Shown piece by piece: positions 1 to 64,000 of a DNA stretch of 64,000 bases; within the stretch, counting starts at the first letter, position 1, and every line of letters begins with the position of its first letter. Both the position numbers and the translations under genes were made by a program. The stretch is from contig PRDH01000021.1 in assembly GCA_003345545.1 (NCBI GenBank), positions 1 to 64,000 on the forward strand, in the 5' to 3' direction. The notes beneath the pieces are model-generated. The model was not told the origin of the DNA and did no database searches. It saw nothing but the letters and a program-made list of their open reading frames with translations. The DNA comes from Candidatus Thorarchaeota archaeon (lineage in GTDB: Archaea > Asgardarchaeota > Thorarchaeia > Thorarchaeales > Thorarchaeaceae).

Positions 1-617
1 TGCCTGAGCAAGACTGCTGTGTAGACATGTATATTGCGTTTGAAGGTCTCCACAGGAAATAACGGCACTCTCATGGAGACCCTTGGAATATCGGGTAGAG
101 TTAGAGCTGAAAGAAAGGCAATCGCCAAGAAGATTGCAGACATGGCAAATGCATAGTAGATGTTGAAGCCCGCAGCATATCCTGCAAAGAGCGTTCCGAG
201 TCCCCATCCCACTGCACCCCATGTAGCGAATCTTCCCATCTTGATCTTCGATTCATATGCATAGGCAGCAAGAGCTCCTGGATACATACCGACACAGAAA
301 CCGTTCATCAGACGCACAATGAACAGTATTTCTAGGCTTGTTGATACGAGAAGCAATGAGATGCTCAAGGTAGCCAGAAGGAGACCTGCTCTAATGATTA
401 TCCGCCTGCCATAGACGTCACCAGCTCGCCCAAAGATGTACGATGCAATGAATGCGGCAGCAGCTTCACCACCCACGATGAGAGGGATGTAAATCTCTAA
501 GACGCTCAGATTTTCTCTCGCCAGAATCGGAACGAAGGTATAGACTGACAGCAATGCCGCTCCTGCCATAATCTGGATAATCTGAGTCTTCAAGCGATAG
601 TCACTAGGATGGCGCAT
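1..617 (-). CDS. MFS transporter (3' part runs off window start)
   Basis: Not in the ORF track. Manual translation from ATG 617 gives MRHPSDYRLKTQIIQIMAGAALLSVYTFVPILARE...FGRAGDVYGRRIIIRAG (MFS motif A) with hydrophobic helices. AGGAGGT SD just upstream. Confidence 0.9.
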   Translation of the reverse strand, partial: MRHPSDYRLKTQIIQIMAGAALLSVYTFVPILARENLSVLEIYIPLIVGGEAAAAFIASYIFGRAGDVYGRRIIIRAGLLLATLSISLLLVSTSLEILFIVRLMNGFCVGMYPGALAAYAYESKIKMGRFATWGAVGWGLGTLFAGYAAGFNIYYAFAMSAIFLAIAFLSALTLPDIPRVSMRVPLFPVETFKRNIHVYTAVLLR

Positions 618-737
618 CTGCACCTCCTTTTCAACGAATCTATGCGGTCAAGTGCTGGGGATGCGATGTGCGCTAGCAAAACCTTTTCTCTTCTCACTCT
701 GAAGTAACCTTGAAGACTATTTTCAGGAAGTGTGTGA

Positions 738-1130
738 ATGGCCAAGCTGACGCCCAGGCTGAAGTTTTTCGCGATAACCATTGACGAACTATTGTTGGTG
801 CCCCTTCTAATTGTCCTGGCCTACTATTTTGTACCTGAGCTTCTCCTCTTCACGATAGTTGCATCGATTGTCGGTGCTGCAATCTTCGTAGCTGTGAAGT
901 ATCGGCTGGTATATGATTCACTGAAGGACGGGTCTTACTATCACTATGATCTCGAAGGTACGAAGTGCCTGGTGATTGAAACGGTCACCCCTAGTGCTGG
1001 CAAGATAAAGGTGGGCGCAGAGATCTGGGAAGCAAGAACTGATTCTGGTGAGATTCCCCCGGGGACTGAAGCAGTCGTTCTCTCCAGAGAGGACTTCAAG
1101 GTTCGTGTCAAGCCTTGGCAGAGTGATTAG
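738..1130 (+). CDS. NfeD-like membrane protein (short, C-terminal OB fold)
   Basis: Two N-terminal TM segments, then GKIKVGAEIWEART..IPPGTEAVVLSREDFKVRV, typical of the NfeD C-domain. Confidence 0.8.
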   Translation: MAKLTPRLKFFAITIDELLLVPLLIVLAYYFVPELLLFTIVASIVGAAIFVAVKYRLVYDSLKDGSYYHYDLEGTKCLVIETVTPSAGKIKVGAEIWEARTDSGEIPPGTEAVVLSREDFKVRVKPWQSD

Positions 1131-1192
1131 ACCTCAAACTCAGCCTACATCTCTCTATTCACGATGGCATGCCCATATGACGCAATGCTTTA

Positions 1193-2218
1193 GTGTCCGT
1201 TAGAGTGAGTAGCAGATATGCAAGGCGACAGTTCATGATTGTCACTGTGACCACCGTTGTTGTGCTAGTCATAGGGATTCTCTCTCTGGTCCTTGCTCTC
1301 TATGGCGGTTACATCTCTCTAGCAATCACTGATGGCGTCACGGGTGCAAACGAGGCACAGCAGACATCTGAGCAGTATTACTATCTACTTGGAATGATAG
1401 GTATCATCGTCCTTCTGGCTCGCCTTCTCAATGTACCGATCTTCTTCTGGATGTTACAATCATTGGTCCCTTATTGTCCCGGTGCAATGTGCTCATACGG
1501 TGTCATCAATGTGGGAGCTCCATACTCCATCATCGCGCTTGTTCTGAAGCTTCTGCTACCTTTCATCTATGGTTTCTGGATTATCTTTGAGCTAGCGAAC
1601 AGGAGAGAGCCATTCCTCCCGTTCATCGGAAGACTGGCCCGCTCTTTCGTTCTTGTGCTCTTGCCACTCGTACTCATTGATAGTGCTGCGGATATTCTGC
1701 TGGTTGCATCAGTTCAACCGATCTATGCTCCCTGCTGCTCTAGCGTGTACGATGTTGACCCTCCATTCTCGCCCTCCGCTCTTCTTGGTCCACAGTTTGG
1801 TCTGTTGATTGTGCTCCTGACTGTGGTCGTGTCCATCACCATGATCTTCGTTCAGTGGTCTGAGAAGAAGCACAGGGTACTACCCTATATCACTCTGATT
1901 CTCTCCTTGGCAGCTGCGCTTCTTTATCTCATCACAGTTCATGACACTCTGGCTCCCTTGGTCTTGGGACTAGCTAGTCATCACTGTCCTTACTGCCTGT
2001 TCCAAGAGTTTCCCGATACAGCCCTCTTTGCAGGCATGTTTTGGGTTGGAGTGGCATCTGCGGGATGGCGTTCAATTCTGGAGATAGTCTGGCGGAGAGA
2101 GCAATTGGATGAGTTGCACATCACGAGTCTGACTGGATTTCTCCTCAAACTGTCTTCGATTGCGCTCTTGTTCAGTATGGTCAGCCTTGTATCACACATC
2201 TTAGTGGCAATCTCGTAA
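1193..2218 (+). CDS. Cys/His-rich polytopic membrane protein, putative metal-binding partner of the adjacent ABC system
   Basis: About 8 TM helices; motifs YCPGAMC, PCCSS, HHCPYC. True start may be the internal Met (MIVTV). Confidence 0.7.
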   Translation: MSVRVSSRYARRQFMIVTVTTVVVLVIGILSLVLALYGGYISLAITDGVTGANEAQQTSEQYYYLLGMIGIIVLLARLLNVPIFFWMLQSLVPYCPGAMCSYGVINVGAPYSIIALVLKLLLPFIYGFWIIFELANRREPFLPFIGRLARSFVLVLLPLVLIDSAADILLVASVQPIYAPCCSSVYDVDPPFSPSALLGPQFGLLIVLLTVVVSITMIFVQWSEKKHRVLPYITLILSLAAALLYLITVHDTLAPLVLGLASHHCPYCLFQEFPDTALFAGMFWVGVASAGWRSILEIVWRREQLDELHITSLTGFLLKLSSIALLFSMVSLVSHILVAIS

Positions 2219-2219
2219 G

Positions 2220-2903
2220 TCAACTGCTCCCTTTGACGGATCCATCATGCATCATGAGAAGCACGTCTGCCCACTGCAACACAACTGGATCATGGGACGC
2301 TACCACTACTGTCAATCCCTCGTCCTCTACCATAGTTCGCAAAGTTGCTAGGAGTTCCTTTGTCAGCTTCTCATCAATTGATGCGCTAGGTTCATCTGCA
2401 ATGAGTATCCGCGGAGCGTTCATGAGGGCTCTGGCAATGCCCACTCTCTGTAGTTCGCCGCCGCTCAGTTCTACGACTCTGAAATCAAGTCTCTGCTCCA
2501 TGCCGAGGGAAGTGAGCTTCTCTCTCGCGAGTTTCTCTGCTTCTGAGCGAGAGATATCGGTGCAGAGCAGGGGCAATGCAACGTTCTCTGTTGCTGTCAG
2601 CTGGGGGATGAGATATTGAGCCTGAAAGATGAATCCTATCTCAGTTCGCCTGAGCTTTGTTCTGAATACCTCGGAGAGCCCCGAGACCTCTTGATCGCCC
2701 AGGAAGATCTTGCCTCGAGAGGGTCTTGTGAGAAGTCCAATCAGGCTGAGTGCTGTGCTCTTCCCTGAACCACTAGGGCCTCCCAAGGCAGTGATTGTGC
2801 CTTTTTCAATCTCCATGCTGAGGTCTCGGACTGCATCTACTTGCCTTGGAGTATTGGCACCATATGTCTTCCAGACATTCTCTGTTCTTATTGTGGCTGC
2901 CAT
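2220..2903 (-). CDS. ABC ATP-binding protein, LolD/MacB-type
   Basis: Walker A GPSGSGKS, LSGGE signature, ILIADEP, ASHD switch. Confidence 0.95.
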   Translation of the reverse strand: MAATIRTENVWKTYGANTPRQVDAVRDLSMEIEKGTITALGGPSGSGKSTALSLIGLLTRPSRGKIFLGDQEVSGLSEVFRTKLRRTEIGFIFQAQYLIPQLTATENVALPLLCTDISRSEAEKLAREKLTSLGMEQRLDFRVVELSGGELQRVGIARALMNAPRILIADEPSASIDEKLTKELLATLRTMVEDEGLTVVVASHDPVVLQWADVLLMMHDGSVKGSS

Positions 2904-2904
2904 C

Positions 2905-4119
2905 TCACACACCCCTCAGAACTGTGTCCGGTTCAGTTATCGCATTTCTCCATGATGGAATGACCGCCGCCACTAGGATAGGTACTACTCCAACTGCGTA
3001 CATAATGAAGACTGTTGAGAGCGAGATTGTGAGTGGAATTCCGCCTGGGAGAAGGTTGAGACTCCAACCAAGAAGATAGCCGGATATGACTGGTCCTCCC
3101 AGTATGAAGTCATAGATGACTGCAAATGAGATACCTAGGCTAACTCCTAGGAGACTGAGGGTGATGGACTCCAACATTCTAATCTCGAGAACATCCACTG
3201 TATCGAAGCCTAAGGCCTTTAACAGACCGACCTCCCTACGCGCCTCTTCTGATATGGCGCCTGATGCTGTGAAAGCAATGAGGACCACGGCCATGAGCAC
3301 GATGGTCCACAGAAGCGCTGCCATGCCCGCACGACCACCATAGGCTTTCAGCATAGAGTCACTGATGGCATCATGGGTCAGAACCCTTGCTTCTGGTATC
3401 TCTGTATCCAGTCTGAATGCCACACTGTTCGGATCTGCCCCGGGGGTCACCCACACAGCAATGTCGGTACAGGTATCGTTCTCGTATCCAAGCACGTCAC
3501 GCGCGCTGATGATATCGGTCAAAACCATGTCATAGCTGTATATCTTGGAGCCACTTGAGAACACACCGATGACTTCGAATTCGATGAGTTCGCCATCAAA
3601 AGTGATTAGCGATAGAATAGTTCCTACCTGCACATGCAGGGGCATAGCAGAAGCAGCCATCAGATCGATTATGCCCTGACCGATGATCATCTTTCCTCTA
3701 TCTGATTCATTGAGGAATCTTCCTTCCCCTACGATCTCTGTGCCAACAGCACCAATCATGTTTCCATACTCTGATGCATTGACTCCCATGATGGTGAGGA
3801 GACTTCCGCTGCCAACATCAGAGTAGCCCCAGATTCTCGGCGTAGCAGCCCGCACGCCCGTTGTTTCTGTGACATTTGTCACCCAGGCTGTTGGTATGGG
3901 TACCTGACGACCACCCACGAGTTTCTGAATGACAATATCCGACCCCTCATCCAGCGAACTTGAGATGTCCTGTACAACACCCTCCCTGATGAACTCGACC
4001 GAAGAGAGAATCGAAGTTGAGAAGAACAGGGCAATGATAATAGCTATGCTCCGTGTCCGATACTTCAGCACATTTCCCAACGCATAGCTTGCTAGATTAC
4101 TGTGTTTTCGTACTCCCAT
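2905..4119 (-). CDS. ABC permease, FtsX/MacB/LolC-E family
   Basis: One N-terminal TM, large extracytoplasmic domain, RREVGLLKALG motif, three C-terminal TMs. Confidence 0.9.
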   Translation of the reverse strand: MGVRKHSNLASYALGNVLKYRTRSIAIIIALFFSTSILSSVEFIREGVVQDISSSLDEGSDIVIQKLVGGRQVPIPTAWVTNVTETTGVRAATPRIWGYSDVGSGSLLTIMGVNASEYGNMIGAVGTEIVGEGRFLNESDRGKMIIGQGIIDLMAASAMPLHVQVGTILSLITFDGELIEFEVIGVFSSGSKIYSYDMVLTDIISARDVLGYENDTCTDIAVWVTPGADPNSVAFRLDTEIPEARVLTHDAISDSMLKAYGGRAGMAALLWTIVLMAVVLIAFTASGAISEEARREVGLLKALGFDTVDVLEIRMLESITLSLLGVSLGISFAVIYDFILGGPVISGYLLGWSLNLLPGGIPLTISLSTVFIMYAVGVVPILVAAVIPSWRNAITEPDTVLRGV

Positions 4120-4501
4120 AGCTTCTCCTTCCTAAGAGCAGTATCAATGACAAGGGTATCGCTGCAAAGAGAATTCCCAGCAAGATGATGCTCGGATCTA
4201 TGCTTGGTAGGCCATATGTCCAAGACTGAGGCACTGATGAGTCTGTCAGATTGCCGTGAGTCCCACCCTGCAATGGACTTCCAGTGTAGAGGGAATAGCC
4301 ACCGGGAACATCTCCAATGATGCCAAATGGCGATTCAACCCCCGGCGCTCGAATGTAGTATGAGTCCTGAACAATCGAAGGACCAATCTCGAAGAATGGC
4401 CATTGCACTGTCTGACCTTGATTCTGAGCAGTGATAGCATATCCAACGTTGAACGCAATCGACAGGAAAATGATGACAGCTAGTAATGTGCTCTTTCGCA
4501 T
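4097..4501 (-). CDS. Secreted, C-terminally anchored hypothetical protein
   Basis: Signal-like N-terminus (MRKSTLLAVIIF) and C-terminal TM followed by GRR; overlaps the permease start. Confidence 0.65.
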   Translation of the reverse strand: MRKSTLLAVIIFLSIAFNVGYAITAQNQGQTVQWPFFEIGPSIVQDSYYIRAPGVESPFGIIGDVPGGYSLYTGSPLQGGTHGNLTDSSVPQSWTYGLPSIDPSIILLGILFAAIPLSLILLLGRRSYGSTKTQ

Positions 4502-4514
4502 ACTCCCACCACAC

Positions 4515-4985
4515 TCATGGCCAGACATATGGATTCGAGATGATTATTCCGCTGTACTCATCTAGGAAGTGGCTCTCACAAGTTTCAACTTCAGGTGCAT
4601 CCTCGCACAGTGGCACTATTGTTGGCTCAATCGTCGTAGGATTAAGATACTCGGTTGAGTATGCCCATACAATCATAGGGTCGTCCCAGTCCATAAGCAT
4701 ACCACACATCGGACATCGAACCTGTACATTTTCGAGAGATTCAATCTGCTCATCATCGACTAGCACTTGGAAGGCCAAGAGTGAAACATTCACACAGCAG
4801 TAGTGCCTCGTTGTCCCGTTGTGAAACGTGAACGTCACTTCGTGCCCTATTCTACTCTGAATCTCGAGATGTGTGTAGTCACAGTAGTGGACTGTGGGAG
4901 TGAATATGGCAGTATAGGCGTAAATACCAAGACAGCCAGAGATGACCAGAAACACCTGAACCATCTTGCGCTGTTCGGAGTTCAT
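4515..4985 (-). CDS. Membrane-anchored NosL/TRASH-like metal-binding protein
   Basis: N-terminal TM; HYCDYTH, HYCCVN and CPMCGM motifs; further Cys near the C-terminus. Confidence 0.6.
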   Translation of the reverse strand: MNSEQRKMVQVFLVISGCLGIYAYTAIFTPTVHYCDYTHLEIQSRIGHEVTFTFHNGTTRHYCCVNVSLLAFQVLVDDEQIESLENVQVRCPMCGMLMDWDDPMIVWAYSTEYLNPTTIEPTIVPLCEDAPEVETCESHFLDEYSGIIISNPYVWP

Positions 4986-4998
4986 CCTGCTACCACCA

Positions 4999-5187
4999 TT
5001 ACTCGAGGCTCTTGAATCCACCAATAAGAGACATGACTGAAATTGTTGCGCCAAGGATGGTTTCGACTGTGCGTGTGTCCCAGCATCGCATCGGGTTAAT
5101 ACAGACTGGAACGAAGCTCCACGGCGCTATTGCTACAAATGCTCCCAGAATGAAGATCAGGACATAGAGGATTGAGATTAGTTTCAT
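4999..5187 (-). CDS. Small membrane protein, DUF4418-like
   Basis: Two TMs around PVCINPMRCWDT; AAGGTGA SD before ATG 5187. Confidence 0.55.
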   Translation of the reverse strand: MKLISILYVLIFILGAFVAIAPWSFVPVCINPMRCWDTRTVETILGATISVMSLIGGFKSLE

Positions 5188-5200
5188 CACATTCACCTTG

Positions 5201-5611
5201 TCACATTGTTGTAAGTTGTATAGAGAATGTCTGACTGATTGCTGCATTTCTGATGGGCGCATTGTCAAACGCTGTCACAAAGAACTGCGCATTATCGCTC
5301 TCATTGACTGGGCCGAACGTACCAACCCATCTTCCTCCAGCAATGCAAAGACACGCGAAGAATTGCATGTCTAGCACCGTCCAGGACTCTCCATCAAGTG
5401 AACTTGAGAGCTGAGCCCCTGACACGCCAGAGCGGTCTATGCAGTAGATCACGACGCTGATAGTGTCCCCTGCCACAGGCTGTACAGGCAAGATATCTAC
5501 TTCATAGATAAGAGGACCATCAGCATCTTCGAGGACGGCATTCATAATGATACCTGTGAGCGATATCATCACGATGGCACCTATGCAGACGAGTTTAGTT
5601 TGATTCCTCAT
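5201..5611 (-). CDS. Membrane-anchored Ig-like protein with CxC motif
   Basis: N-terminal TM, beta-rich domain, ACLCIAGG; first gene of a tightly packed operon. Confidence 0.6.
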   Translation of the reverse strand: MRNQTKLVCIGAIVMISLTGIIMNAVLEDADGPLIYEVDILPVQPVAGDTISVVIYCIDRSGVSGAQLSSSLDGESWTVLDMQFFACLCIAGGRWVGTFGPVNESDNAQFFVTAFDNAPIRNAAISQTFSIQLTTM

Positions 5612-5821
5612 CGAGCAGGCTCTACTCCCTGAATGACGTATCATCTCCCGCAGAAACAACGACTATACAATCTTTGCGCATAGTCAGGGAGATACCGATT
5701 TAGGTCGATTGTGTACAGGAATTGCGGGTGTGTAGCGTCCTCTCTATCTTCTTCTGATGTATGCTCCAGCGAATACCCCTCAATTACCCGAGAATATATG
5801 CAGTCGTACCCAATAACAGGT

Positions 5822-6277
5822 ATGGCAATCGAGGACACACTGATTGGTCTTGCCATTGGGCTAGTAGTGGCGGCTTGTGTCTATCTTCTTATGGGGATGC
5901 ACCTTCGGCATCGAATCTCCATCGTGACTAAGGAGTTTGAAAAGACATGGGCAGAGCAGGAATCCTCTGTTCGTAGGGATGCAGCAGACAGAAGTCGCTA
6001 TGTCCTGAAGGGCAAGATTGCAGAGCATATGGTTCCTCTCCTGCAGGATGTGTTCAAGTATGACCCATCAGATGCACGATTCATCGGCGCTCCCATCGAC
6101 TATCTGATCTTTGACGGCTATAGTGCTGTCAAGGATGACAGCTCAGATGAACCAATTGCTGTGATCCTTGCCGATATCAAGACAGGAGGCGCGAGTCTGA
6201 ACAGAACGGAGCGGAAAATCAAGGAAGCTGTCGAAGCAGGACGCGTTCGATGGGAAACTATCCAGCTCGATTTCTGA
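5822..6277 (+). CDS. Holliday junction resolvase-like endonuclease with N-terminal TM
   Basis: SRYVLKGKIAEHMVP, DARFIGAPIDYLIFDG, DIKTGGASL motifs of the archaeal-HJR-related endonuclease family. Confidence 0.85.
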   Translation: MAIEDTLIGLAIGLVVAACVYLLMGMHLRHRISIVTKEFEKTWAEQESSVRRDAADRSRYVLKGKIAEHMVPLLQDVFKYDPSDARFIGAPIDYLIFDGYSAVKDDSSDEPIAVILADIKTGGASLNRTERKIKEAVEAGRVRWETIQLDF

Positions 6278-6338
6278 GGTTAATACATTTATTGCAGCGT
6301 CACACAAAACGAATGCACAAAACTGAGAATAAAGAGAA

Positions 6339-6704
6339 TCACTCGCAGAAGCACTCTTTCATAATTGCTCGAATGACTGCGTCGTTGACTAGTTGTTCAT
6401 CTGGCAGACCCGTGAGCATTGTATCACAGATTTTGATGGTAGGCAGTGCCAATATGTCGTCCGTGCTGCATCCGCAGTCATCATTAGACTCGACATCTAT
6501 TGAGCGGATTGCGCTGCTTGAAACGCCGAAGTCAGAAAGAGCATCCTGGAGCATCTCTTCTGCTGTGTCGCAAAAGAGACAGAGCTCTCCTTTGTACATG
6601 ACAATGCACCCGCACCTCCCACAGGGCGTGGCTGTGGCCCTCGTGTCTGATACGGATTCTACATCGGCTTTCATCTGCTCATCCCATAGATTATGACGAG
6701 CCAT
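6339..6704 (-). CDS. Small Cys-rich hypothetical protein
   Basis: CxxC..CxxC, CGC and terminal CFC; AT-rich promoter-like region at 6755-6795. Confidence 0.5.
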   Translation of the reverse strand: MARHNLWDEQMKADVESVSDTRATATPCGRCGCIVMYKGELCLFCDTAEEMLQDALSDFGVSSSAIRSIDVESNDDCGCSTDDILALPTIKICDTMLTGLPDEQLVNDAVIRAIMKECFCE

Positions 6705-6934
6705 ATCCTGATATTGTACAGGTAAATCATCAGATCTGCTATGGCGCGTCGGTAATCTTATAATATAATAGCAGTCAATAGGTTATAAGCATAAGTTGTC
6801 TGTAGTGAAGAGCACTGAAGGATTACGTTGAACTAAACTCCTATTATGCCGATTGAGCCCTATCGCTGGAGCCAACAGAAACCAGCACTGTCACTCCAGG
6901 TTTCTAGGATTCGGCTGATGTGAGGTGAATCACC

Positions 6935-8626
6935 ATTCCACTATCGAGGTATCATGTCTTTTTACTAGCTCTTGTTCTCTCAGTGTCAGTACTTCCTACA
7001 GAGGTTCTGGCTGCAATGGACAGCAGCTTCATCCCAGTTGCTGAGAAGATCGATGTCCCATCTGTCACACGGACTTGGGATACGATCTCTCTACTCTATG
7101 AGGACCAGTTTCATGACCCTGCTGAAGTGGACGAAGAGATTGACAACATACAGAGTCTGGTTTCTGAGCTTGTAGACGTCGAAATCATCGGTGAGAGCAT
7201 CGAGGGAAGGAACATCACATGTCTTCGAATAACAAATGAGATGAATACTGTTCAGAAGGCAAAGACCTTGGTTTTGGCTCAGCACCACGGCCGTGAACAG
7301 ATCACTGTCGAACTCGCTCTGCGATTCGTTCTCTGGCTTCTCAATGGCTATGGTGTAGATACTGTGCTCACAGAGTATGTTGACACACAGGAGGTCTACG
7401 TGATTCCCACTCTGAATCCTGACGCCCTTGACATTGTTGTCAATGATGGTAATCACTGGCTCAGAAAGAACCTGCGCCCCTATGACAATGATGGAGATGG
7501 CCTATTCAGTGAAGATGATGCTGAGGACGCAGATGGTGATGGTTCTATCTCAGAGTACATTGTCTACCTCAAGAGCTATCCAACTGAAGTCCCTGCTATC
7601 CAGGACGCTGACTATTGGTATTATGAAGGAATTGACAATGATAATGATACCTTATTCAACGAGGATGAGATCGGGCTTGTTGATTTGAATCGTAACTACC
7701 CGAACTTCTGGGATTTTGGTGTGACAGATGTCACTACTCAGGAGTATCGTGGAACAACACCATTCTCAGAGCCTGAAACCCAAGCCTTCAGGGACTTTGC
7801 GCAGCAACATAAGTTCGCAATGGCCTATTCCCTGCACTCTGGGACCAATGCAACCCTCTTTGTCCAATCAGGAAGTAACTACTGGGTAGAACCTACTCTC
7901 TATTATCAGATGGCTAGTGACTATCGTGGCATTCTACCCTCCGGGTTCAATAATGGATTAGGCTATCCTGTTTTTGATGTACTGAATCTTGCATCAGCGA
8001 CTGCTGGGGGCTGGGGCGAGTGGATGTACTACGAACAAGACTGCACTGCACCGATAACCTTTGAGATCTACACAAATGAATCTGCAAATGTCGAAGATGC
8101 GTACGTGATCATAGTGAACAACAGTACGCATATCATCCGCGAGTGGGAGGGTATCTATGGCTACTTTGACCCGGTTGTTGAGCACATTCAGACACTCTGG
8201 CTTGAACTCCTTCCGGCCTTTGAGTACCTTCTAGAGATGACCCCGCGGATCGACATAGATATCACAGGCATATCGGGAGGAATCAACACAGGGGAAACCT
8301 TGACTCTCACGACCTCGATGCACTGTCTGAGTTCACGATTGGGTAGCAAGGAATCAGTCACGCTTCTTGGTAATGAGAGCGAAGTGCTTGATACGATGAC
8401 TACGGTTGAAGCTAGTCAGACTCTGACGGACGAAGCGTCCTTCATTCTGTCTAAAGACCTGTCAGACTCGGGCTACACTATCTCGATAGGCAACAACTAC
8501 ACAGGTTACGCTCGGTTCGTTCTGTCTTTGGGCAGTCCGGCGGGCCCTGACCTAGTACTCAGCGGAATCGGTATCGGCATCGTGTTAGCTGCAATCGTTA
8601 TCATCGTCTACCTGAAACGCCGATGA
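6935..8626 (+). CDS. M14 zinc carboxypeptidase, secreted and C-terminally anchored
   Basis: HHGRE Zn motif, NPD, RKN, VDLNRNY, FSEPET, SLHS; DxDxDG Ca-type loops; C-terminal TM+KRR. The frame extends upstream of GTG 6983 to a signal peptide behind a GAGGTGA SD. Confidence 0.9.
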   Translation: MPLSRYHVFLLALVLSVSVLPTEVLAAMDSSFIPVAEKIDVPSVTRTWDTISLLYEDQFHDPAEVDEEIDNIQSLVSELVDVEIIGESIEGRNITCLRITNEMNTVQKAKTLVLAQHHGREQITVELALRFVLWLLNGYGVDTVLTEYVDTQEVYVIPTLNPDALDIVVNDGNHWLRKNLRPYDNDGDGLFSEDDAEDADGDGSISEYIVYLKSYPTEVPAIQDADYWYYEGIDNDNDTLFNEDEIGLVDLNRNYPNFWDFGVTDVTTQEYRGTTPFSEPETQAFRDFAQQHKFAMAYSLHSGTNATLFVQSGSNYWVEPTLYYQMASDYRGILPSGFNNGLGYPVFDVLNLASATAGGWGEWMYYEQDCTAPITFEIYTNESANVEDAYVIIVNNSTHIIREWEGIYGYFDPVVEHIQTLWLELLPAFEYLLEMTPRIDIDITGISGGINTGETLTLTTSMHCLSSRLGSKESVTLLGNESEVLDTMTTVEASQTLTDEASFILSKDLSDSGYTISIGNNYTGYARFVLSLGSPAGPDLVLSGIGIGIVLAAIVIIVYLKRR

Positions 8627-8719
8627 GAGCGTTATGAGTGAACAAGTAGTCGTACAGTGTAGGAATAGGATACTTGATAACAGCGCGTGGATGCACAGGT
8701 CTCGGAGACTGGACAGCCT

Positions 8720-9289
8720 ATGCACTTCAAGAAACTGGTTGGCAGAATATGCTACCTCTCACCAGTCAGCAAAGACTCAGCAGAGAGCTGGGCAAGATGG
8801 GATAATGACCTTGAGGTTGGAGTTCCAATGGGGAACGAGGCCTACACTCCATCAACAATCGAATCAACAGAGGAGAACATCGCCTCGATCATCAAAGAGA
8901 AGGCACATGGGTTCGATATCCTTGAAATCGAGTCCGACAATCTCATCGGCCGATGTTTCTTGGGCTCCTTGGACAATGTCAATCGAAGTTGCAGGCTAGG
9001 AATCGTGATTGGCGAGAAGACGCACTGGGATAGAGGGTTTGGAACCGAGGCGGTCAATCTACTCCTCGAGTATGCGTTCAATATCCTCAATATGAACAGT
9101 GTCAATCTCGGGACATACTCATACAACAAGAGGGCCATCGCCTGCTACAAGAAAGTTGGATTCAAGGAGATCGGGCGACGGCGAGAGTCTCGTATAATCG
9201 GTGAGAAAAAGTACGATACCATAATGATGGATATGCTGGCTTCGGAGCATGAAACAGTGTACCTTGCCGATGTTTTTCCAGTTGAGTAA
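8720..9289 (+). CDS. GNAT acetyltransferase, RimJ/RimL-like
   Basis: WDRGFGTEA and YNKRAIACYKKVGF motifs. Confidence 0.9.
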   Translation: MHFKKLVGRICYLSPVSKDSAESWARWDNDLEVGVPMGNEAYTPSTIESTEENIASIIKEKAHGFDILEIESDNLIGRCFLGSLDNVNRSCRLGIVIGEKTHWDRGFGTEAVNLLLEYAFNILNMNSVNLGTYSYNKRAIACYKKVGFKEIGRRRESRIIGEKKYDTIMMDMLASEHETVYLADVFPVE

Positions 9290-9383
9290 CTCTGCTGTCA
9301 CCTCACTACTACCTTAGTTCATCCTGGTCCTCCCTTGTAGTTATATGGTGGATCATCGTACGCAGCCTCTCTAGGGTGATTCC

Positions 9384-9785
9384 TTGGAACGAACAGCATA
9401 CCACAGGTACATGTATAGGGTCGCAGCAGTCTGGAACTGGATTCTGTCTCTGAGCTTTCTTATCCTTCCCAGGATTGATATTGCATACTTCTCAATAGCA
9501 GGTCCTATGGCTCCCCCACCGACACTTCTCTGGTTTGACTGCTTCTTTGGGCTCACCATTGCATTTGGACTTGGATTCTACATCATCAGTAGGAGCACAA
9601 CTGAGAATCACGGACTCATCGAGATTGCCATCTTTGAGAAAGCATGGGTCTTTGTGATTGGGCTCTACTACTTCCTTATCGCTCAAGCATCAATTTGGGT
9701 GCTTGTTGTTGTATCAGGAGACCTTCTGTTTGGCATTCTGTTCCTTGAAGATCTGAGGTCCATAATGAAGTCGACTACCAAATGA
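9384..9785 (+). CDS. 4-TM hypothetical membrane protein
   Basis: Four hydrophobic helices; GGGTGA SD before TTG. Confidence 0.7.
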   Translation: MERTAYHRYMYRVAAVWNWILSLSFLILPRIDIAYFSIAGPMAPPPTLLWFDCFFGLTIAFGLGFYIISRSTTENHGLIEIAIFEKAWVFVIGLYYFLIAQASIWVLVVVSGDLLFGILFLEDLRSIMKSTTK

Positions 9786-9882
9786 GGACAGGCTTCAAAT
9801 CGAAACAGCCATATTGCTCGAGAGAGAACAACAACTCCGGAGGAGTTGATTTGATGCGTCAGAAACAGAGCATCATCCAGAT

Positions 9883-10128
9883 GTGAGTGGAAAGGACGAG
9901 AAAGTTACAAGAGTCGTCGGGCGGGCATGCGTCGTCACAATATGGGGCTTTGTCATACTTGGTTACATCATCTGCTATGTTGTCGAACAATACTACGGAT
10001 ATGCCATGTACTATGGTATGATCGTGTTCCTGGTCCCTGCAATCATTGTCACCATTCTTTTTGTGATTGGCACAACGACTGGCTGGCTATTGAAACGTCG
10101 CTCAGGGCACCAAGCACTCGATGAATAG
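9883..10128 (+). CDS. Small 2-TM membrane protein (DUF2178-like, possibly truncated)
   Basis: DEK...RA followed by two TMs. Confidence 0.45.
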   Translation: MSGKDEKVTRVVGRACVVTIWGFVILGYIICYVVEQYYGYAMYYGMIVFLVPAIIVTILFVIGTTTGWLLKRRSGHQALDE

Positions 10129-10216
10129 GATCTCATTGCTATCTCATTCCTGAATACAGCTCGGGACTTCCGAGATACGATGTTATTTCACATCCAGAGA
10201 TGACTATGTCTGAAGA

Positions 10217-10564
10217 ATGCCCATGGAAAATGTTGTATTAGATCAGAGTCTACATCTAGCGGAGTCTGAATTGACGGGACTGGATGAGATTCGCGTTGCC
10301 CTAAAGGGAGTAGAGGAATTGCGAAGAGAAGGGATTGATGCCCGAGTCGAGATTCTTGACAGTGAAGAGGACTCAAGGCCCGGAGTCCCTCTAAGGTCTT
10401 TCAAGGATCTACAGGAATTCATCACCCAACGATACAGCAGAATGCTTGTCACTGGAGTAGACTCTGCCATTCCTCTCGATGACTTCGAAAGGTTAGTCGC
10501 TGAGACCACCACCCGTCTACTTGACGACACTAAGAGAGTCCGCGCTGTAGTGCGAGTTGGCTAA
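10217..10564 (+). CDS. Hypothetical protein
   Basis: 115-aa soluble ORF with plausible composition, co-oriented with neighbours. Confidence 0.55.
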   Translation: MPMENVVLDQSLHLAESELTGLDEIRVALKGVEELRREGIDARVEILDSEEDSRPGVPLRSFKDLQEFITQRYSRMLVTGVDSAIPLDDFERLVAETTTRLLDDTKRVRAVVRVG

Positions 10565-10624
10565 TTGGATATCTGCTCGATGCGATGTGCATCTTTTAAA
10601 TGAGAACTATAGTTAGCCAGACAT

Positions 10625-11041
10625 ATGGCACACACTTTTTCCCTCAGGATAGACCAGATTCAGCTGAGCCAGCTTTACATCAGTTCAGCAAAACTCGCAG
10701 ATGTGATGAGCGCCTTCGAGAATAAACTTGAAGGCAGCTTAGGGCCTATCCCCATTAAGGAGATTGACGGAAAACTGGTTGCTACTGATGGGCATACACG
10801 GCTCCTAGCTTGGCATCTTCATGGCTACGAAGAGGTGGATTGCGAGTGGGAAGACACAGAGATGGATTGGGAGGCGTATCGTGTCTGCATGCAGTGGTGC
10901 AGAGAGGAAGGAATTCAGACTGTTGCCGATCTCAATAACAGAATCATTAGTCCTGAAGACTATAAGGTGCTATGGCTTGATAGATGCCGAGTCATGCAAC
11001 ATGCGCTTGAAATGAAGAATCATCGAAACAACGTGCAGTAA
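10625..11041 (+). CDS. ParB/Srx N-terminal-like domain protein
   Basis: LSQLYIS..K and PIPIKEIDGKLVATDGHTR (DGHxR motif). Confidence 0.7.
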   Translation: MAHTFSLRIDQIQLSQLYISSAKLADVMSAFENKLEGSLGPIPIKEIDGKLVATDGHTRLLAWHLHGYEEVDCEWEDTEMDWEAYRVCMQWCREEGIQTVADLNNRIISPEDYKVLWLDRCRVMQHALEMKNHRNNVQ

Positions 11042-11064
11042 GAAAAAGGTTTCATGAAGCTCCT

Positions 11065-13014
11065 CTACTTCAGCGGTACATGAGGTGAAGACTCCCGAAA
11101 GTTGACGTTGGCAGCATGAGATACATTGTGCCTTCTTCTTAGCCAAGAAGCCACACCCCACGAGGGTAATGTTGATAGTGCTGCCATAAGTCCAAGATTG
11201 GGATAACAGAGTCCGATTATACAGAGCCACATGTAGTAACAACCGACTATGAATGGGCCCCCCAGAACACCCAGACTTAGTAATGGATCTGTTTCCTTAC
11301 GAGACAATTCGTGGCTGATAGAATTAGCACGTGTTGCAATCAAGTAACCAAGATAGATGATTGGTATCCAATAAAGGAACACAATTGCAATGATATTCGG
11401 GAGTAAGTAGCTACTTGGTGCTGGTGTTAGTTGACTCAGGGGTGTCCACCAGAGCGTTGTAAAGAGTGGAACCATGACTGCTCCAGATACACTACTGAAC
11501 GGATCTTCACTTGTATCGAAATTGTAGGTCACCCATGGGAAAAACATTGTAATAAAGTACAACGAAACCGGAAGCAAGTTTGTCCTGAGATTATAGTCCG
11601 TTACAATTCCTGCAAAACTCCTTTTGGCTGCACCATGAATCAGGAGCATGAGCAGTAGTGCAGTTGCCAATATTCCAAGTATCTGTCCCCAATCAAGTAT
11701 GACCCCGAAAGCAGAGAATTGAGAAAAGACAACAGTCACACGGACATTTGAGCTTCCAGCTGTATAGATTCCAAATGCTGCAGTTGCTTGTCTGTAATTG
11801 TAGTGCGCATAGTCAATGAATCGGTGGCCCTCATACACAAGAGGCCTCACATGAATGCCGATACTTGTTCTATTGGGCAGATATAGATACTCTGCATCCT
11901 GAAGAGGATAATCAATCATGTAGTAGGCAACCCCATCTAGAACAGTGACTCTGCTATAAGCAAAGGATGGGTATATGTCAATATACAGCCGTGATGCAGG
12001 AATTCTAATATTGACAAGAATGGATTCATCGGGCCCGACTGAGAAGCTGATATTGATCATGGAATCCAATAGACTATGTCCATGTTTGTAAAACCACCCT
12101 GTTCTTCCCTCATATGTCCCCTCAGCAAGAAAGAGGGTTTCATTGGCGACTCGTGGACCAAATTTGGATGAATCAGTACTATTTCCTGTTCGTGTCAATT
12201 CTACTGCGGGATAGCTGCCCTTTTCTTCGTCGATGTTAGAACCAGCGTGTCTGAGTGATTTCATGTAGGGGTTAAGGAATAGACTCTCTCCATCAGGAGC
12301 TTGAATATCAAACGTGACAGGGAATAGGTTCTCGTTCGAATCAGCTGAGATCACTACATCGCCAATCAAAACTAGTGACTTTTCTGTTGATGCGATCTCT
12401 ACAAGCATTGTAGTTCGGACAATCCATCCAGAACTAAGATTGAATGCTCCACTAAGAGGTGGTTTGCAGACTAAAGTTCCAGACTGACCCTCATCCAAAT
12501 ATGTGCTGTTCTCACCCGCCTCACACCAATTGGGATCGGGCCATGCCCCATAACTGACTCTTAGGCTTGCATTTGCCGAGCCAAGTAGAACTCTGATGTT
12601 TATTGAGAAACTCACCTGAGAATAATTGAACAAAGGCAGAGTAGGGCTTCCGGCAAAACCGATATGTGAGTTGACAATATATCCATCGGGTCGAATACTA
12701 ACACCATCAAGCTCCAGTGTTACACCTTGTGATTCATCGTGGCTCCTGCAAGAGCTCTCGTATAAGATATACCAGTCCGCACCCGGGTCATTGACAGTAC
12801 CATTGTAGACGACTACGCTCGTTCTTTGTGGGTATTCCTCTCTATAGATTGTATATCCTATTGTTCCTTCTATTGAACTTTCATCCCTAGCAATGAAGGC
12901 TGGTTCTAAAGTTCTATGCAGTATTGAGATGACTGGAGCGGTTACAAACATAGTAACGGCGACTAGTACAACTATTTCTTTGAGTCTACGCCCATGTTTC
13001 TCTAGGATTCCCAC
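11065..13014 (-). CDS. Large extracellular-domain polytopic membrane protein
   Basis: Signal/TM, ~400-aa extracellular region with NxS/T sites, ~5 C-terminal TMs; GAGGGTGA SD; more AT-rich than its flanks. Confidence 0.75.
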   Translation of the reverse strand: MGILEKHGRRLKEIVVLVAVTMFVTAPVISILHRTLEPAFIARDESSIEGTIGYTIYREEYPQRTSVVVYNGTVNDPGADWYILYESSCRSHDESQGVTLELDGVSIRPDGYIVNSHIGFAGSPTLPLFNYSQVSFSINIRVLLGSANASLRVSYGAWPDPNWCEAGENSTYLDEGQSGTLVCKPPLSGAFNLSSGWIVRTTMLVEIASTEKSLVLIGDVVISADSNENLFPVTFDIQAPDGESLFLNPYMKSLRHAGSNIDEEKGSYPAVELTRTGNSTDSSKFGPRVANETLFLAEGTYEGRTGWFYKHGHSLLDSMINISFSVGPDESILVNIRIPASRLYIDIYPSFAYSRVTVLDGVAYYMIDYPLQDAEYLYLPNRTSIGIHVRPLVYEGHRFIDYAHYNYRQATAAFGIYTAGSSNVRVTVVFSQFSAFGVILDWGQILGILATALLLMLLIHGAAKRSFAGIVTDYNLRTNLLPVSLYFITMFFPWVTYNFDTSEDPFSSVSGAVMVPLFTTLWWTPLSQLTPAPSSYLLPNIIAIVFLYWIPIIYLGYLIATRANSISHELSRKETDPLLSLGVLGGPFIVGCYYMWLCIIGLCYPNLGLMAALSTLPSWGVASWLRRRHNVSHAANVNFRESSPHVPLK

Positions 13015-13388
13015 TTCACCCTCACGCGAACATACCTGGCCCGCTCGGACTAATTAATACTTGCACTCACCGTTGGGGTTAATGAGGAATCCTTCTTCTT
13101 TCGGATTTCGCTTCAGCAGCACGTAAATGCTGCTTCATATGTCACTGAAGCTTGGATTGAAGTGTCTCTCCTGTTTTATGGGTATTAGAAACCAAGGGAT
13201 TCTATATGATTGAAGCTGCTCCTTATCCAATCATGACTAGCGATAGACTCAAAGATGACCTTCTCGATTGCACGACTGGCTTCTTGGATGATATTGGAGG
13301 ATTCTAAACCCCGCCATTTTGAGGATGATTGGGTTTTGATTTGCTGAAGAAGACTGCCAAGCCCTGCTCTCAACCAAGACAACATTCC

Positions 13389-13991
13389 TCACGGCTTCTC
13401 CCAGAATCCGGCGACTCCTGTCCTTATTCGTGACCCTAGTTGTTTCAGTGCATCAGGAGCATATTCTGGCTTAAGCCATATAAAGAATAGGACAAAGAAG
13501 ATGATGACGATGACTACGGCAGCAATTGCAGGAGCTGCGCCAGCCAGTGTTCCGAGTGAGTCGGCGCTGGTTGTTTCTGTGGTTGATGTTGTACTGGTAG
13601 GCTGCGAATTGGTCGCAGTGGTAGACGTAACAATCAACCATGTAGTGAGGGAGTCTCCCCTACTGCAGAATCCAGTGACAGTAAGATTGTCACCTATGAC
13701 GGTTGAAACACTAAACGTGTCATTCATTCCCCAACTAAATGATTGGTTTTCATAGGATCTGTTCAGCAGGGAAACGCCATTCTTCTGAATCTCAATGGTT
13801 TCAATGTGGTGCGTCTTAGTATTTACGACAGAGTGTGAAACGTTCACCGAAAGGACCTGTGAACCAAAATCATAGACAAGTAGCATATTGGACGGATTTG
13901 TGGCGGCGCCGAGTGGAATATTGGCAAGACCTGTCAGTATCGTGAGTGCGATGACTACAGCTATACCCGCAATCTGCTTCTTAGAACTCAT
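13389..13991 (-). CDS. Secreted Ig-like protein with Thr/Ser linker and TM anchor
   Basis: Signal peptide, beta domain (SH..THHIE..GDNLTVTGFC), TST linker, TM; the frame continues past an in-frame TGA. Confidence 0.7.
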   Translation of the reverse strand: MSSKKQIAGIAVVIALTILTGLANIPLGAATNPSNMLLVYDFGSQVLSVNVSHSVVNTKTHHIETIEIQKNGVSLLNRSYENQSFSWGMNDTFSVSTVIGDNLTVTGFCSRGDSLTTWLIVTSTTATNSQPTSTTSTTETTSADSLGTLAGAAPAIAAVVIVIIFFVLFFIWLKPEYAPDALKQLGSRIRTGVAGFWEKP

Positions 13992-14170
13992 ACCAATTCA
14001 CGTTGTGATAGTTGATGCTATGATATAATAAGCGTATTTTGGCCAGCTATTTGGGCCGTGCAGGCTTGACTCTCTTCTCTGGGCGAGAACGAATATGCTC
14101 CTTGACTCAACTCAGAAAGATGATGCATAAGGCGTCCTTTCGCCTGAAACGACATACAGGGCCTGCGAAC

Positions 14171-14581
14171 CTATTTTAGAGGCACGTAAGAGCTGCTTTT
14201 TGTCGCACCGATTCCCGGGTTACCATGCTTGACGGGTTTGATTGTAAGGCTGAATTCACCGAGGACATGTCCAATCATCTGAGGGATGATCTTGACCCGT
14301 TGGAACTCCTTACCATTATGTACAGCAATGGTGAGGTCGACCATCTCAGGAAGAATGACCATGTCACGGCAGTGGGTCTTTACAACAACATCTTTCCCCT
14401 TCTTGACCTGCTTCCTGGCTGCTCTGAGATTCATCAGGAGCTTCTTCTGTCTCTGAGGAAGGCCTCTTTTGAGAGTCCTTCTTCTGCGTGAAGGGAGCAG
14501 TTCAATGAGCGAGTCCATGTTCATCTTGACTAGCTCAGAGAGGGGATACCCACGATACATTGGTTCGCCTTTTTGTGACAT
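14171..14581 (-). CDS. rps19p: 30S ribosomal protein S19 (uS19), archaeal type
   Basis: [51 protein letters not shown]. Confidence 0.98.
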
Positions 14582-14815
14582 GCAATCACCTAGGATGATA
14601 GATTGGGATGGTAGTGACCACCCGAAACACCGGTCAAGCGAGAGAGTCCGGATTTAAGGATTGCGCAACAGCCGCATGAAACCGGCACAACATCGACAAT
14701 CGTCGGGTGGATTACAGTGGAAAACCGGTGTTATCACTATAGGAGATATCCTCCAGCTCAGTACGTCCATGATGACCACCGACGAAACCATCCAGCAATT
14801 CCGCCTGTTCCATGA

Positions 14816-15151
14816 CTATCCTGGTGGGCTTGGCTTTGGAGAGCCTCGATGGGTTTCAATGTATGCCAGCAGGACACATAGCCCCAAGAATGACAGAGTG
14901 TTTAGAATATCGATGACGATGAACTTCTGTTCCAAAGGCAAACTGACATGAGTCACGACGACCAAGTCTGTCATAAGGGCTAGAAACAGCCATGATACTG
15001 CGAATACAACAACTTCGATTGCTGCAATCGCCCAGTACAGGCGCCTAGTTGCACGATTTCTATAACCAAGTATGACAGCCAATAGCGCAAGAATCACAAC
15101 AGCAGCTAGCAGGACTGCCAAGCTTATTCTAGGACCAAGCATTGCCTGCAA
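14816..15151 (-). CDS. 3-TM hypothetical membrane protein
   Basis: Three hydrophobic helices. Confidence 0.6.
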   Translation of the reverse strand: MQAMLGPRISLAVLLAAVVILALLAVILGYRNRATRRLYWAIAAIEVVVFAVSWLFLALMTDLVVVTHVSLPLEQKFIVIDILNTLSFLGLCVLLAYIETHRGSPKPSPPG

Positions 15152-15310
15152 TACTTCACTTCCTTCTCATCATTCTCCTACCGTCCAGACCAGTGATGTG
15201 CACAGTGGAATGGACATTACATTATGTTGAGCGATATGTATGACATTGCACATTCATGGTATTAATGTATTCTTGGATTCCATATCCTAGCCTGTGCTGC
15301 TGCCCATCAC

Positions 15311-15865
15311 TCACGCCTCGGGCTTGACGATAACGTTGCCCTTGTCATCCAGCAAACCTGCCTTCCTCATGGCAACACGGACCCACCCCAACGACTCTTC
15401 CAGACCCGGGTCTCTCACCAAGGCCAGTCGTGCCAGTTCAATTGCTTTCTCCCATCGCTCAAGTTCATAGTTGATCTCAGCCATGTGGAGAATTGCCAGC
15501 GCCATCCTGTCCTCCATATCAACTGCAATCTCGAGACTCCGCAATGCATCCTCAAAGAGCCCTACGTTCCTCAAGAGAACGCCTTTGTTGAAATATGGGA
15601 TTGGGTCGTCTGGATTCATCGCAGCGGCAGCGTCCAACTGCTGTAGTGCCTCTTGTGTGAGAGGGCTATCCTTGTCAGGCCTATCCTGAGCCTGCATGAG
15701 AGCAACTGCTAGACTAATCCTCGCATTCTTGTTGTCAGGTCTTCTTGATAGTATGTTCCTCAGGAGATCAATTGCTTCTTTGGTCTGCCCGTTAGCAAGT
15801 TTCGTTGCTGCCTGTTCATACTCTTTATCTCTGGGACGTCCGAATCGGGGCACTGAAAACACCAT
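15311..15865 (-). CDS. Tetratricopeptide repeat protein
   Basis: TPR consensus, e.g. PYFNKGVLLRNVGLFEDALRSLEIAV. Confidence 0.85.
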   Translation of the reverse strand: MVFSVPRFGRPRDKEYEQAATKLANGQTKEAIDLLRNILSRRPDNKNARISLAVALMQAQDRPDKDSPLTQEALQQLDAAAAMNPDDPIPYFNKGVLLRNVGLFEDALRSLEIAVDMEDRMALAILHMAEINYELERWEKAIELARLALVRDPGLEESLGWVRVAMRKAGLLDDKGNVIVKPEA

Positions 15866-16061
15866 GACTCTCAGCTCGTAAGAGCTCTTAAGTCATCACG
15901 TAGGACCAGCTGAATGTCTTCTGGAGCTGAAGCCCTGAATAGGCGTCTTGTTGAGAGCTCTTTTGAAGAACATGCCGTTCTCTTGAATAAGAGTATCAAT
16001 CAGGATGCATTACAGCAATCGCAGTCTCAATTCACATATGATTTCTCTTGAAAACGAAACG

Positions 16062-16081
16062 ATAGGGCTTTTCAGCCCTAT
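16062..16081 (-). terminator. Stem-loop terminator
   Basis: ATAGGGCT-TTTC-AGCCCTAT, followed on the minus strand by T-rich CGTTTCGTTTTC. Confidence 0.6.
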
Positions 16082-16104
16082 AACTGATTTTCGCTTGAGC
16101 ACCT

Positions 16105-16425
16105 CTACTTCTCTTTCTTCTCAGCGGCTTCTTCTTCATCAAAGTTGAAGTCTTCGAGTGGTTCAGGCGCCGGAGTCGTGAGCATTGTCCAGCCAATCCA
16201 CATCGCAATGACCATTATGAGCACAACTCCGAGGTAGATTGGTAGTTGTACAAGGAAGTCAGGGCTTGGATGCAGAAAACTTCCGAGGGGAAATCCTAAA
16301 CCGTCGAGCCAATCAGATACGCCTGGAATCTGGAGTATAACTAGCCCCCAAGTGTAGTACAGGAGCACAAGCAGTGCGAAGATGAAGATAAGGGCACCAA
16401 TTGCCTTTTCTTTTCCGATTGTCAT
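16105..16425 (-). CDS. DPM2-like two-TM membrane protein
   Basis: EKAIG..IF..ALLVLLYYTW ... LVQLPIYLGVVLIMVIAMWIGWTMLTTP, plus an acidic/basic tail. Confidence 0.65.
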   Translation of the reverse strand: MTIGKEKAIGALIFIFALLVLLYYTWGLVILQIPGVSDWLDGLGFPLGSFLHPSPDFLVQLPIYLGVVLIMVIAMWIGWTMLTTPAPEPLEDFNFDEEEAAEKKEK

Positions 16426-16619
16426 TACTCTCCTCATTATGTTGAAGAATCTATTTCGTTTAGCGCTTGCGCGCTAATAAAAGCATTACGTAGGATGAGT
16501 AGATGAGCTATGTTCCGGAAAATCCGTCAGACTCCATCATTATGTTCGCTATTTGTTCACAATCAGCATTAGAAATCCCAGTATCATTATTAAGGAAATC
16601 CTCCGCTTAGGTAACTGGC

Positions 16620-17468
16620 GTGGTCTGGGACTTGATAGAAAGTGGATATTTCATCCCGGAACAGAATTTTGGAGTACGGATCTATGGATTATCTGCATCG
16701 ACCGTAAAGGCTGAGATTGAGACTCTAACGGGCGTCAATCCTGGTCGAAAGGCAGTCAAGACCAAAGAGACTGGAAGAGTATCTGTGACTCCTGAGATAT
16801 ATTCATCAGCGAAATATGCTGATTGTTGCAGCGGAAGTGGCGGCGGTGGCGGCGATGGCGGGGCGTTCCTCTTCTGTCTCATTCTCGTGGTTGCATTCAT
16901 GGCAGTAGTCGCGATTGTCTGGGCAGTTGTTATGCTTGCTTTCTCGATTCTCACAATCGGTGGTTTTCTCAAGAGGCGATACCGAACGCTGCTTGTCATG
17001 GAGATGAGAAATCGCGAGTTCATAGGGAAGCTTGCAGTGTCAACCTTCAGAAAGGGTGGCGTTATGGAGTACCCCTTTGGACATGATCAATATGATAGTT
17101 GGATGAAACGAGCATTCGCTCTCTTTGTACGATTGAAGCACGTCAGACAGATCAGTCTCCTTTTCGCCACGTTCTGGGGATTCACTGAAGTCGCCTTCAA
17201 ACTCAATCAAGTCTTGCTCAACCCATCACTCAGTTATGACCTGTGGCCACTTCGATATGTGATGATGGCCATCATCATTCCACTCCTTCTGTACAGCCCA
17301 ATTCTAGAAATCCAATTTAGGAATTCTCGAGATACTGGCGACGAAATGATTATGCGTCTTCTGACAGAAAATCCCTCATTCTCGCCGGATACTGCCATGG
17401 TCTTTGAAGAGGAACCAGTACTTACTGCTCCCTTACCGCCACCTAAAGAAGCAAAAAAGAAAAAGTGA
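16620..17468 (+). CDS. Hypothetical membrane protein
   Basis: About 3 TMs, CC-SG-rich linker, Pro/Lys tail. Confidence 0.7.
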   Translation: MVWDLIESGYFIPEQNFGVRIYGLSASTVKAEIETLTGVNPGRKAVKTKETGRVSVTPEIYSSAKYADCCSGSGGGGGDGGAFLFCLILVVAFMAVVAIVWAVVMLAFSILTIGGFLKRRYRTLLVMEMRNREFIGKLAVSTFRKGGVMEYPFGHDQYDSWMKRAFALFVRLKHVRQISLLFATFWGFTEVAFKLNQVLLNPSLSYDLWPLRYVMMAIIIPLLLYSPILEIQFRNSRDTGDEMIMRLLTENPSFSPDTAMVFEEEPVLTAPLPPPKEAKKKK

Positions 17469-17557
17469 GTTGTTTCTCGACTTTTCCTCCTTCATATTGC
17501 TTATAATGCAGTCACTCACTCGGTTGACCTGTCTACTACCATATCTGGGGTGTAACT

Positions 17558-18349
17558 TTGGTCAAGATAGTAGTTCCTGTCAAGCAGGTACCCGAGGTCA
17601 CAGAGGTTCGAATGAATGAAGAGACCGGGACACTGATTCGTGAAGGTGTTCCAAGCATTCTGAATCCTTTTGATGAGATTGCAGTCGAGGCTGCTATCCA
17701 ACTGAAAGAGAAATACGGTGGCGAGGTCACCATTGTCACAATGGGTCCACCGCAGGCAAAGGATGCCCTCCTCAAGGCTCTGGCCATGGGAGGAGATAAG
17801 GCAGTCCACCTGACTGACAGGGCCTTTGCAGGCGCTGATACGTGGGCAACAGCGCTCACCTTGGCAGAGTACATACGCAAGACGGAGTTTGACCTGGTCA
17901 TATGCGGAAAACAGGCGATTGATGGTGATACTGCTCAAGTCGGTCCAGAGCTTGCAGAGCTTCTGGGTGTTCCTCAGATCTGCTATGTGCGCAAGATAGA
18001 GATGAGTGAAGATGGCAAGAACGTGACTGTTCACAGAGGGACTGATGAGGGGTATGAGGTTGTAAAGGCAAAACTTCCAGTATTGCTCACTGCAACAAAG
18101 GGTCTCAATGAGCCCAGGCTCCCGAATATCATGGGGATTATGAAAGCAAAGAAGAAGCCCTACGAAGAAGTGAACATTCAGACTCTTGGTACTAACCCTG
18201 AACGCTTGGGTCTGAAGGGGTCACCAACGCAGGTTCGCAAGGTATTCGCGCCTGAGAAGAAGAAGGGCGGCATAAAGATAGATGCAGAGAATCCTGCAGC
18301 AGCGGCAAAACAGCTAGTGGAGTTCCTTACTAAGAAAGGGGCGATCTAG
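17558..18349 (+). CDS. etfB: Electron transfer flavoprotein subunit beta
   Basis: KQVP, LNPFD, TMGPP, GADTWAT, GKQAIDGDTAQVGP, NEPR, GSPT. Confidence 0.97.
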   Translation: MVKIVVPVKQVPEVTEVRMNEETGTLIREGVPSILNPFDEIAVEAAIQLKEKYGGEVTIVTMGPPQAKDALLKALAMGGDKAVHLTDRAFAGADTWATALTLAEYIRKTEFDLVICGKQAIDGDTAQVGPELAELLGVPQICYVRKIEMSEDGKNVTVHRGTDEGYEVVKAKLPVLLTATKGLNEPRLPNIMGIMKAKKKPYEEVNIQTLGTNPERLGLKGSPTQVRKVFAPEKKKGGIKIDAENPAAAAKQLVEFLTKKGAI

Positions 18350-18351
18350 AA

Positions 18352-19551
18352 ATGAGCCTAATCTATGATAGAGATACTTGCACAGGATGCATGCTCTGTC
18401 CGAAGGCCTGCAACTTCGGAGCAATCATGAAAGACGGTGATAAGGTCAAGTTTGATTTCGACAAGTGTGTCCTCTGCGGCTCGTGCGAAGAAGTCTGCCC
18501 CGTGGACGCCATCAAGATCGAGCGGAAGAAGATCGATCCTAGCAAGATTGCTGAGTACAAGAATGTCTGGGTCTTCTGCGAGACCACCGGAGGACGGCTG
18601 AGAAGTGTTGCCCTGGAGCTCGTCACGAAAGGCAGAGAACTTGCCGATAAGCTGGGTGAGAGACTTGTCGCTGTGATCATTGGTAGTGATATTACAGGTC
18701 ATGCTCAGACCCTTGTTCATCATGGTGCGGATGAAGTACTTGTAGTAGATGCAAAGATATTTGCAGATTATACTACCGATGCATATGCCATTGCTATGAC
18801 GTCACTCATTGCGTCCAGAAAGCCTGCTGTTGTTCTCTACGGCGCGACCAGCAATGGCCGTGACCTTGCACCCCGTATTGCGGCTCGGCTCGGGCTGGGT
18901 CTCACAGCTGACTGTACTGGTCTTGAGATCGATGAGAAGCGTCAACTCATTCAGACCAGACCTGCCTTTGGCGGCAACATCATGGCTGAGATCATCACTC
19001 CCTCCACTCGCCCTCAGATGGCAACAGTGCGTCCGAACGTCTTCAAACCCAAAGAACCTGACACCTCACGCAAGGGAAAGATCGAGAAGGTGAACATGCA
19101 GGTCAGCCCTGTCCAGGTTCGAACGCGAGTCTTGGAGAAGGTGAGTGAGGTCGTTGAGGGTATGAAGGCAGTCGATGAGGCTGATATAATCGTCTGCAGT
19201 GGGCGAGGAATCAAGGATCCGGCGAACCTTGAGCTGCCCAGGCAACTTGCAAAACTGCTTGATGCTGCTATTGGGGGGTCCCGCCCCATCGTTGATATGG
19301 GCTGGCTTCCTCCAACACAACAGGTCGGGCAATCAGGGAGAACAGTCTGTCCGAAGCTCTACTTTGCGCTCGGAATATCTGGAGCTATTCAACATCAGAT
19401 CGGAATGGCCTCAAGTGATACCATAGTTGCCATCAACAAGGACCCAGAAGCTCCGATTTTCAGTATAGCGGACTTTGGAATTGTAGGAGACCTCTTCACG
19501 GTCTTGCCCGAAGTGATTGCAGAGGTAAAACGAGTATTAGATTCAAGATAG
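18352..19551 (+). CDS. etfA: Electron transfer flavoprotein subunit alpha with N-terminal 2x[4Fe-4S] ferredoxin
   Basis: Two CxxCxxCxxxC motifs, then GLTADCT, RPQMATVR, QVGQSG, GISGAIQH, AINKD. Confidence 0.97.
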   Translation: MSLIYDRDTCTGCMLCPKACNFGAIMKDGDKVKFDFDKCVLCGSCEEVCPVDAIKIERKKIDPSKIAEYKNVWVFCETTGGRLRSVALELVTKGRELADKLGERLVAVIIGSDITGHAQTLVHHGADEVLVVDAKIFADYTTDAYAIAMTSLIASRKPAVVLYGATSNGRDLAPRIAARLGLGLTADCTGLEIDEKRQLIQTRPAFGGNIMAEIITPSTRPQMATVRPNVFKPKEPDTSRKGKIEKVNMQVSPVQVRTRVLEKVSEVVEGMKAVDEADIIVCSGRGIKDPANLELPRQLAKLLDAAIGGSRPIVDMGWLPPTQQVGQSGRTVCPKLYFALGISGAIQHQIGMASSDTIVAINKDPEAPIFSIADFGIVGDLFTVLPEVIAEVKRVLDSR

Positions 19552-19570
19552 AGATATCACCATCTATCTT
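19506..19570 (+). repeat. etfA 3' end plus terminator, functional copy A of a dispersed direct repeat
   Basis: GCCCGAAGTGATTGCAGAGGTAAAACGAGTATTAGATTCAAGATAG + 19 nt ending TCTATCTT. Confidence 0.9.
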
Positions 19571-19627
19571 TTCTTGCTCCATTCAACATATTGTAATATT
19601 CACGCAAAAATCCGATCTGCGGCAAAC

Positions 19628-27671: not shown

Positions 27672-29507
27672 CTAGACTGTCCTCTGTAATGCTCGCGGTC
27701 GAATCTGCAGGTCGTACAACGAGTAGTATTTGCCCCTTTTCTGCATCAGGTCTGCATGCCTTCCAGACTCAACAATCTTGCCATGCTCCAACACGACGAT
27801 TCTGTCCGCGTTCACGATAGTCGATAGACGATGTGCAATGACGATAGAAGTTCGTCCTCGCAGAAGTACTCTCATTCCCTTCTGAATTGCATGTTCTGTA
27901 TAGATATCGATGGAACTTGTGGCCTCATCGAGGATGAGGATTCTGGGGTCTGCAAGAAGCACCCTTGCAAAGCTCACAAGCTGCCTCTCGCCCTCGGAGA
28001 GTCGCGCGCCACGTTCACCCACCTCGGTATCTAGTCCCTTGTCGAGATTCTCAATAATCCTTCTTGCTCCGATGGCATCAAGCGCTGCGATAATCTCCTC
28101 CTCAGTCGCATCCTGATGACCATATCGTATATTGTCCCTGACTGTGCCCATGAAGAGAAACGCATCTTGAAGCACAAGGCCAATACGTGAATGGAGCGAT
28201 CGCTGCGTGACTGACCTGACATCGATTTCATCAATCTGAATAGAGCCTCTCTGAACGTCGTAGAATCTATTCAACAGATTAACGATGGTCGTCTTTCCTG
28301 CTCCTGTGTCCCCGACAATCGCAATTGCGTCTCCAGGTTGTATGTCAAGGTTGAAGTTCTCAAGTACTGCAGTCCCTCCAGTGTAACCAAATGTCACGTT
28401 GTTAAAGCGAACATGTCCCTTTATCTCTGGCATTGGCAGCGCGTCTGGAGAGTCCTGAATAGCAGACTCTGTATCCAATATTGAAAAGACACGTTCCCCG
28501 CCAGCAAAAGCGCTCTGAACATCTGTATAGAATTGGGCAATCGTCAGAATAGGTCTGAAGAAGCGGTCGCTGAACTGCACGAACATAACAATAGTCCCAA
28601 TAGTCATCACGGGAGTCAAGACAGGATTAATGTACAGAAAACTCGGGTCTAGGATGAACCAGCTTCCGAAGAAGAGGACTATGGCTACTCCTAACGCACT
28701 GATGAACCGAACCACGGGGAAGAATGCAGCCTGAGCCTTTCCAGCATCGACATTCGACTGATAGTCCGCCTCATTATATCCAGCAAAAATCTCAGCACTC
28801 GTTTTCTCTCTGGCAAAGCTCTTGGTCACCTTTGCACCAGATATGCTCTCAGCGAGGTTGGAAGTGACGGTTGATATGGTCTTTCTCGTGCGTCGATAGG
28901 CCTCTCTCATTACCTTACGGAAATAGACAGTAGTGATGAGAAGGATCGGAATGATAGCAAGTGATACCAATGCCAGTCTGAGGTCCGCGACGAACATAGC
29001 CCATCCAATAGCAAAGACAACAAAGACCTGAGCAAATGTGTTGATCAGCTCTCCACCAAGAAGTTCGCTCATGCGGTCGATATCGTTAGTGAGCCTAGAG
29101 ATTATCCTGCCGCTTGAGGAGTGGTCATGGAACTCTTCTGACATCTCCTGCAGGTGGCAATATAGCTGCTGACGTATGTCATACACTGCTCGCTGACCCA
29201 TGAGAGTCATCAGGTATCCGCTTCCATATGTCGCAATCCATGCGAAGGCCTGCAGGACAACGTAGAGCAATGTTGTGAGAGCGACAGAGTGCATATCACC
29301 ACTTACGAAGTCCACATCTATGGCCTGTCTAAGCACAAAGGGTGACCAGACACTGAGAATGATTGTAACAGCGGTAAGTACTATGACAGTCGCGAACAAC
29401 CTCCTATACGCGAACAGGTACTTCACCATGCGGATGAGGAGGGTGGAGTCTGAATATTCGTAGGTTCGCGCATCTGGATCGTCTGCGCTGTCAAGTGTCC
29501 TACTCAC
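27672..29507 (-). CDS. ABC exporter subunit (TMD-NBD), TM288-like
   Basis: GDTGAGKT, degenerate LSEGE signature, DEATS, IAHR. Start GTG 29507 overlaps the upstream stop. Confidence 0.93.
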   Translation of the reverse strand: MSRTLDSADDPDARTYEYSDSTLLIRMVKYLFAYRRLFATVIVLTAVTIILSVWSPFVLRQAIDVDFVSGDMHSVALTTLLYVVLQAFAWIATYGSGYLMTLMGQRAVYDIRQQLYCHLQEMSEEFHDHSSSGRIISRLTNDIDRMSELLGGELINTFAQVFVVFAIGWAMFVADLRLALVSLAIIPILLITTVYFRKVMREAYRRTRKTISTVTSNLAESISGAKVTKSFAREKTSAEIFAGYNEADYQSNVDAGKAQAAFFPVVRFISALGVAIVLFFGSWFILDPSFLYINPVLTPVMTIGTIVMFVQFSDRFFRPILTIAQFYTDVQSAFAGGERVFSILDTESAIQDSPDALPMPEIKGHVRFNNVTFGYTGGTAVLENFNLDIQPGDAIAIVGDTGAGKTTIVNLLNRFYDVQRGSIQIDEIDVRSVTQRSLHSRIGLVLQDAFLFMGTVRDNIRYGHQDATEEEIIAALDAIGARRIIENLDKGLDTEVGERGARLSEGERQLVSFARVLLADPRILILDEATSSIDIYTEHAIQKGMRVLLRGRTSIVIAHRLSTIVNADRIVVLEHGKIVESGRHADLMQKRGKYYSLYDLQIRPRALQRTV

Positions 29508-31428
29508 TATGCTCACCTCTTGGCGATTCTGCAACTGCAAAGGGGTCTAGTGAAATACTTGCAGCCAGTTCCATCTCTGTGAGTGTTTCGTGGATGTTGT
29601 GGTATAGCCCTCTGCTAGCGATGAGCTCTTCATGACTGCCTTGCTCAACAATCTGTCCCCGTTCCATCATCACTATGAGATCCGCGTTGCGCACAGTGCT
29701 CAATCGATGTGTGATGATGAATGTAGTTCTTCCCCTCATCAAGTTCTCAAGTGCCTTCTGAATGAGTAACTCCGTCTTTGCATCAACAGAGCTAGTGGAA
29801 TCATCAAGTATCAGAATCCGCGGGTTGGCCAGCAGAGCTCGGGCGATTGCAACTCTCTGCTTCTGACCTCCACTGAGAGTGACTCCGCGTTCTCCTATCT
29901 CAGTATCATAGCCTTTCTCAAGGGTCATGATGAAGTCATGAATCATCGCTGCCTTCGCAGCCTCTATCACCTCTTCAAGAGAGGCACCCATCCGACCAAA
30001 TGCAATGTTCTCTCTGATTGTCGTCGAAAACAGAAACGGATCTTGATGCACCATCCCAATTCGTCTTCTGAGGTCGTCAAGCGCATAGTGCCTGATATCG
30101 ATTCCATCAATCTTGATTGCTCCTGGCGGCTCAACAGTCAAAGTTTCACCATCTGTTTCGACCTGGTCATTGACTACTCTGTACTCTTTGCCGCCTATGA
30201 TTACTATTCCCTTGTCATCTATACGATAGCTTCTTCCCTGATAGATGACAGTACTACTGTCATCTACATCGTAGAATCTTGGAATCAGGTTCACCAAGCT
30301 TGTTTTTCCAGATCCAGTCCCCCCCAGCAGGGCAACGATCTGACCCGGTTCCACATGCAGGGACACATCACGAAGGATATAGCTGTCCCCCCTATAACCA
30401 AAAGACACGTTCTTGAAATCGACTGCTCCGACGAATCCGGTGGCATCTACCGGGTACTTTGGATCCATCACCTCATCAATAGCATCAAGAATGTAGAAGG
30501 TACGATCACCTGATGCTGAGGCCCTCTGGTACGTGCCCACTCCCCAGCTTAGGAATCGCGCTGGGAGGAAGAGCATAGTCACGAGCGATACAAATCCGAC
30601 GAACTCACCCAGTGTCAGATTAGTGGTAACAAGAATCGCATATCCGCCGATATAGATTAGAAATCCAACTGCCATGCCGAAAATCGAAGGAAGCATCGGT
30701 TGGAAAAACGCTTCGAGTTTGCCGGCCTGGACTCTTCGGTAAAGAAAGCCTCTGTTCTCTCTCTCTACCCTCAGTGCTTCTCTCTCTTCCGCAGCGAATG
30801 ACCTCACGACCTTGTGTCCCACCACGTTCTCCGCCAAGACCGAGCTGAGCACACCGTATTGATTGCGCGCACTGAGAAACACTGGTCTCACCTTCTTTGC
30901 GAAGGCATAGATGAAAACAATCATCACAGGCACCAATAGGAGCATGTATGCTGTAAGGGTGGTATTCACACTCCACATCACGATGTAGGTGCCAACAAGC
31001 TGCACAGCCCCGACGAACAGAACGCGATAACCCATGTAGAGAAACTCTCTCATAAAGGCGACATCAGTGGTCACACGTGCGAGCAGCTGCCCTGTTTCAT
31101 TCTGATCGTAGAATGATAGATCTTTCTCCATGAGACTCTCATATAGATCCTCACGTAAGGAATAGATTACGTGCTGAGAGGAGATTGCTGACCCATAACG
31201 CCCAAGCATATCGAAGATCGCGTAGAGGATATTGAGACCAATAAAGAGGAGAGTGTACGGGACGAGAAGATCGAGTTGACTCCCAAGGATTACCTGATCC
31301 ACAATCTGAATCGTGACAAGCGGTGTGAGAAGATTGAATGCAGTGCCAATGGCTGATGCAGCAAGGAAACCGAGGAAGAGATTCCTTCTCCTCAAGGCAT
31401 ACCCTGTGAGTCTCCGTATATGACCCAT
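29500..31428 (-). CDS. ABC exporter subunit (TMD-NBD), TM287-like, with NBD insertion
   Basis: GGTGSGKT, LSGGQ, degenerate Walker B DDSTS. Confidence 0.93.
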   Translation of the reverse strand: MGHIRRLTGYALRRRNLFLGFLAASAIGTAFNLLTPLVTIQIVDQVILGSQLDLLVPYTLLFIGLNILYAIFDMLGRYGSAISSQHVIYSLREDLYESLMEKDLSFYDQNETGQLLARVTTDVAFMREFLYMGYRVLFVGAVQLVGTYIVMWSVNTTLTAYMLLLVPVMIVFIYAFAKKVRPVFLSARNQYGVLSSVLAENVVGHKVVRSFAAEEREALRVERENRGFLYRRVQAGKLEAFFQPMLPSIFGMAVGFLIYIGGYAILVTTNLTLGEFVGFVSLVTMLFLPARFLSWGVGTYQRASASGDRTFYILDAIDEVMDPKYPVDATGFVGAVDFKNVSFGYRGDSYILRDVSLHVEPGQIVALLGGTGSGKTSLVNLIPRFYDVDDSSTVIYQGRSYRIDDKGIVIIGGKEYRVVNDQVETDGETLTVEPPGAIKIDGIDIRHYALDDLRRRIGMVHQDPFLFSTTIRENIAFGRMGASLEEVIEAAKAAMIHDFIMTLEKGYDTEIGERGVTLSGGQKQRVAIARALLANPRILILDDSTSSVDAKTELLIQKALENLMRGRTTFIITHRLSTVRNADLIVMMERGQIVEQGSHEELIASRGLYHNIHETLTEMELAASISLDPFAVAESPRGEHSE

Positions 31429-31523
31429 CTGCTCAGCACCGTCGTCATTGAGCTTTCGAACCCTAATGATAAGAGTTGCGAAGGTGACACATTCCAAAAG
31501 GGCTCAAGCCCTGTTCTAGGGCT

Positions 31524-31940
31524 CTAAGAGCAACTAGCAGCGAGCTTTTCTCCGAGGCTGCGACACTCAGCCAGTATGCTCTCTGCAGGATAGTCTTTCG
31601 CCTTGATTGGTTGTTCGCTGACCAGTGTGCCGCCAAGTTCCTTCAGCTTCGCACTGATTTCATCAGGAGCCTCTCCGCTCCACCCATACGATCCGAACGC
31701 TGCTGTTGGCAGCCCGTTGAGTTTTGGCAGTTCTGAGAGTATTCGTTTCACTATTGGAAGAACTCTCGTCATTCGTGTTGAACTCCCGACAGCAAGAGCG
31801 CAGACACCTTCAAGACTGCTGAAGTCCTGAGCATCAACGACAGCGCACTCTCCGCCAGCCAACGTAGCACCCTCGCGTATTGCCTCGGCCATGGCCTTTG
31901 TTCGGCCTCTAGTGCTCTCATAGATAATCATGACTTTCAT
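31524..31940 (-). CDS. Flavodoxin (short chain)
   Basis: IIYESTRGRTKAMA, GSST, AFGSYGWSGEA. Confidence 0.9.
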   Translation of the reverse strand: MKVMIIYESTRGRTKAMAEAIREGATLAGGECAVVDAQDFSSLEGVCALAVGSSTRMTRVLPIVKRILSELPKLNGLPTAAFGSYGWSGEAPDEISAKLKELGGTLVSEQPIKAKDYPAESILAECRSLGEKLAASCS

Positions 31941-32051
31941 CTTGGCTCTCTTGAGGCATCATTGTCATGAAACAAAAGACTATCGAATGGACAGTGCTGA
32001 TGTCACACTACCACTCTCTAGATAAGGAGGAATTCGCACTACAGACCCAGC

Positions 32052-32720
32052 ATGACGACCCAATCAAGGCAAAAGGCCGAAAAAGCATGCGCGGTCCTAG
32101 TTCGCAAGTATGGCAAAGTAGTGAGTCAGCGCAGTCTACCGCCTATTGATGAGCTAGTGATGACTATATTGAGCCAGCATACGTCCGACGCTAATATGTC
32201 CAAAGCCTTCGAGAGTCTGAAGAAGAGATACGACTCGTGGGAACAGGTCCTTGTAGCACCTCAGGATGAACTCGCTGCGATAATCCGTTCCTCAGGGATG
32301 TTCAATCTCAAGGCCAAGCGGATACAGAGTACACTACGAGAGATCAATGAGAGAGTTGGACGACTGGACATATCTCATCTGGAGCGCATGCCTCTGGAAG
32401 AGGCAAAGAAATGGCTCACATCATTACCCGGTGTTGGCCCAAAGACTGCGGCAATCGTCCTGCTGTTCTCCTTTGGAAGACCAACACTGCCTGTGGACAC
32501 TCATGTGTGGCGTGTGACAAAGCGTCTGGGCATAATCGATCAGAATGTGTCACGCGAGCGAGCACATGAACTGCTGGAACAGATTGTTCCCAAAGACTGC
32601 ATCCGTTCCCTCAATAACAATCTGGTGCGCCATGGCCGAGAGATCTGCAAGGCACAACGTCCACAATGTGAAATCTGTTTTCTCAGCGATATCTGTGACT
32701 ACTATGGTAGTATCAGCTGA
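32052..32720 (+). CDS. nth: Endonuclease III (HhH-GPD, 4Fe-4S)
   Basis: ILSQHTSD, LPGVGPKTA, PVDTHVWR, Cx6CxxCx5C. Confidence 0.92.
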   Translation: MTTQSRQKAEKACAVLVRKYGKVVSQRSLPPIDELVMTILSQHTSDANMSKAFESLKKRYDSWEQVLVAPQDELAAIIRSSGMFNLKAKRIQSTLREINERVGRLDISHLERMPLEEAKKWLTSLPGVGPKTAAIVLLFSFGRPTLPVDTHVWRVTKRLGIIDQNVSRERAHELLEQIVPKDCIRSLNNNLVRHGREICKAQRPQCEICFLSDICDYYGSIS

Positions 32721-32799
32721 CCATCTCAGATGTACTCCATTGTTGATTGAAACCTCTACTTCATATACCTTATCAGACCGATTCAATCTGTCTAGGAAC

Positions 32800-33093
32800 A
32801 TGTCCAAATCTAACTGTATTCGAAATGAACCATGGGCAATCCGCTGTCGCGTGGTAAAACAAGAAGGGACCTGTGGTGAAGGTCACTGTGTTGGCGATGA
32901 AGTTCTCTTCAATGGGTCTGAGGTCAAAGGGAAGTTGTGCATTAGTGCGCTGTATTCCATGCTTCCAAAGGTCTATGCTATGATGTATAATGCTCGATTT
33001 CCATGGCTGAAGAATCAGTGTGTTTCTACCCATGCTTGTCCTGATGCACTGAATCCTGTTGTGTTCGAGCTTGTACGGGTTCCTAGGACCTAA
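32800..33093 (+). CDS. TIGR04076-like Cys-rich protein
   Basis: GTC..GH.VGD, LCISAL, FPW, ACPD..NPVVFEL. Confidence 0.8.
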   Translation: MSKSNCIRNEPWAIRCRVVKQEGTCGEGHCVGDEVLFNGSEVKGKLCISALYSMLPKVYAMMYNARFPWLKNQCVSTHACPDALNPVVFELVRVPRT

Positions 33094-33197
33094 GTTCAAG
33101 AACGGTTCCATGAAGAGTCGCATTTCCAGCAGAACAGTGCTCCATCGAGGCAGTGTTCTTAAGTTTAAAATGCGCCCTCCGGATAGAGAGTAGCTCT

Positions 33198-33686
33198 ATG
33201 GCCGACGTCCTCAGATCGAAAAAGGGGCTTGACATCATTCTTGTCATCCTCTCCATAGCCATTTTGTCGATGGCACTCTGGACGTGGGTCACTGCACTCC
33301 CTGTCGCACAAGACGTTGTCTTCCTTGCTACAACAGTCGCACTTGTCATCTCTCTCGTTCTGATAGTGAACGTTTCAATACTTGTCATCCTCAGGCTGCA
33401 GAAACGAGTCTCTCACCTTGAGACATTGGTCATTGGATCCAGCACAGACAATGCAGCTCCTGAACGAGTTGTCGTGGTCACTCTCAACAACACAGAACGT
33501 CGTATCATCAACCAACTTGAAGAGAATGGAGGTCAGATGACACAGGATGATCTCCGAAGAGCCACAGCCCTGAGCAAGTCCACACTCAGTGTTTCCCTGA
33601 CTGCGCTCGAACGGAAGTCTCTCATAAGCAGGGCGGAGAGTGGAAGAACCAAGACTGTTGTGCTCAAGCAACGCGTTGCGAGATAG
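33198..33686 (+). CDS. Membrane-anchored MarR-like HTH regulator
   Basis: Two TMs, then LNNTERRII..L...GG.MTQDDL..AT.LSKSTLS..L..LERK.LI.R...G. Confidence 0.8.
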   Translation: MADVLRSKKGLDIILVILSIAILSMALWTWVTALPVAQDVVFLATTVALVISLVLIVNVSILVILRLQKRVSHLETLVIGSSTDNAAPERVVVVTLNNTERRIINQLEENGGQMTQDDLRRATALSKSTLSVSLTALERKSLISRAESGRTKTVVLKQRVAR

Positions 33687-33865
33687 CCGCTAGACATTGA
33701 TTATTGTCCTTTTGGAACGGTTCTGAACCATGATAACGCTCAAAATCAGGTTTAACACCGTCATAATCTTCTTTTACTGAATGATACGAACCGTTCACTG
33801 AAAATGGCTATTATGAAATGACATACGTGGTAAGGACAGAATCGCTAGGATTCTGGAAGATTGAC

Positions 33866-35656
33866 ATGATGACTAGAACGAGAACGCGACTTGGCACGCT
33901 CTTTCTGATCTCAAGCCTGCTCGTCATGAGCCTTGGAATCAGCACTGCAGCCGCCCCCGTTACTGAACCATATGATAGAACTCAGATTGTGAATCCATTC
34001 ACAGAGATGTTACCCGGCGTCTATGTTGCATCACAGTGGTGGAACGAGACTGGGGACTTGGATACCTCTGATACCCAGCCTGGCTACTTTGTGGAAATCA
34101 ACGGGTCCCGGTACATAGCAGAATACTATGTGGAACATATCAATGGTACTGGCTACATCATAACCGAGAATAGCATATCGAATTGGACCTCTGATTGGTC
34201 GTTCTCGAATCTTCTTGTCGTCGTAGTCCTTGATCCCGATGGATCCTATATGGCTTGGACAGCCAATCAAGGCAATGTCAGTGACCTCTGGAGTATCTTC
34301 TGGTGGCCTGAGGCAGGTGCGCTCACTGGAGATGAGGTATTCATCTACTCCTCGTTCTACTATTCCGAGTACAATTCAAGTTCATACTACTATGCTGAAT
34401 ATAGCTGGCGAAACGAGTATGGTGTGCCAGTAGATCCCAATGATGTGATTCCTTACTTAACTGAAGAATACTCATGGGCCTCTTATATGAACGGCACCTA
34501 CGAGTTCGACTATGACTGGGACTACTGCGGTTTTGGATATGATGTGAACGAGATGTTCAAAACAGAAGCTACAGAGGAGTGGATGCAGCACTACTTCTCC
34601 GGTCTGAGTGTCTTCAATGATACCAATGGCAATGGCAGAATGGATCTCGTCTATGGCGAGGTATCTTATGATTTTGATGAGAACGGGACCATCGACTGGA
34701 CCAACTACGAATTGAACCGGACCGCCTCAGAACTGGTCTACGACTTCTATGCGGACAATGCGGAGATTGGAGAGATAGGTCTTCCCTCTGTGAACTCCGA
34801 TGGTCAGATTGAGTGGAGCGCCGAGGTTGTTGATATTGATGGCAATCTGATGACATCGCAACCGTACGATGTCTGGTTCGGCGGAGTACGTCCTGTTGGT
34901 GGCATCATTGGTAATATGCCCGAAGAAACTGACCCACTGCCTGTCACCATTGACAGTCTAAAGCTCACATTCAAGTTCGAAACTACCGATGCTGCTGCAG
35001 TGATAAAGATAGACCAGTACGTTGGGGACTTCACAGATCCCGTTTCTGGGCTTGTGCCAGCTGAGCTGAATGGACTTGGTCTCACACTCAACTACTGGAG
35101 TTCCTTCTCGGGCTACACGATGACTGGTGAGATACCTGTGGAAACGCTCCCCGTGACTGGCGGTGGAGAGTCTCCAGTCACTGGGACTGACCCTGGTACT
35201 GTGACAGAATGGGTCGAAGCTCCATCAGATACTTTAGAGAGTGACAATGCTCCTGATGGATTCCTTCGATTTAGCCAGGCAAACGATCTCCGGACAATAG
35301 TTGAATTCGGAGGAACCTATGTTCTTGGTAGTGATGGACTGACCTACGATGTCGGCACTGCAGTGATGCCGATGTACTTCTACAGCTACGGATACGAATC
35401 TGGTGCAACATCCACTGACCTGGTCTATTCACTCGACTCTTTTTGGGGTCAGACATACTACTATAGTTCGTGCTACGCAAAGTGGGATGGATACTCAATA
35501 ACCCATGACCCCATCTTCTCAGTCTACCCAATTAGGTCTCCATACTCAGCAAGTGCATTCATCACTGGTCTGATTAGTTCGGCCATTATCATTGGAGTCC
35601 TTGGTGTCGCAGCCATTGTTGTTGTCTGCGTACGCATAGACGCAGAGCGGAAATAA
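33866..35656 (+). CDS. Large secreted acidic/aromatic glycoprotein with C-terminal TM (surface protein)
   Basis: Signal peptide, many NxS/T sites, DTNGNGRMD and DFDENGTID Ca-type loops, C-terminal TM. Confidence 0.8.
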   Translation: MMTRTRTRLGTLFLISSLLVMSLGISTAAAPVTEPYDRTQIVNPFTEMLPGVYVASQWWNETGDLDTSDTQPGYFVEINGSRYIAEYYVEHINGTGYIITENSISNWTSDWSFSNLLVVVVLDPDGSYMAWTANQGNVSDLWSIFWWPEAGALTGDEVFIYSSFYYSEYNSSSYYYAEYSWRNEYGVPVDPNDVIPYLTEEYSWASYMNGTYEFDYDWDYCGFGYDVNEMFKTEATEEWMQHYFSGLSVFNDTNGNGRMDLVYGEVSYDFDENGTIDWTNYELNRTASELVYDFYADNAEIGEIGLPSVNSDGQIEWSAEVVDIDGNLMTSQPYDVWFGGVRPVGGIIGNMPEETDPLPVTIDSLKLTFKFETTDAAAVIKIDQYVGDFTDPVSGLVPAELNGLGLTLNYWSSFSGYTMTGEIPVETLPVTGGGESPVTGTDPGTVTEWVEAPSDTLESDNAPDGFLRFSQANDLRTIVEFGGTYVLGSDGLTYDVGTAVMPMYFYSYGYESGATSTDLVYSLDSFWGQTYYYSSCYAKWDGYSITHDPIFSVYPIRSPYSASAFITGLISSAIIIGVLGVAAIVVVCVRIDAERK

Positions 35657-35669
35657 TCGCTATCTCCTC

Positions 35670-35699
35670 GGGAGCGGGGTACCGCTCCCCCTCTTTTTT
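35670..35699 (+). terminator. GC stem-loop plus T-tract
   Basis: GGGAGCGG-GGTA-CCGCTCCC then CCTCTTTTTT. Confidence 0.75.
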
Positions 35700-36488
35700 C
35701 TATAATCCCTCAAGACATCTTTCGGCATAGTTCTTGGCATCGATGATGTTCCTTCTCTGTCTATGGGAGAGCTCAACGGTGAGGGGGCCTCTATAGCCTG
35801 CATGGTGAAGTGTCTTGACCACCTTTGGAAGGTCAATCTTGCCCTCTCCGGGAACGATATAGTGCCTGTAGCCGTCATCTCCGACCAAGCTACCATCGCT
35901 GTCCCGAAAGTGGATATTGACAATTCGGTTTCCAAAGGTTGTCGTAAGCCACTCGATGTCGGAACCATTGATGTGCATGAACTCCATGTCAAGAGTGACT
36001 CCAAGGAATCTGGTGTCATGTTTTCCTATCTCATCCAGAATTACGAGATCCACACTCTTGATGTACGGAACATTCTCAAGGGCTAGCACGCATCCTGCTT
36101 TCTCTGCCCTGTTAAGGAGCACCTCGAACCTCTTCTCCCACAGGCCACCTGCAAGTTGTTCCTGGTCCGGCAAATGAAGGACTGCCACTTTGAGTTTGAG
36201 AGCCTCTATGAGAGAGAAAGTGGAGGAGACCGCCTCATCAAAGACCATCTCGTCAAATGAAACGAGGAATTTCGGCAGATGAATGGAATAGGCCTTGAGT
36301 GACAGGTCGTCTAGAGATGCTTGGACAGTTTCCCCCAGCCAACTGGGCAGATTGCTGTAGTACAGCTCCACAGTATCATACCCGGCATCCTTCACACGAA
36401 CCAGGGTTCTGATTAGGTTCGCTAAGAGGATCTCTGGTGAGGTTGATGACTTGATTCCTCCTAGGATGGAACATGAGATGAACATCAC
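35700..36488 (-). CDS. Sugar phosphate isomerase/epimerase (xylose isomerase-like TIM barrel)
   Basis: LALEN, LDMEF, NIHFRD, PGEGKID, GYRGPLTVE. Confidence 0.85.
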   Translation of the reverse strand: MMFISCSILGGIKSSTSPEILLANLIRTLVRVKDAGYDTVELYYSNLPSWLGETVQASLDDLSLKAYSIHLPKFLVSFDEMVFDEAVSSTFSLIEALKLKVAVLHLPDQEQLAGGLWEKRFEVLLNRAEKAGCVLALENVPYIKSVDLVILDEIGKHDTRFLGVTLDMEFMHINGSDIEWLTTTFGNRIVNIHFRDSDGSLVGDDGYRHYIVPGEGKIDLPKVVKTLHHAGYRGPLTVELSHRQRRNIIDAKNYAERCLEGL

Positions 36489-36614
36489 AGACTTCTCCTG
36501 TCGTCAAGACATTCCGAGCCTGTCTTATGTCTTCTTGAACGAACAATGCCGCAGGAAACATTCGCATGAGAAAAGCATTTCAACGGTCATCACCCAAGCG
36601 AATCAGGCTAGGAG

Positions 36615-37634
36615 TTGGATGCCGTGCCACGCCGCGTAATGTTACTTGCCATAATGCTGACAATCGTTTTGCTGTCAACGACCACTTTTGTCTCTCAGGG
36701 TTCCCCTATATCGGGCAATTCCAGTCTGGCGTCTTGGCCAGGTGGATTAGTCATCAATCATACCTGTATTGACCTCGATATGATTCCTAGTGAGTGGATA
36801 GACTCTGCTGAGGACAACATTCGTGTCCATTATGCCCATACCAGTCATGGAGGTCAGATAACCGAAGGTCTCTATCTGATTGAATCCGAGAACGCAACAT
36901 TCGATTGTTCCATAGGAGATCAAGTTCTTCCCACCGATACAGATACTCTCTGCATACTGGATGGGAATCCGCCAGAGAGCTACATCATACCTGAGTTGTA
37001 TTGGCACGAAGCAAGCGCTCGGGCTATCACTCAAAGCACAATCAACAACAACCCGACATTGACCATATCACTCTGGTCCTGGTGTACCCAAGTCGATTCG
37101 TACTCAGAGACTGAAGTTCAGGAGTATCTAGATGCCATGAGTCTTCTTGAGTCTGCAAACCCCAATATCACTTTCATCTACATGACCGGCAACGCTCAGG
37201 CGACCGGTGACGGTGGCTACAATCGATGGTTGCGGAACGAGCAGATACGGCAGTACTGTCTGGACAATGATAAGATTCTGTTCGACTTTGAAGACCTTGA
37301 CTGCTGGAGCGATGGTGTCCATAGCACCTATGACTTCGTCGTAGGTGAAGAAACCCTCAAGATTCCTGTGGAGCACCCAGACTTCAATGGCGACGAGGCA
37401 GCTCATACCACCTATACCAGCTGTGAACAGAAGGGAAAGGCCTTCTGGTGGCTCATGGCCATGCTTGCGGGCTGGAATGCTCCTGATCCGACCACGACTA
37501 CTACCACTACGGGCACATCATCGACATTCACGAATACTGGGCCACTGCTCACCGGTGATGTCCTTCTCTACACCGGTGTGGGAGGTGCCATTCTTCTTCT
37601 TGGCTATGCCATATTTCGAAGATATCGCGGTTGA
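36615..37634 (+). CDS. Secreted SGNH-like hypothetical protein with Thr linker and TM anchor
   Basis: Signal peptide, YAHTSHG, WSWC, YMTG, LFDFED, poly-Thr linker, TM+RR. Confidence 0.7.
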   Translation: MDAVPRRVMLLAIMLTIVLLSTTTFVSQGSPISGNSSLASWPGGLVINHTCIDLDMIPSEWIDSAEDNIRVHYAHTSHGGQITEGLYLIESENATFDCSIGDQVLPTDTDTLCILDGNPPESYIIPELYWHEASARAITQSTINNNPTLTISLWSWCTQVDSYSETEVQEYLDAMSLLESANPNITFIYMTGNAQATGDGGYNRWLRNEQIRQYCLDNDKILFDFEDLDCWSDGVHSTYDFVVGEETLKIPVEHPDFNGDEAAHTTYTSCEQKGKAFWWLMAMLAGWNAPDPTTTTTTTGTSSTFTNTGPLLTGDVLLYTGVGGAILLLGYAIFRRYRG

Positions 37635-37695
37635 AGCAGTTGGACACGTGCTAAGGTTTAAATGTTCAATATAGTTAACGCCTGCGGGATTTTTC

Positions 37696-38499
37696 ATGAC
37701 AGACAATTTCAAGAATTTCCAAGTCATAAACGTCATCGCCGTAGTGTTCACTATCGTGATGAATGCTCTTGCTAACATCCTGCCCTTCAATGGTGTGACC
37801 ACGGGTACGGTTTCAGACTCGTATCCGAACTATTTCACTCCGCCGGGATATGTCTTCTCCATCTGGGGTGCCATCTATGTCCTTCTTTTCGTCTTTGTAT
37901 TCTACCAGGCGAAGAAGAGCCAGGTGAATGAAACATATCTTGGCAAGATTGGTTACCTGTATCTAATCGGTGCAATCTTGAATGTGGCATGGCTGATTCT
38001 GTTCCACTATTCCTACGGAAACACTCCTCTATTAGTGTTGAGTGAGTTCCTAATCATAGGCTTCCTAGTAGTCCTGCTCCTTACCTATGTCAGACTTGGG
38101 ATAGGAATCAAGGAGGTTTCTCTCAGACAGAAGCTGGCAATCCATCTTCCTACGAGTGTCTACGTGGGATGGATTTCACTGGCCACCATTGCGAACACTG
38201 CGTCGGTTCTCAATGCCTATCTGACAATAACTGTAGATGTTCAGGTCCTCTGGACCGCCTTGGTTCTGGTTGTTGCACTTCTGCTCTCCACACTGATGAT
38301 AGTATTGAGAAGGGACATAGCCTATGGTCTTGTTGTGATTTGGGCATCCGTGGGCATTGCATCAAAGTGGATATCGATTCCATTGATCTTCAATACCGCT
38401 ATCATCGTTGCAGTTGTTGTTGCACTGCTCATTCTGATAGTACCCATTATCAGGAAGAAGAACTGGGTTGATTACTACCTCGTTCGAAGACTCGAGTAA
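37696..38499 (+). CDS. TspO/MBR-related tryptophan-rich membrane protein
   Basis: NALAN.LP.NG, FTPPGYVFSIWG.IY, YVGWISLATIAN. Confidence 0.8.
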   Translation: MTDNFKNFQVINVIAVVFTIVMNALANILPFNGVTTGTVSDSYPNYFTPPGYVFSIWGAIYVLLFVFVFYQAKKSQVNETYLGKIGYLYLIGAILNVAWLILFHYSYGNTPLLVLSEFLIIGFLVVLLLTYVRLGIGIKEVSLRQKLAIHLPTSVYVGWISLATIANTASVLNAYLTITVDVQVLWTALVLVVALLLSTLMIVLRRDIAYGLVVIWASVGIASKWISIPLIFNTAIIVAVVVALLILIVPIIRKKNWVDYYLVRRLE

Positions 38500-38508
38500 G
38501 CAGTTCTA

Positions 38509-38548
38509 GGTGAGAGGAGAGCGTTCCTCTCACCAATCCGCTTTTTTT
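38509..38548 (+). terminator. Stem-loop plus T-tract between convergent genes
   Basis: GGTGAGAGGA-GAGCGT-TCCTCTCACC ... TTTTTTT. Confidence 0.7.
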
Positions 38549-41500
38549 AACTCTCATCCTCAACAGTTTCAGAGGCACGAATCAGATCGGCCGTAAATGG
38601 GGACTCATCTGTGGTCACAAGATAATGATTCTCCAGCGCAGTCATTATCGCCTTGTAGACTCGTCCTTCCTCAAGACCACATGTTGCTATTTCCGAGGCA
38701 AGTTCTTCGAGTTTGAACTCGACCCCCTGTTTTCTGGCTATCCTCTCAAGGGCACAAGTGTTCGTTGGGAATTTCTTGGCCTCATCCAGCTTGTAGGTCC
38801 GGAGAAGTGCTCCATCAAGGATGTCCTCGAACAACGTATCAAACTGCGTCTTTGTATGCATGTCAAGAACAATAATCGGCACATCATGAAGGGTCTCATC
38901 GAAGATGAATGCAACCGTCTTTGCGAACCGAATCATCCTCTCCCGTTGTTCTGGTGAGGGATTCCCTGTTGTGATGAAAGCGCAGACCAGCCTATTCGTG
39001 GAGATTACTCTGACTATATCTGAGATTGGGATTAAGCCCCACTCCTCGGAGTCTGACTCAATATCAAACTCTCCACGGAAGCTTGTGATTGCAGTGATGA
39101 ATGCGGATATCACGGTTTCTTCAAGACCGACCCTGAGTATCTTGGAATATACCGGCAGGCCGCTCTCCTTGTGGAGGACAATCACGCCCAGCAGGCTTTT
39201 CACACCATCAAAACGTCTCTTCACTGCAAGAGCCTCTTTGTTCTCTCGAATCCGTCTTCTCCTAGCCCTTCTCCTGAATACTAGTGCAACACCAAGTACT
39301 GCGGGTAGGAACATGAACGGATAGTATCGGATTGTTGTCAGCCAGAGCATCGTCAATGCATCTCTTCCAGGCTGGAGTTGAACAGAGTATGCTGGCTCTA
39401 GGACATAATTCTCAGCATCACAGGTGATTTGCAGTAGGTATACTCCCTCTGCTGCAGGCATGGATATGACTGCGTTGTACTCTCCAGCCGTGCTTGTTGC
39501 GTCCATGGGAATAGAGTCACTCGGTGCCCCGTTTGGATCAATGATGTAGCAGAACACCTGTACTCCACTCACTGGTGAGCCTGTGCCTATTTCAGATAAT
39601 CTCACCAGGATTGTGCTTTGACTCAACTCAGGTGCGTTCAGACCCTGTAAGACTTGGACAGTAATCGGCACCCGATCGACAGTGAACATCAATCTGTACG
39701 ACGCCGTTTCAAAACCTGTCCTCTCAAAGGTCAGAACGACAAAGTGCTCCCCCAGCTCCTGGGGTGTGAGGCTCACTGAATACTGCCCAGACCCCAGTTC
39801 AAGAACGCTAATCCAGTCAGCGCCCTCACCAGACGCAAGAACACTGGCCCCTCGAATATAGCTGCTATTCGACTCGAAGATATAGCTGAAGGTGAATGTG
39901 TATGACCGGCCTACGAGGATTGCCTCAAGTGGGCTTGAGCCTTGAGCTGTTGCATCGATTCTTTCTACCTCGATAAAGAACTGCTTGGTTGCAATCCGAA
40001 AATCTGTCTTGTTTGCAACCACTGAGAGTACCCATGATCCTATTGCGTTGCCTCGTATCGAAATGATGTAGAATCCAGAGTATTCCACTATTTGTATCTG
40101 CAAGTCCATGATATCAGAAGGAAGTACAGTGATGTTCGCACCTTGAATCGCTGCAGAAGGACTCATTCGTTCATAGTATACAACCAGTTCATAGGGCTCT
40201 CCGAACGCTGCGGTTGTTGAGGTGACATCTCCCTCGAAACGCAGAGTTGTCTGAATCTCTGTCACAACAAGAGTGAATCCTGCACTCGAACTCTGATAAT
40301 TGCTGGCAGTGGCTCTGAAGAGCAAGTCAAAGGTCCTGATCTCAGCGGATTGAACTGTGACATTGTACAAACCATCACCGACTGACACAGCTCCTGATAC
40401 TGTCACACCCGAGGGTGGATTGATCAGCGCGATGCTTGCAATATCGATTGTATTGAAGCTCTCATCCTGAAACCTCAATTGCAGGGTGAAAGTCTGGTTC
40501 ATTGCGACTGTCGCACTTGATGGAAGTGACGTGAGAATCGTGGGTATTCCACTTGCGGTCAATGTAAAGGTGGCGTATTGTGTTTCATGATTGAGGATGT
40601 CTGCCCTGACGACAATCGAGAATGTTACTGCTGATGCAGGCGTCAGGATTATCTCATAGCATCCTTCAGAAACTAGCGTGAAGTTGCCATAGGAAAGACC
40701 TGCCGCTGGTGTCACAGTGAGAATCTGCAGGTTGGCTCCTGAAAGCCCATGACCTGTGCTATTCCGGTACTCCACCACAAGTCTATAGTTGTTTCCAAAT
40801 AAGACGACATCTGCAGTACCATTCAGTAATTCCAACTCACTTCCCGTTTCACCTATAATCAGTGTGAAGGAGTCTGTGGCATCGTAATGGAACGTTTTTG
40901 ATAGAGTGATAGTGACCTCATATATCTCTGAGATATTGCAGGCAACATCTAGTGAATACGATCCATTGCCATAGTCAGCAAATGATTGCCATGAAAGACC
41001 GCCTACTGGACCAGAGAATATGACTGATAATGTAGCTCCTGCCACACCACTGCCGTTCAGAAGTCTGTAGCTCAGTTGGACGCTGAATATCTCATTCAGC
41101 CCGGTCTGAACAGGAAGTGAGCCTGCATTCAGTATTTCTAATGCCGTTTGGAATACTGATACGACTATGAACTGAGTTACAACAGTGTCGAAATAGGGCA
41201 TTGATGCATTCACAACCACAATGAACTCTCCACTGCCGATCAGAGATGTATCGAAGTCAGCCTCCCACCAGTTCTTGGCATAGTTCTGCGTGAATATGAC
41301 TGCCGTAGAGGACCAATTCGCCACAATCGAAACGCTGTCATCTAACAAGTAGTTTCCTGTGTCTACATCTCTGAATGTGATTAGATTGGATATTACTTGA
41401 CCATAATCTGCCTCTATCAGGGGGTAGTTGGCCGCTACTGATGCCTGATGGTAGAGGTCAAAAAGCGCATACCCATATGCGACTTCTGTACCATTGTTCC

Positions 41501-43208
41501 AAAACACTTCTACTGTCCACTCGCCAGCAGAGGTGTTTGTCCCCGCGAATACCCATGATGAGCTATTTGCGTGCCCATTTATGATGTCAGATATCGAATC
41601 AGAGGCCCATATTGTTCCGTTGGGCATGATCCATTGTATACTGACTGGGGCTCCTGCTCCCGGAGTGACGCTCGATGTTCCTATCTCCACCTGCGTTCGA
41701 GTGATATTGCCGGTCCTGAAGAGTGAATTCTCGGTCCAATCTCCAAAGTAACCATCTTGCATCTGGATTGAGATGTCTTTGGCATAGTTGAATGCTTGAT
41801 ATGTCAATTTCCACCAGCCCACTCGGCTAAAGAGGCTATTTGGAACATAGATGCTGCCTGTCGAAATCGTGCATAGCCCCGTGATGTCATTGTTGAGCGG
41901 GTCCCAAATAGTGGCATTATCCCAATCTGAAGGATAATCAATCGATAGTGTGAGATTCTGATAGTCCGTCGAAGTCGTCACGTAGGTATACATCTCTAGG
42001 TCTGTACTCTGGCCTGCATCAGTAGTATATGATACTCCATGCATAGACAAATGGGTTGTCCATGAGGAGTTCAAATCTCGCTGGAAGTAAATCGTCATAT
42101 AGTAGTCGAAAGCCACTGAATTGTTCGCTGTGACTTCCATTTGCAGCGGGTCGACATCCCAGAGCAAGGAGTTCGAGATTGTTGAGGTGCCAACTCCACC
42201 AGTGGGCCCACTAATTGGACTCGTGAATCCTCCAACATTGAGGGTGAGACTGACACCCGCATATGATGGAGGAGTCCGGCTCGTGAACTCGACATCATCA
42301 ATATTCACTTCGATTTTCTGTGCGTTGATTAGACCGTCTGGTACACTATCATCATCATAGTCGCCATTCTCTGTAAGCACAAGATTTGCGTACTCGATGT
42401 AGATTCCAATCCCTACATCGAAGCTTACTGGAGCGCCTGTCATATTAATCGGATAATTAGTGATTGAGTACCACACACCTCTCAGATCACCAGTAGCGAT
42501 ACTCATATAGTAGGTATCAGTGTGAACATAGATTCGCAGTTCTACATCTCCGCTGAAGTCGTATGGTTCAAGATCGACTGGTCCTGAAACATATCTATAA
42601 TCAAAACTCAGACTGAACAGGTTAGTCTGTGGAGAGTTGGTGACAGTCTGCTCCCATAGTATCTCCGAATCCAAATAGTGCGTATACGTATCATCTTGGA
42701 CAGGATGTGTCTCTAGCTCCCCATAATTCACACAGGTCACATATCCATTCGTATCATTCCAGACAGCTGATTGCACCTGTGCGCCTCCGCTCGGGTCATA
42801 TGTAGAGCTGACCCACGGATCCACCTCATCATCAAAGGTTCCATTCAAAGCATAGAGCTTTCGCAGATTCGACACATCAATCTCAGTTCTGGAAGCAGCC
42901 CACCCATTTGCTTCATCGATGGTGATATTCTGTTGAGTATTCTTTCCTGTATCGGTTCTTGCTCTGACTAGACTCGTTTCTTGATAGCCTCTCTGAGTCA
43001 TTCTAATTGGGTTCAGGACTCCCTCCCGGTTTTCCTGTGAGAGTGTAAAGGCATTCTTTGTTGCCTCGTATTCTCCGTCCGTCAAGACCAAATCTGCTTC
43101 CCTGTTTCCCATAGCCGCGTTTCGGGTGTGGTTCGTCGGTGCAATTGCTAGACCCATGAGAATTGGGGCAAAAATCAAGAATGCAAGTACAATCCTTCTG
43201 GCGCGCAT
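38547..43208 (-). CDS. Giant single-pass surface protein: Ig-like repeats, TM, cytoplasmic longin-like domain
   Basis: Signal peptide, ~1270-aa beta-rich ectodomain with ~100-aa repeats, TM+RRRARRRR, ~240-aa cytoplasmic tail. Confidence 0.85.
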   Translation of the reverse strand: MRARRIVLAFLIFAPILMGLAIAPTNHTRNAAMGNREADLVLTDGEYEATKNAFTLSQENREGVLNPIRMTQRGYQETSLVRARTDTGKNTQQNITIDEANGWAASRTEIDVSNLRKLYALNGTFDDEVDPWVSSTYDPSGGAQVQSAVWNDTNGYVTCVNYGELETHPVQDDTYTHYLDSEILWEQTVTNSPQTNLFSLSFDYRYVSGPVDLEPYDFSGDVELRIYVHTDTYYMSIATGDLRGVWYSITNYPINMTGAPVSFDVGIGIYIEYANLVLTENGDYDDDSVPDGLINAQKIEVNIDDVEFTSRTPPSYAGVSLTLNVGGFTSPISGPTGGVGTSTISNSLLWDVDPLQMEVTANNSVAFDYYMTIYFQRDLNSSWTTHLSMHGVSYTTDAGQSTDLEMYTYVTTSTDYQNLTLSIDYPSDWDNATIWDPLNNDITGLCTISTGSIYVPNSLFSRVGWWKLTYQAFNYAKDISIQMQDGYFGDWTENSLFRTGNITRTQVEIGTSSVTPGAGAPVSIQWIMPNGTIWASDSISDIINGHANSSSWVFAGTNTSAGEWTVEVFWNNGTEVAYGYALFDLYHQASVAANYPLIEADYGQVISNLITFRDVDTGNYLLDDSVSIVANWSSTAVIFTQNYAKNWWEADFDTSLIGSGEFIVVVNASMPYFDTVVTQFIVVSVFQTALEILNAGSLPVQTGLNEIFSVQLSYRLLNGSGVAGATLSVIFSGPVGGLSWQSFADYGNGSYSLDVACNISEIYEVTITLSKTFHYDATDSFTLIIGETGSELELLNGTADVVLFGNNYRLVVEYRNSTGHGLSGANLQILTVTPAAGLSYGNFTLVSEGCYEIILTPASAVTFSIVVRADILNHETQYATFTLTASGIPTILTSLPSSATVAMNQTFTLQLRFQDESFNTIDIASIALINPPSGVTVSGAVSVGDGLYNVTVQSAEIRTFDLLFRATASNYQSSSAGFTLVVTEIQTTLRFEGDVTSTTAAFGEPYELVVYYERMSPSAAIQGANITVLPSDIMDLQIQIVEYSGFYIISIRGNAIGSWVLSVVANKTDFRIATKQFFIEVERIDATAQGSSPLEAILVGRSYTFTFSYIFESNSSYIRGASVLASGEGADWISVLELGSGQYSVSLTPQELGEHFVVLTFERTGFETASYRLMFTVDRVPITVQVLQGLNAPELSQSTILVRLSEIGTGSPVSGVQVFCYIIDPNGAPSDSIPMDATSTAGEYNAVISMPAAEGVYLLQITCDAENYVLEPAYSVQLQPGRDALTMLWLTTIRYYPFMFLPAVLGVALVFRRRARRRRIRENKEALAVKRRFDGVKSLLGVIVLHKESGLPVYSKILRVGLEETVISAFITAITSFRGEFDIESDSEEWGLIPISDIVRVISTNRLVCAFITTGNPSPEQRERMIRFAKTVAFIFDETLHDVPIIVLDMHTKTQFDTLFEDILDGALLRTYKLDEAKKFPTNTCALERIARKQGVEFKLEELASEIATCGLEEGRVYKAIMTALENHYLVTTDESPFTADLIRASETVEDES

Positions 43209-43582
43209 TTTGTCTTCCTCACTGAGTTTTCAAGGGGAACTAATCGATATGTCCTGCCTCGCAGCTCCGTAGACATATGTTAGGCTAATCGGAGTAGTGT
43301 TCTTTGCTAATCCTTGGGTTATTACTGTTGTTTGTCTGGAATCTTCTAGCATACCATTGCTGAGAGGTTGGGATTACACCACAGAATGGAGTCACTTCCC
43401 TTCAATGTCTAATTTGCCATGGGCAGAACCACAATCATAATCTTGACTGAGGGAGAGAACCAGAATGGAATGATGATGATGTTGAAATCCCCCACTGGTG
43501 CGACTACTATCGCCCTAGCAAAAGAATAATATTCTGGTTCAGACCGGGGCCCACCGACTCGATTAGAGTCGAGGTTGTTAGA

Positions 43583-43945
43583 ATGACAGATAACGAAATG
43601 CTTGTAGAATTGAGAGAGATACGAAAACTACTGACTCCCCCAGCCCCACCGGCTCCACCGAAGGGACTGATCAACGAGTTCGTTGCTTTCATCTCTGCGT
43701 ACAAAGTGCTTGGGCTAGCTGTCGCGTTCATCTTGGGTATCTACATCGGTAATGTTGTTGGAGCATTGGTCAGCAGCTTCATTATGCCGCTGGTTGCCAT
43801 AGTATATCCTGCCATCAGTCCACCCGCACCAGATAATTACGTACTCTCTGGAGGTCCAATCATGGACAGCCTAATCACTTTCATCATAGTCGCATTCGTG
43901 GTCTTCATCATTGTGAAGATTGCATCAAAGCTCGGGATCAAGTAG
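43583..43945 (+). CDS. mscL: Large-conductance mechanosensitive channel
   Basis: EFVAFI..YKVLGLAVAFILG, LV..FIMP, ITFIIVAFVVF. Confidence 0.9.
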   Translation: MTDNEMLVELREIRKLLTPPAPPAPPKGLINEFVAFISAYKVLGLAVAFILGIYIGNVVGALVSSFIMPLVAIVYPAISPPAPDNYVLSGGPIMDSLITFIIVAFVVFIIVKIASKLGIK

Positions 43946-43969
43946 AACAAGACTTGTAAGACAAATAAA

Positions 43970-44006
43970 GGAGGGGAGCAAACACTCCCCCCGTCTTCTC
44001 TTTTTT
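43970..44006 (+). terminator. Stem-loop plus T-tract after mscL
   Basis: GGGGAG-CAAACA-CTCCCC ... TTTTTT. Confidence 0.65.
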
Positions 44007-44018
44007 GGTATGCGCAGA

Positions 44019-44237
44019 TTACGTCAGGGCACCAATGATAAGAAACAGGAAACCGACTCCTATGAGTATGAGCATGAGCTCAGAAAGAAGGTATCCTGCT
44101 ACATTGAGGGTGTAGTATCCCAGATAGAAGTAAGAAACATATGCGCCGAGACTAATCATAGGCATGATTAGAGGTAAGACTCCTACTATGATTAGCAAGA
44201 GTCCAAATATAGCTAAACCTTTTCCCATTCTTTTCAT
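44019..44237 (-). CDS. Small 2-TM membrane protein
   Basis: GGAG SD, hydrophobic 72 aa. Confidence 0.6.
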   Translation of the reverse strand: MKRMGKGLAIFGLLLIIVGVLPLIMPMISLGAYVSYFYLGYYTLNVAGYLLSELMLILIGVGFLFLIIGALT

Positions 44238-44418
44238 CTCCGGATGGTTACTCTTTTCATAAACAAATCAGTATTTGTGCGTTGTGTCATCAAACTAGCA
44301 CTTTCTGACCATGGAAGCACAGCAGTTCACTATGTTTCATTTGGTGACCGATCAACAGAAGGTCTTCATTGGCCAATATAAGGTGCTAGGCATGCACAAT
44401 AGGCCCACAGACCGCCGT

Positions 44419-45603
44419 TCACCTACCCGTTGATATTGGCAGCAATGCTTGATTCACGAAATCCTCAAGTTCGCTGCGAACCTGTTCGACACCCTCATGA
44501 TGATCTCTGGCATCAGGCGTGTACAGGCTTGTCACGATTCTCTTTTGCTCTCCCAAATCATCAATCTCCCATCGACCGACGACTCTGCCATTCAACCATA
44601 TCGAAGGTCTGACTTCCCCAGTGGCTGCTAATGTCCTGCTTAGCATCGCTCGTGGTGCGTCAGGATTGGACGGCCAGTAGTGTCTCCTATCTGCAGGGGA
44701 CAACCTGGCCTGGATATCCTCGTTGATGAAGTCGGTTCTATCAATGAACGCCTTGAGAAAATGGTCCTCGTATGGTAGGAACCAGACTATGTCCTTTTCT
44801 GGTCTTTCGATGGCCGATGCAATCTCATGGTCAGAGGTGCGCATGTAGCACTCTCTCTCACGGTGGAGGATCATCGTAATATCATCCCCCAGGTTCTGCA
44901 CTGCTCTCTTGACTGCTGCCTTGGTCAGGTTCAGCCACCATGCAATGTCATCGACTGACACTGGTCCAAAGCGTCCAATGTGACCTCTAATCAACTTGGT
45001 AGTTGCTTCTTGTTCATCTAACACCTTCAACCTGAAACCACTGACCCATCTGTCAAGCAGGGCGTAGGATGTGAGATTACTGCGAGCATGATTTGCCTTG
45101 GCACGGACCACCTCACCTCGCGCCATGAGCATCAACAGAGCAGAGCGTACATGAGCCTTGTCAGGTACTATCCGTTTCAACGCACTTGTTCGCAGAGGGC
45201 CGTCTTGCAGTGCTTCTCTCACGTGGCTGAGCATATGCTCGATCTCTCGATCACTCAGCTGGTCGACTTTCGCAAATTTGTCATTTCTGCAGACCTTGTA
45301 CAATGCAGGTCCTGTGGCACTGATAATCATGGAGAGATTGTCGATATGTATGACATGGAGGGTTGTCCTGAATGCATGAGTCCTGACCAATCTCTCTCCA
45401 TTGTTAATTGACTCAAACATCCTCCTCGCGTCAAAGTCACCTATCCTTGCCCACACCGAGAAATAGGGTGTCCAGTAGTCTGTGGAATGCAGTCCCAGCT
45501 GCGCCTTGGCCACCTCATAGCAGTCCGAAACCTTCTCGTCCAGAAGATGCTGCTTCCGAAGTTGATTCCAGTGAATCTGTTCTGGAGTTGGCTCTGTCAT
45601 CAT
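44419..45603 (-). CDS. AlkZ/YcaQ-like (HTH_42) winged-helix DNA glycosylase family
   Basis: LGLHSTD..PYFSVWAR, RTTLH, FGPVS.DD..WW, FLPYED, GRVVGRW. Confidence 0.85.
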   Translation of the reverse strand: MMTEPTPEQIHWNQLRKQHLLDEKVSDCYEVAKAQLGLHSTDYWTPYFSVWARIGDFDARRMFESINNGERLVRTHAFRTTLHVIHIDNLSMIISATGPALYKVCRNDKFAKVDQLSDREIEHMLSHVREALQDGPLRTSALKRIVPDKAHVRSALLMLMARGEVVRAKANHARSNLTSYALLDRWVSGFRLKVLDEQEATTKLIRGHIGRFGPVSVDDIAWWLNLTKAAVKRAVQNLGDDITMILHRERECYMRTSDHEIASAIERPEKDIVWFLPYEDHFLKAFIDRTDFINEDIQARLSPADRRHYWPSNPDAPRAMLSRTLAATGEVRPSIWLNGRVVGRWEIDDLGEQKRIVTSLYTPDARDHHEGVEQVRSELEDFVNQALLPISTGR

Positions 45604-45698
45604 TTCGTCCCTCTGAGAGGAGGTTCTATCCATCATGAGGCCAGTTCTTCTACTTTCTGACTCTGGATTATTTGAATCCCTCCCGCAATTGGAGTTTC
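45558..45698. repeat. Direct repeat copy L (decayed end of the 46724 gene plus functional alkZ start)
   Basis: About 75-80% identical by eye to 46614-46750. Confidence 0.9.
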
Positions 45699-45875
45699 CT
45701 TTCACTTGGATGAGTTTTCCCAGTTAGAGTCTCTCGGGTTGCTCTATGCCGGTCTGCCATCTTCCCTGAACGGGAGGAACACAGAGTAGTATAGCCTTAA
45801 GAGCGCCCGCTGGATGTATGCCCAAATAGGTCTTCTACGACCTAATGAATACTGCTTCCTACGGATCATGTTGCC

Positions 45876-46571
45876 ATGTCCGAAACATCGGTTCCTCCCA
45901 AATCTGCACACCTTGAACTAAGGGCATTTTCAACTCTATTCACTTTCTTCTTGGCAATCTTTCTGGTACTCTGGGGTGTATCTGGGACAATTTACTACTG
46001 GGAAGCATGGATTTACATTCTCTTCTTCTCTGTCCTTGAGACATTCATGGCGCACTCTCTTGTCCGCAACGAACCTGAATTGTTAGGCAAACGCCTTACC
46101 TTGCGGGAAAAAGATACTATTCAACAGGGGCTAATTCTGTTTGGTGGAATCAACTATGTGTTGATGTACACCATACCCGCGATTGACCGCCGTTACGAAT
46201 GGAGTATAATGCCTGTTTGGGTTATGATTGTGGGGTACATTCTACTGGGTATTGGATGGACTATGACCCACAAAGTCTTCCAGATCAATCGATGGGCCGG
46301 CAGAGCCATTCAAGTCCAAGAAGGTCAGAAGGTTATCAGTACAGGGTTGTATGGGATTGTCCGTCATCCCATGTACTTGGGAGGTTGGCTTATTTCTCTG
46401 GGGACCCCCTTGGTGCTTGGATCTTATTGGGGTTTGATTGCGTCTATTACTTGGTTAATCATGCTCATACTTCGGCTGTCGAATGAGGAAAAGATGCTCA
46501 TACGAGATTTACCCGGCTATGAAGACTATTGCAAGAAAGTCAAATATCATTTAATTCCAGGTATTTACTAA
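45876..46571 (+). CDS. Isoprenylcysteine carboxyl methyltransferase (ICMT/Ste14) family protein
   Basis: QKVISTGLYGIVRHPMYLG, R...EE..L...LPGY..Y...V.Y.LIPG. Confidence 0.9.
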   Translation: MSETSVPPKSAHLELRAFSTLFTFFLAIFLVLWGVSGTIYYWEAWIYILFFSVLETFMAHSLVRNEPELLGKRLTLREKDTIQQGLILFGGINYVLMYTIPAIDRRYEWSIMPVWVMIVGYILLGIGWTMTHKVFQINRWAGRAIQVQEGQKVISTGLYGIVRHPMYLGGWLISLGTPLVLGSYWGLIASITWLIMLILRLSNEEKMLIRDLPGYEDYCKKVKYHLIPGIY

Positions 46572-46613
46572 TTAGAAGAACAGAGAGTTCGACTCATTGA
46601 TGCCTGCATGAGA

Positions 46614-46750
46614 GAAGTAGATTCCGGTGGACCTGCTCTGGAGTTGGCTCTCTCATCACGCAGTCCCTCTGTGAGGACGTACTGTCTGGTATGTGACTAG
46701 TTCTTTTACTTTCTGACTCCTAATCATTCGAATCCAGCAATGGTGATCTC
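46614..46750. repeat. Direct repeat copy R (functional end of the 46724 gene plus dead alkZ start)
   Basis: Minus strand encodes MREPTPEQVHRNLL vs alkZ MTEPTPEQIHWNQL. Confidence 0.9.
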
Positions 46751-47182
46751 AGTAGGTTTAGTCTGTCCTCGCACCGCTACTATGCGGGCACCGAATCCTC
46801 CAACCATTCCACTGAAGAGCCAGATGAAGTAGATATCCCAGGACAGGTCAAGAGTCAGTGGGTTCCATCCCAGCCCGGTACCTATGACCTGCCAAATGAC
46901 CAAGTCCGCGCCCAGGGACAGCGCGAGAAATAAAGAACCCGCCATGATTCCCTTGACTAGGGCGCATATGTGGAACCTTAGACTACATTCCCCACCGACA
47001 AGGTTTCTGTAGGTAATCGGTATGACTACAAGGGGCACTCCGATGATTGTTGCCATCCAGTAATAACTAGGACCAAGAAGTACTCCGGCTATAACTCCCA
47101 CTAGGAGCAATATCGGGTAAAGAACAATCCATGTCTTCAGAATCCATAGCCAGCTCTTCAGTTCTATAGGTATGCTCATCAT
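46724..47182 (-). CDS. 4-TM hypothetical membrane protein
   Basis: Four TMs; loop ECSLRFHIC. Confidence 0.7.
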   Translation of the reverse strand: MMSIPIELKSWLWILKTWIVLYPILLLVGVIAGVLLGPSYYWMATIIGVPLVVIPITYRNLVGGECSLRFHICALVKGIMAGSLFLALSLGADLVIWQVIGTGLGWNPLTLDLSWDIYFIWLFSGMVGGFGARIVAVRGQTKPTEITIAGFE

Positions 47183-47289
47183 CGTGACCGCCGCTCAGGC
47201 ACCTCTATCATTGATTACTCCTCGCATTGATGCCATAAGAGAGATGCGGTATCGACATCCTGAGTCGTCAGCCTATCCTCCATTCTCCG

Positions 47290-47694
47290 TTACTCTTTCT
47301 TAGCCCGTAGTTCATTCTCTTTAATTCTTGCCTTGACAATTCTTGTCACGAGTTCAGCGGGAAGTGGCCTTTCGGTTGAGAATTGGATGGTTGTTCCAGA
47401 CGTACGATAGGGCTTGAGTTCGTTGCTAAAGCTTCTCAAGGTCGGTTCACTCACTACAATGAGACTGCAATGGTTCGTGAATGCTGCAAAGTGGACCAAT
47501 GGCCCGTGATACTTGTAGGTTGGAATTCGGTAGCTAATGACTTCATCAGCTTTCGGCGCGGCAGCTTTGATCACATTGCGAAGCTCTTCAAGAACGGCTC
47601 TTACAGCTTGAGGTAGTGGTTCAAGGTAGTCGTCCACAGTTTCGACCAATGTGCCTTTCTTGGTTGCTTCTCGTTTAGATACAGTTCTCTTCAT
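47290..47694 (-). CDS. DUF1801/YdhG-like protein
   Basis: TVDDYL, EVISYRIPTY, HFAAF..H, GTTIQF....PLP.ELV. Confidence 0.88.
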   Translation of the reverse strand: MKRTVSKREATKKGTLVETVDDYLEPLPQAVRAVLEELRNVIKAAAPKADEVISYRIPTYKYHGPLVHFAAFTNHCSLIVVSEPTLRSFSNELKPYRTSGTTIQFSTERPLPAELVTRIVKARIKENELRAKKE

Positions 47695-47720
47695 TCGCTC
47701 ATCCCCGTGCGTTTCTTGCT

Positions 47721-57596: not shown

Positions 57597-58118
57597 CTAT
57601 TCTCTTTGATTCTGTAGCCGCTCTGAAGGAATCAGCACCGTGTAGCGCGCATTGAGTGGATCCTTCATCATCTCTGCTAGCTTGATGCCGAGTCCGAAGC
57701 AGGTCAGCTTTCCGATGGGCGTCAGTTTCAGAAAGACCGCAGTCTTCCTGTACTTGGAGCCTTCCGTGAACCGGACCATCCTCTTTTGCGCGCGCCCGCT
57801 ATAGGCAGCTCGCGCCACCGAATCATCGAACGGGAGAACTTCAGCAGTACCTTGGAATGACACAGTGGGTGCTGGTATGAACCTCAGGATGTGGTGCGGA
57901 AAGGGAATCACGAATGAGATCTTGGAATTCCGTTGGATGTTTTTGACTTTCACATAAGTTCCGTCGGACAAGATGTACAGGGCGAAGTGAGACTCTCTCC
58001 GTGAAACGGCATATTGCACTGCAGAGGATTGTACACCTCCCGACGGACTTATCGTGCTCAGGATTCCGAAGCTCTTCTCCCTGATCTTCTTCTCGACCTG
58101 TTCGAACGTCTTTTCCAT
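57597..58118 (-). CDS. Pyridoxamine 5'-phosphate oxidase-like FMN-binding protein
   Basis: FGILSTI...G, KVKNIQRNSKISF, FQGTAE. Confidence 0.8.
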   Translation of the reverse strand: MEKTFEQVEKKIREKSFGILSTISPSGGVQSSAVQYAVSRRESHFALYILSDGTYVKVKNIQRNSKISFVIPFPHHILRFIPAPTVSFQGTAEVLPFDDSVARAAYSGRAQKRMVRFTEGSKYRKTAVFLKLTPIGKLTCFGLGIKLAEMMKDPLNARYTVLIPSERLQNQRE

Positions 58119-58190
58119 TGAATTACACCTTCCCTCAGCGCGGACTGATTAGGCTCTGAAACGGAAATCTCGCGATTGGATCAAATGCTA

Positions 58191-58616
58191 TCATATGTAC
58201 TTTGGCAGCGTCTTCAACAGCTCATCTACACTGGATACAATCTCCCCATTTACCTCAATTGCTCCCAGCACGTATTGGTTCTTGTACATCCTCCCCGGAC
58301 CTGTTCTATTCTTTCTGATATCCGTATAGAGACCTATCACTGGGATATTGGTGCCGTAGGCAACACCAATCTCACATGCGACTCCGGTGTCCTCTGGAAA
58401 CTGGTCCAAGCATGCCACAACCAGATCACATGACTGAAGTTCTTCTGTATCGACTCTGAAGATTTCCTCATTGGTGGGGTCTGCATCTTTGCTAAATGCC
58501 TCCTGCGGAAGAAAGACAGTATATCCCGCGGCGCGCACACGAGCCACGGAAACCTCATTGAACTTTCTATCAGCCTCAGAGAACAGCGCATTTGCCCAAT
58601 AGATCTTCTTGTCCAT
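58191..58616 (-). CDS. Nucleoside 2-deoxyribosyltransferase family
   Basis: IYWANALFS, FLPQE, D.GVACEIG, N.Y. Confidence 0.85.
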   Translation of the reverse strand: MDKKIYWANALFSEADRKFNEVSVARVRAAGYTVFLPQEAFSKDADPTNEEIFRVDTEELQSCDLVVACLDQFPEDTGVACEIGVAYGTNIPVIGLYTDIRKNRTGPGRMYKNQYVLGAIEVNGEIVSSVDELLKTLPKYI

Positions 58617-58745
58617 ATCTTTCTCGACCTCTCTATTCCCTAAGCACTATCCCGACAAGCTTCTCGAAGTCCGCTGCTTGCTATTATATCCTTTCGAGTC
58701 ACGTGAAATCCGAGCAGATCTCCTCGTATTCGCTCTCCTTGTGTA

Positions 58746-59006
58746 CTACCTTCGCCTTGGTCTCTGCCAGCAACAGAGCAATACCACAGACACGATAATG
58801 AGAATGCCCAAGAAGAAGACAGTCACAGGTCCGCCGGGGAGGGCCTCAGCTACCGCGGGACTACTTATGGCAAAGGCGGCAATGAGCAGACCCAACGAAA
58901 GAAGGCAGTAGATAACCGTGTTTCTAAGGTCTTTTCTCGTTCTCATCGCATCATAGTCGGGTTCTGGCCCTTTGCCTTCGAGAGAGTTGCGTTTCAGAAT
59001 CGACAA
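58746..59006 (-). CDS. Small 2-TM membrane protein
   Basis: Two TMs, then CCW and a basic tail. Confidence 0.5.
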   Translation of the reverse strand: MSILKRNSLEGKGPEPDYDAMRTRKDLRNTVIYCLLSLGLLIAAFAISSPAVAEALPGGPVTVFFLGILIIVSVVLLCCWQRPRRR

Positions 59007-59094
59007 CGTATCTGCACCGCCGAAATGGTGCTAGAACGAAAGTATATGTCTTCTCTTCGACGTATATCCCGTCTCATCGAGTGAGAGGCATCTG

Positions 59095-59712
59095 CTACCT
59101 GCTCGCTGAGCTATACAGTATCGCCGCAGTCGACTCGAGATAGTTCTGAATGGTTCCTGCTTGTTTCGCTGCATCAGTCAATGAAACCACGAAATAGTTC
59201 GTCCTCTCCGTCACAACTGCCTCAGTCCCATCGTTTCTAAGCCGCATGAGAAAGGCCACTACTCTGGCAGTGGCACTGGCCCTGCTCAGTGGTTTCCTTG
59301 TATCTCTGTAGTTCTCTGCAACTATTTTCTCGACGAAGTTGATACGTTCCCAGAATGCACTGACTTCCTGGTGCAGCTTGAAGGTGATGACATCCCCAAG
59401 TGAGTCTAGGATGAGCACGCCACACGAATTCATCGGTATACTTCCAACTATGACCTTATGGGCGTCTTCTCTCAGGGTGGACCTAGGGATATGCATGAAC
59501 CTCTTGGACTGCTTTTGCTCTTGCACTCTGATGATAGGAATGATGGCAATTCCAGGATACGACAACGGCTCATCGAGTCTCAGCACATGCCCGCGTAGGA
59601 TCTCATCGGCCACAGCCCTTACGCACTCCTCAGTCTCGCTCACCCACATCAGCTCATCGTTTGTATTAATGTTACGTACAGCTTTCAAAGGACTATAAAT
59701 TCTTCCATTCAT
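59095..59712 (-). CDS. Hypothetical protein, weak ARPP-1/DUF6569-like
   Basis: LDEPLSYPGIAIIPI resembles the ARPP-1 N-terminus; start probably ~59649. Confidence 0.45.
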   Translation of the reverse strand: MNGRIYSPLKAVRNINTNDELMWVSETEECVRAVADEILRGHVLRLDEPLSYPGIAIIPIIRVQEQKQSKRFMHIPRSTLREDAHKVIVGSIPMNSCGVLILDSLGDVITFKLHQEVSAFWERINFVEKIVAENYRDTRKPLSRASATARVVAFLMRLRNDGTEAVVTERTNYFVVSLTDAAKQAGTIQNYLESTAAILYSSASR

Positions 59713-59727
59713 GGGATTGCGTTATAT

Positions 59728-60525
59728 GTGAGTTCGATTCTTGAGCGCCCTATGAACGAGACCCTGAAAGTGCTTGATAATCGAAGGTCCCTGAGGGGAT
59801 ATGACCCTCGGCCTATCTCAAAAGAGCACAAAGAGTGGATCCTTCACAACATGTTCCGTGCTCCCACAGCTGGAAACATGATGCATTACTCAGTCATTGA
59901 GGTTGCAAATCAAAAGATGAAGGACAAGTTGGTCACTACATGCGACAATCAACCCTTCATCGCGAAGGCTCCTCTGGTGCTATTGTTCCTTGCAGACCTG
60001 CAGAGGTGGTACGACCTCTTCGAATCCTCAGGTGTGTCAGAAATATGCAGAGAGCGAGGTCTTGACTATGTCACACCACAAGAATCTGACCTACTGCTTG
60101 CGTCCTGTGACGCATTGGTGGCAGCACAAAATGCGGTAATCGCTGCTGAGTCACTTGGGATTGGGTCCTGCTATATCGGGGACATCATGGAGAACATAGA
60201 AACCCATCGTAAGATGTTTGATCTTCCGAAGTGGGTATTCCCGATTGCCCTCCTATGCTTTGGCTATCCCGTTCGTGAAGAACGCGCTGACCGTGAGAAG
60301 ACACCCCGATTTCCTCAACGATTCGTGTATTTCAAGGACAAGTACTTGCATATAGACAGCAAGGAGTTCGAGGCCATGCTCATGGAGCATTTCGGTCAAC
60401 CGCGCAGCTTCTTTGGCGGCGCTCAGAATATTGGGCAGAGTGTCTACCTGCGGAAGACCGGCTCTACGTTCGCAGCAGAGATGCGCCGTTCAGTCAAGGT
60501 GGCTCTTCAGGACTGGAGTGAATAG
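59728..60525 (+). CDS. Nitroreductase (NfsA/NfrA-like)
   Basis: RRSLRGY, APTAGN, NQPFI, AQNAVIAAESLGIGSCYIG, FGYP. Confidence 0.92.
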   Translation: MSSILERPMNETLKVLDNRRSLRGYDPRPISKEHKEWILHNMFRAPTAGNMMHYSVIEVANQKMKDKLVTTCDNQPFIAKAPLVLLFLADLQRWYDLFESSGVSEICRERGLDYVTPQESDLLLASCDALVAAQNAVIAAESLGIGSCYIGDIMENIETHRKMFDLPKWVFPIALLCFGYPVREERADREKTPRFPQRFVYFKDKYLHIDSKEFEAMLMEHFGQPRSFFGGAQNIGQSVYLRKTGSTFAAEMRRSVKVALQDWSE

Positions 60526-60569
60526 CCGAGTATCCGGATGAATGGGATTGACTCAGAGGTCCGTTGACC

Positions 60570-61403
60570 TTAATCCACAATCCTGTAGTTGCCCGTCATT
60601 GTGAACTCGACGAGTTTCTCTGCCACCATCTGGTCAAGTATTGGCTGGATATCTCTCTCATTACATTCAAAATCGAGTTGAGAGAGTAACTGCCTCAGAG
60701 ACAGAGAATTGTTCTGTGTCAGAACACGAATGATGACTCCGCGAACCTGCCGGCTTGACCGCTTGAACTTAGGCTGTCTAGATGTCGGAGCAATACTTGT
60801 CTTATCTGCTGTGAGTACCTCAGAGCCGTAGTCCATCAGGGCATTATGCCAGTCTCTCGACCTTCCTCGCAGGAGTAGAGCATCGGCCACCGCCTGAACC
60901 TCTTTGTGTGTCATCGATTCATCAGCGAATCCAGAGGCTATCAACACCCGGCGAATGTTCGTATCCACTGCAGCGAGGTCCTTGTTGAATGCAAATATCA
61001 GAATGGACCGGGATGTATAGGGACCGATACCCTTCAGTTCTCCCAGGTCCTTGACCTCCTGTGGAAACCCGCCTCTTGCTACGATCTCGCGTGCAGCCTC
61101 TCTCAACCATAGGGCCCTGCGATTATACCCGAGCCCGCTCCAGATAGTCAATAGTCGTTTCGTCTCTGCAGCGGCAAGGGCTTCCACAGTGGGAAACTCC
61201 CGCAGGAACTCTAGGTACTTCGGAATCACTCTATTGACCTGGGTCTGTTGCAGCATGACCTCGGACACAAGGACCTCATAGGGACTAGGATTGTTTCGCC
61301 AGGGGAGGTCTCTGGCATTTTTGCTCCACCAGTCCATGACCTTCTGTTGAAAGATATGCGCGGACTCTTGGTCAAGGTTGACAGTCATGTCTGACACCAC
61401 CAT
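60570..61403 (-). CDS. MutY-like adenine glycosylase lacking the Fe-S cluster
   Basis: RDLPWR, VSEVMLQQTQV, WSGLGY.RR, GIGPYT, VDTNIRRV; no Cys cluster; C-terminal wHTH-like region. Confidence 0.85.
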   Translation of the reverse strand: MVVSDMTVNLDQESAHIFQQKVMDWWSKNARDLPWRNNPSPYEVLVSEVMLQQTQVNRVIPKYLEFLREFPTVEALAAAETKRLLTIWSGLGYNRRALWLREAAREIVARGGFPQEVKDLGELKGIGPYTSRSILIFAFNKDLAAVDTNIRRVLIASGFADESMTHKEVQAVADALLLRGRSRDWHNALMDYGSEVLTADKTSIAPTSRQPKFKRSSRQVRGVIIRVLTQNNSLSLRQLLSQLDFECNERDIQPILDQMVAEKLVEFTMTGNYRIVD

Positions 61404-61703
61404 CTCTGCTGCAGTATCTTGTATTGTGGAGGTTGCTGCATATACTAGTACTGCAATATATCGCTTGAGGGTGGAATTCATGCTCTGGAACTTGGAATCT
61501 CACGACACACATTCAATCCTTCTCCTTTCAAATTCATGTGGCAATCAAGGAATCAGTACTCTAGGGTTGAAGAAACGTTGCTTTGATGTTTCCTCTTAAA
61601 TAGTGACCAACCAGATGAGATTACTAGCTTCCCCTATTAATGCCAATCAGTTTGGTTGCAGTATTCGTGGTTGGGGAATGAAGAGAATACAGGAGGATGG
61701 AAC

Positions 61704-62729
61704 ATGGAAAGTAGGAGAGTCCGTGTCATTGCACTCACACTCGCAGTCATGTTGGCAGTTGGTGTGGCGGTCTCTCTGATTGTCATCTACAACAATCAGA
61801 CTCCCGAACCAACACTACTTCTGACAAAGATTGGCCAAATCGATATTGGAGAGGCGGCAGTGGATGTGAAGGTAGTAGGAAACATTGCTTATGCCATAGA
61901 CCAGAATGAGCACACTCCAGGGGGACTTGTACTCATCAATGTCAGCGACCCATCGAATCCAAGTGAACTCTCCTCGTATCGTGATGGAGGATGGCCCCGC
62001 AAGGTAGATGTTGCAGGGAGTTGCGCGTACGTAGCTGATGCACAGTATGGATTGGAAATCATCAATGTCAGTAATCCAGTAAGTCCCTACAAGGTGGGTG
62101 AGTATCTTGGCAGTGGCGAGGTGTATGATGTGCAGGTGGTCGGCAGCCTTGCTTTCATTGCAGACTGGAACAATGGTCTGATAATCCTCAATGTGTCTGA
62201 TCCCAGCAATCCGCAATATCTCTCAAGCTACTCCATCACAGGGGCCTGTCACCAGCTTCATGTCGTTGACGATCTTGCATTTGTCGTGGACCATAGAAGT
62301 GCCCAGACTGGCCTCAAAGTGCTGAATATCAGTGACCCATCGCACCCAGCATTCGCTGGGAGCTACATGCCTGACGACGATCTCTGGAATCCGTTCGTCT
62401 GTGGTGACTACATGTACGTTGGCAACCACGGGCTTGAAGGTGGAGAATTACAGATTCTAGATGTGAGTGACCCATCAGAGATCACCCAGACTGGGCTGTT
62501 CGATGCAAATGGCTCAATCTTCGCCGTTCATGTTGTAGGCAACATCGCCTATGTGGCAGACATTGAATTGGGGCTACTCATCGTCGATATGAGCACTCCA
62601 CAGAGCCCAGTATTGATTGCCAGTTTCTACGATGGCGGTGAAGCTATCAACTTGGATGTCGTTGGTGATTTCGTATATGTTGTACACGGAACTGGTGTTC
62701 TAGAGATAATTCAGGTATCAATGACCTGA
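61704..62729 (+). CDS. LVIVD-repeat beta-propeller with N-terminal TM
   Basis: About 7 repeats of V.G..AYVAD...GL.I.NVSDP..P. Confidence 0.9.
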   Translation: MESRRVRVIALTLAVMLAVGVAVSLIVIYNNQTPEPTLLLTKIGQIDIGEAAVDVKVVGNIAYAIDQNEHTPGGLVLINVSDPSNPSELSSYRDGGWPRKVDVAGSCAYVADAQYGLEIINVSNPVSPYKVGEYLGSGEVYDVQVVGSLAFIADWNNGLIILNVSDPSNPQYLSSYSITGACHQLHVVDDLAFVVDHRSAQTGLKVLNISDPSHPAFAGSYMPDDDLWNPFVCGDYMYVGNHGLEGGELQILDVSDPSEITQTGLFDANGSIFAVHVVGNIAYVADIELGLLIVDMSTPQSPVLIASFYDGGEAINLDVVGDFVYVVHGTGVLEIIQVSMT

Positions 62730-62813
62730 TTCAGAATAGTGCCTCCTCGAAACATGGTCCTGAATCGTTGCTCATTCCATCACGACTCTCAACGGTAGTG
62801 CTCGATGTAATTG

Positions 62814-64000
62814 CTAGAAGAAGGGGTCAACATTGGCCTCCAAGGGAGGAAAGAGCGCTCTCACTATGGGTTGCATGACGGCTGAACACTCTACGTCGGG
62901 CTCATGACTGGCGAGAGAATCAAAGGTCTCATATCCCATGAGCAGTCGCGTTAAAGCGCCTCCTGGGATTCGGAGGTTGTATTTGCCCGGGTCCTTGTCC
63001 TCATTTTCGACAATTCCCCCGAACTCGCCGTCGGTGAAGGTGAGAGTGAAGCCCTCTTTGTAGTCTGTGACCTTCAACTCCCCGGTGAAGTCATGAAACT
63101 CAGTCTGTTTCAGACGATCTGAGAGGAGCGGTGCAATGGTCTCGATGAATCGTGGGATAGAGGGAATCTTGATGTACCAGGCATAGCGATTGATGGTCTT
63201 CGCGCCAAATCTTGCACGTACGTATTCCCTGACCTGTACCTGATTTGGAGGTATCACCCTGACAGGGAGTCCGCCCCACTCCTGTGCCTTTGCTTGAGCG
63301 AACCTCAGGACTGCATCTACATGCGTGTACGTGTCAAGGTACAGCTCCACCACATCGAGCCTATTCTCCCAGCGCGACATGTAGAACACTCCCACAGTCT
63401 TCTCCTGCTTCTTCACAAGATAGAAGAAGAAGGCCTCCTGTTCGTCGGACGTTGGCTCGTAGAGAAGGTAGGCTGAGTCCTCTGGGTGTATCAGCCTTTG
63501 CCAGGTTGTATTCTGTATCATGGCTGATATCTTCGTTTCTCGGTATCTCAGGAACTTTCTGAAGTTCTTCCTGTCCACCTCCTCAAAGGTGACCGGCTCC
63601 TGTTCTCCCTTAACGAGTCTCGGGATGAATCCCGGTGTCACCGGGTATCCACCGCCCAAGGCTGCAGCAAACTCATACCCGAAGTTGCGATAGAAGTTCG
63701 GGATTCCTGCGATAGCTTGGAACACAGGTTGGATCTCAGACACGCGTCTCTCATACTCGTCGTTGATGAGGCGCATGTGGCCTCTATGGCGGTAGGCCTC
63801 CAGGGTGCCCACTGCCTCCATCTCGACGGTGGGGAACTCGATACCACCTAGGGTCCAAGCATTCTGCTGGAGCATAACGCATGAAACGACCTCCCCGGAT
63901 TCGGGTTTCACGATGACAAAGACATCCTCCCATGAGCGTCTGGGATAGTGCTCAAGGAGAGCTCTCATCTCGTCAGTGATCTGTCTGCCATGGACTATGC
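62814..64000 (-). CDS. Eis-like GNAT acetyltransferase with SCP-like C-domain (5' end outside window)
   Basis: VGTLEAYRHRG, GIPNFYRNFGYE; the frame is open from 63968 to the window end. Confidence 0.85.
   Translation of the reverse strand, partial: IVHGRQITDEMRALLEHYPRRSWEDVFVIVKPESGEVVSCVMLQQNAWTLGGIEFPTVEMEAVGTLEAYRHRGHMRLINDEYERRVSEIQPVFQAIAGIPNFYRNFGYEFAAALGGGYPVTPGFIPRLVKGEQEPVTFEEVDRKNFRKFLRYRETKISAMIQNTTWQRLIHPEDSAYLLYEPTSDEQEAFFFYLVKKQEKTVGVFYMSRWENRLDVVELYLDTYTHVDAVLRFAQAKAQEWGGLPVRVIPPNQVQVREYVRARFGAKTINRYAWYIKIPSIPRFIETIAPLLSDRLKQTEFHDFTGELKVTDYKEGFTLTFTDGEFGGIVENEDKDPGKYNLRIPGGALTRLLMGYETFDSLASHEPDVECSAVMQPIVRALFPPLEANVDPFF

Follow-up and report, generated by a model that had tools for sequence, protein, structure and literature searches.

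Stacked ends of the ribosomal protein gene rps19 and their cargo genes in a Thor-type Asgard family

The rps19 locus

Here, we report the analysis of an rps19 locus at which copies of the gene's own 3' end lie among unrelated genes. The window (the whole 64,000-nucleotide stretch of Candidatus Thorarchaeota DNA that was analysed, from genome G000) carries the following features at this locus, given in the order in which the minus strand is read.

14171..14581, minus strand: rps19 (uS19), stand-alone (PF00203, E=1e-31, 109 bits against a cut-off of 27)
14171..14254, minus strand: live tail unit, 27 codons in all (F codon 14254-14252, stop 14173-14171); in relatives, this segment recurs and is swapped
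14114..14170, minus strand: post-stop spacer, the terminator-like part of the unit (hairpin GGCG-AAAGGA-CGCC at 14144-14131, plus the T-rich CCTTATGCATCATCTTTCT motif)
13389..13991, minus strand: cargo of cassette 1, an ORF for a 200-aa protein with a signal/anchor sequence, a Thr/Ser-rich stalk, and a C-terminal TM
11019..13276, minus strand: segment that G001, the closest relative, lacks according to blastn and pairwise alignments; it spans fossil 1, the membrane gene, and fossil 2
13108..13134, minus strand: fossil 1, probably the decayed remnant of a displaced tail, SSIYVLLK, whose stop was lost or deleted (18/24 nt shared with the live tail)
11065..13014, minus strand: cargo of cassette 2, a 649-aa ORF resembling a membrane glycoprotein (family F1), its C-terminus extended by 11 residues, FRESSPHVPLK, from a displaced tail
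11064..11093, minus strand: fossil 2, the nine final codons and stop of a displaced tail, with which the 649-aa ORF now ends (nhmmer E=3.1e-4)
10625..11041, plus strand: distal flank, a convergent 138-aa ORF (called ParB-like in an earlier note on this DNA), 90% identical to G001 at the nucleotide level, with no Pfam family

A profile search of the window's genome returned this rps19 as the single PF00203 match; the L22-S3-L29-S17-L14 cluster of the same genome lies on a different contig and is without rps19. Assignment to uS19 was made on the PF00203 score above the curated cut-off and on the conserved archaeal/eukaryotic C-terminal tail, which ends KSSSYVPLK-stop in the window and is conserved in 210 of the 251 Asgard genomes searched. 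The repeated rps19 3' unit comprises some 27 codons with their stop, together with a hairpin and its T-run. Tail copies of relatives start with the F codon or the E/F codons and end at the stop, and a GCCTTATGCATCC-type motif is also found 3' of the tails in G001, G005, and G022. For the 200-aa protein, no Pfam family scored above the cut-off; its homologs (cluster C35) are located within the rps19 stacks of G001 and G017. The 649-aa protein had no Pfam match and drew only weak structure-atlas matches (TM 0.32 or lower), to beta-sandwich surface proteins; we describe it as membrane glycoprotein-like and assign no function.

Tail remnants and a fused membrane protein

The earlier note had placed two displaced uS19 ends in the order rps19, secreted gene, fossil, membrane gene, fossil. 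That order was confirmed (200-aa gene, fossil 1, 649-aa gene, and fossil 2, proceeding 3' from rps19), as was its minus-strand reading of fossil 1, which runs AGC AGC ATT TAC GTG CTG CTG AAG CGA from 13134 to 13108 and is followed at about 13104-13076 by a hairpin (AATCC-N10-GGATT) and TCATT. An nhmmer profile was built from the tail units of relatives only, with those of the window left out. Across the whole window it recovered fossil 2 (30 nt, 11093-11064) at E=3.1e-4, and it gave fossil 1 a nonsignificant E=8.8. With the window's own 24-mer as the query, fossil 1 was the sole match of at least 18/24; 0.043 such matches are expected per shuffled window (both strands), and the chance is ~1e-4 when limited to the 375-nt intergenic stretch in which fossil 1 lies. 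A six-frame scan of the window returned three 6/8 peptide matches beyond rps19, two of them the fossils, on the same strand and at most 3.1 kb downstream, and the third (42826-42849) not related to the stack.

The hairpin and T-rich motif seen after tail copies in relatives are also present after both fossils. At fossil 2, the remnant of the post-stop hairpin and T-run extends to about 11033, the post-stop GGAGCTTCATGAAACCTTTTTCT is similar to the post-stop part of the G011 and G043 units, and an exact 15-nt GTACCGCTGAAGTAG is held in common with the G011 copy. Both fossils are thus read as remnants of displaced rps19 3' units, securely for fossil 2 and probably for fossil 1, which is weak on sequence alone and is accepted because it matches the tail of the window itself, sits in the expected place, and has the hairpin.

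The 649-aa ORF ends in frame with ESSPHVPLK-stop at 11091-11065, as first noted for its last eight residues (SSPHVPLK). Alignment with G005 and G011 showed that the window is short by a net 62 nt, which took in the stop of the passenger, the spacer, and ~12 codons at the start of the tail copy; the last nine codons and stop of the copy stand in frame with the membrane gene. The loss took away the stop and so fused nine tail codons to the 649-aa ORF, which supports the proposal that the passenger lost its own stop and borrowed the displaced tail. Homologs were predicted to lack VPLK, and among the 25 found (all Thor-type), none carried the VPLK end or the extension; full-length homologs stop ~10 residues sooner, at ...HANHVNS or similar. 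Orthologs of the gene in relatives have near-perfect uS19-end copies on their flanks, with the ortholog's stop 8 to 30 nt upstream of an intact tail copy, so the suggested comparison of the fossils with relatives' uS19 ends also bore out their origin. The membrane gene is 62 to 66% identical between species, comparable to a flanking core gene.

Relatives were further expected to offer empty sites, and these exist in whole or in part. In G006, rps19 is followed directly by an H+-PPase gene; in G001, the 200-aa gene abuts the ParB-like gene, and the membrane gene and both fossils are lacking. The window thus holds an old stack of two cassettes in which both displaced ends have decayed. The scale is larger than the earlier note had it: the locus is a worn-out instance of a cassette stack that occurs family-wide and is still active, and tail copies in relatives are not simple fossils.

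Stacks and tail copies in relatives

Direct tail copies on the same strand, 2 to 8 per genome, were found in 18 of the 28 genomes of the genus, and tail stacks also in 12 genomes of sister genera; outside the family, none of the Asgard genomes searched had a tail stack. Tail copies were present on 70 metagenome contigs (up to 5 copies per stored stretch), and one 42.6-kb metagenome contig held 10. All genomes are metagenome assemblies, with many stacks broken across contigs. An assembly artefact was considered as the source of the stacks and rejected, as copies differ in DNA sequence and turn up repeatedly, in 18 MAGs and in dozens of contigs independent of one another.

Flanks of the stacks are conserved between genomes, and the cargo between copies varies in content and order (a membrane gene and then an MFS gene in G012; the reverse in G024). 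Cargo includes MFS and ABC transporters, membrane proteins, flavodoxin, NosD-like proteins, and radical SAM enzymes, and some cassettes carry nucleases (Mrr/PDC-S02, PLD/DrmC-like, and PD-(D/E)XK). The commonest small cassette gene (C27, 159 aa) had been considered as a small nuclease; alignment ruled this out and identified a 4-TM membrane protein. Distal copies tend toward more decay (G009, G013, G020, and the window), the insertion in G001 is gene-proximal, and in G015 two tail units stand back to back, 90 nt apart, resembling an empty cassette. Among other gene ends, that of etfA has similar stacks. A search for orphan gene ends throughout G000 (16-aa tails, 10 or more matches) left only etfA and one or two doubtful cases once tandem paralogs were set aside, so end stacking is not general to all genes. 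A candidate tail duplicate of a TPR gene showed weak similarity (RIVMEQAELLD versus RVAMRKAGLLD) and was not counted as evidence.

The copies are conserved as protein. Across 38 copies of the uS19-end peptide, codon positions 1 and 2 are mostly 92 to 100% conserved (less so in the Ser-Ser and Asn codons) and position 3 is largely free. Pairs of copies inside one genome differ at up to 18 of 21 codons with zero amino-acid change, and copies 3' of the membrane gene in seven genomes show 223 synonymous versus 47 nonsynonymous codon differences, whereas under neutrality 74% would be expected to be nonsynonymous. A simple duplication of the target site with neutral decay afterwards was therefore rejected, because copies differ almost only at synonymous sites. 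The post-stop hairpin (10 to 11 bp, with a T-run and a terminator-like look) is conserved 3' of each tail copy.

Functional tails have been swapped between lineages, and the 5' and 3' parts of rps19 have discordant histories. Third-position divergence of body and tail is uncorrelated among live genes (r=0.18); between the window and G001, it is 0.22 for the body and 0.55 for the tail. The window's live tail matches the displaced copy of G001 at 55 of 60 positions, versus 51 of 63 for the live tail of G001. In two pairs of strains, the sequence is 100% identical from the F codon on; the tail that serves as the live end in one strain sits behind a cassette in its partner, as a displaced copy. 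Breakpoints in near-identical pairs fall at -25 to +47 of the unit, and one such pair contains a 30-nt conversion patch, both in favour of an exchange guided by homology.

Origin of the stacks and what they mean

 Among about 45 cargo ORFs, no recombinase, transposase, or homing-endonuclease family was found, LAGLIDADG, HNH, and GIY-YIG were not detected, and no integrase or replication module was found inside the elements; Pfam and PADLOC scans of cargo and flank ORFs returned no mobility gene. PF00589 has no match in the window's genome and is present in 8 of the 28 genomes of the genus, never on stack contigs; PF00239 was found in 2 and PF01797 in 0 of 5 stack-bearing genomes tested. None of the three families tracks the stack-bearing genomes. 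Viral contigs scanned for the tail with a degenerate DNA pattern gave 0 matches, and hence no virus or plasmid with the unit was found.

The reading that we prefer, at a probability of roughly 0.6, is homology-guided stacking of rps19 ends in this family, with the window as an old two-cassette stack. Incoming DNA would be spliced, time and again, into the final ~27 codons of rps19, and each piece would bring working end codons of its own, a stop, a terminator-like hairpin, and behind these one to four cargo genes. The end already in place would be displaced downstream, yielding cargo, old end, cargo, older end. Homology appears to guide the exchange, with the rps19 body as the left arm and a displaced end as the right arm, and gene conversion probably acts between ends; there is no sign of an enzyme carried by the cassettes. 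Because each incoming end has to complete a ribosomal protein that is essential, amino acids would be kept while synonymous sites drift apart. The arrangement of the repeats, the conservation of the copies as protein, the swapped tails, the 62-nt loss, and the lack of known recombinase families are observations; the homology-guided route and the direction of each event are inferred.

Several observations sit less easily with that route. The F codon is kept in 57 of 110 unique copies and the preceding E in only 23, and recent events join exactly at the E/F junction. This remarkably sharp 5' edge fits a site-specific cut at least as well as a single founding boundary that was inherited, and counts against the homology route. 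Conservation is higher in the noncoding post-stop hairpin than at synonymous positions of the tail, which simple homology-driven exchange does not predict. Copies behind an apparently vertically inherited cassette (that of the membrane gene) still keep their protein sequence, which would require repeated refreshment or selection in place. No circular or excised intermediate was seen directly, nor any pair of donor and recipient.

Two other routes would invoke an enzyme, and we consider the first rather unlikely. In it, as in the homing of WHO elements in yeasts, a nuclease from a cassette or elsewhere would cut sensitive rps19 ends, and repair templated on a donor with the cassette would copy in a resistant, synonymously recoded end with its cargo while pushing the old end downstream. 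The architecture agrees point for point with the yeast WHO/FBA1 model (PMC7282813; 10.64898/2026.08.13.744650). Such homing would account for the scrambling of synonymous sites even between close relatives and for junctions clustered at one spot, and the nucleases of some cassettes are candidates for the enzyme. However, most cassettes consist of ordinary cargo alone, the homing-endonuclease families searched for are missing from the cargo ORFs, the top small cassette gene encodes a membrane protein, and third-position diversity extends across the whole 60 nt and is not concentrated in a recognition site. The second, which we judge unlikely, is site-specific recombination in trans, in the manner of integrons or Xer-exploiting elements: a host or transient recombinase would recognise the E/F junction, the post-stop hairpin, or both, and would insert and excise cargo-only circles. 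Cargo-only cassettes between repeated units, their genome-to-genome variation in content and order, the sharp 5' edge, the conserved hairpin adjoining each unit, and the empty-cassette-like pair in G015 all suit it, but no tyrosine, serine, or Y1 recombinase family is common to stack-bearing genomes or adjoins the stacks, and breakpoints are scattered through the unit with no single crossover point. The end of etfA stacks as well, and a single att sequence therefore cannot account for the process.

Chance or convergence, by which both peptide matches would be unrelated to rps19 or VPLK would be a functional C-terminal motif of the membrane protein, is very unlikely. It could draw on the 18/24 identity and the E value of 8.8 for fossil 1, and on the one unrelated 6/8 peptide match elsewhere in the window. 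It is already refuted for fossil 2, which an independent profile detects and which sits exactly where relatives have an intact copy; no membrane-protein homolog bears the motif, the post-stop hairpin is kept at both fossils, and fossil 1 occupies the expected slot between two cassettes.

A broader interpretation of the stacking is offered tentatively. In Thor-type Asgard archaea, the ends of rps19 and of a few other genes, such as etfA, may form a gene-capture platform without an element-encoded integrase or nuclease, in which the portable unit is a translatable end plus hairpin and the ends stay functional because cassettes are reversibly gained and lost. It would be an archaeal counterpart of the integron, working on a different principle.

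The closest known analogue is the yeast WHO/FBA1 system. WHO homing elements occur at the aldolase gene FBA1 in Torulaspora and Lachancea yeasts, each unit being a replacement 3' end with a gene behind it (Coughlan et al. 2020, PMC7282813; Osborne et al. 2026 preprint, 10.64898/2026.08.13.744650). At rps19, as at FBA1, each integration replaces the 3' part of a host gene that is essential and highly conserved, displaced 3' ends and older units cluster downstream with the newest next to the gene, and the history of the gene's 5' part disagrees with that of its 3' part (here, the r=0.18 above, the comparison of the window with G001, and the strain pairs). The rps19 system differs in that the organism is an archaeon, which offers no diploid meiosis as an arena, that the target is rps19 with only about 27 codons replaced, and that units carry arbitrary cargo without a LAGLIDADG/zinc-finger or other recognisable homing endonuclease; displaced rps19 ends are translatable far more often than the decaying FBA1 fragments of yeasts.

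Self-encoded integrative elements also target gene 3' ends; phage 21 and e14, for example, integrate at icd of E. coli. Their direct repeats of the target 3' end and their tandem accretion are both found at rps19. Tycheposons at tRNA genes of Prochlorococcus likewise target gene 3' ends and accrete in tandem (Hackl et al., 10.1101/2020.12.28.424599). With elements of the tycheposon type, rps19 stacks have in common that the incoming element restores the target's 3' end and leaves a displaced partial copy at its far end, that new arrivals push older ones deeper, and that partial target copies are dispersed in the cargo island. Such elements bring a tyrosine recombinase of their own, often together with replication genes, whereas no gene of this kind was found in or beside the rps19 stacks and PF00589 is absent altogether from most genomes of the genus.

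Integrons, too, reportedly occur in archaeal MAGs, as described by Ghaly and colleagues in 2022. The likeness to rps19 stacks lies in a cargo-only cassette array with a repeated recombination unit and one fixed anchor site, in strain-variable content and order, and in cargo that includes defence and transport genes. Unlike an integron, the rps19 array has no intI beside it, its repeat is the coding end of an essential gene, followed by the terminator-like hairpin, where an integron has attC palindromes, and its cassettes may carry several genes in either orientation.

For genome analysis, the repeats cause assemblies to break at rps19, which is in standard use as a phylogenetic marker, and a swapped tail can distort marker-gene trees. 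HO has been proposed as derived from WHO elements, and a WHO-like architecture without a recognisable nuclease makes it testable whether homology alone or an unknown enzyme drives the stacking. In the window, one small deletion turned nine ribosomal-protein codons into the C-terminus of a membrane protein, a gene birth in miniature. For the family, the rps19 site is a recurrent, precisely bounded route of entry and exit for transporters, surface proteins, and defence-candidate genes, and through this stacking a ribosomal protein gene becomes a mosaic.

Displaced rps19 ends in the window

rps19 is the sole uS19 gene in the 2.69-Mb assembly (PF00203 search) and stands isolated, with a TPR gene upstream; the L22-S3-L29-S17-L14 cluster lies on a different contig, without rps19. 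In the window's own genome (G000, a Thor-type Asgard MAG), that cluster (L22-S3-L29-...-S17-L14, C12:32849-36651) begins with L22, preceded by unrelated ORFs. That rps19 comes last in its own transcription unit may be why its end is open to insertions. The locus reads as follows.

14171-14581, minus strand: rps19 (uS19; PF00203, 109 bits)
13389-13991, minus strand (as rps19): gene for a 200-aa surface-type protein, first downstream of rps19
13134-13108, minus strand: fossil 1, AGC AGC ATT TAC GTG CTG CTG AAG CGA, between the 200-aa and 649-aa genes
11065-13014, minus strand: gene for a 649-aa membrane protein, C-terminus ESSPHVPLK*, downstream of fossil 1
Beyond the 649-aa gene: convergent 138-aa ORF, last in the series downstream of rps19

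The earlier note had recognized two decayed, displaced uS19 ends here, fossil 1 and fossil 2 (11064-11093), and its coordinates and sequence readings at the locus were correct. An nhmmer profile built from 90-nt tail units (the last ~27 rps19 codons, stop, and hairpin with T-run) of relatives only was searched against the whole window and matched the live tail, still joined to the rps19 body (E=2e-17), the membrane gene end (11093-11064, E=3e-4), and, weakly, the fossil 1 region (13126-13111, E=8.8). Compared with the final 24 nt of the window's rps19, 13134-13111 matched at 18/24 positions, the sole match that good in the window (chance rate, 0.043 per shuffled window). Both fossils are followed by a short hairpin and T-rich motif, as are tail copies elsewhere. 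In another alignment, AAGCGA of fossil 1 corresponds to the AAGCGA that follows the stop in other units, the K and stop codons having been deleted; fossil 1 is probably a remnant under either alignment.

The 649-aa protein had been proposed to have lost its own stop and borrowed a displaced tail. Its 25 homologs, always from Thor-type Asgard archaea, lack the VPLK end as expected (0/25), and the full-length ones stop ~10 residues earlier. Same-genus orthologs of the gene have near-perfect uS19-end copies on both sides, with 8-30 nt between the ortholog stop and the downstream copy. Against two of these genomes, G005 and G011, the window is short by a net 62 nt (a 55-nt and a 7-nt gap): the passenger's stop, the spacer, and ~12 codons from the start of the tail copy are missing, so that the last nine codons and stop of the copy are read in frame with the 649-aa ORF, as proposed. 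The empty site sought in relatives was found in G006, where an H+-PPase gene directly follows rps19; in the closest relative, G001, the 200-aa gene abuts the 138-aa ORF, and window 13276-11019 is wholly absent. A further proposal, a duplicated TPR-gene tail behind a 3-TM passenger (14740-14830 versus 15311-15400, minus strand), is insecure, RIVMEQAELLD and RVAMRKAGLLD being only weakly alike. In relatives rps19 directly follows the TPR gene, so the 111-aa ORF (14816-15151) is an insertion.

Spread and layout of the stacks

Two to eight tail copies were present in 18/28 genomes of the genus. In a 251-genome phylum sample, multi-copy genomes were confined to this family (11/15 genomes of the genus and 12 from six sister genera), and every genome with a match outside it had exactly one copy. 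A scan of metagenome contigs with a degenerate pattern of the tail gave 70 stretches, many of them holding 2-5 copies, and a 42.6-kb contig with ten; all genomes compared were metagenome assemblies. Copies were invariably direct repeats on the rps19 strand, spaced 0.09-4.6 kb apart, and the intervals hold one to four cargo genes, which can be oriented either way. Cassette order varied between conserved flanks (membrane gene then MFS in G012, MFS then membrane gene in G024, both same-genus relatives). In another relative, G015, two complete tail units stand back to back as an "empty cassette" (C188 [L032], 12412-12561, minus strand; 90 nt start to start), so the minimal unit would be ~27 codons, the stop, and a few bases. 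The single-contig genome G254, from a sister genus, has two full-length uS19 frames (160 aa each), inverted and 55 kb apart (C1:1263512-1263601, minus strand, and 1318902-1318991, plus strand).

Coding constraint and driver of movement

Across 38 displaced copies (20 codons from V to K, plus stop), codon positions 1 and 2 were mostly 92-100% conserved and position 3 largely free; the Ser-Ser and Asn codons were less conserved at positions 1 and 2, from AGY/TCN switches. Copies in the same genome differed at up to 18/21 codons with amino acids unchanged, AGC/TCN serine switches included, and 28/38 copies had ≤1 amino-acid difference from the consensus. For copies that follow the membrane gene (seven genomes), 223 codon changes were synonymous and 47 nonsynonymous; random change is expected to be 74% nonsynonymous. 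This synonymous bias indicates that, for the greater part of its past, each copy was a functional uS19 end maintained by selection.

Third-position divergence of body and tail was uncorrelated (r=0.18, 14 live genes); for the closest pair, the window and G001, it was 0.22 in the body and 0.55 in the tail. The window's live tail was 55/60 identical to the G001 displaced copy, versus 51/63 to the G001 live tail, and that displaced copy is separated from the G001 rps19 body by a cassette of HerA-like and unknown genes. In two near-identical strain pairs, the strains share a tail and downstream flank with 100% identity starting at the F codon, the tail being live in one partner and, in its counterpart, displaced behind a cassette. 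Such swapped tails suggest that new material arrives next to the gene body, bringing a new end.

XerA-type recombinases are expected in most archaea. The tyrosine recombinase model (Phage_integrase, PF00589) had no match in the 93%-complete G000 and matched only 8/28 genomes of the genus, so that in G000 and the 20/28 without a match a XerA-type recombinase went undetected with this model. Presence of serine and Y1 recombinases did not correlate with stacks, no recombinase, transposase, or homing-endonuclease family matched among the cargo ORFs examined, and the tail unit had no match in the viral contigs scanned. Among near-identical sequences sharing one neighbour, identity ended at positions ranging from -25 to +47 relative to the V codon of the unit, and one pair differed solely by a 30-nt patch within the tail; the scattered breakpoints and the patch look like the marks of homologous exchange with gene conversion. 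In the simplest route, incoming DNA would undergo a double crossover, once in the rps19 body and once where the displaced end of the donor meets the live end of the recipient; this would swap the live end and add one cassette.

Homologous exchange fits poorly with the sharp 5' edge of the unit (F codon kept in 57/110 unique copies, the preceding E in only 23; recent joints at E|F), with a non-coding hairpin more conserved than synonymous sites, and with copies intact behind an apparently vertically inherited cassette; a site-specific enzyme or homing nuclease may therefore be the driver. One lineage shows nearly base-for-base conservation across units over the 55 nt that follow the stop (e.g., the post-stop regions of tail units at L044:897-961 and L018:11881-11945), in the order GGCTCTTTTCT, loop, AGAGAAGAGCT, then GTTCTTTCATTTT, a conservation not found at the synonymous sites of the coding tail beside it. 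It could represent a terminator or a site for recognition.

Other gene ends, known systems, and cargo

A second gene in the window carries a similar arrangement.

18352-19551: etfA
19574-20098, plus strand: 174-aa 4-TM passenger behind etfA
About 20195-20257, plus strand: orphan etfA end (14/16 residues, 5 synonymous differences in 45 nt, hairpin after)

The etfA locus (19574-20257) is the same kind of event as at rps19. Up to five copies of the etfA end occur in relatives (G011), and genes homologous to the etfA passenger often form cassettes in rps19 stacks. In G015, an orphan etfA end (C188:16953-17042, minus strand) shares contig and strand with seven rps19 tail copies, just past the most proximal. 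Stacks with different anchor genes may mix.

The yeast WHO elements at FBA1 (PMC7282813; 10.64898/2026.08.13.744650) share this architecture: an essential gene receives a new 3' end, its former ends pile up downstream, and its 5' and 3' parts have discordant histories. The rps19 stacks lack the defining endonuclease gene and are therefore not members of the WHO family. Tycheposons and other integrase-bearing tRNA-gene elements (10.1101/2020.12.28.424599) leave similar partial-target repeats but carry their own recombinase. Integrons resemble the stacks as arrays of cargo-only cassettes, but the stacks have no intI and appear to lack classic attC sites. A literature search found no paper connecting Thorarchaeota and rps19.

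The finding at rps19 is real and the reading of it in the earlier note is supported; the window holds a worn-out two-cassette example of a family-wide, probably still active stacking, plus a small gene fusion. Cargo includes MFS and ABC transporters, membrane proteins, flavodoxin, NosD-like beta-helix proteins, a papain-like giant protein, ankyrin and TPR proteins, and a radical-SAM cluster; among small genes in the cassettes, the one seen most often encodes a 4-TM protein. Defence candidates are Mrr/PDC-S02 (type IV restriction-like, E=3.5e-140), PLD/DrmC-like, PD-(D/E)XK, HD-CE/HATPase, and HerA/mad8-like genes; they lie at L032 (G015:C188) 3483-12246 and at L033/L029 (G015, G001), and the HerA/mad8-like ATPase shares its cassette with two unknown partners. 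In some species, these candidate genes probably make the rps19 stack a defence island too.
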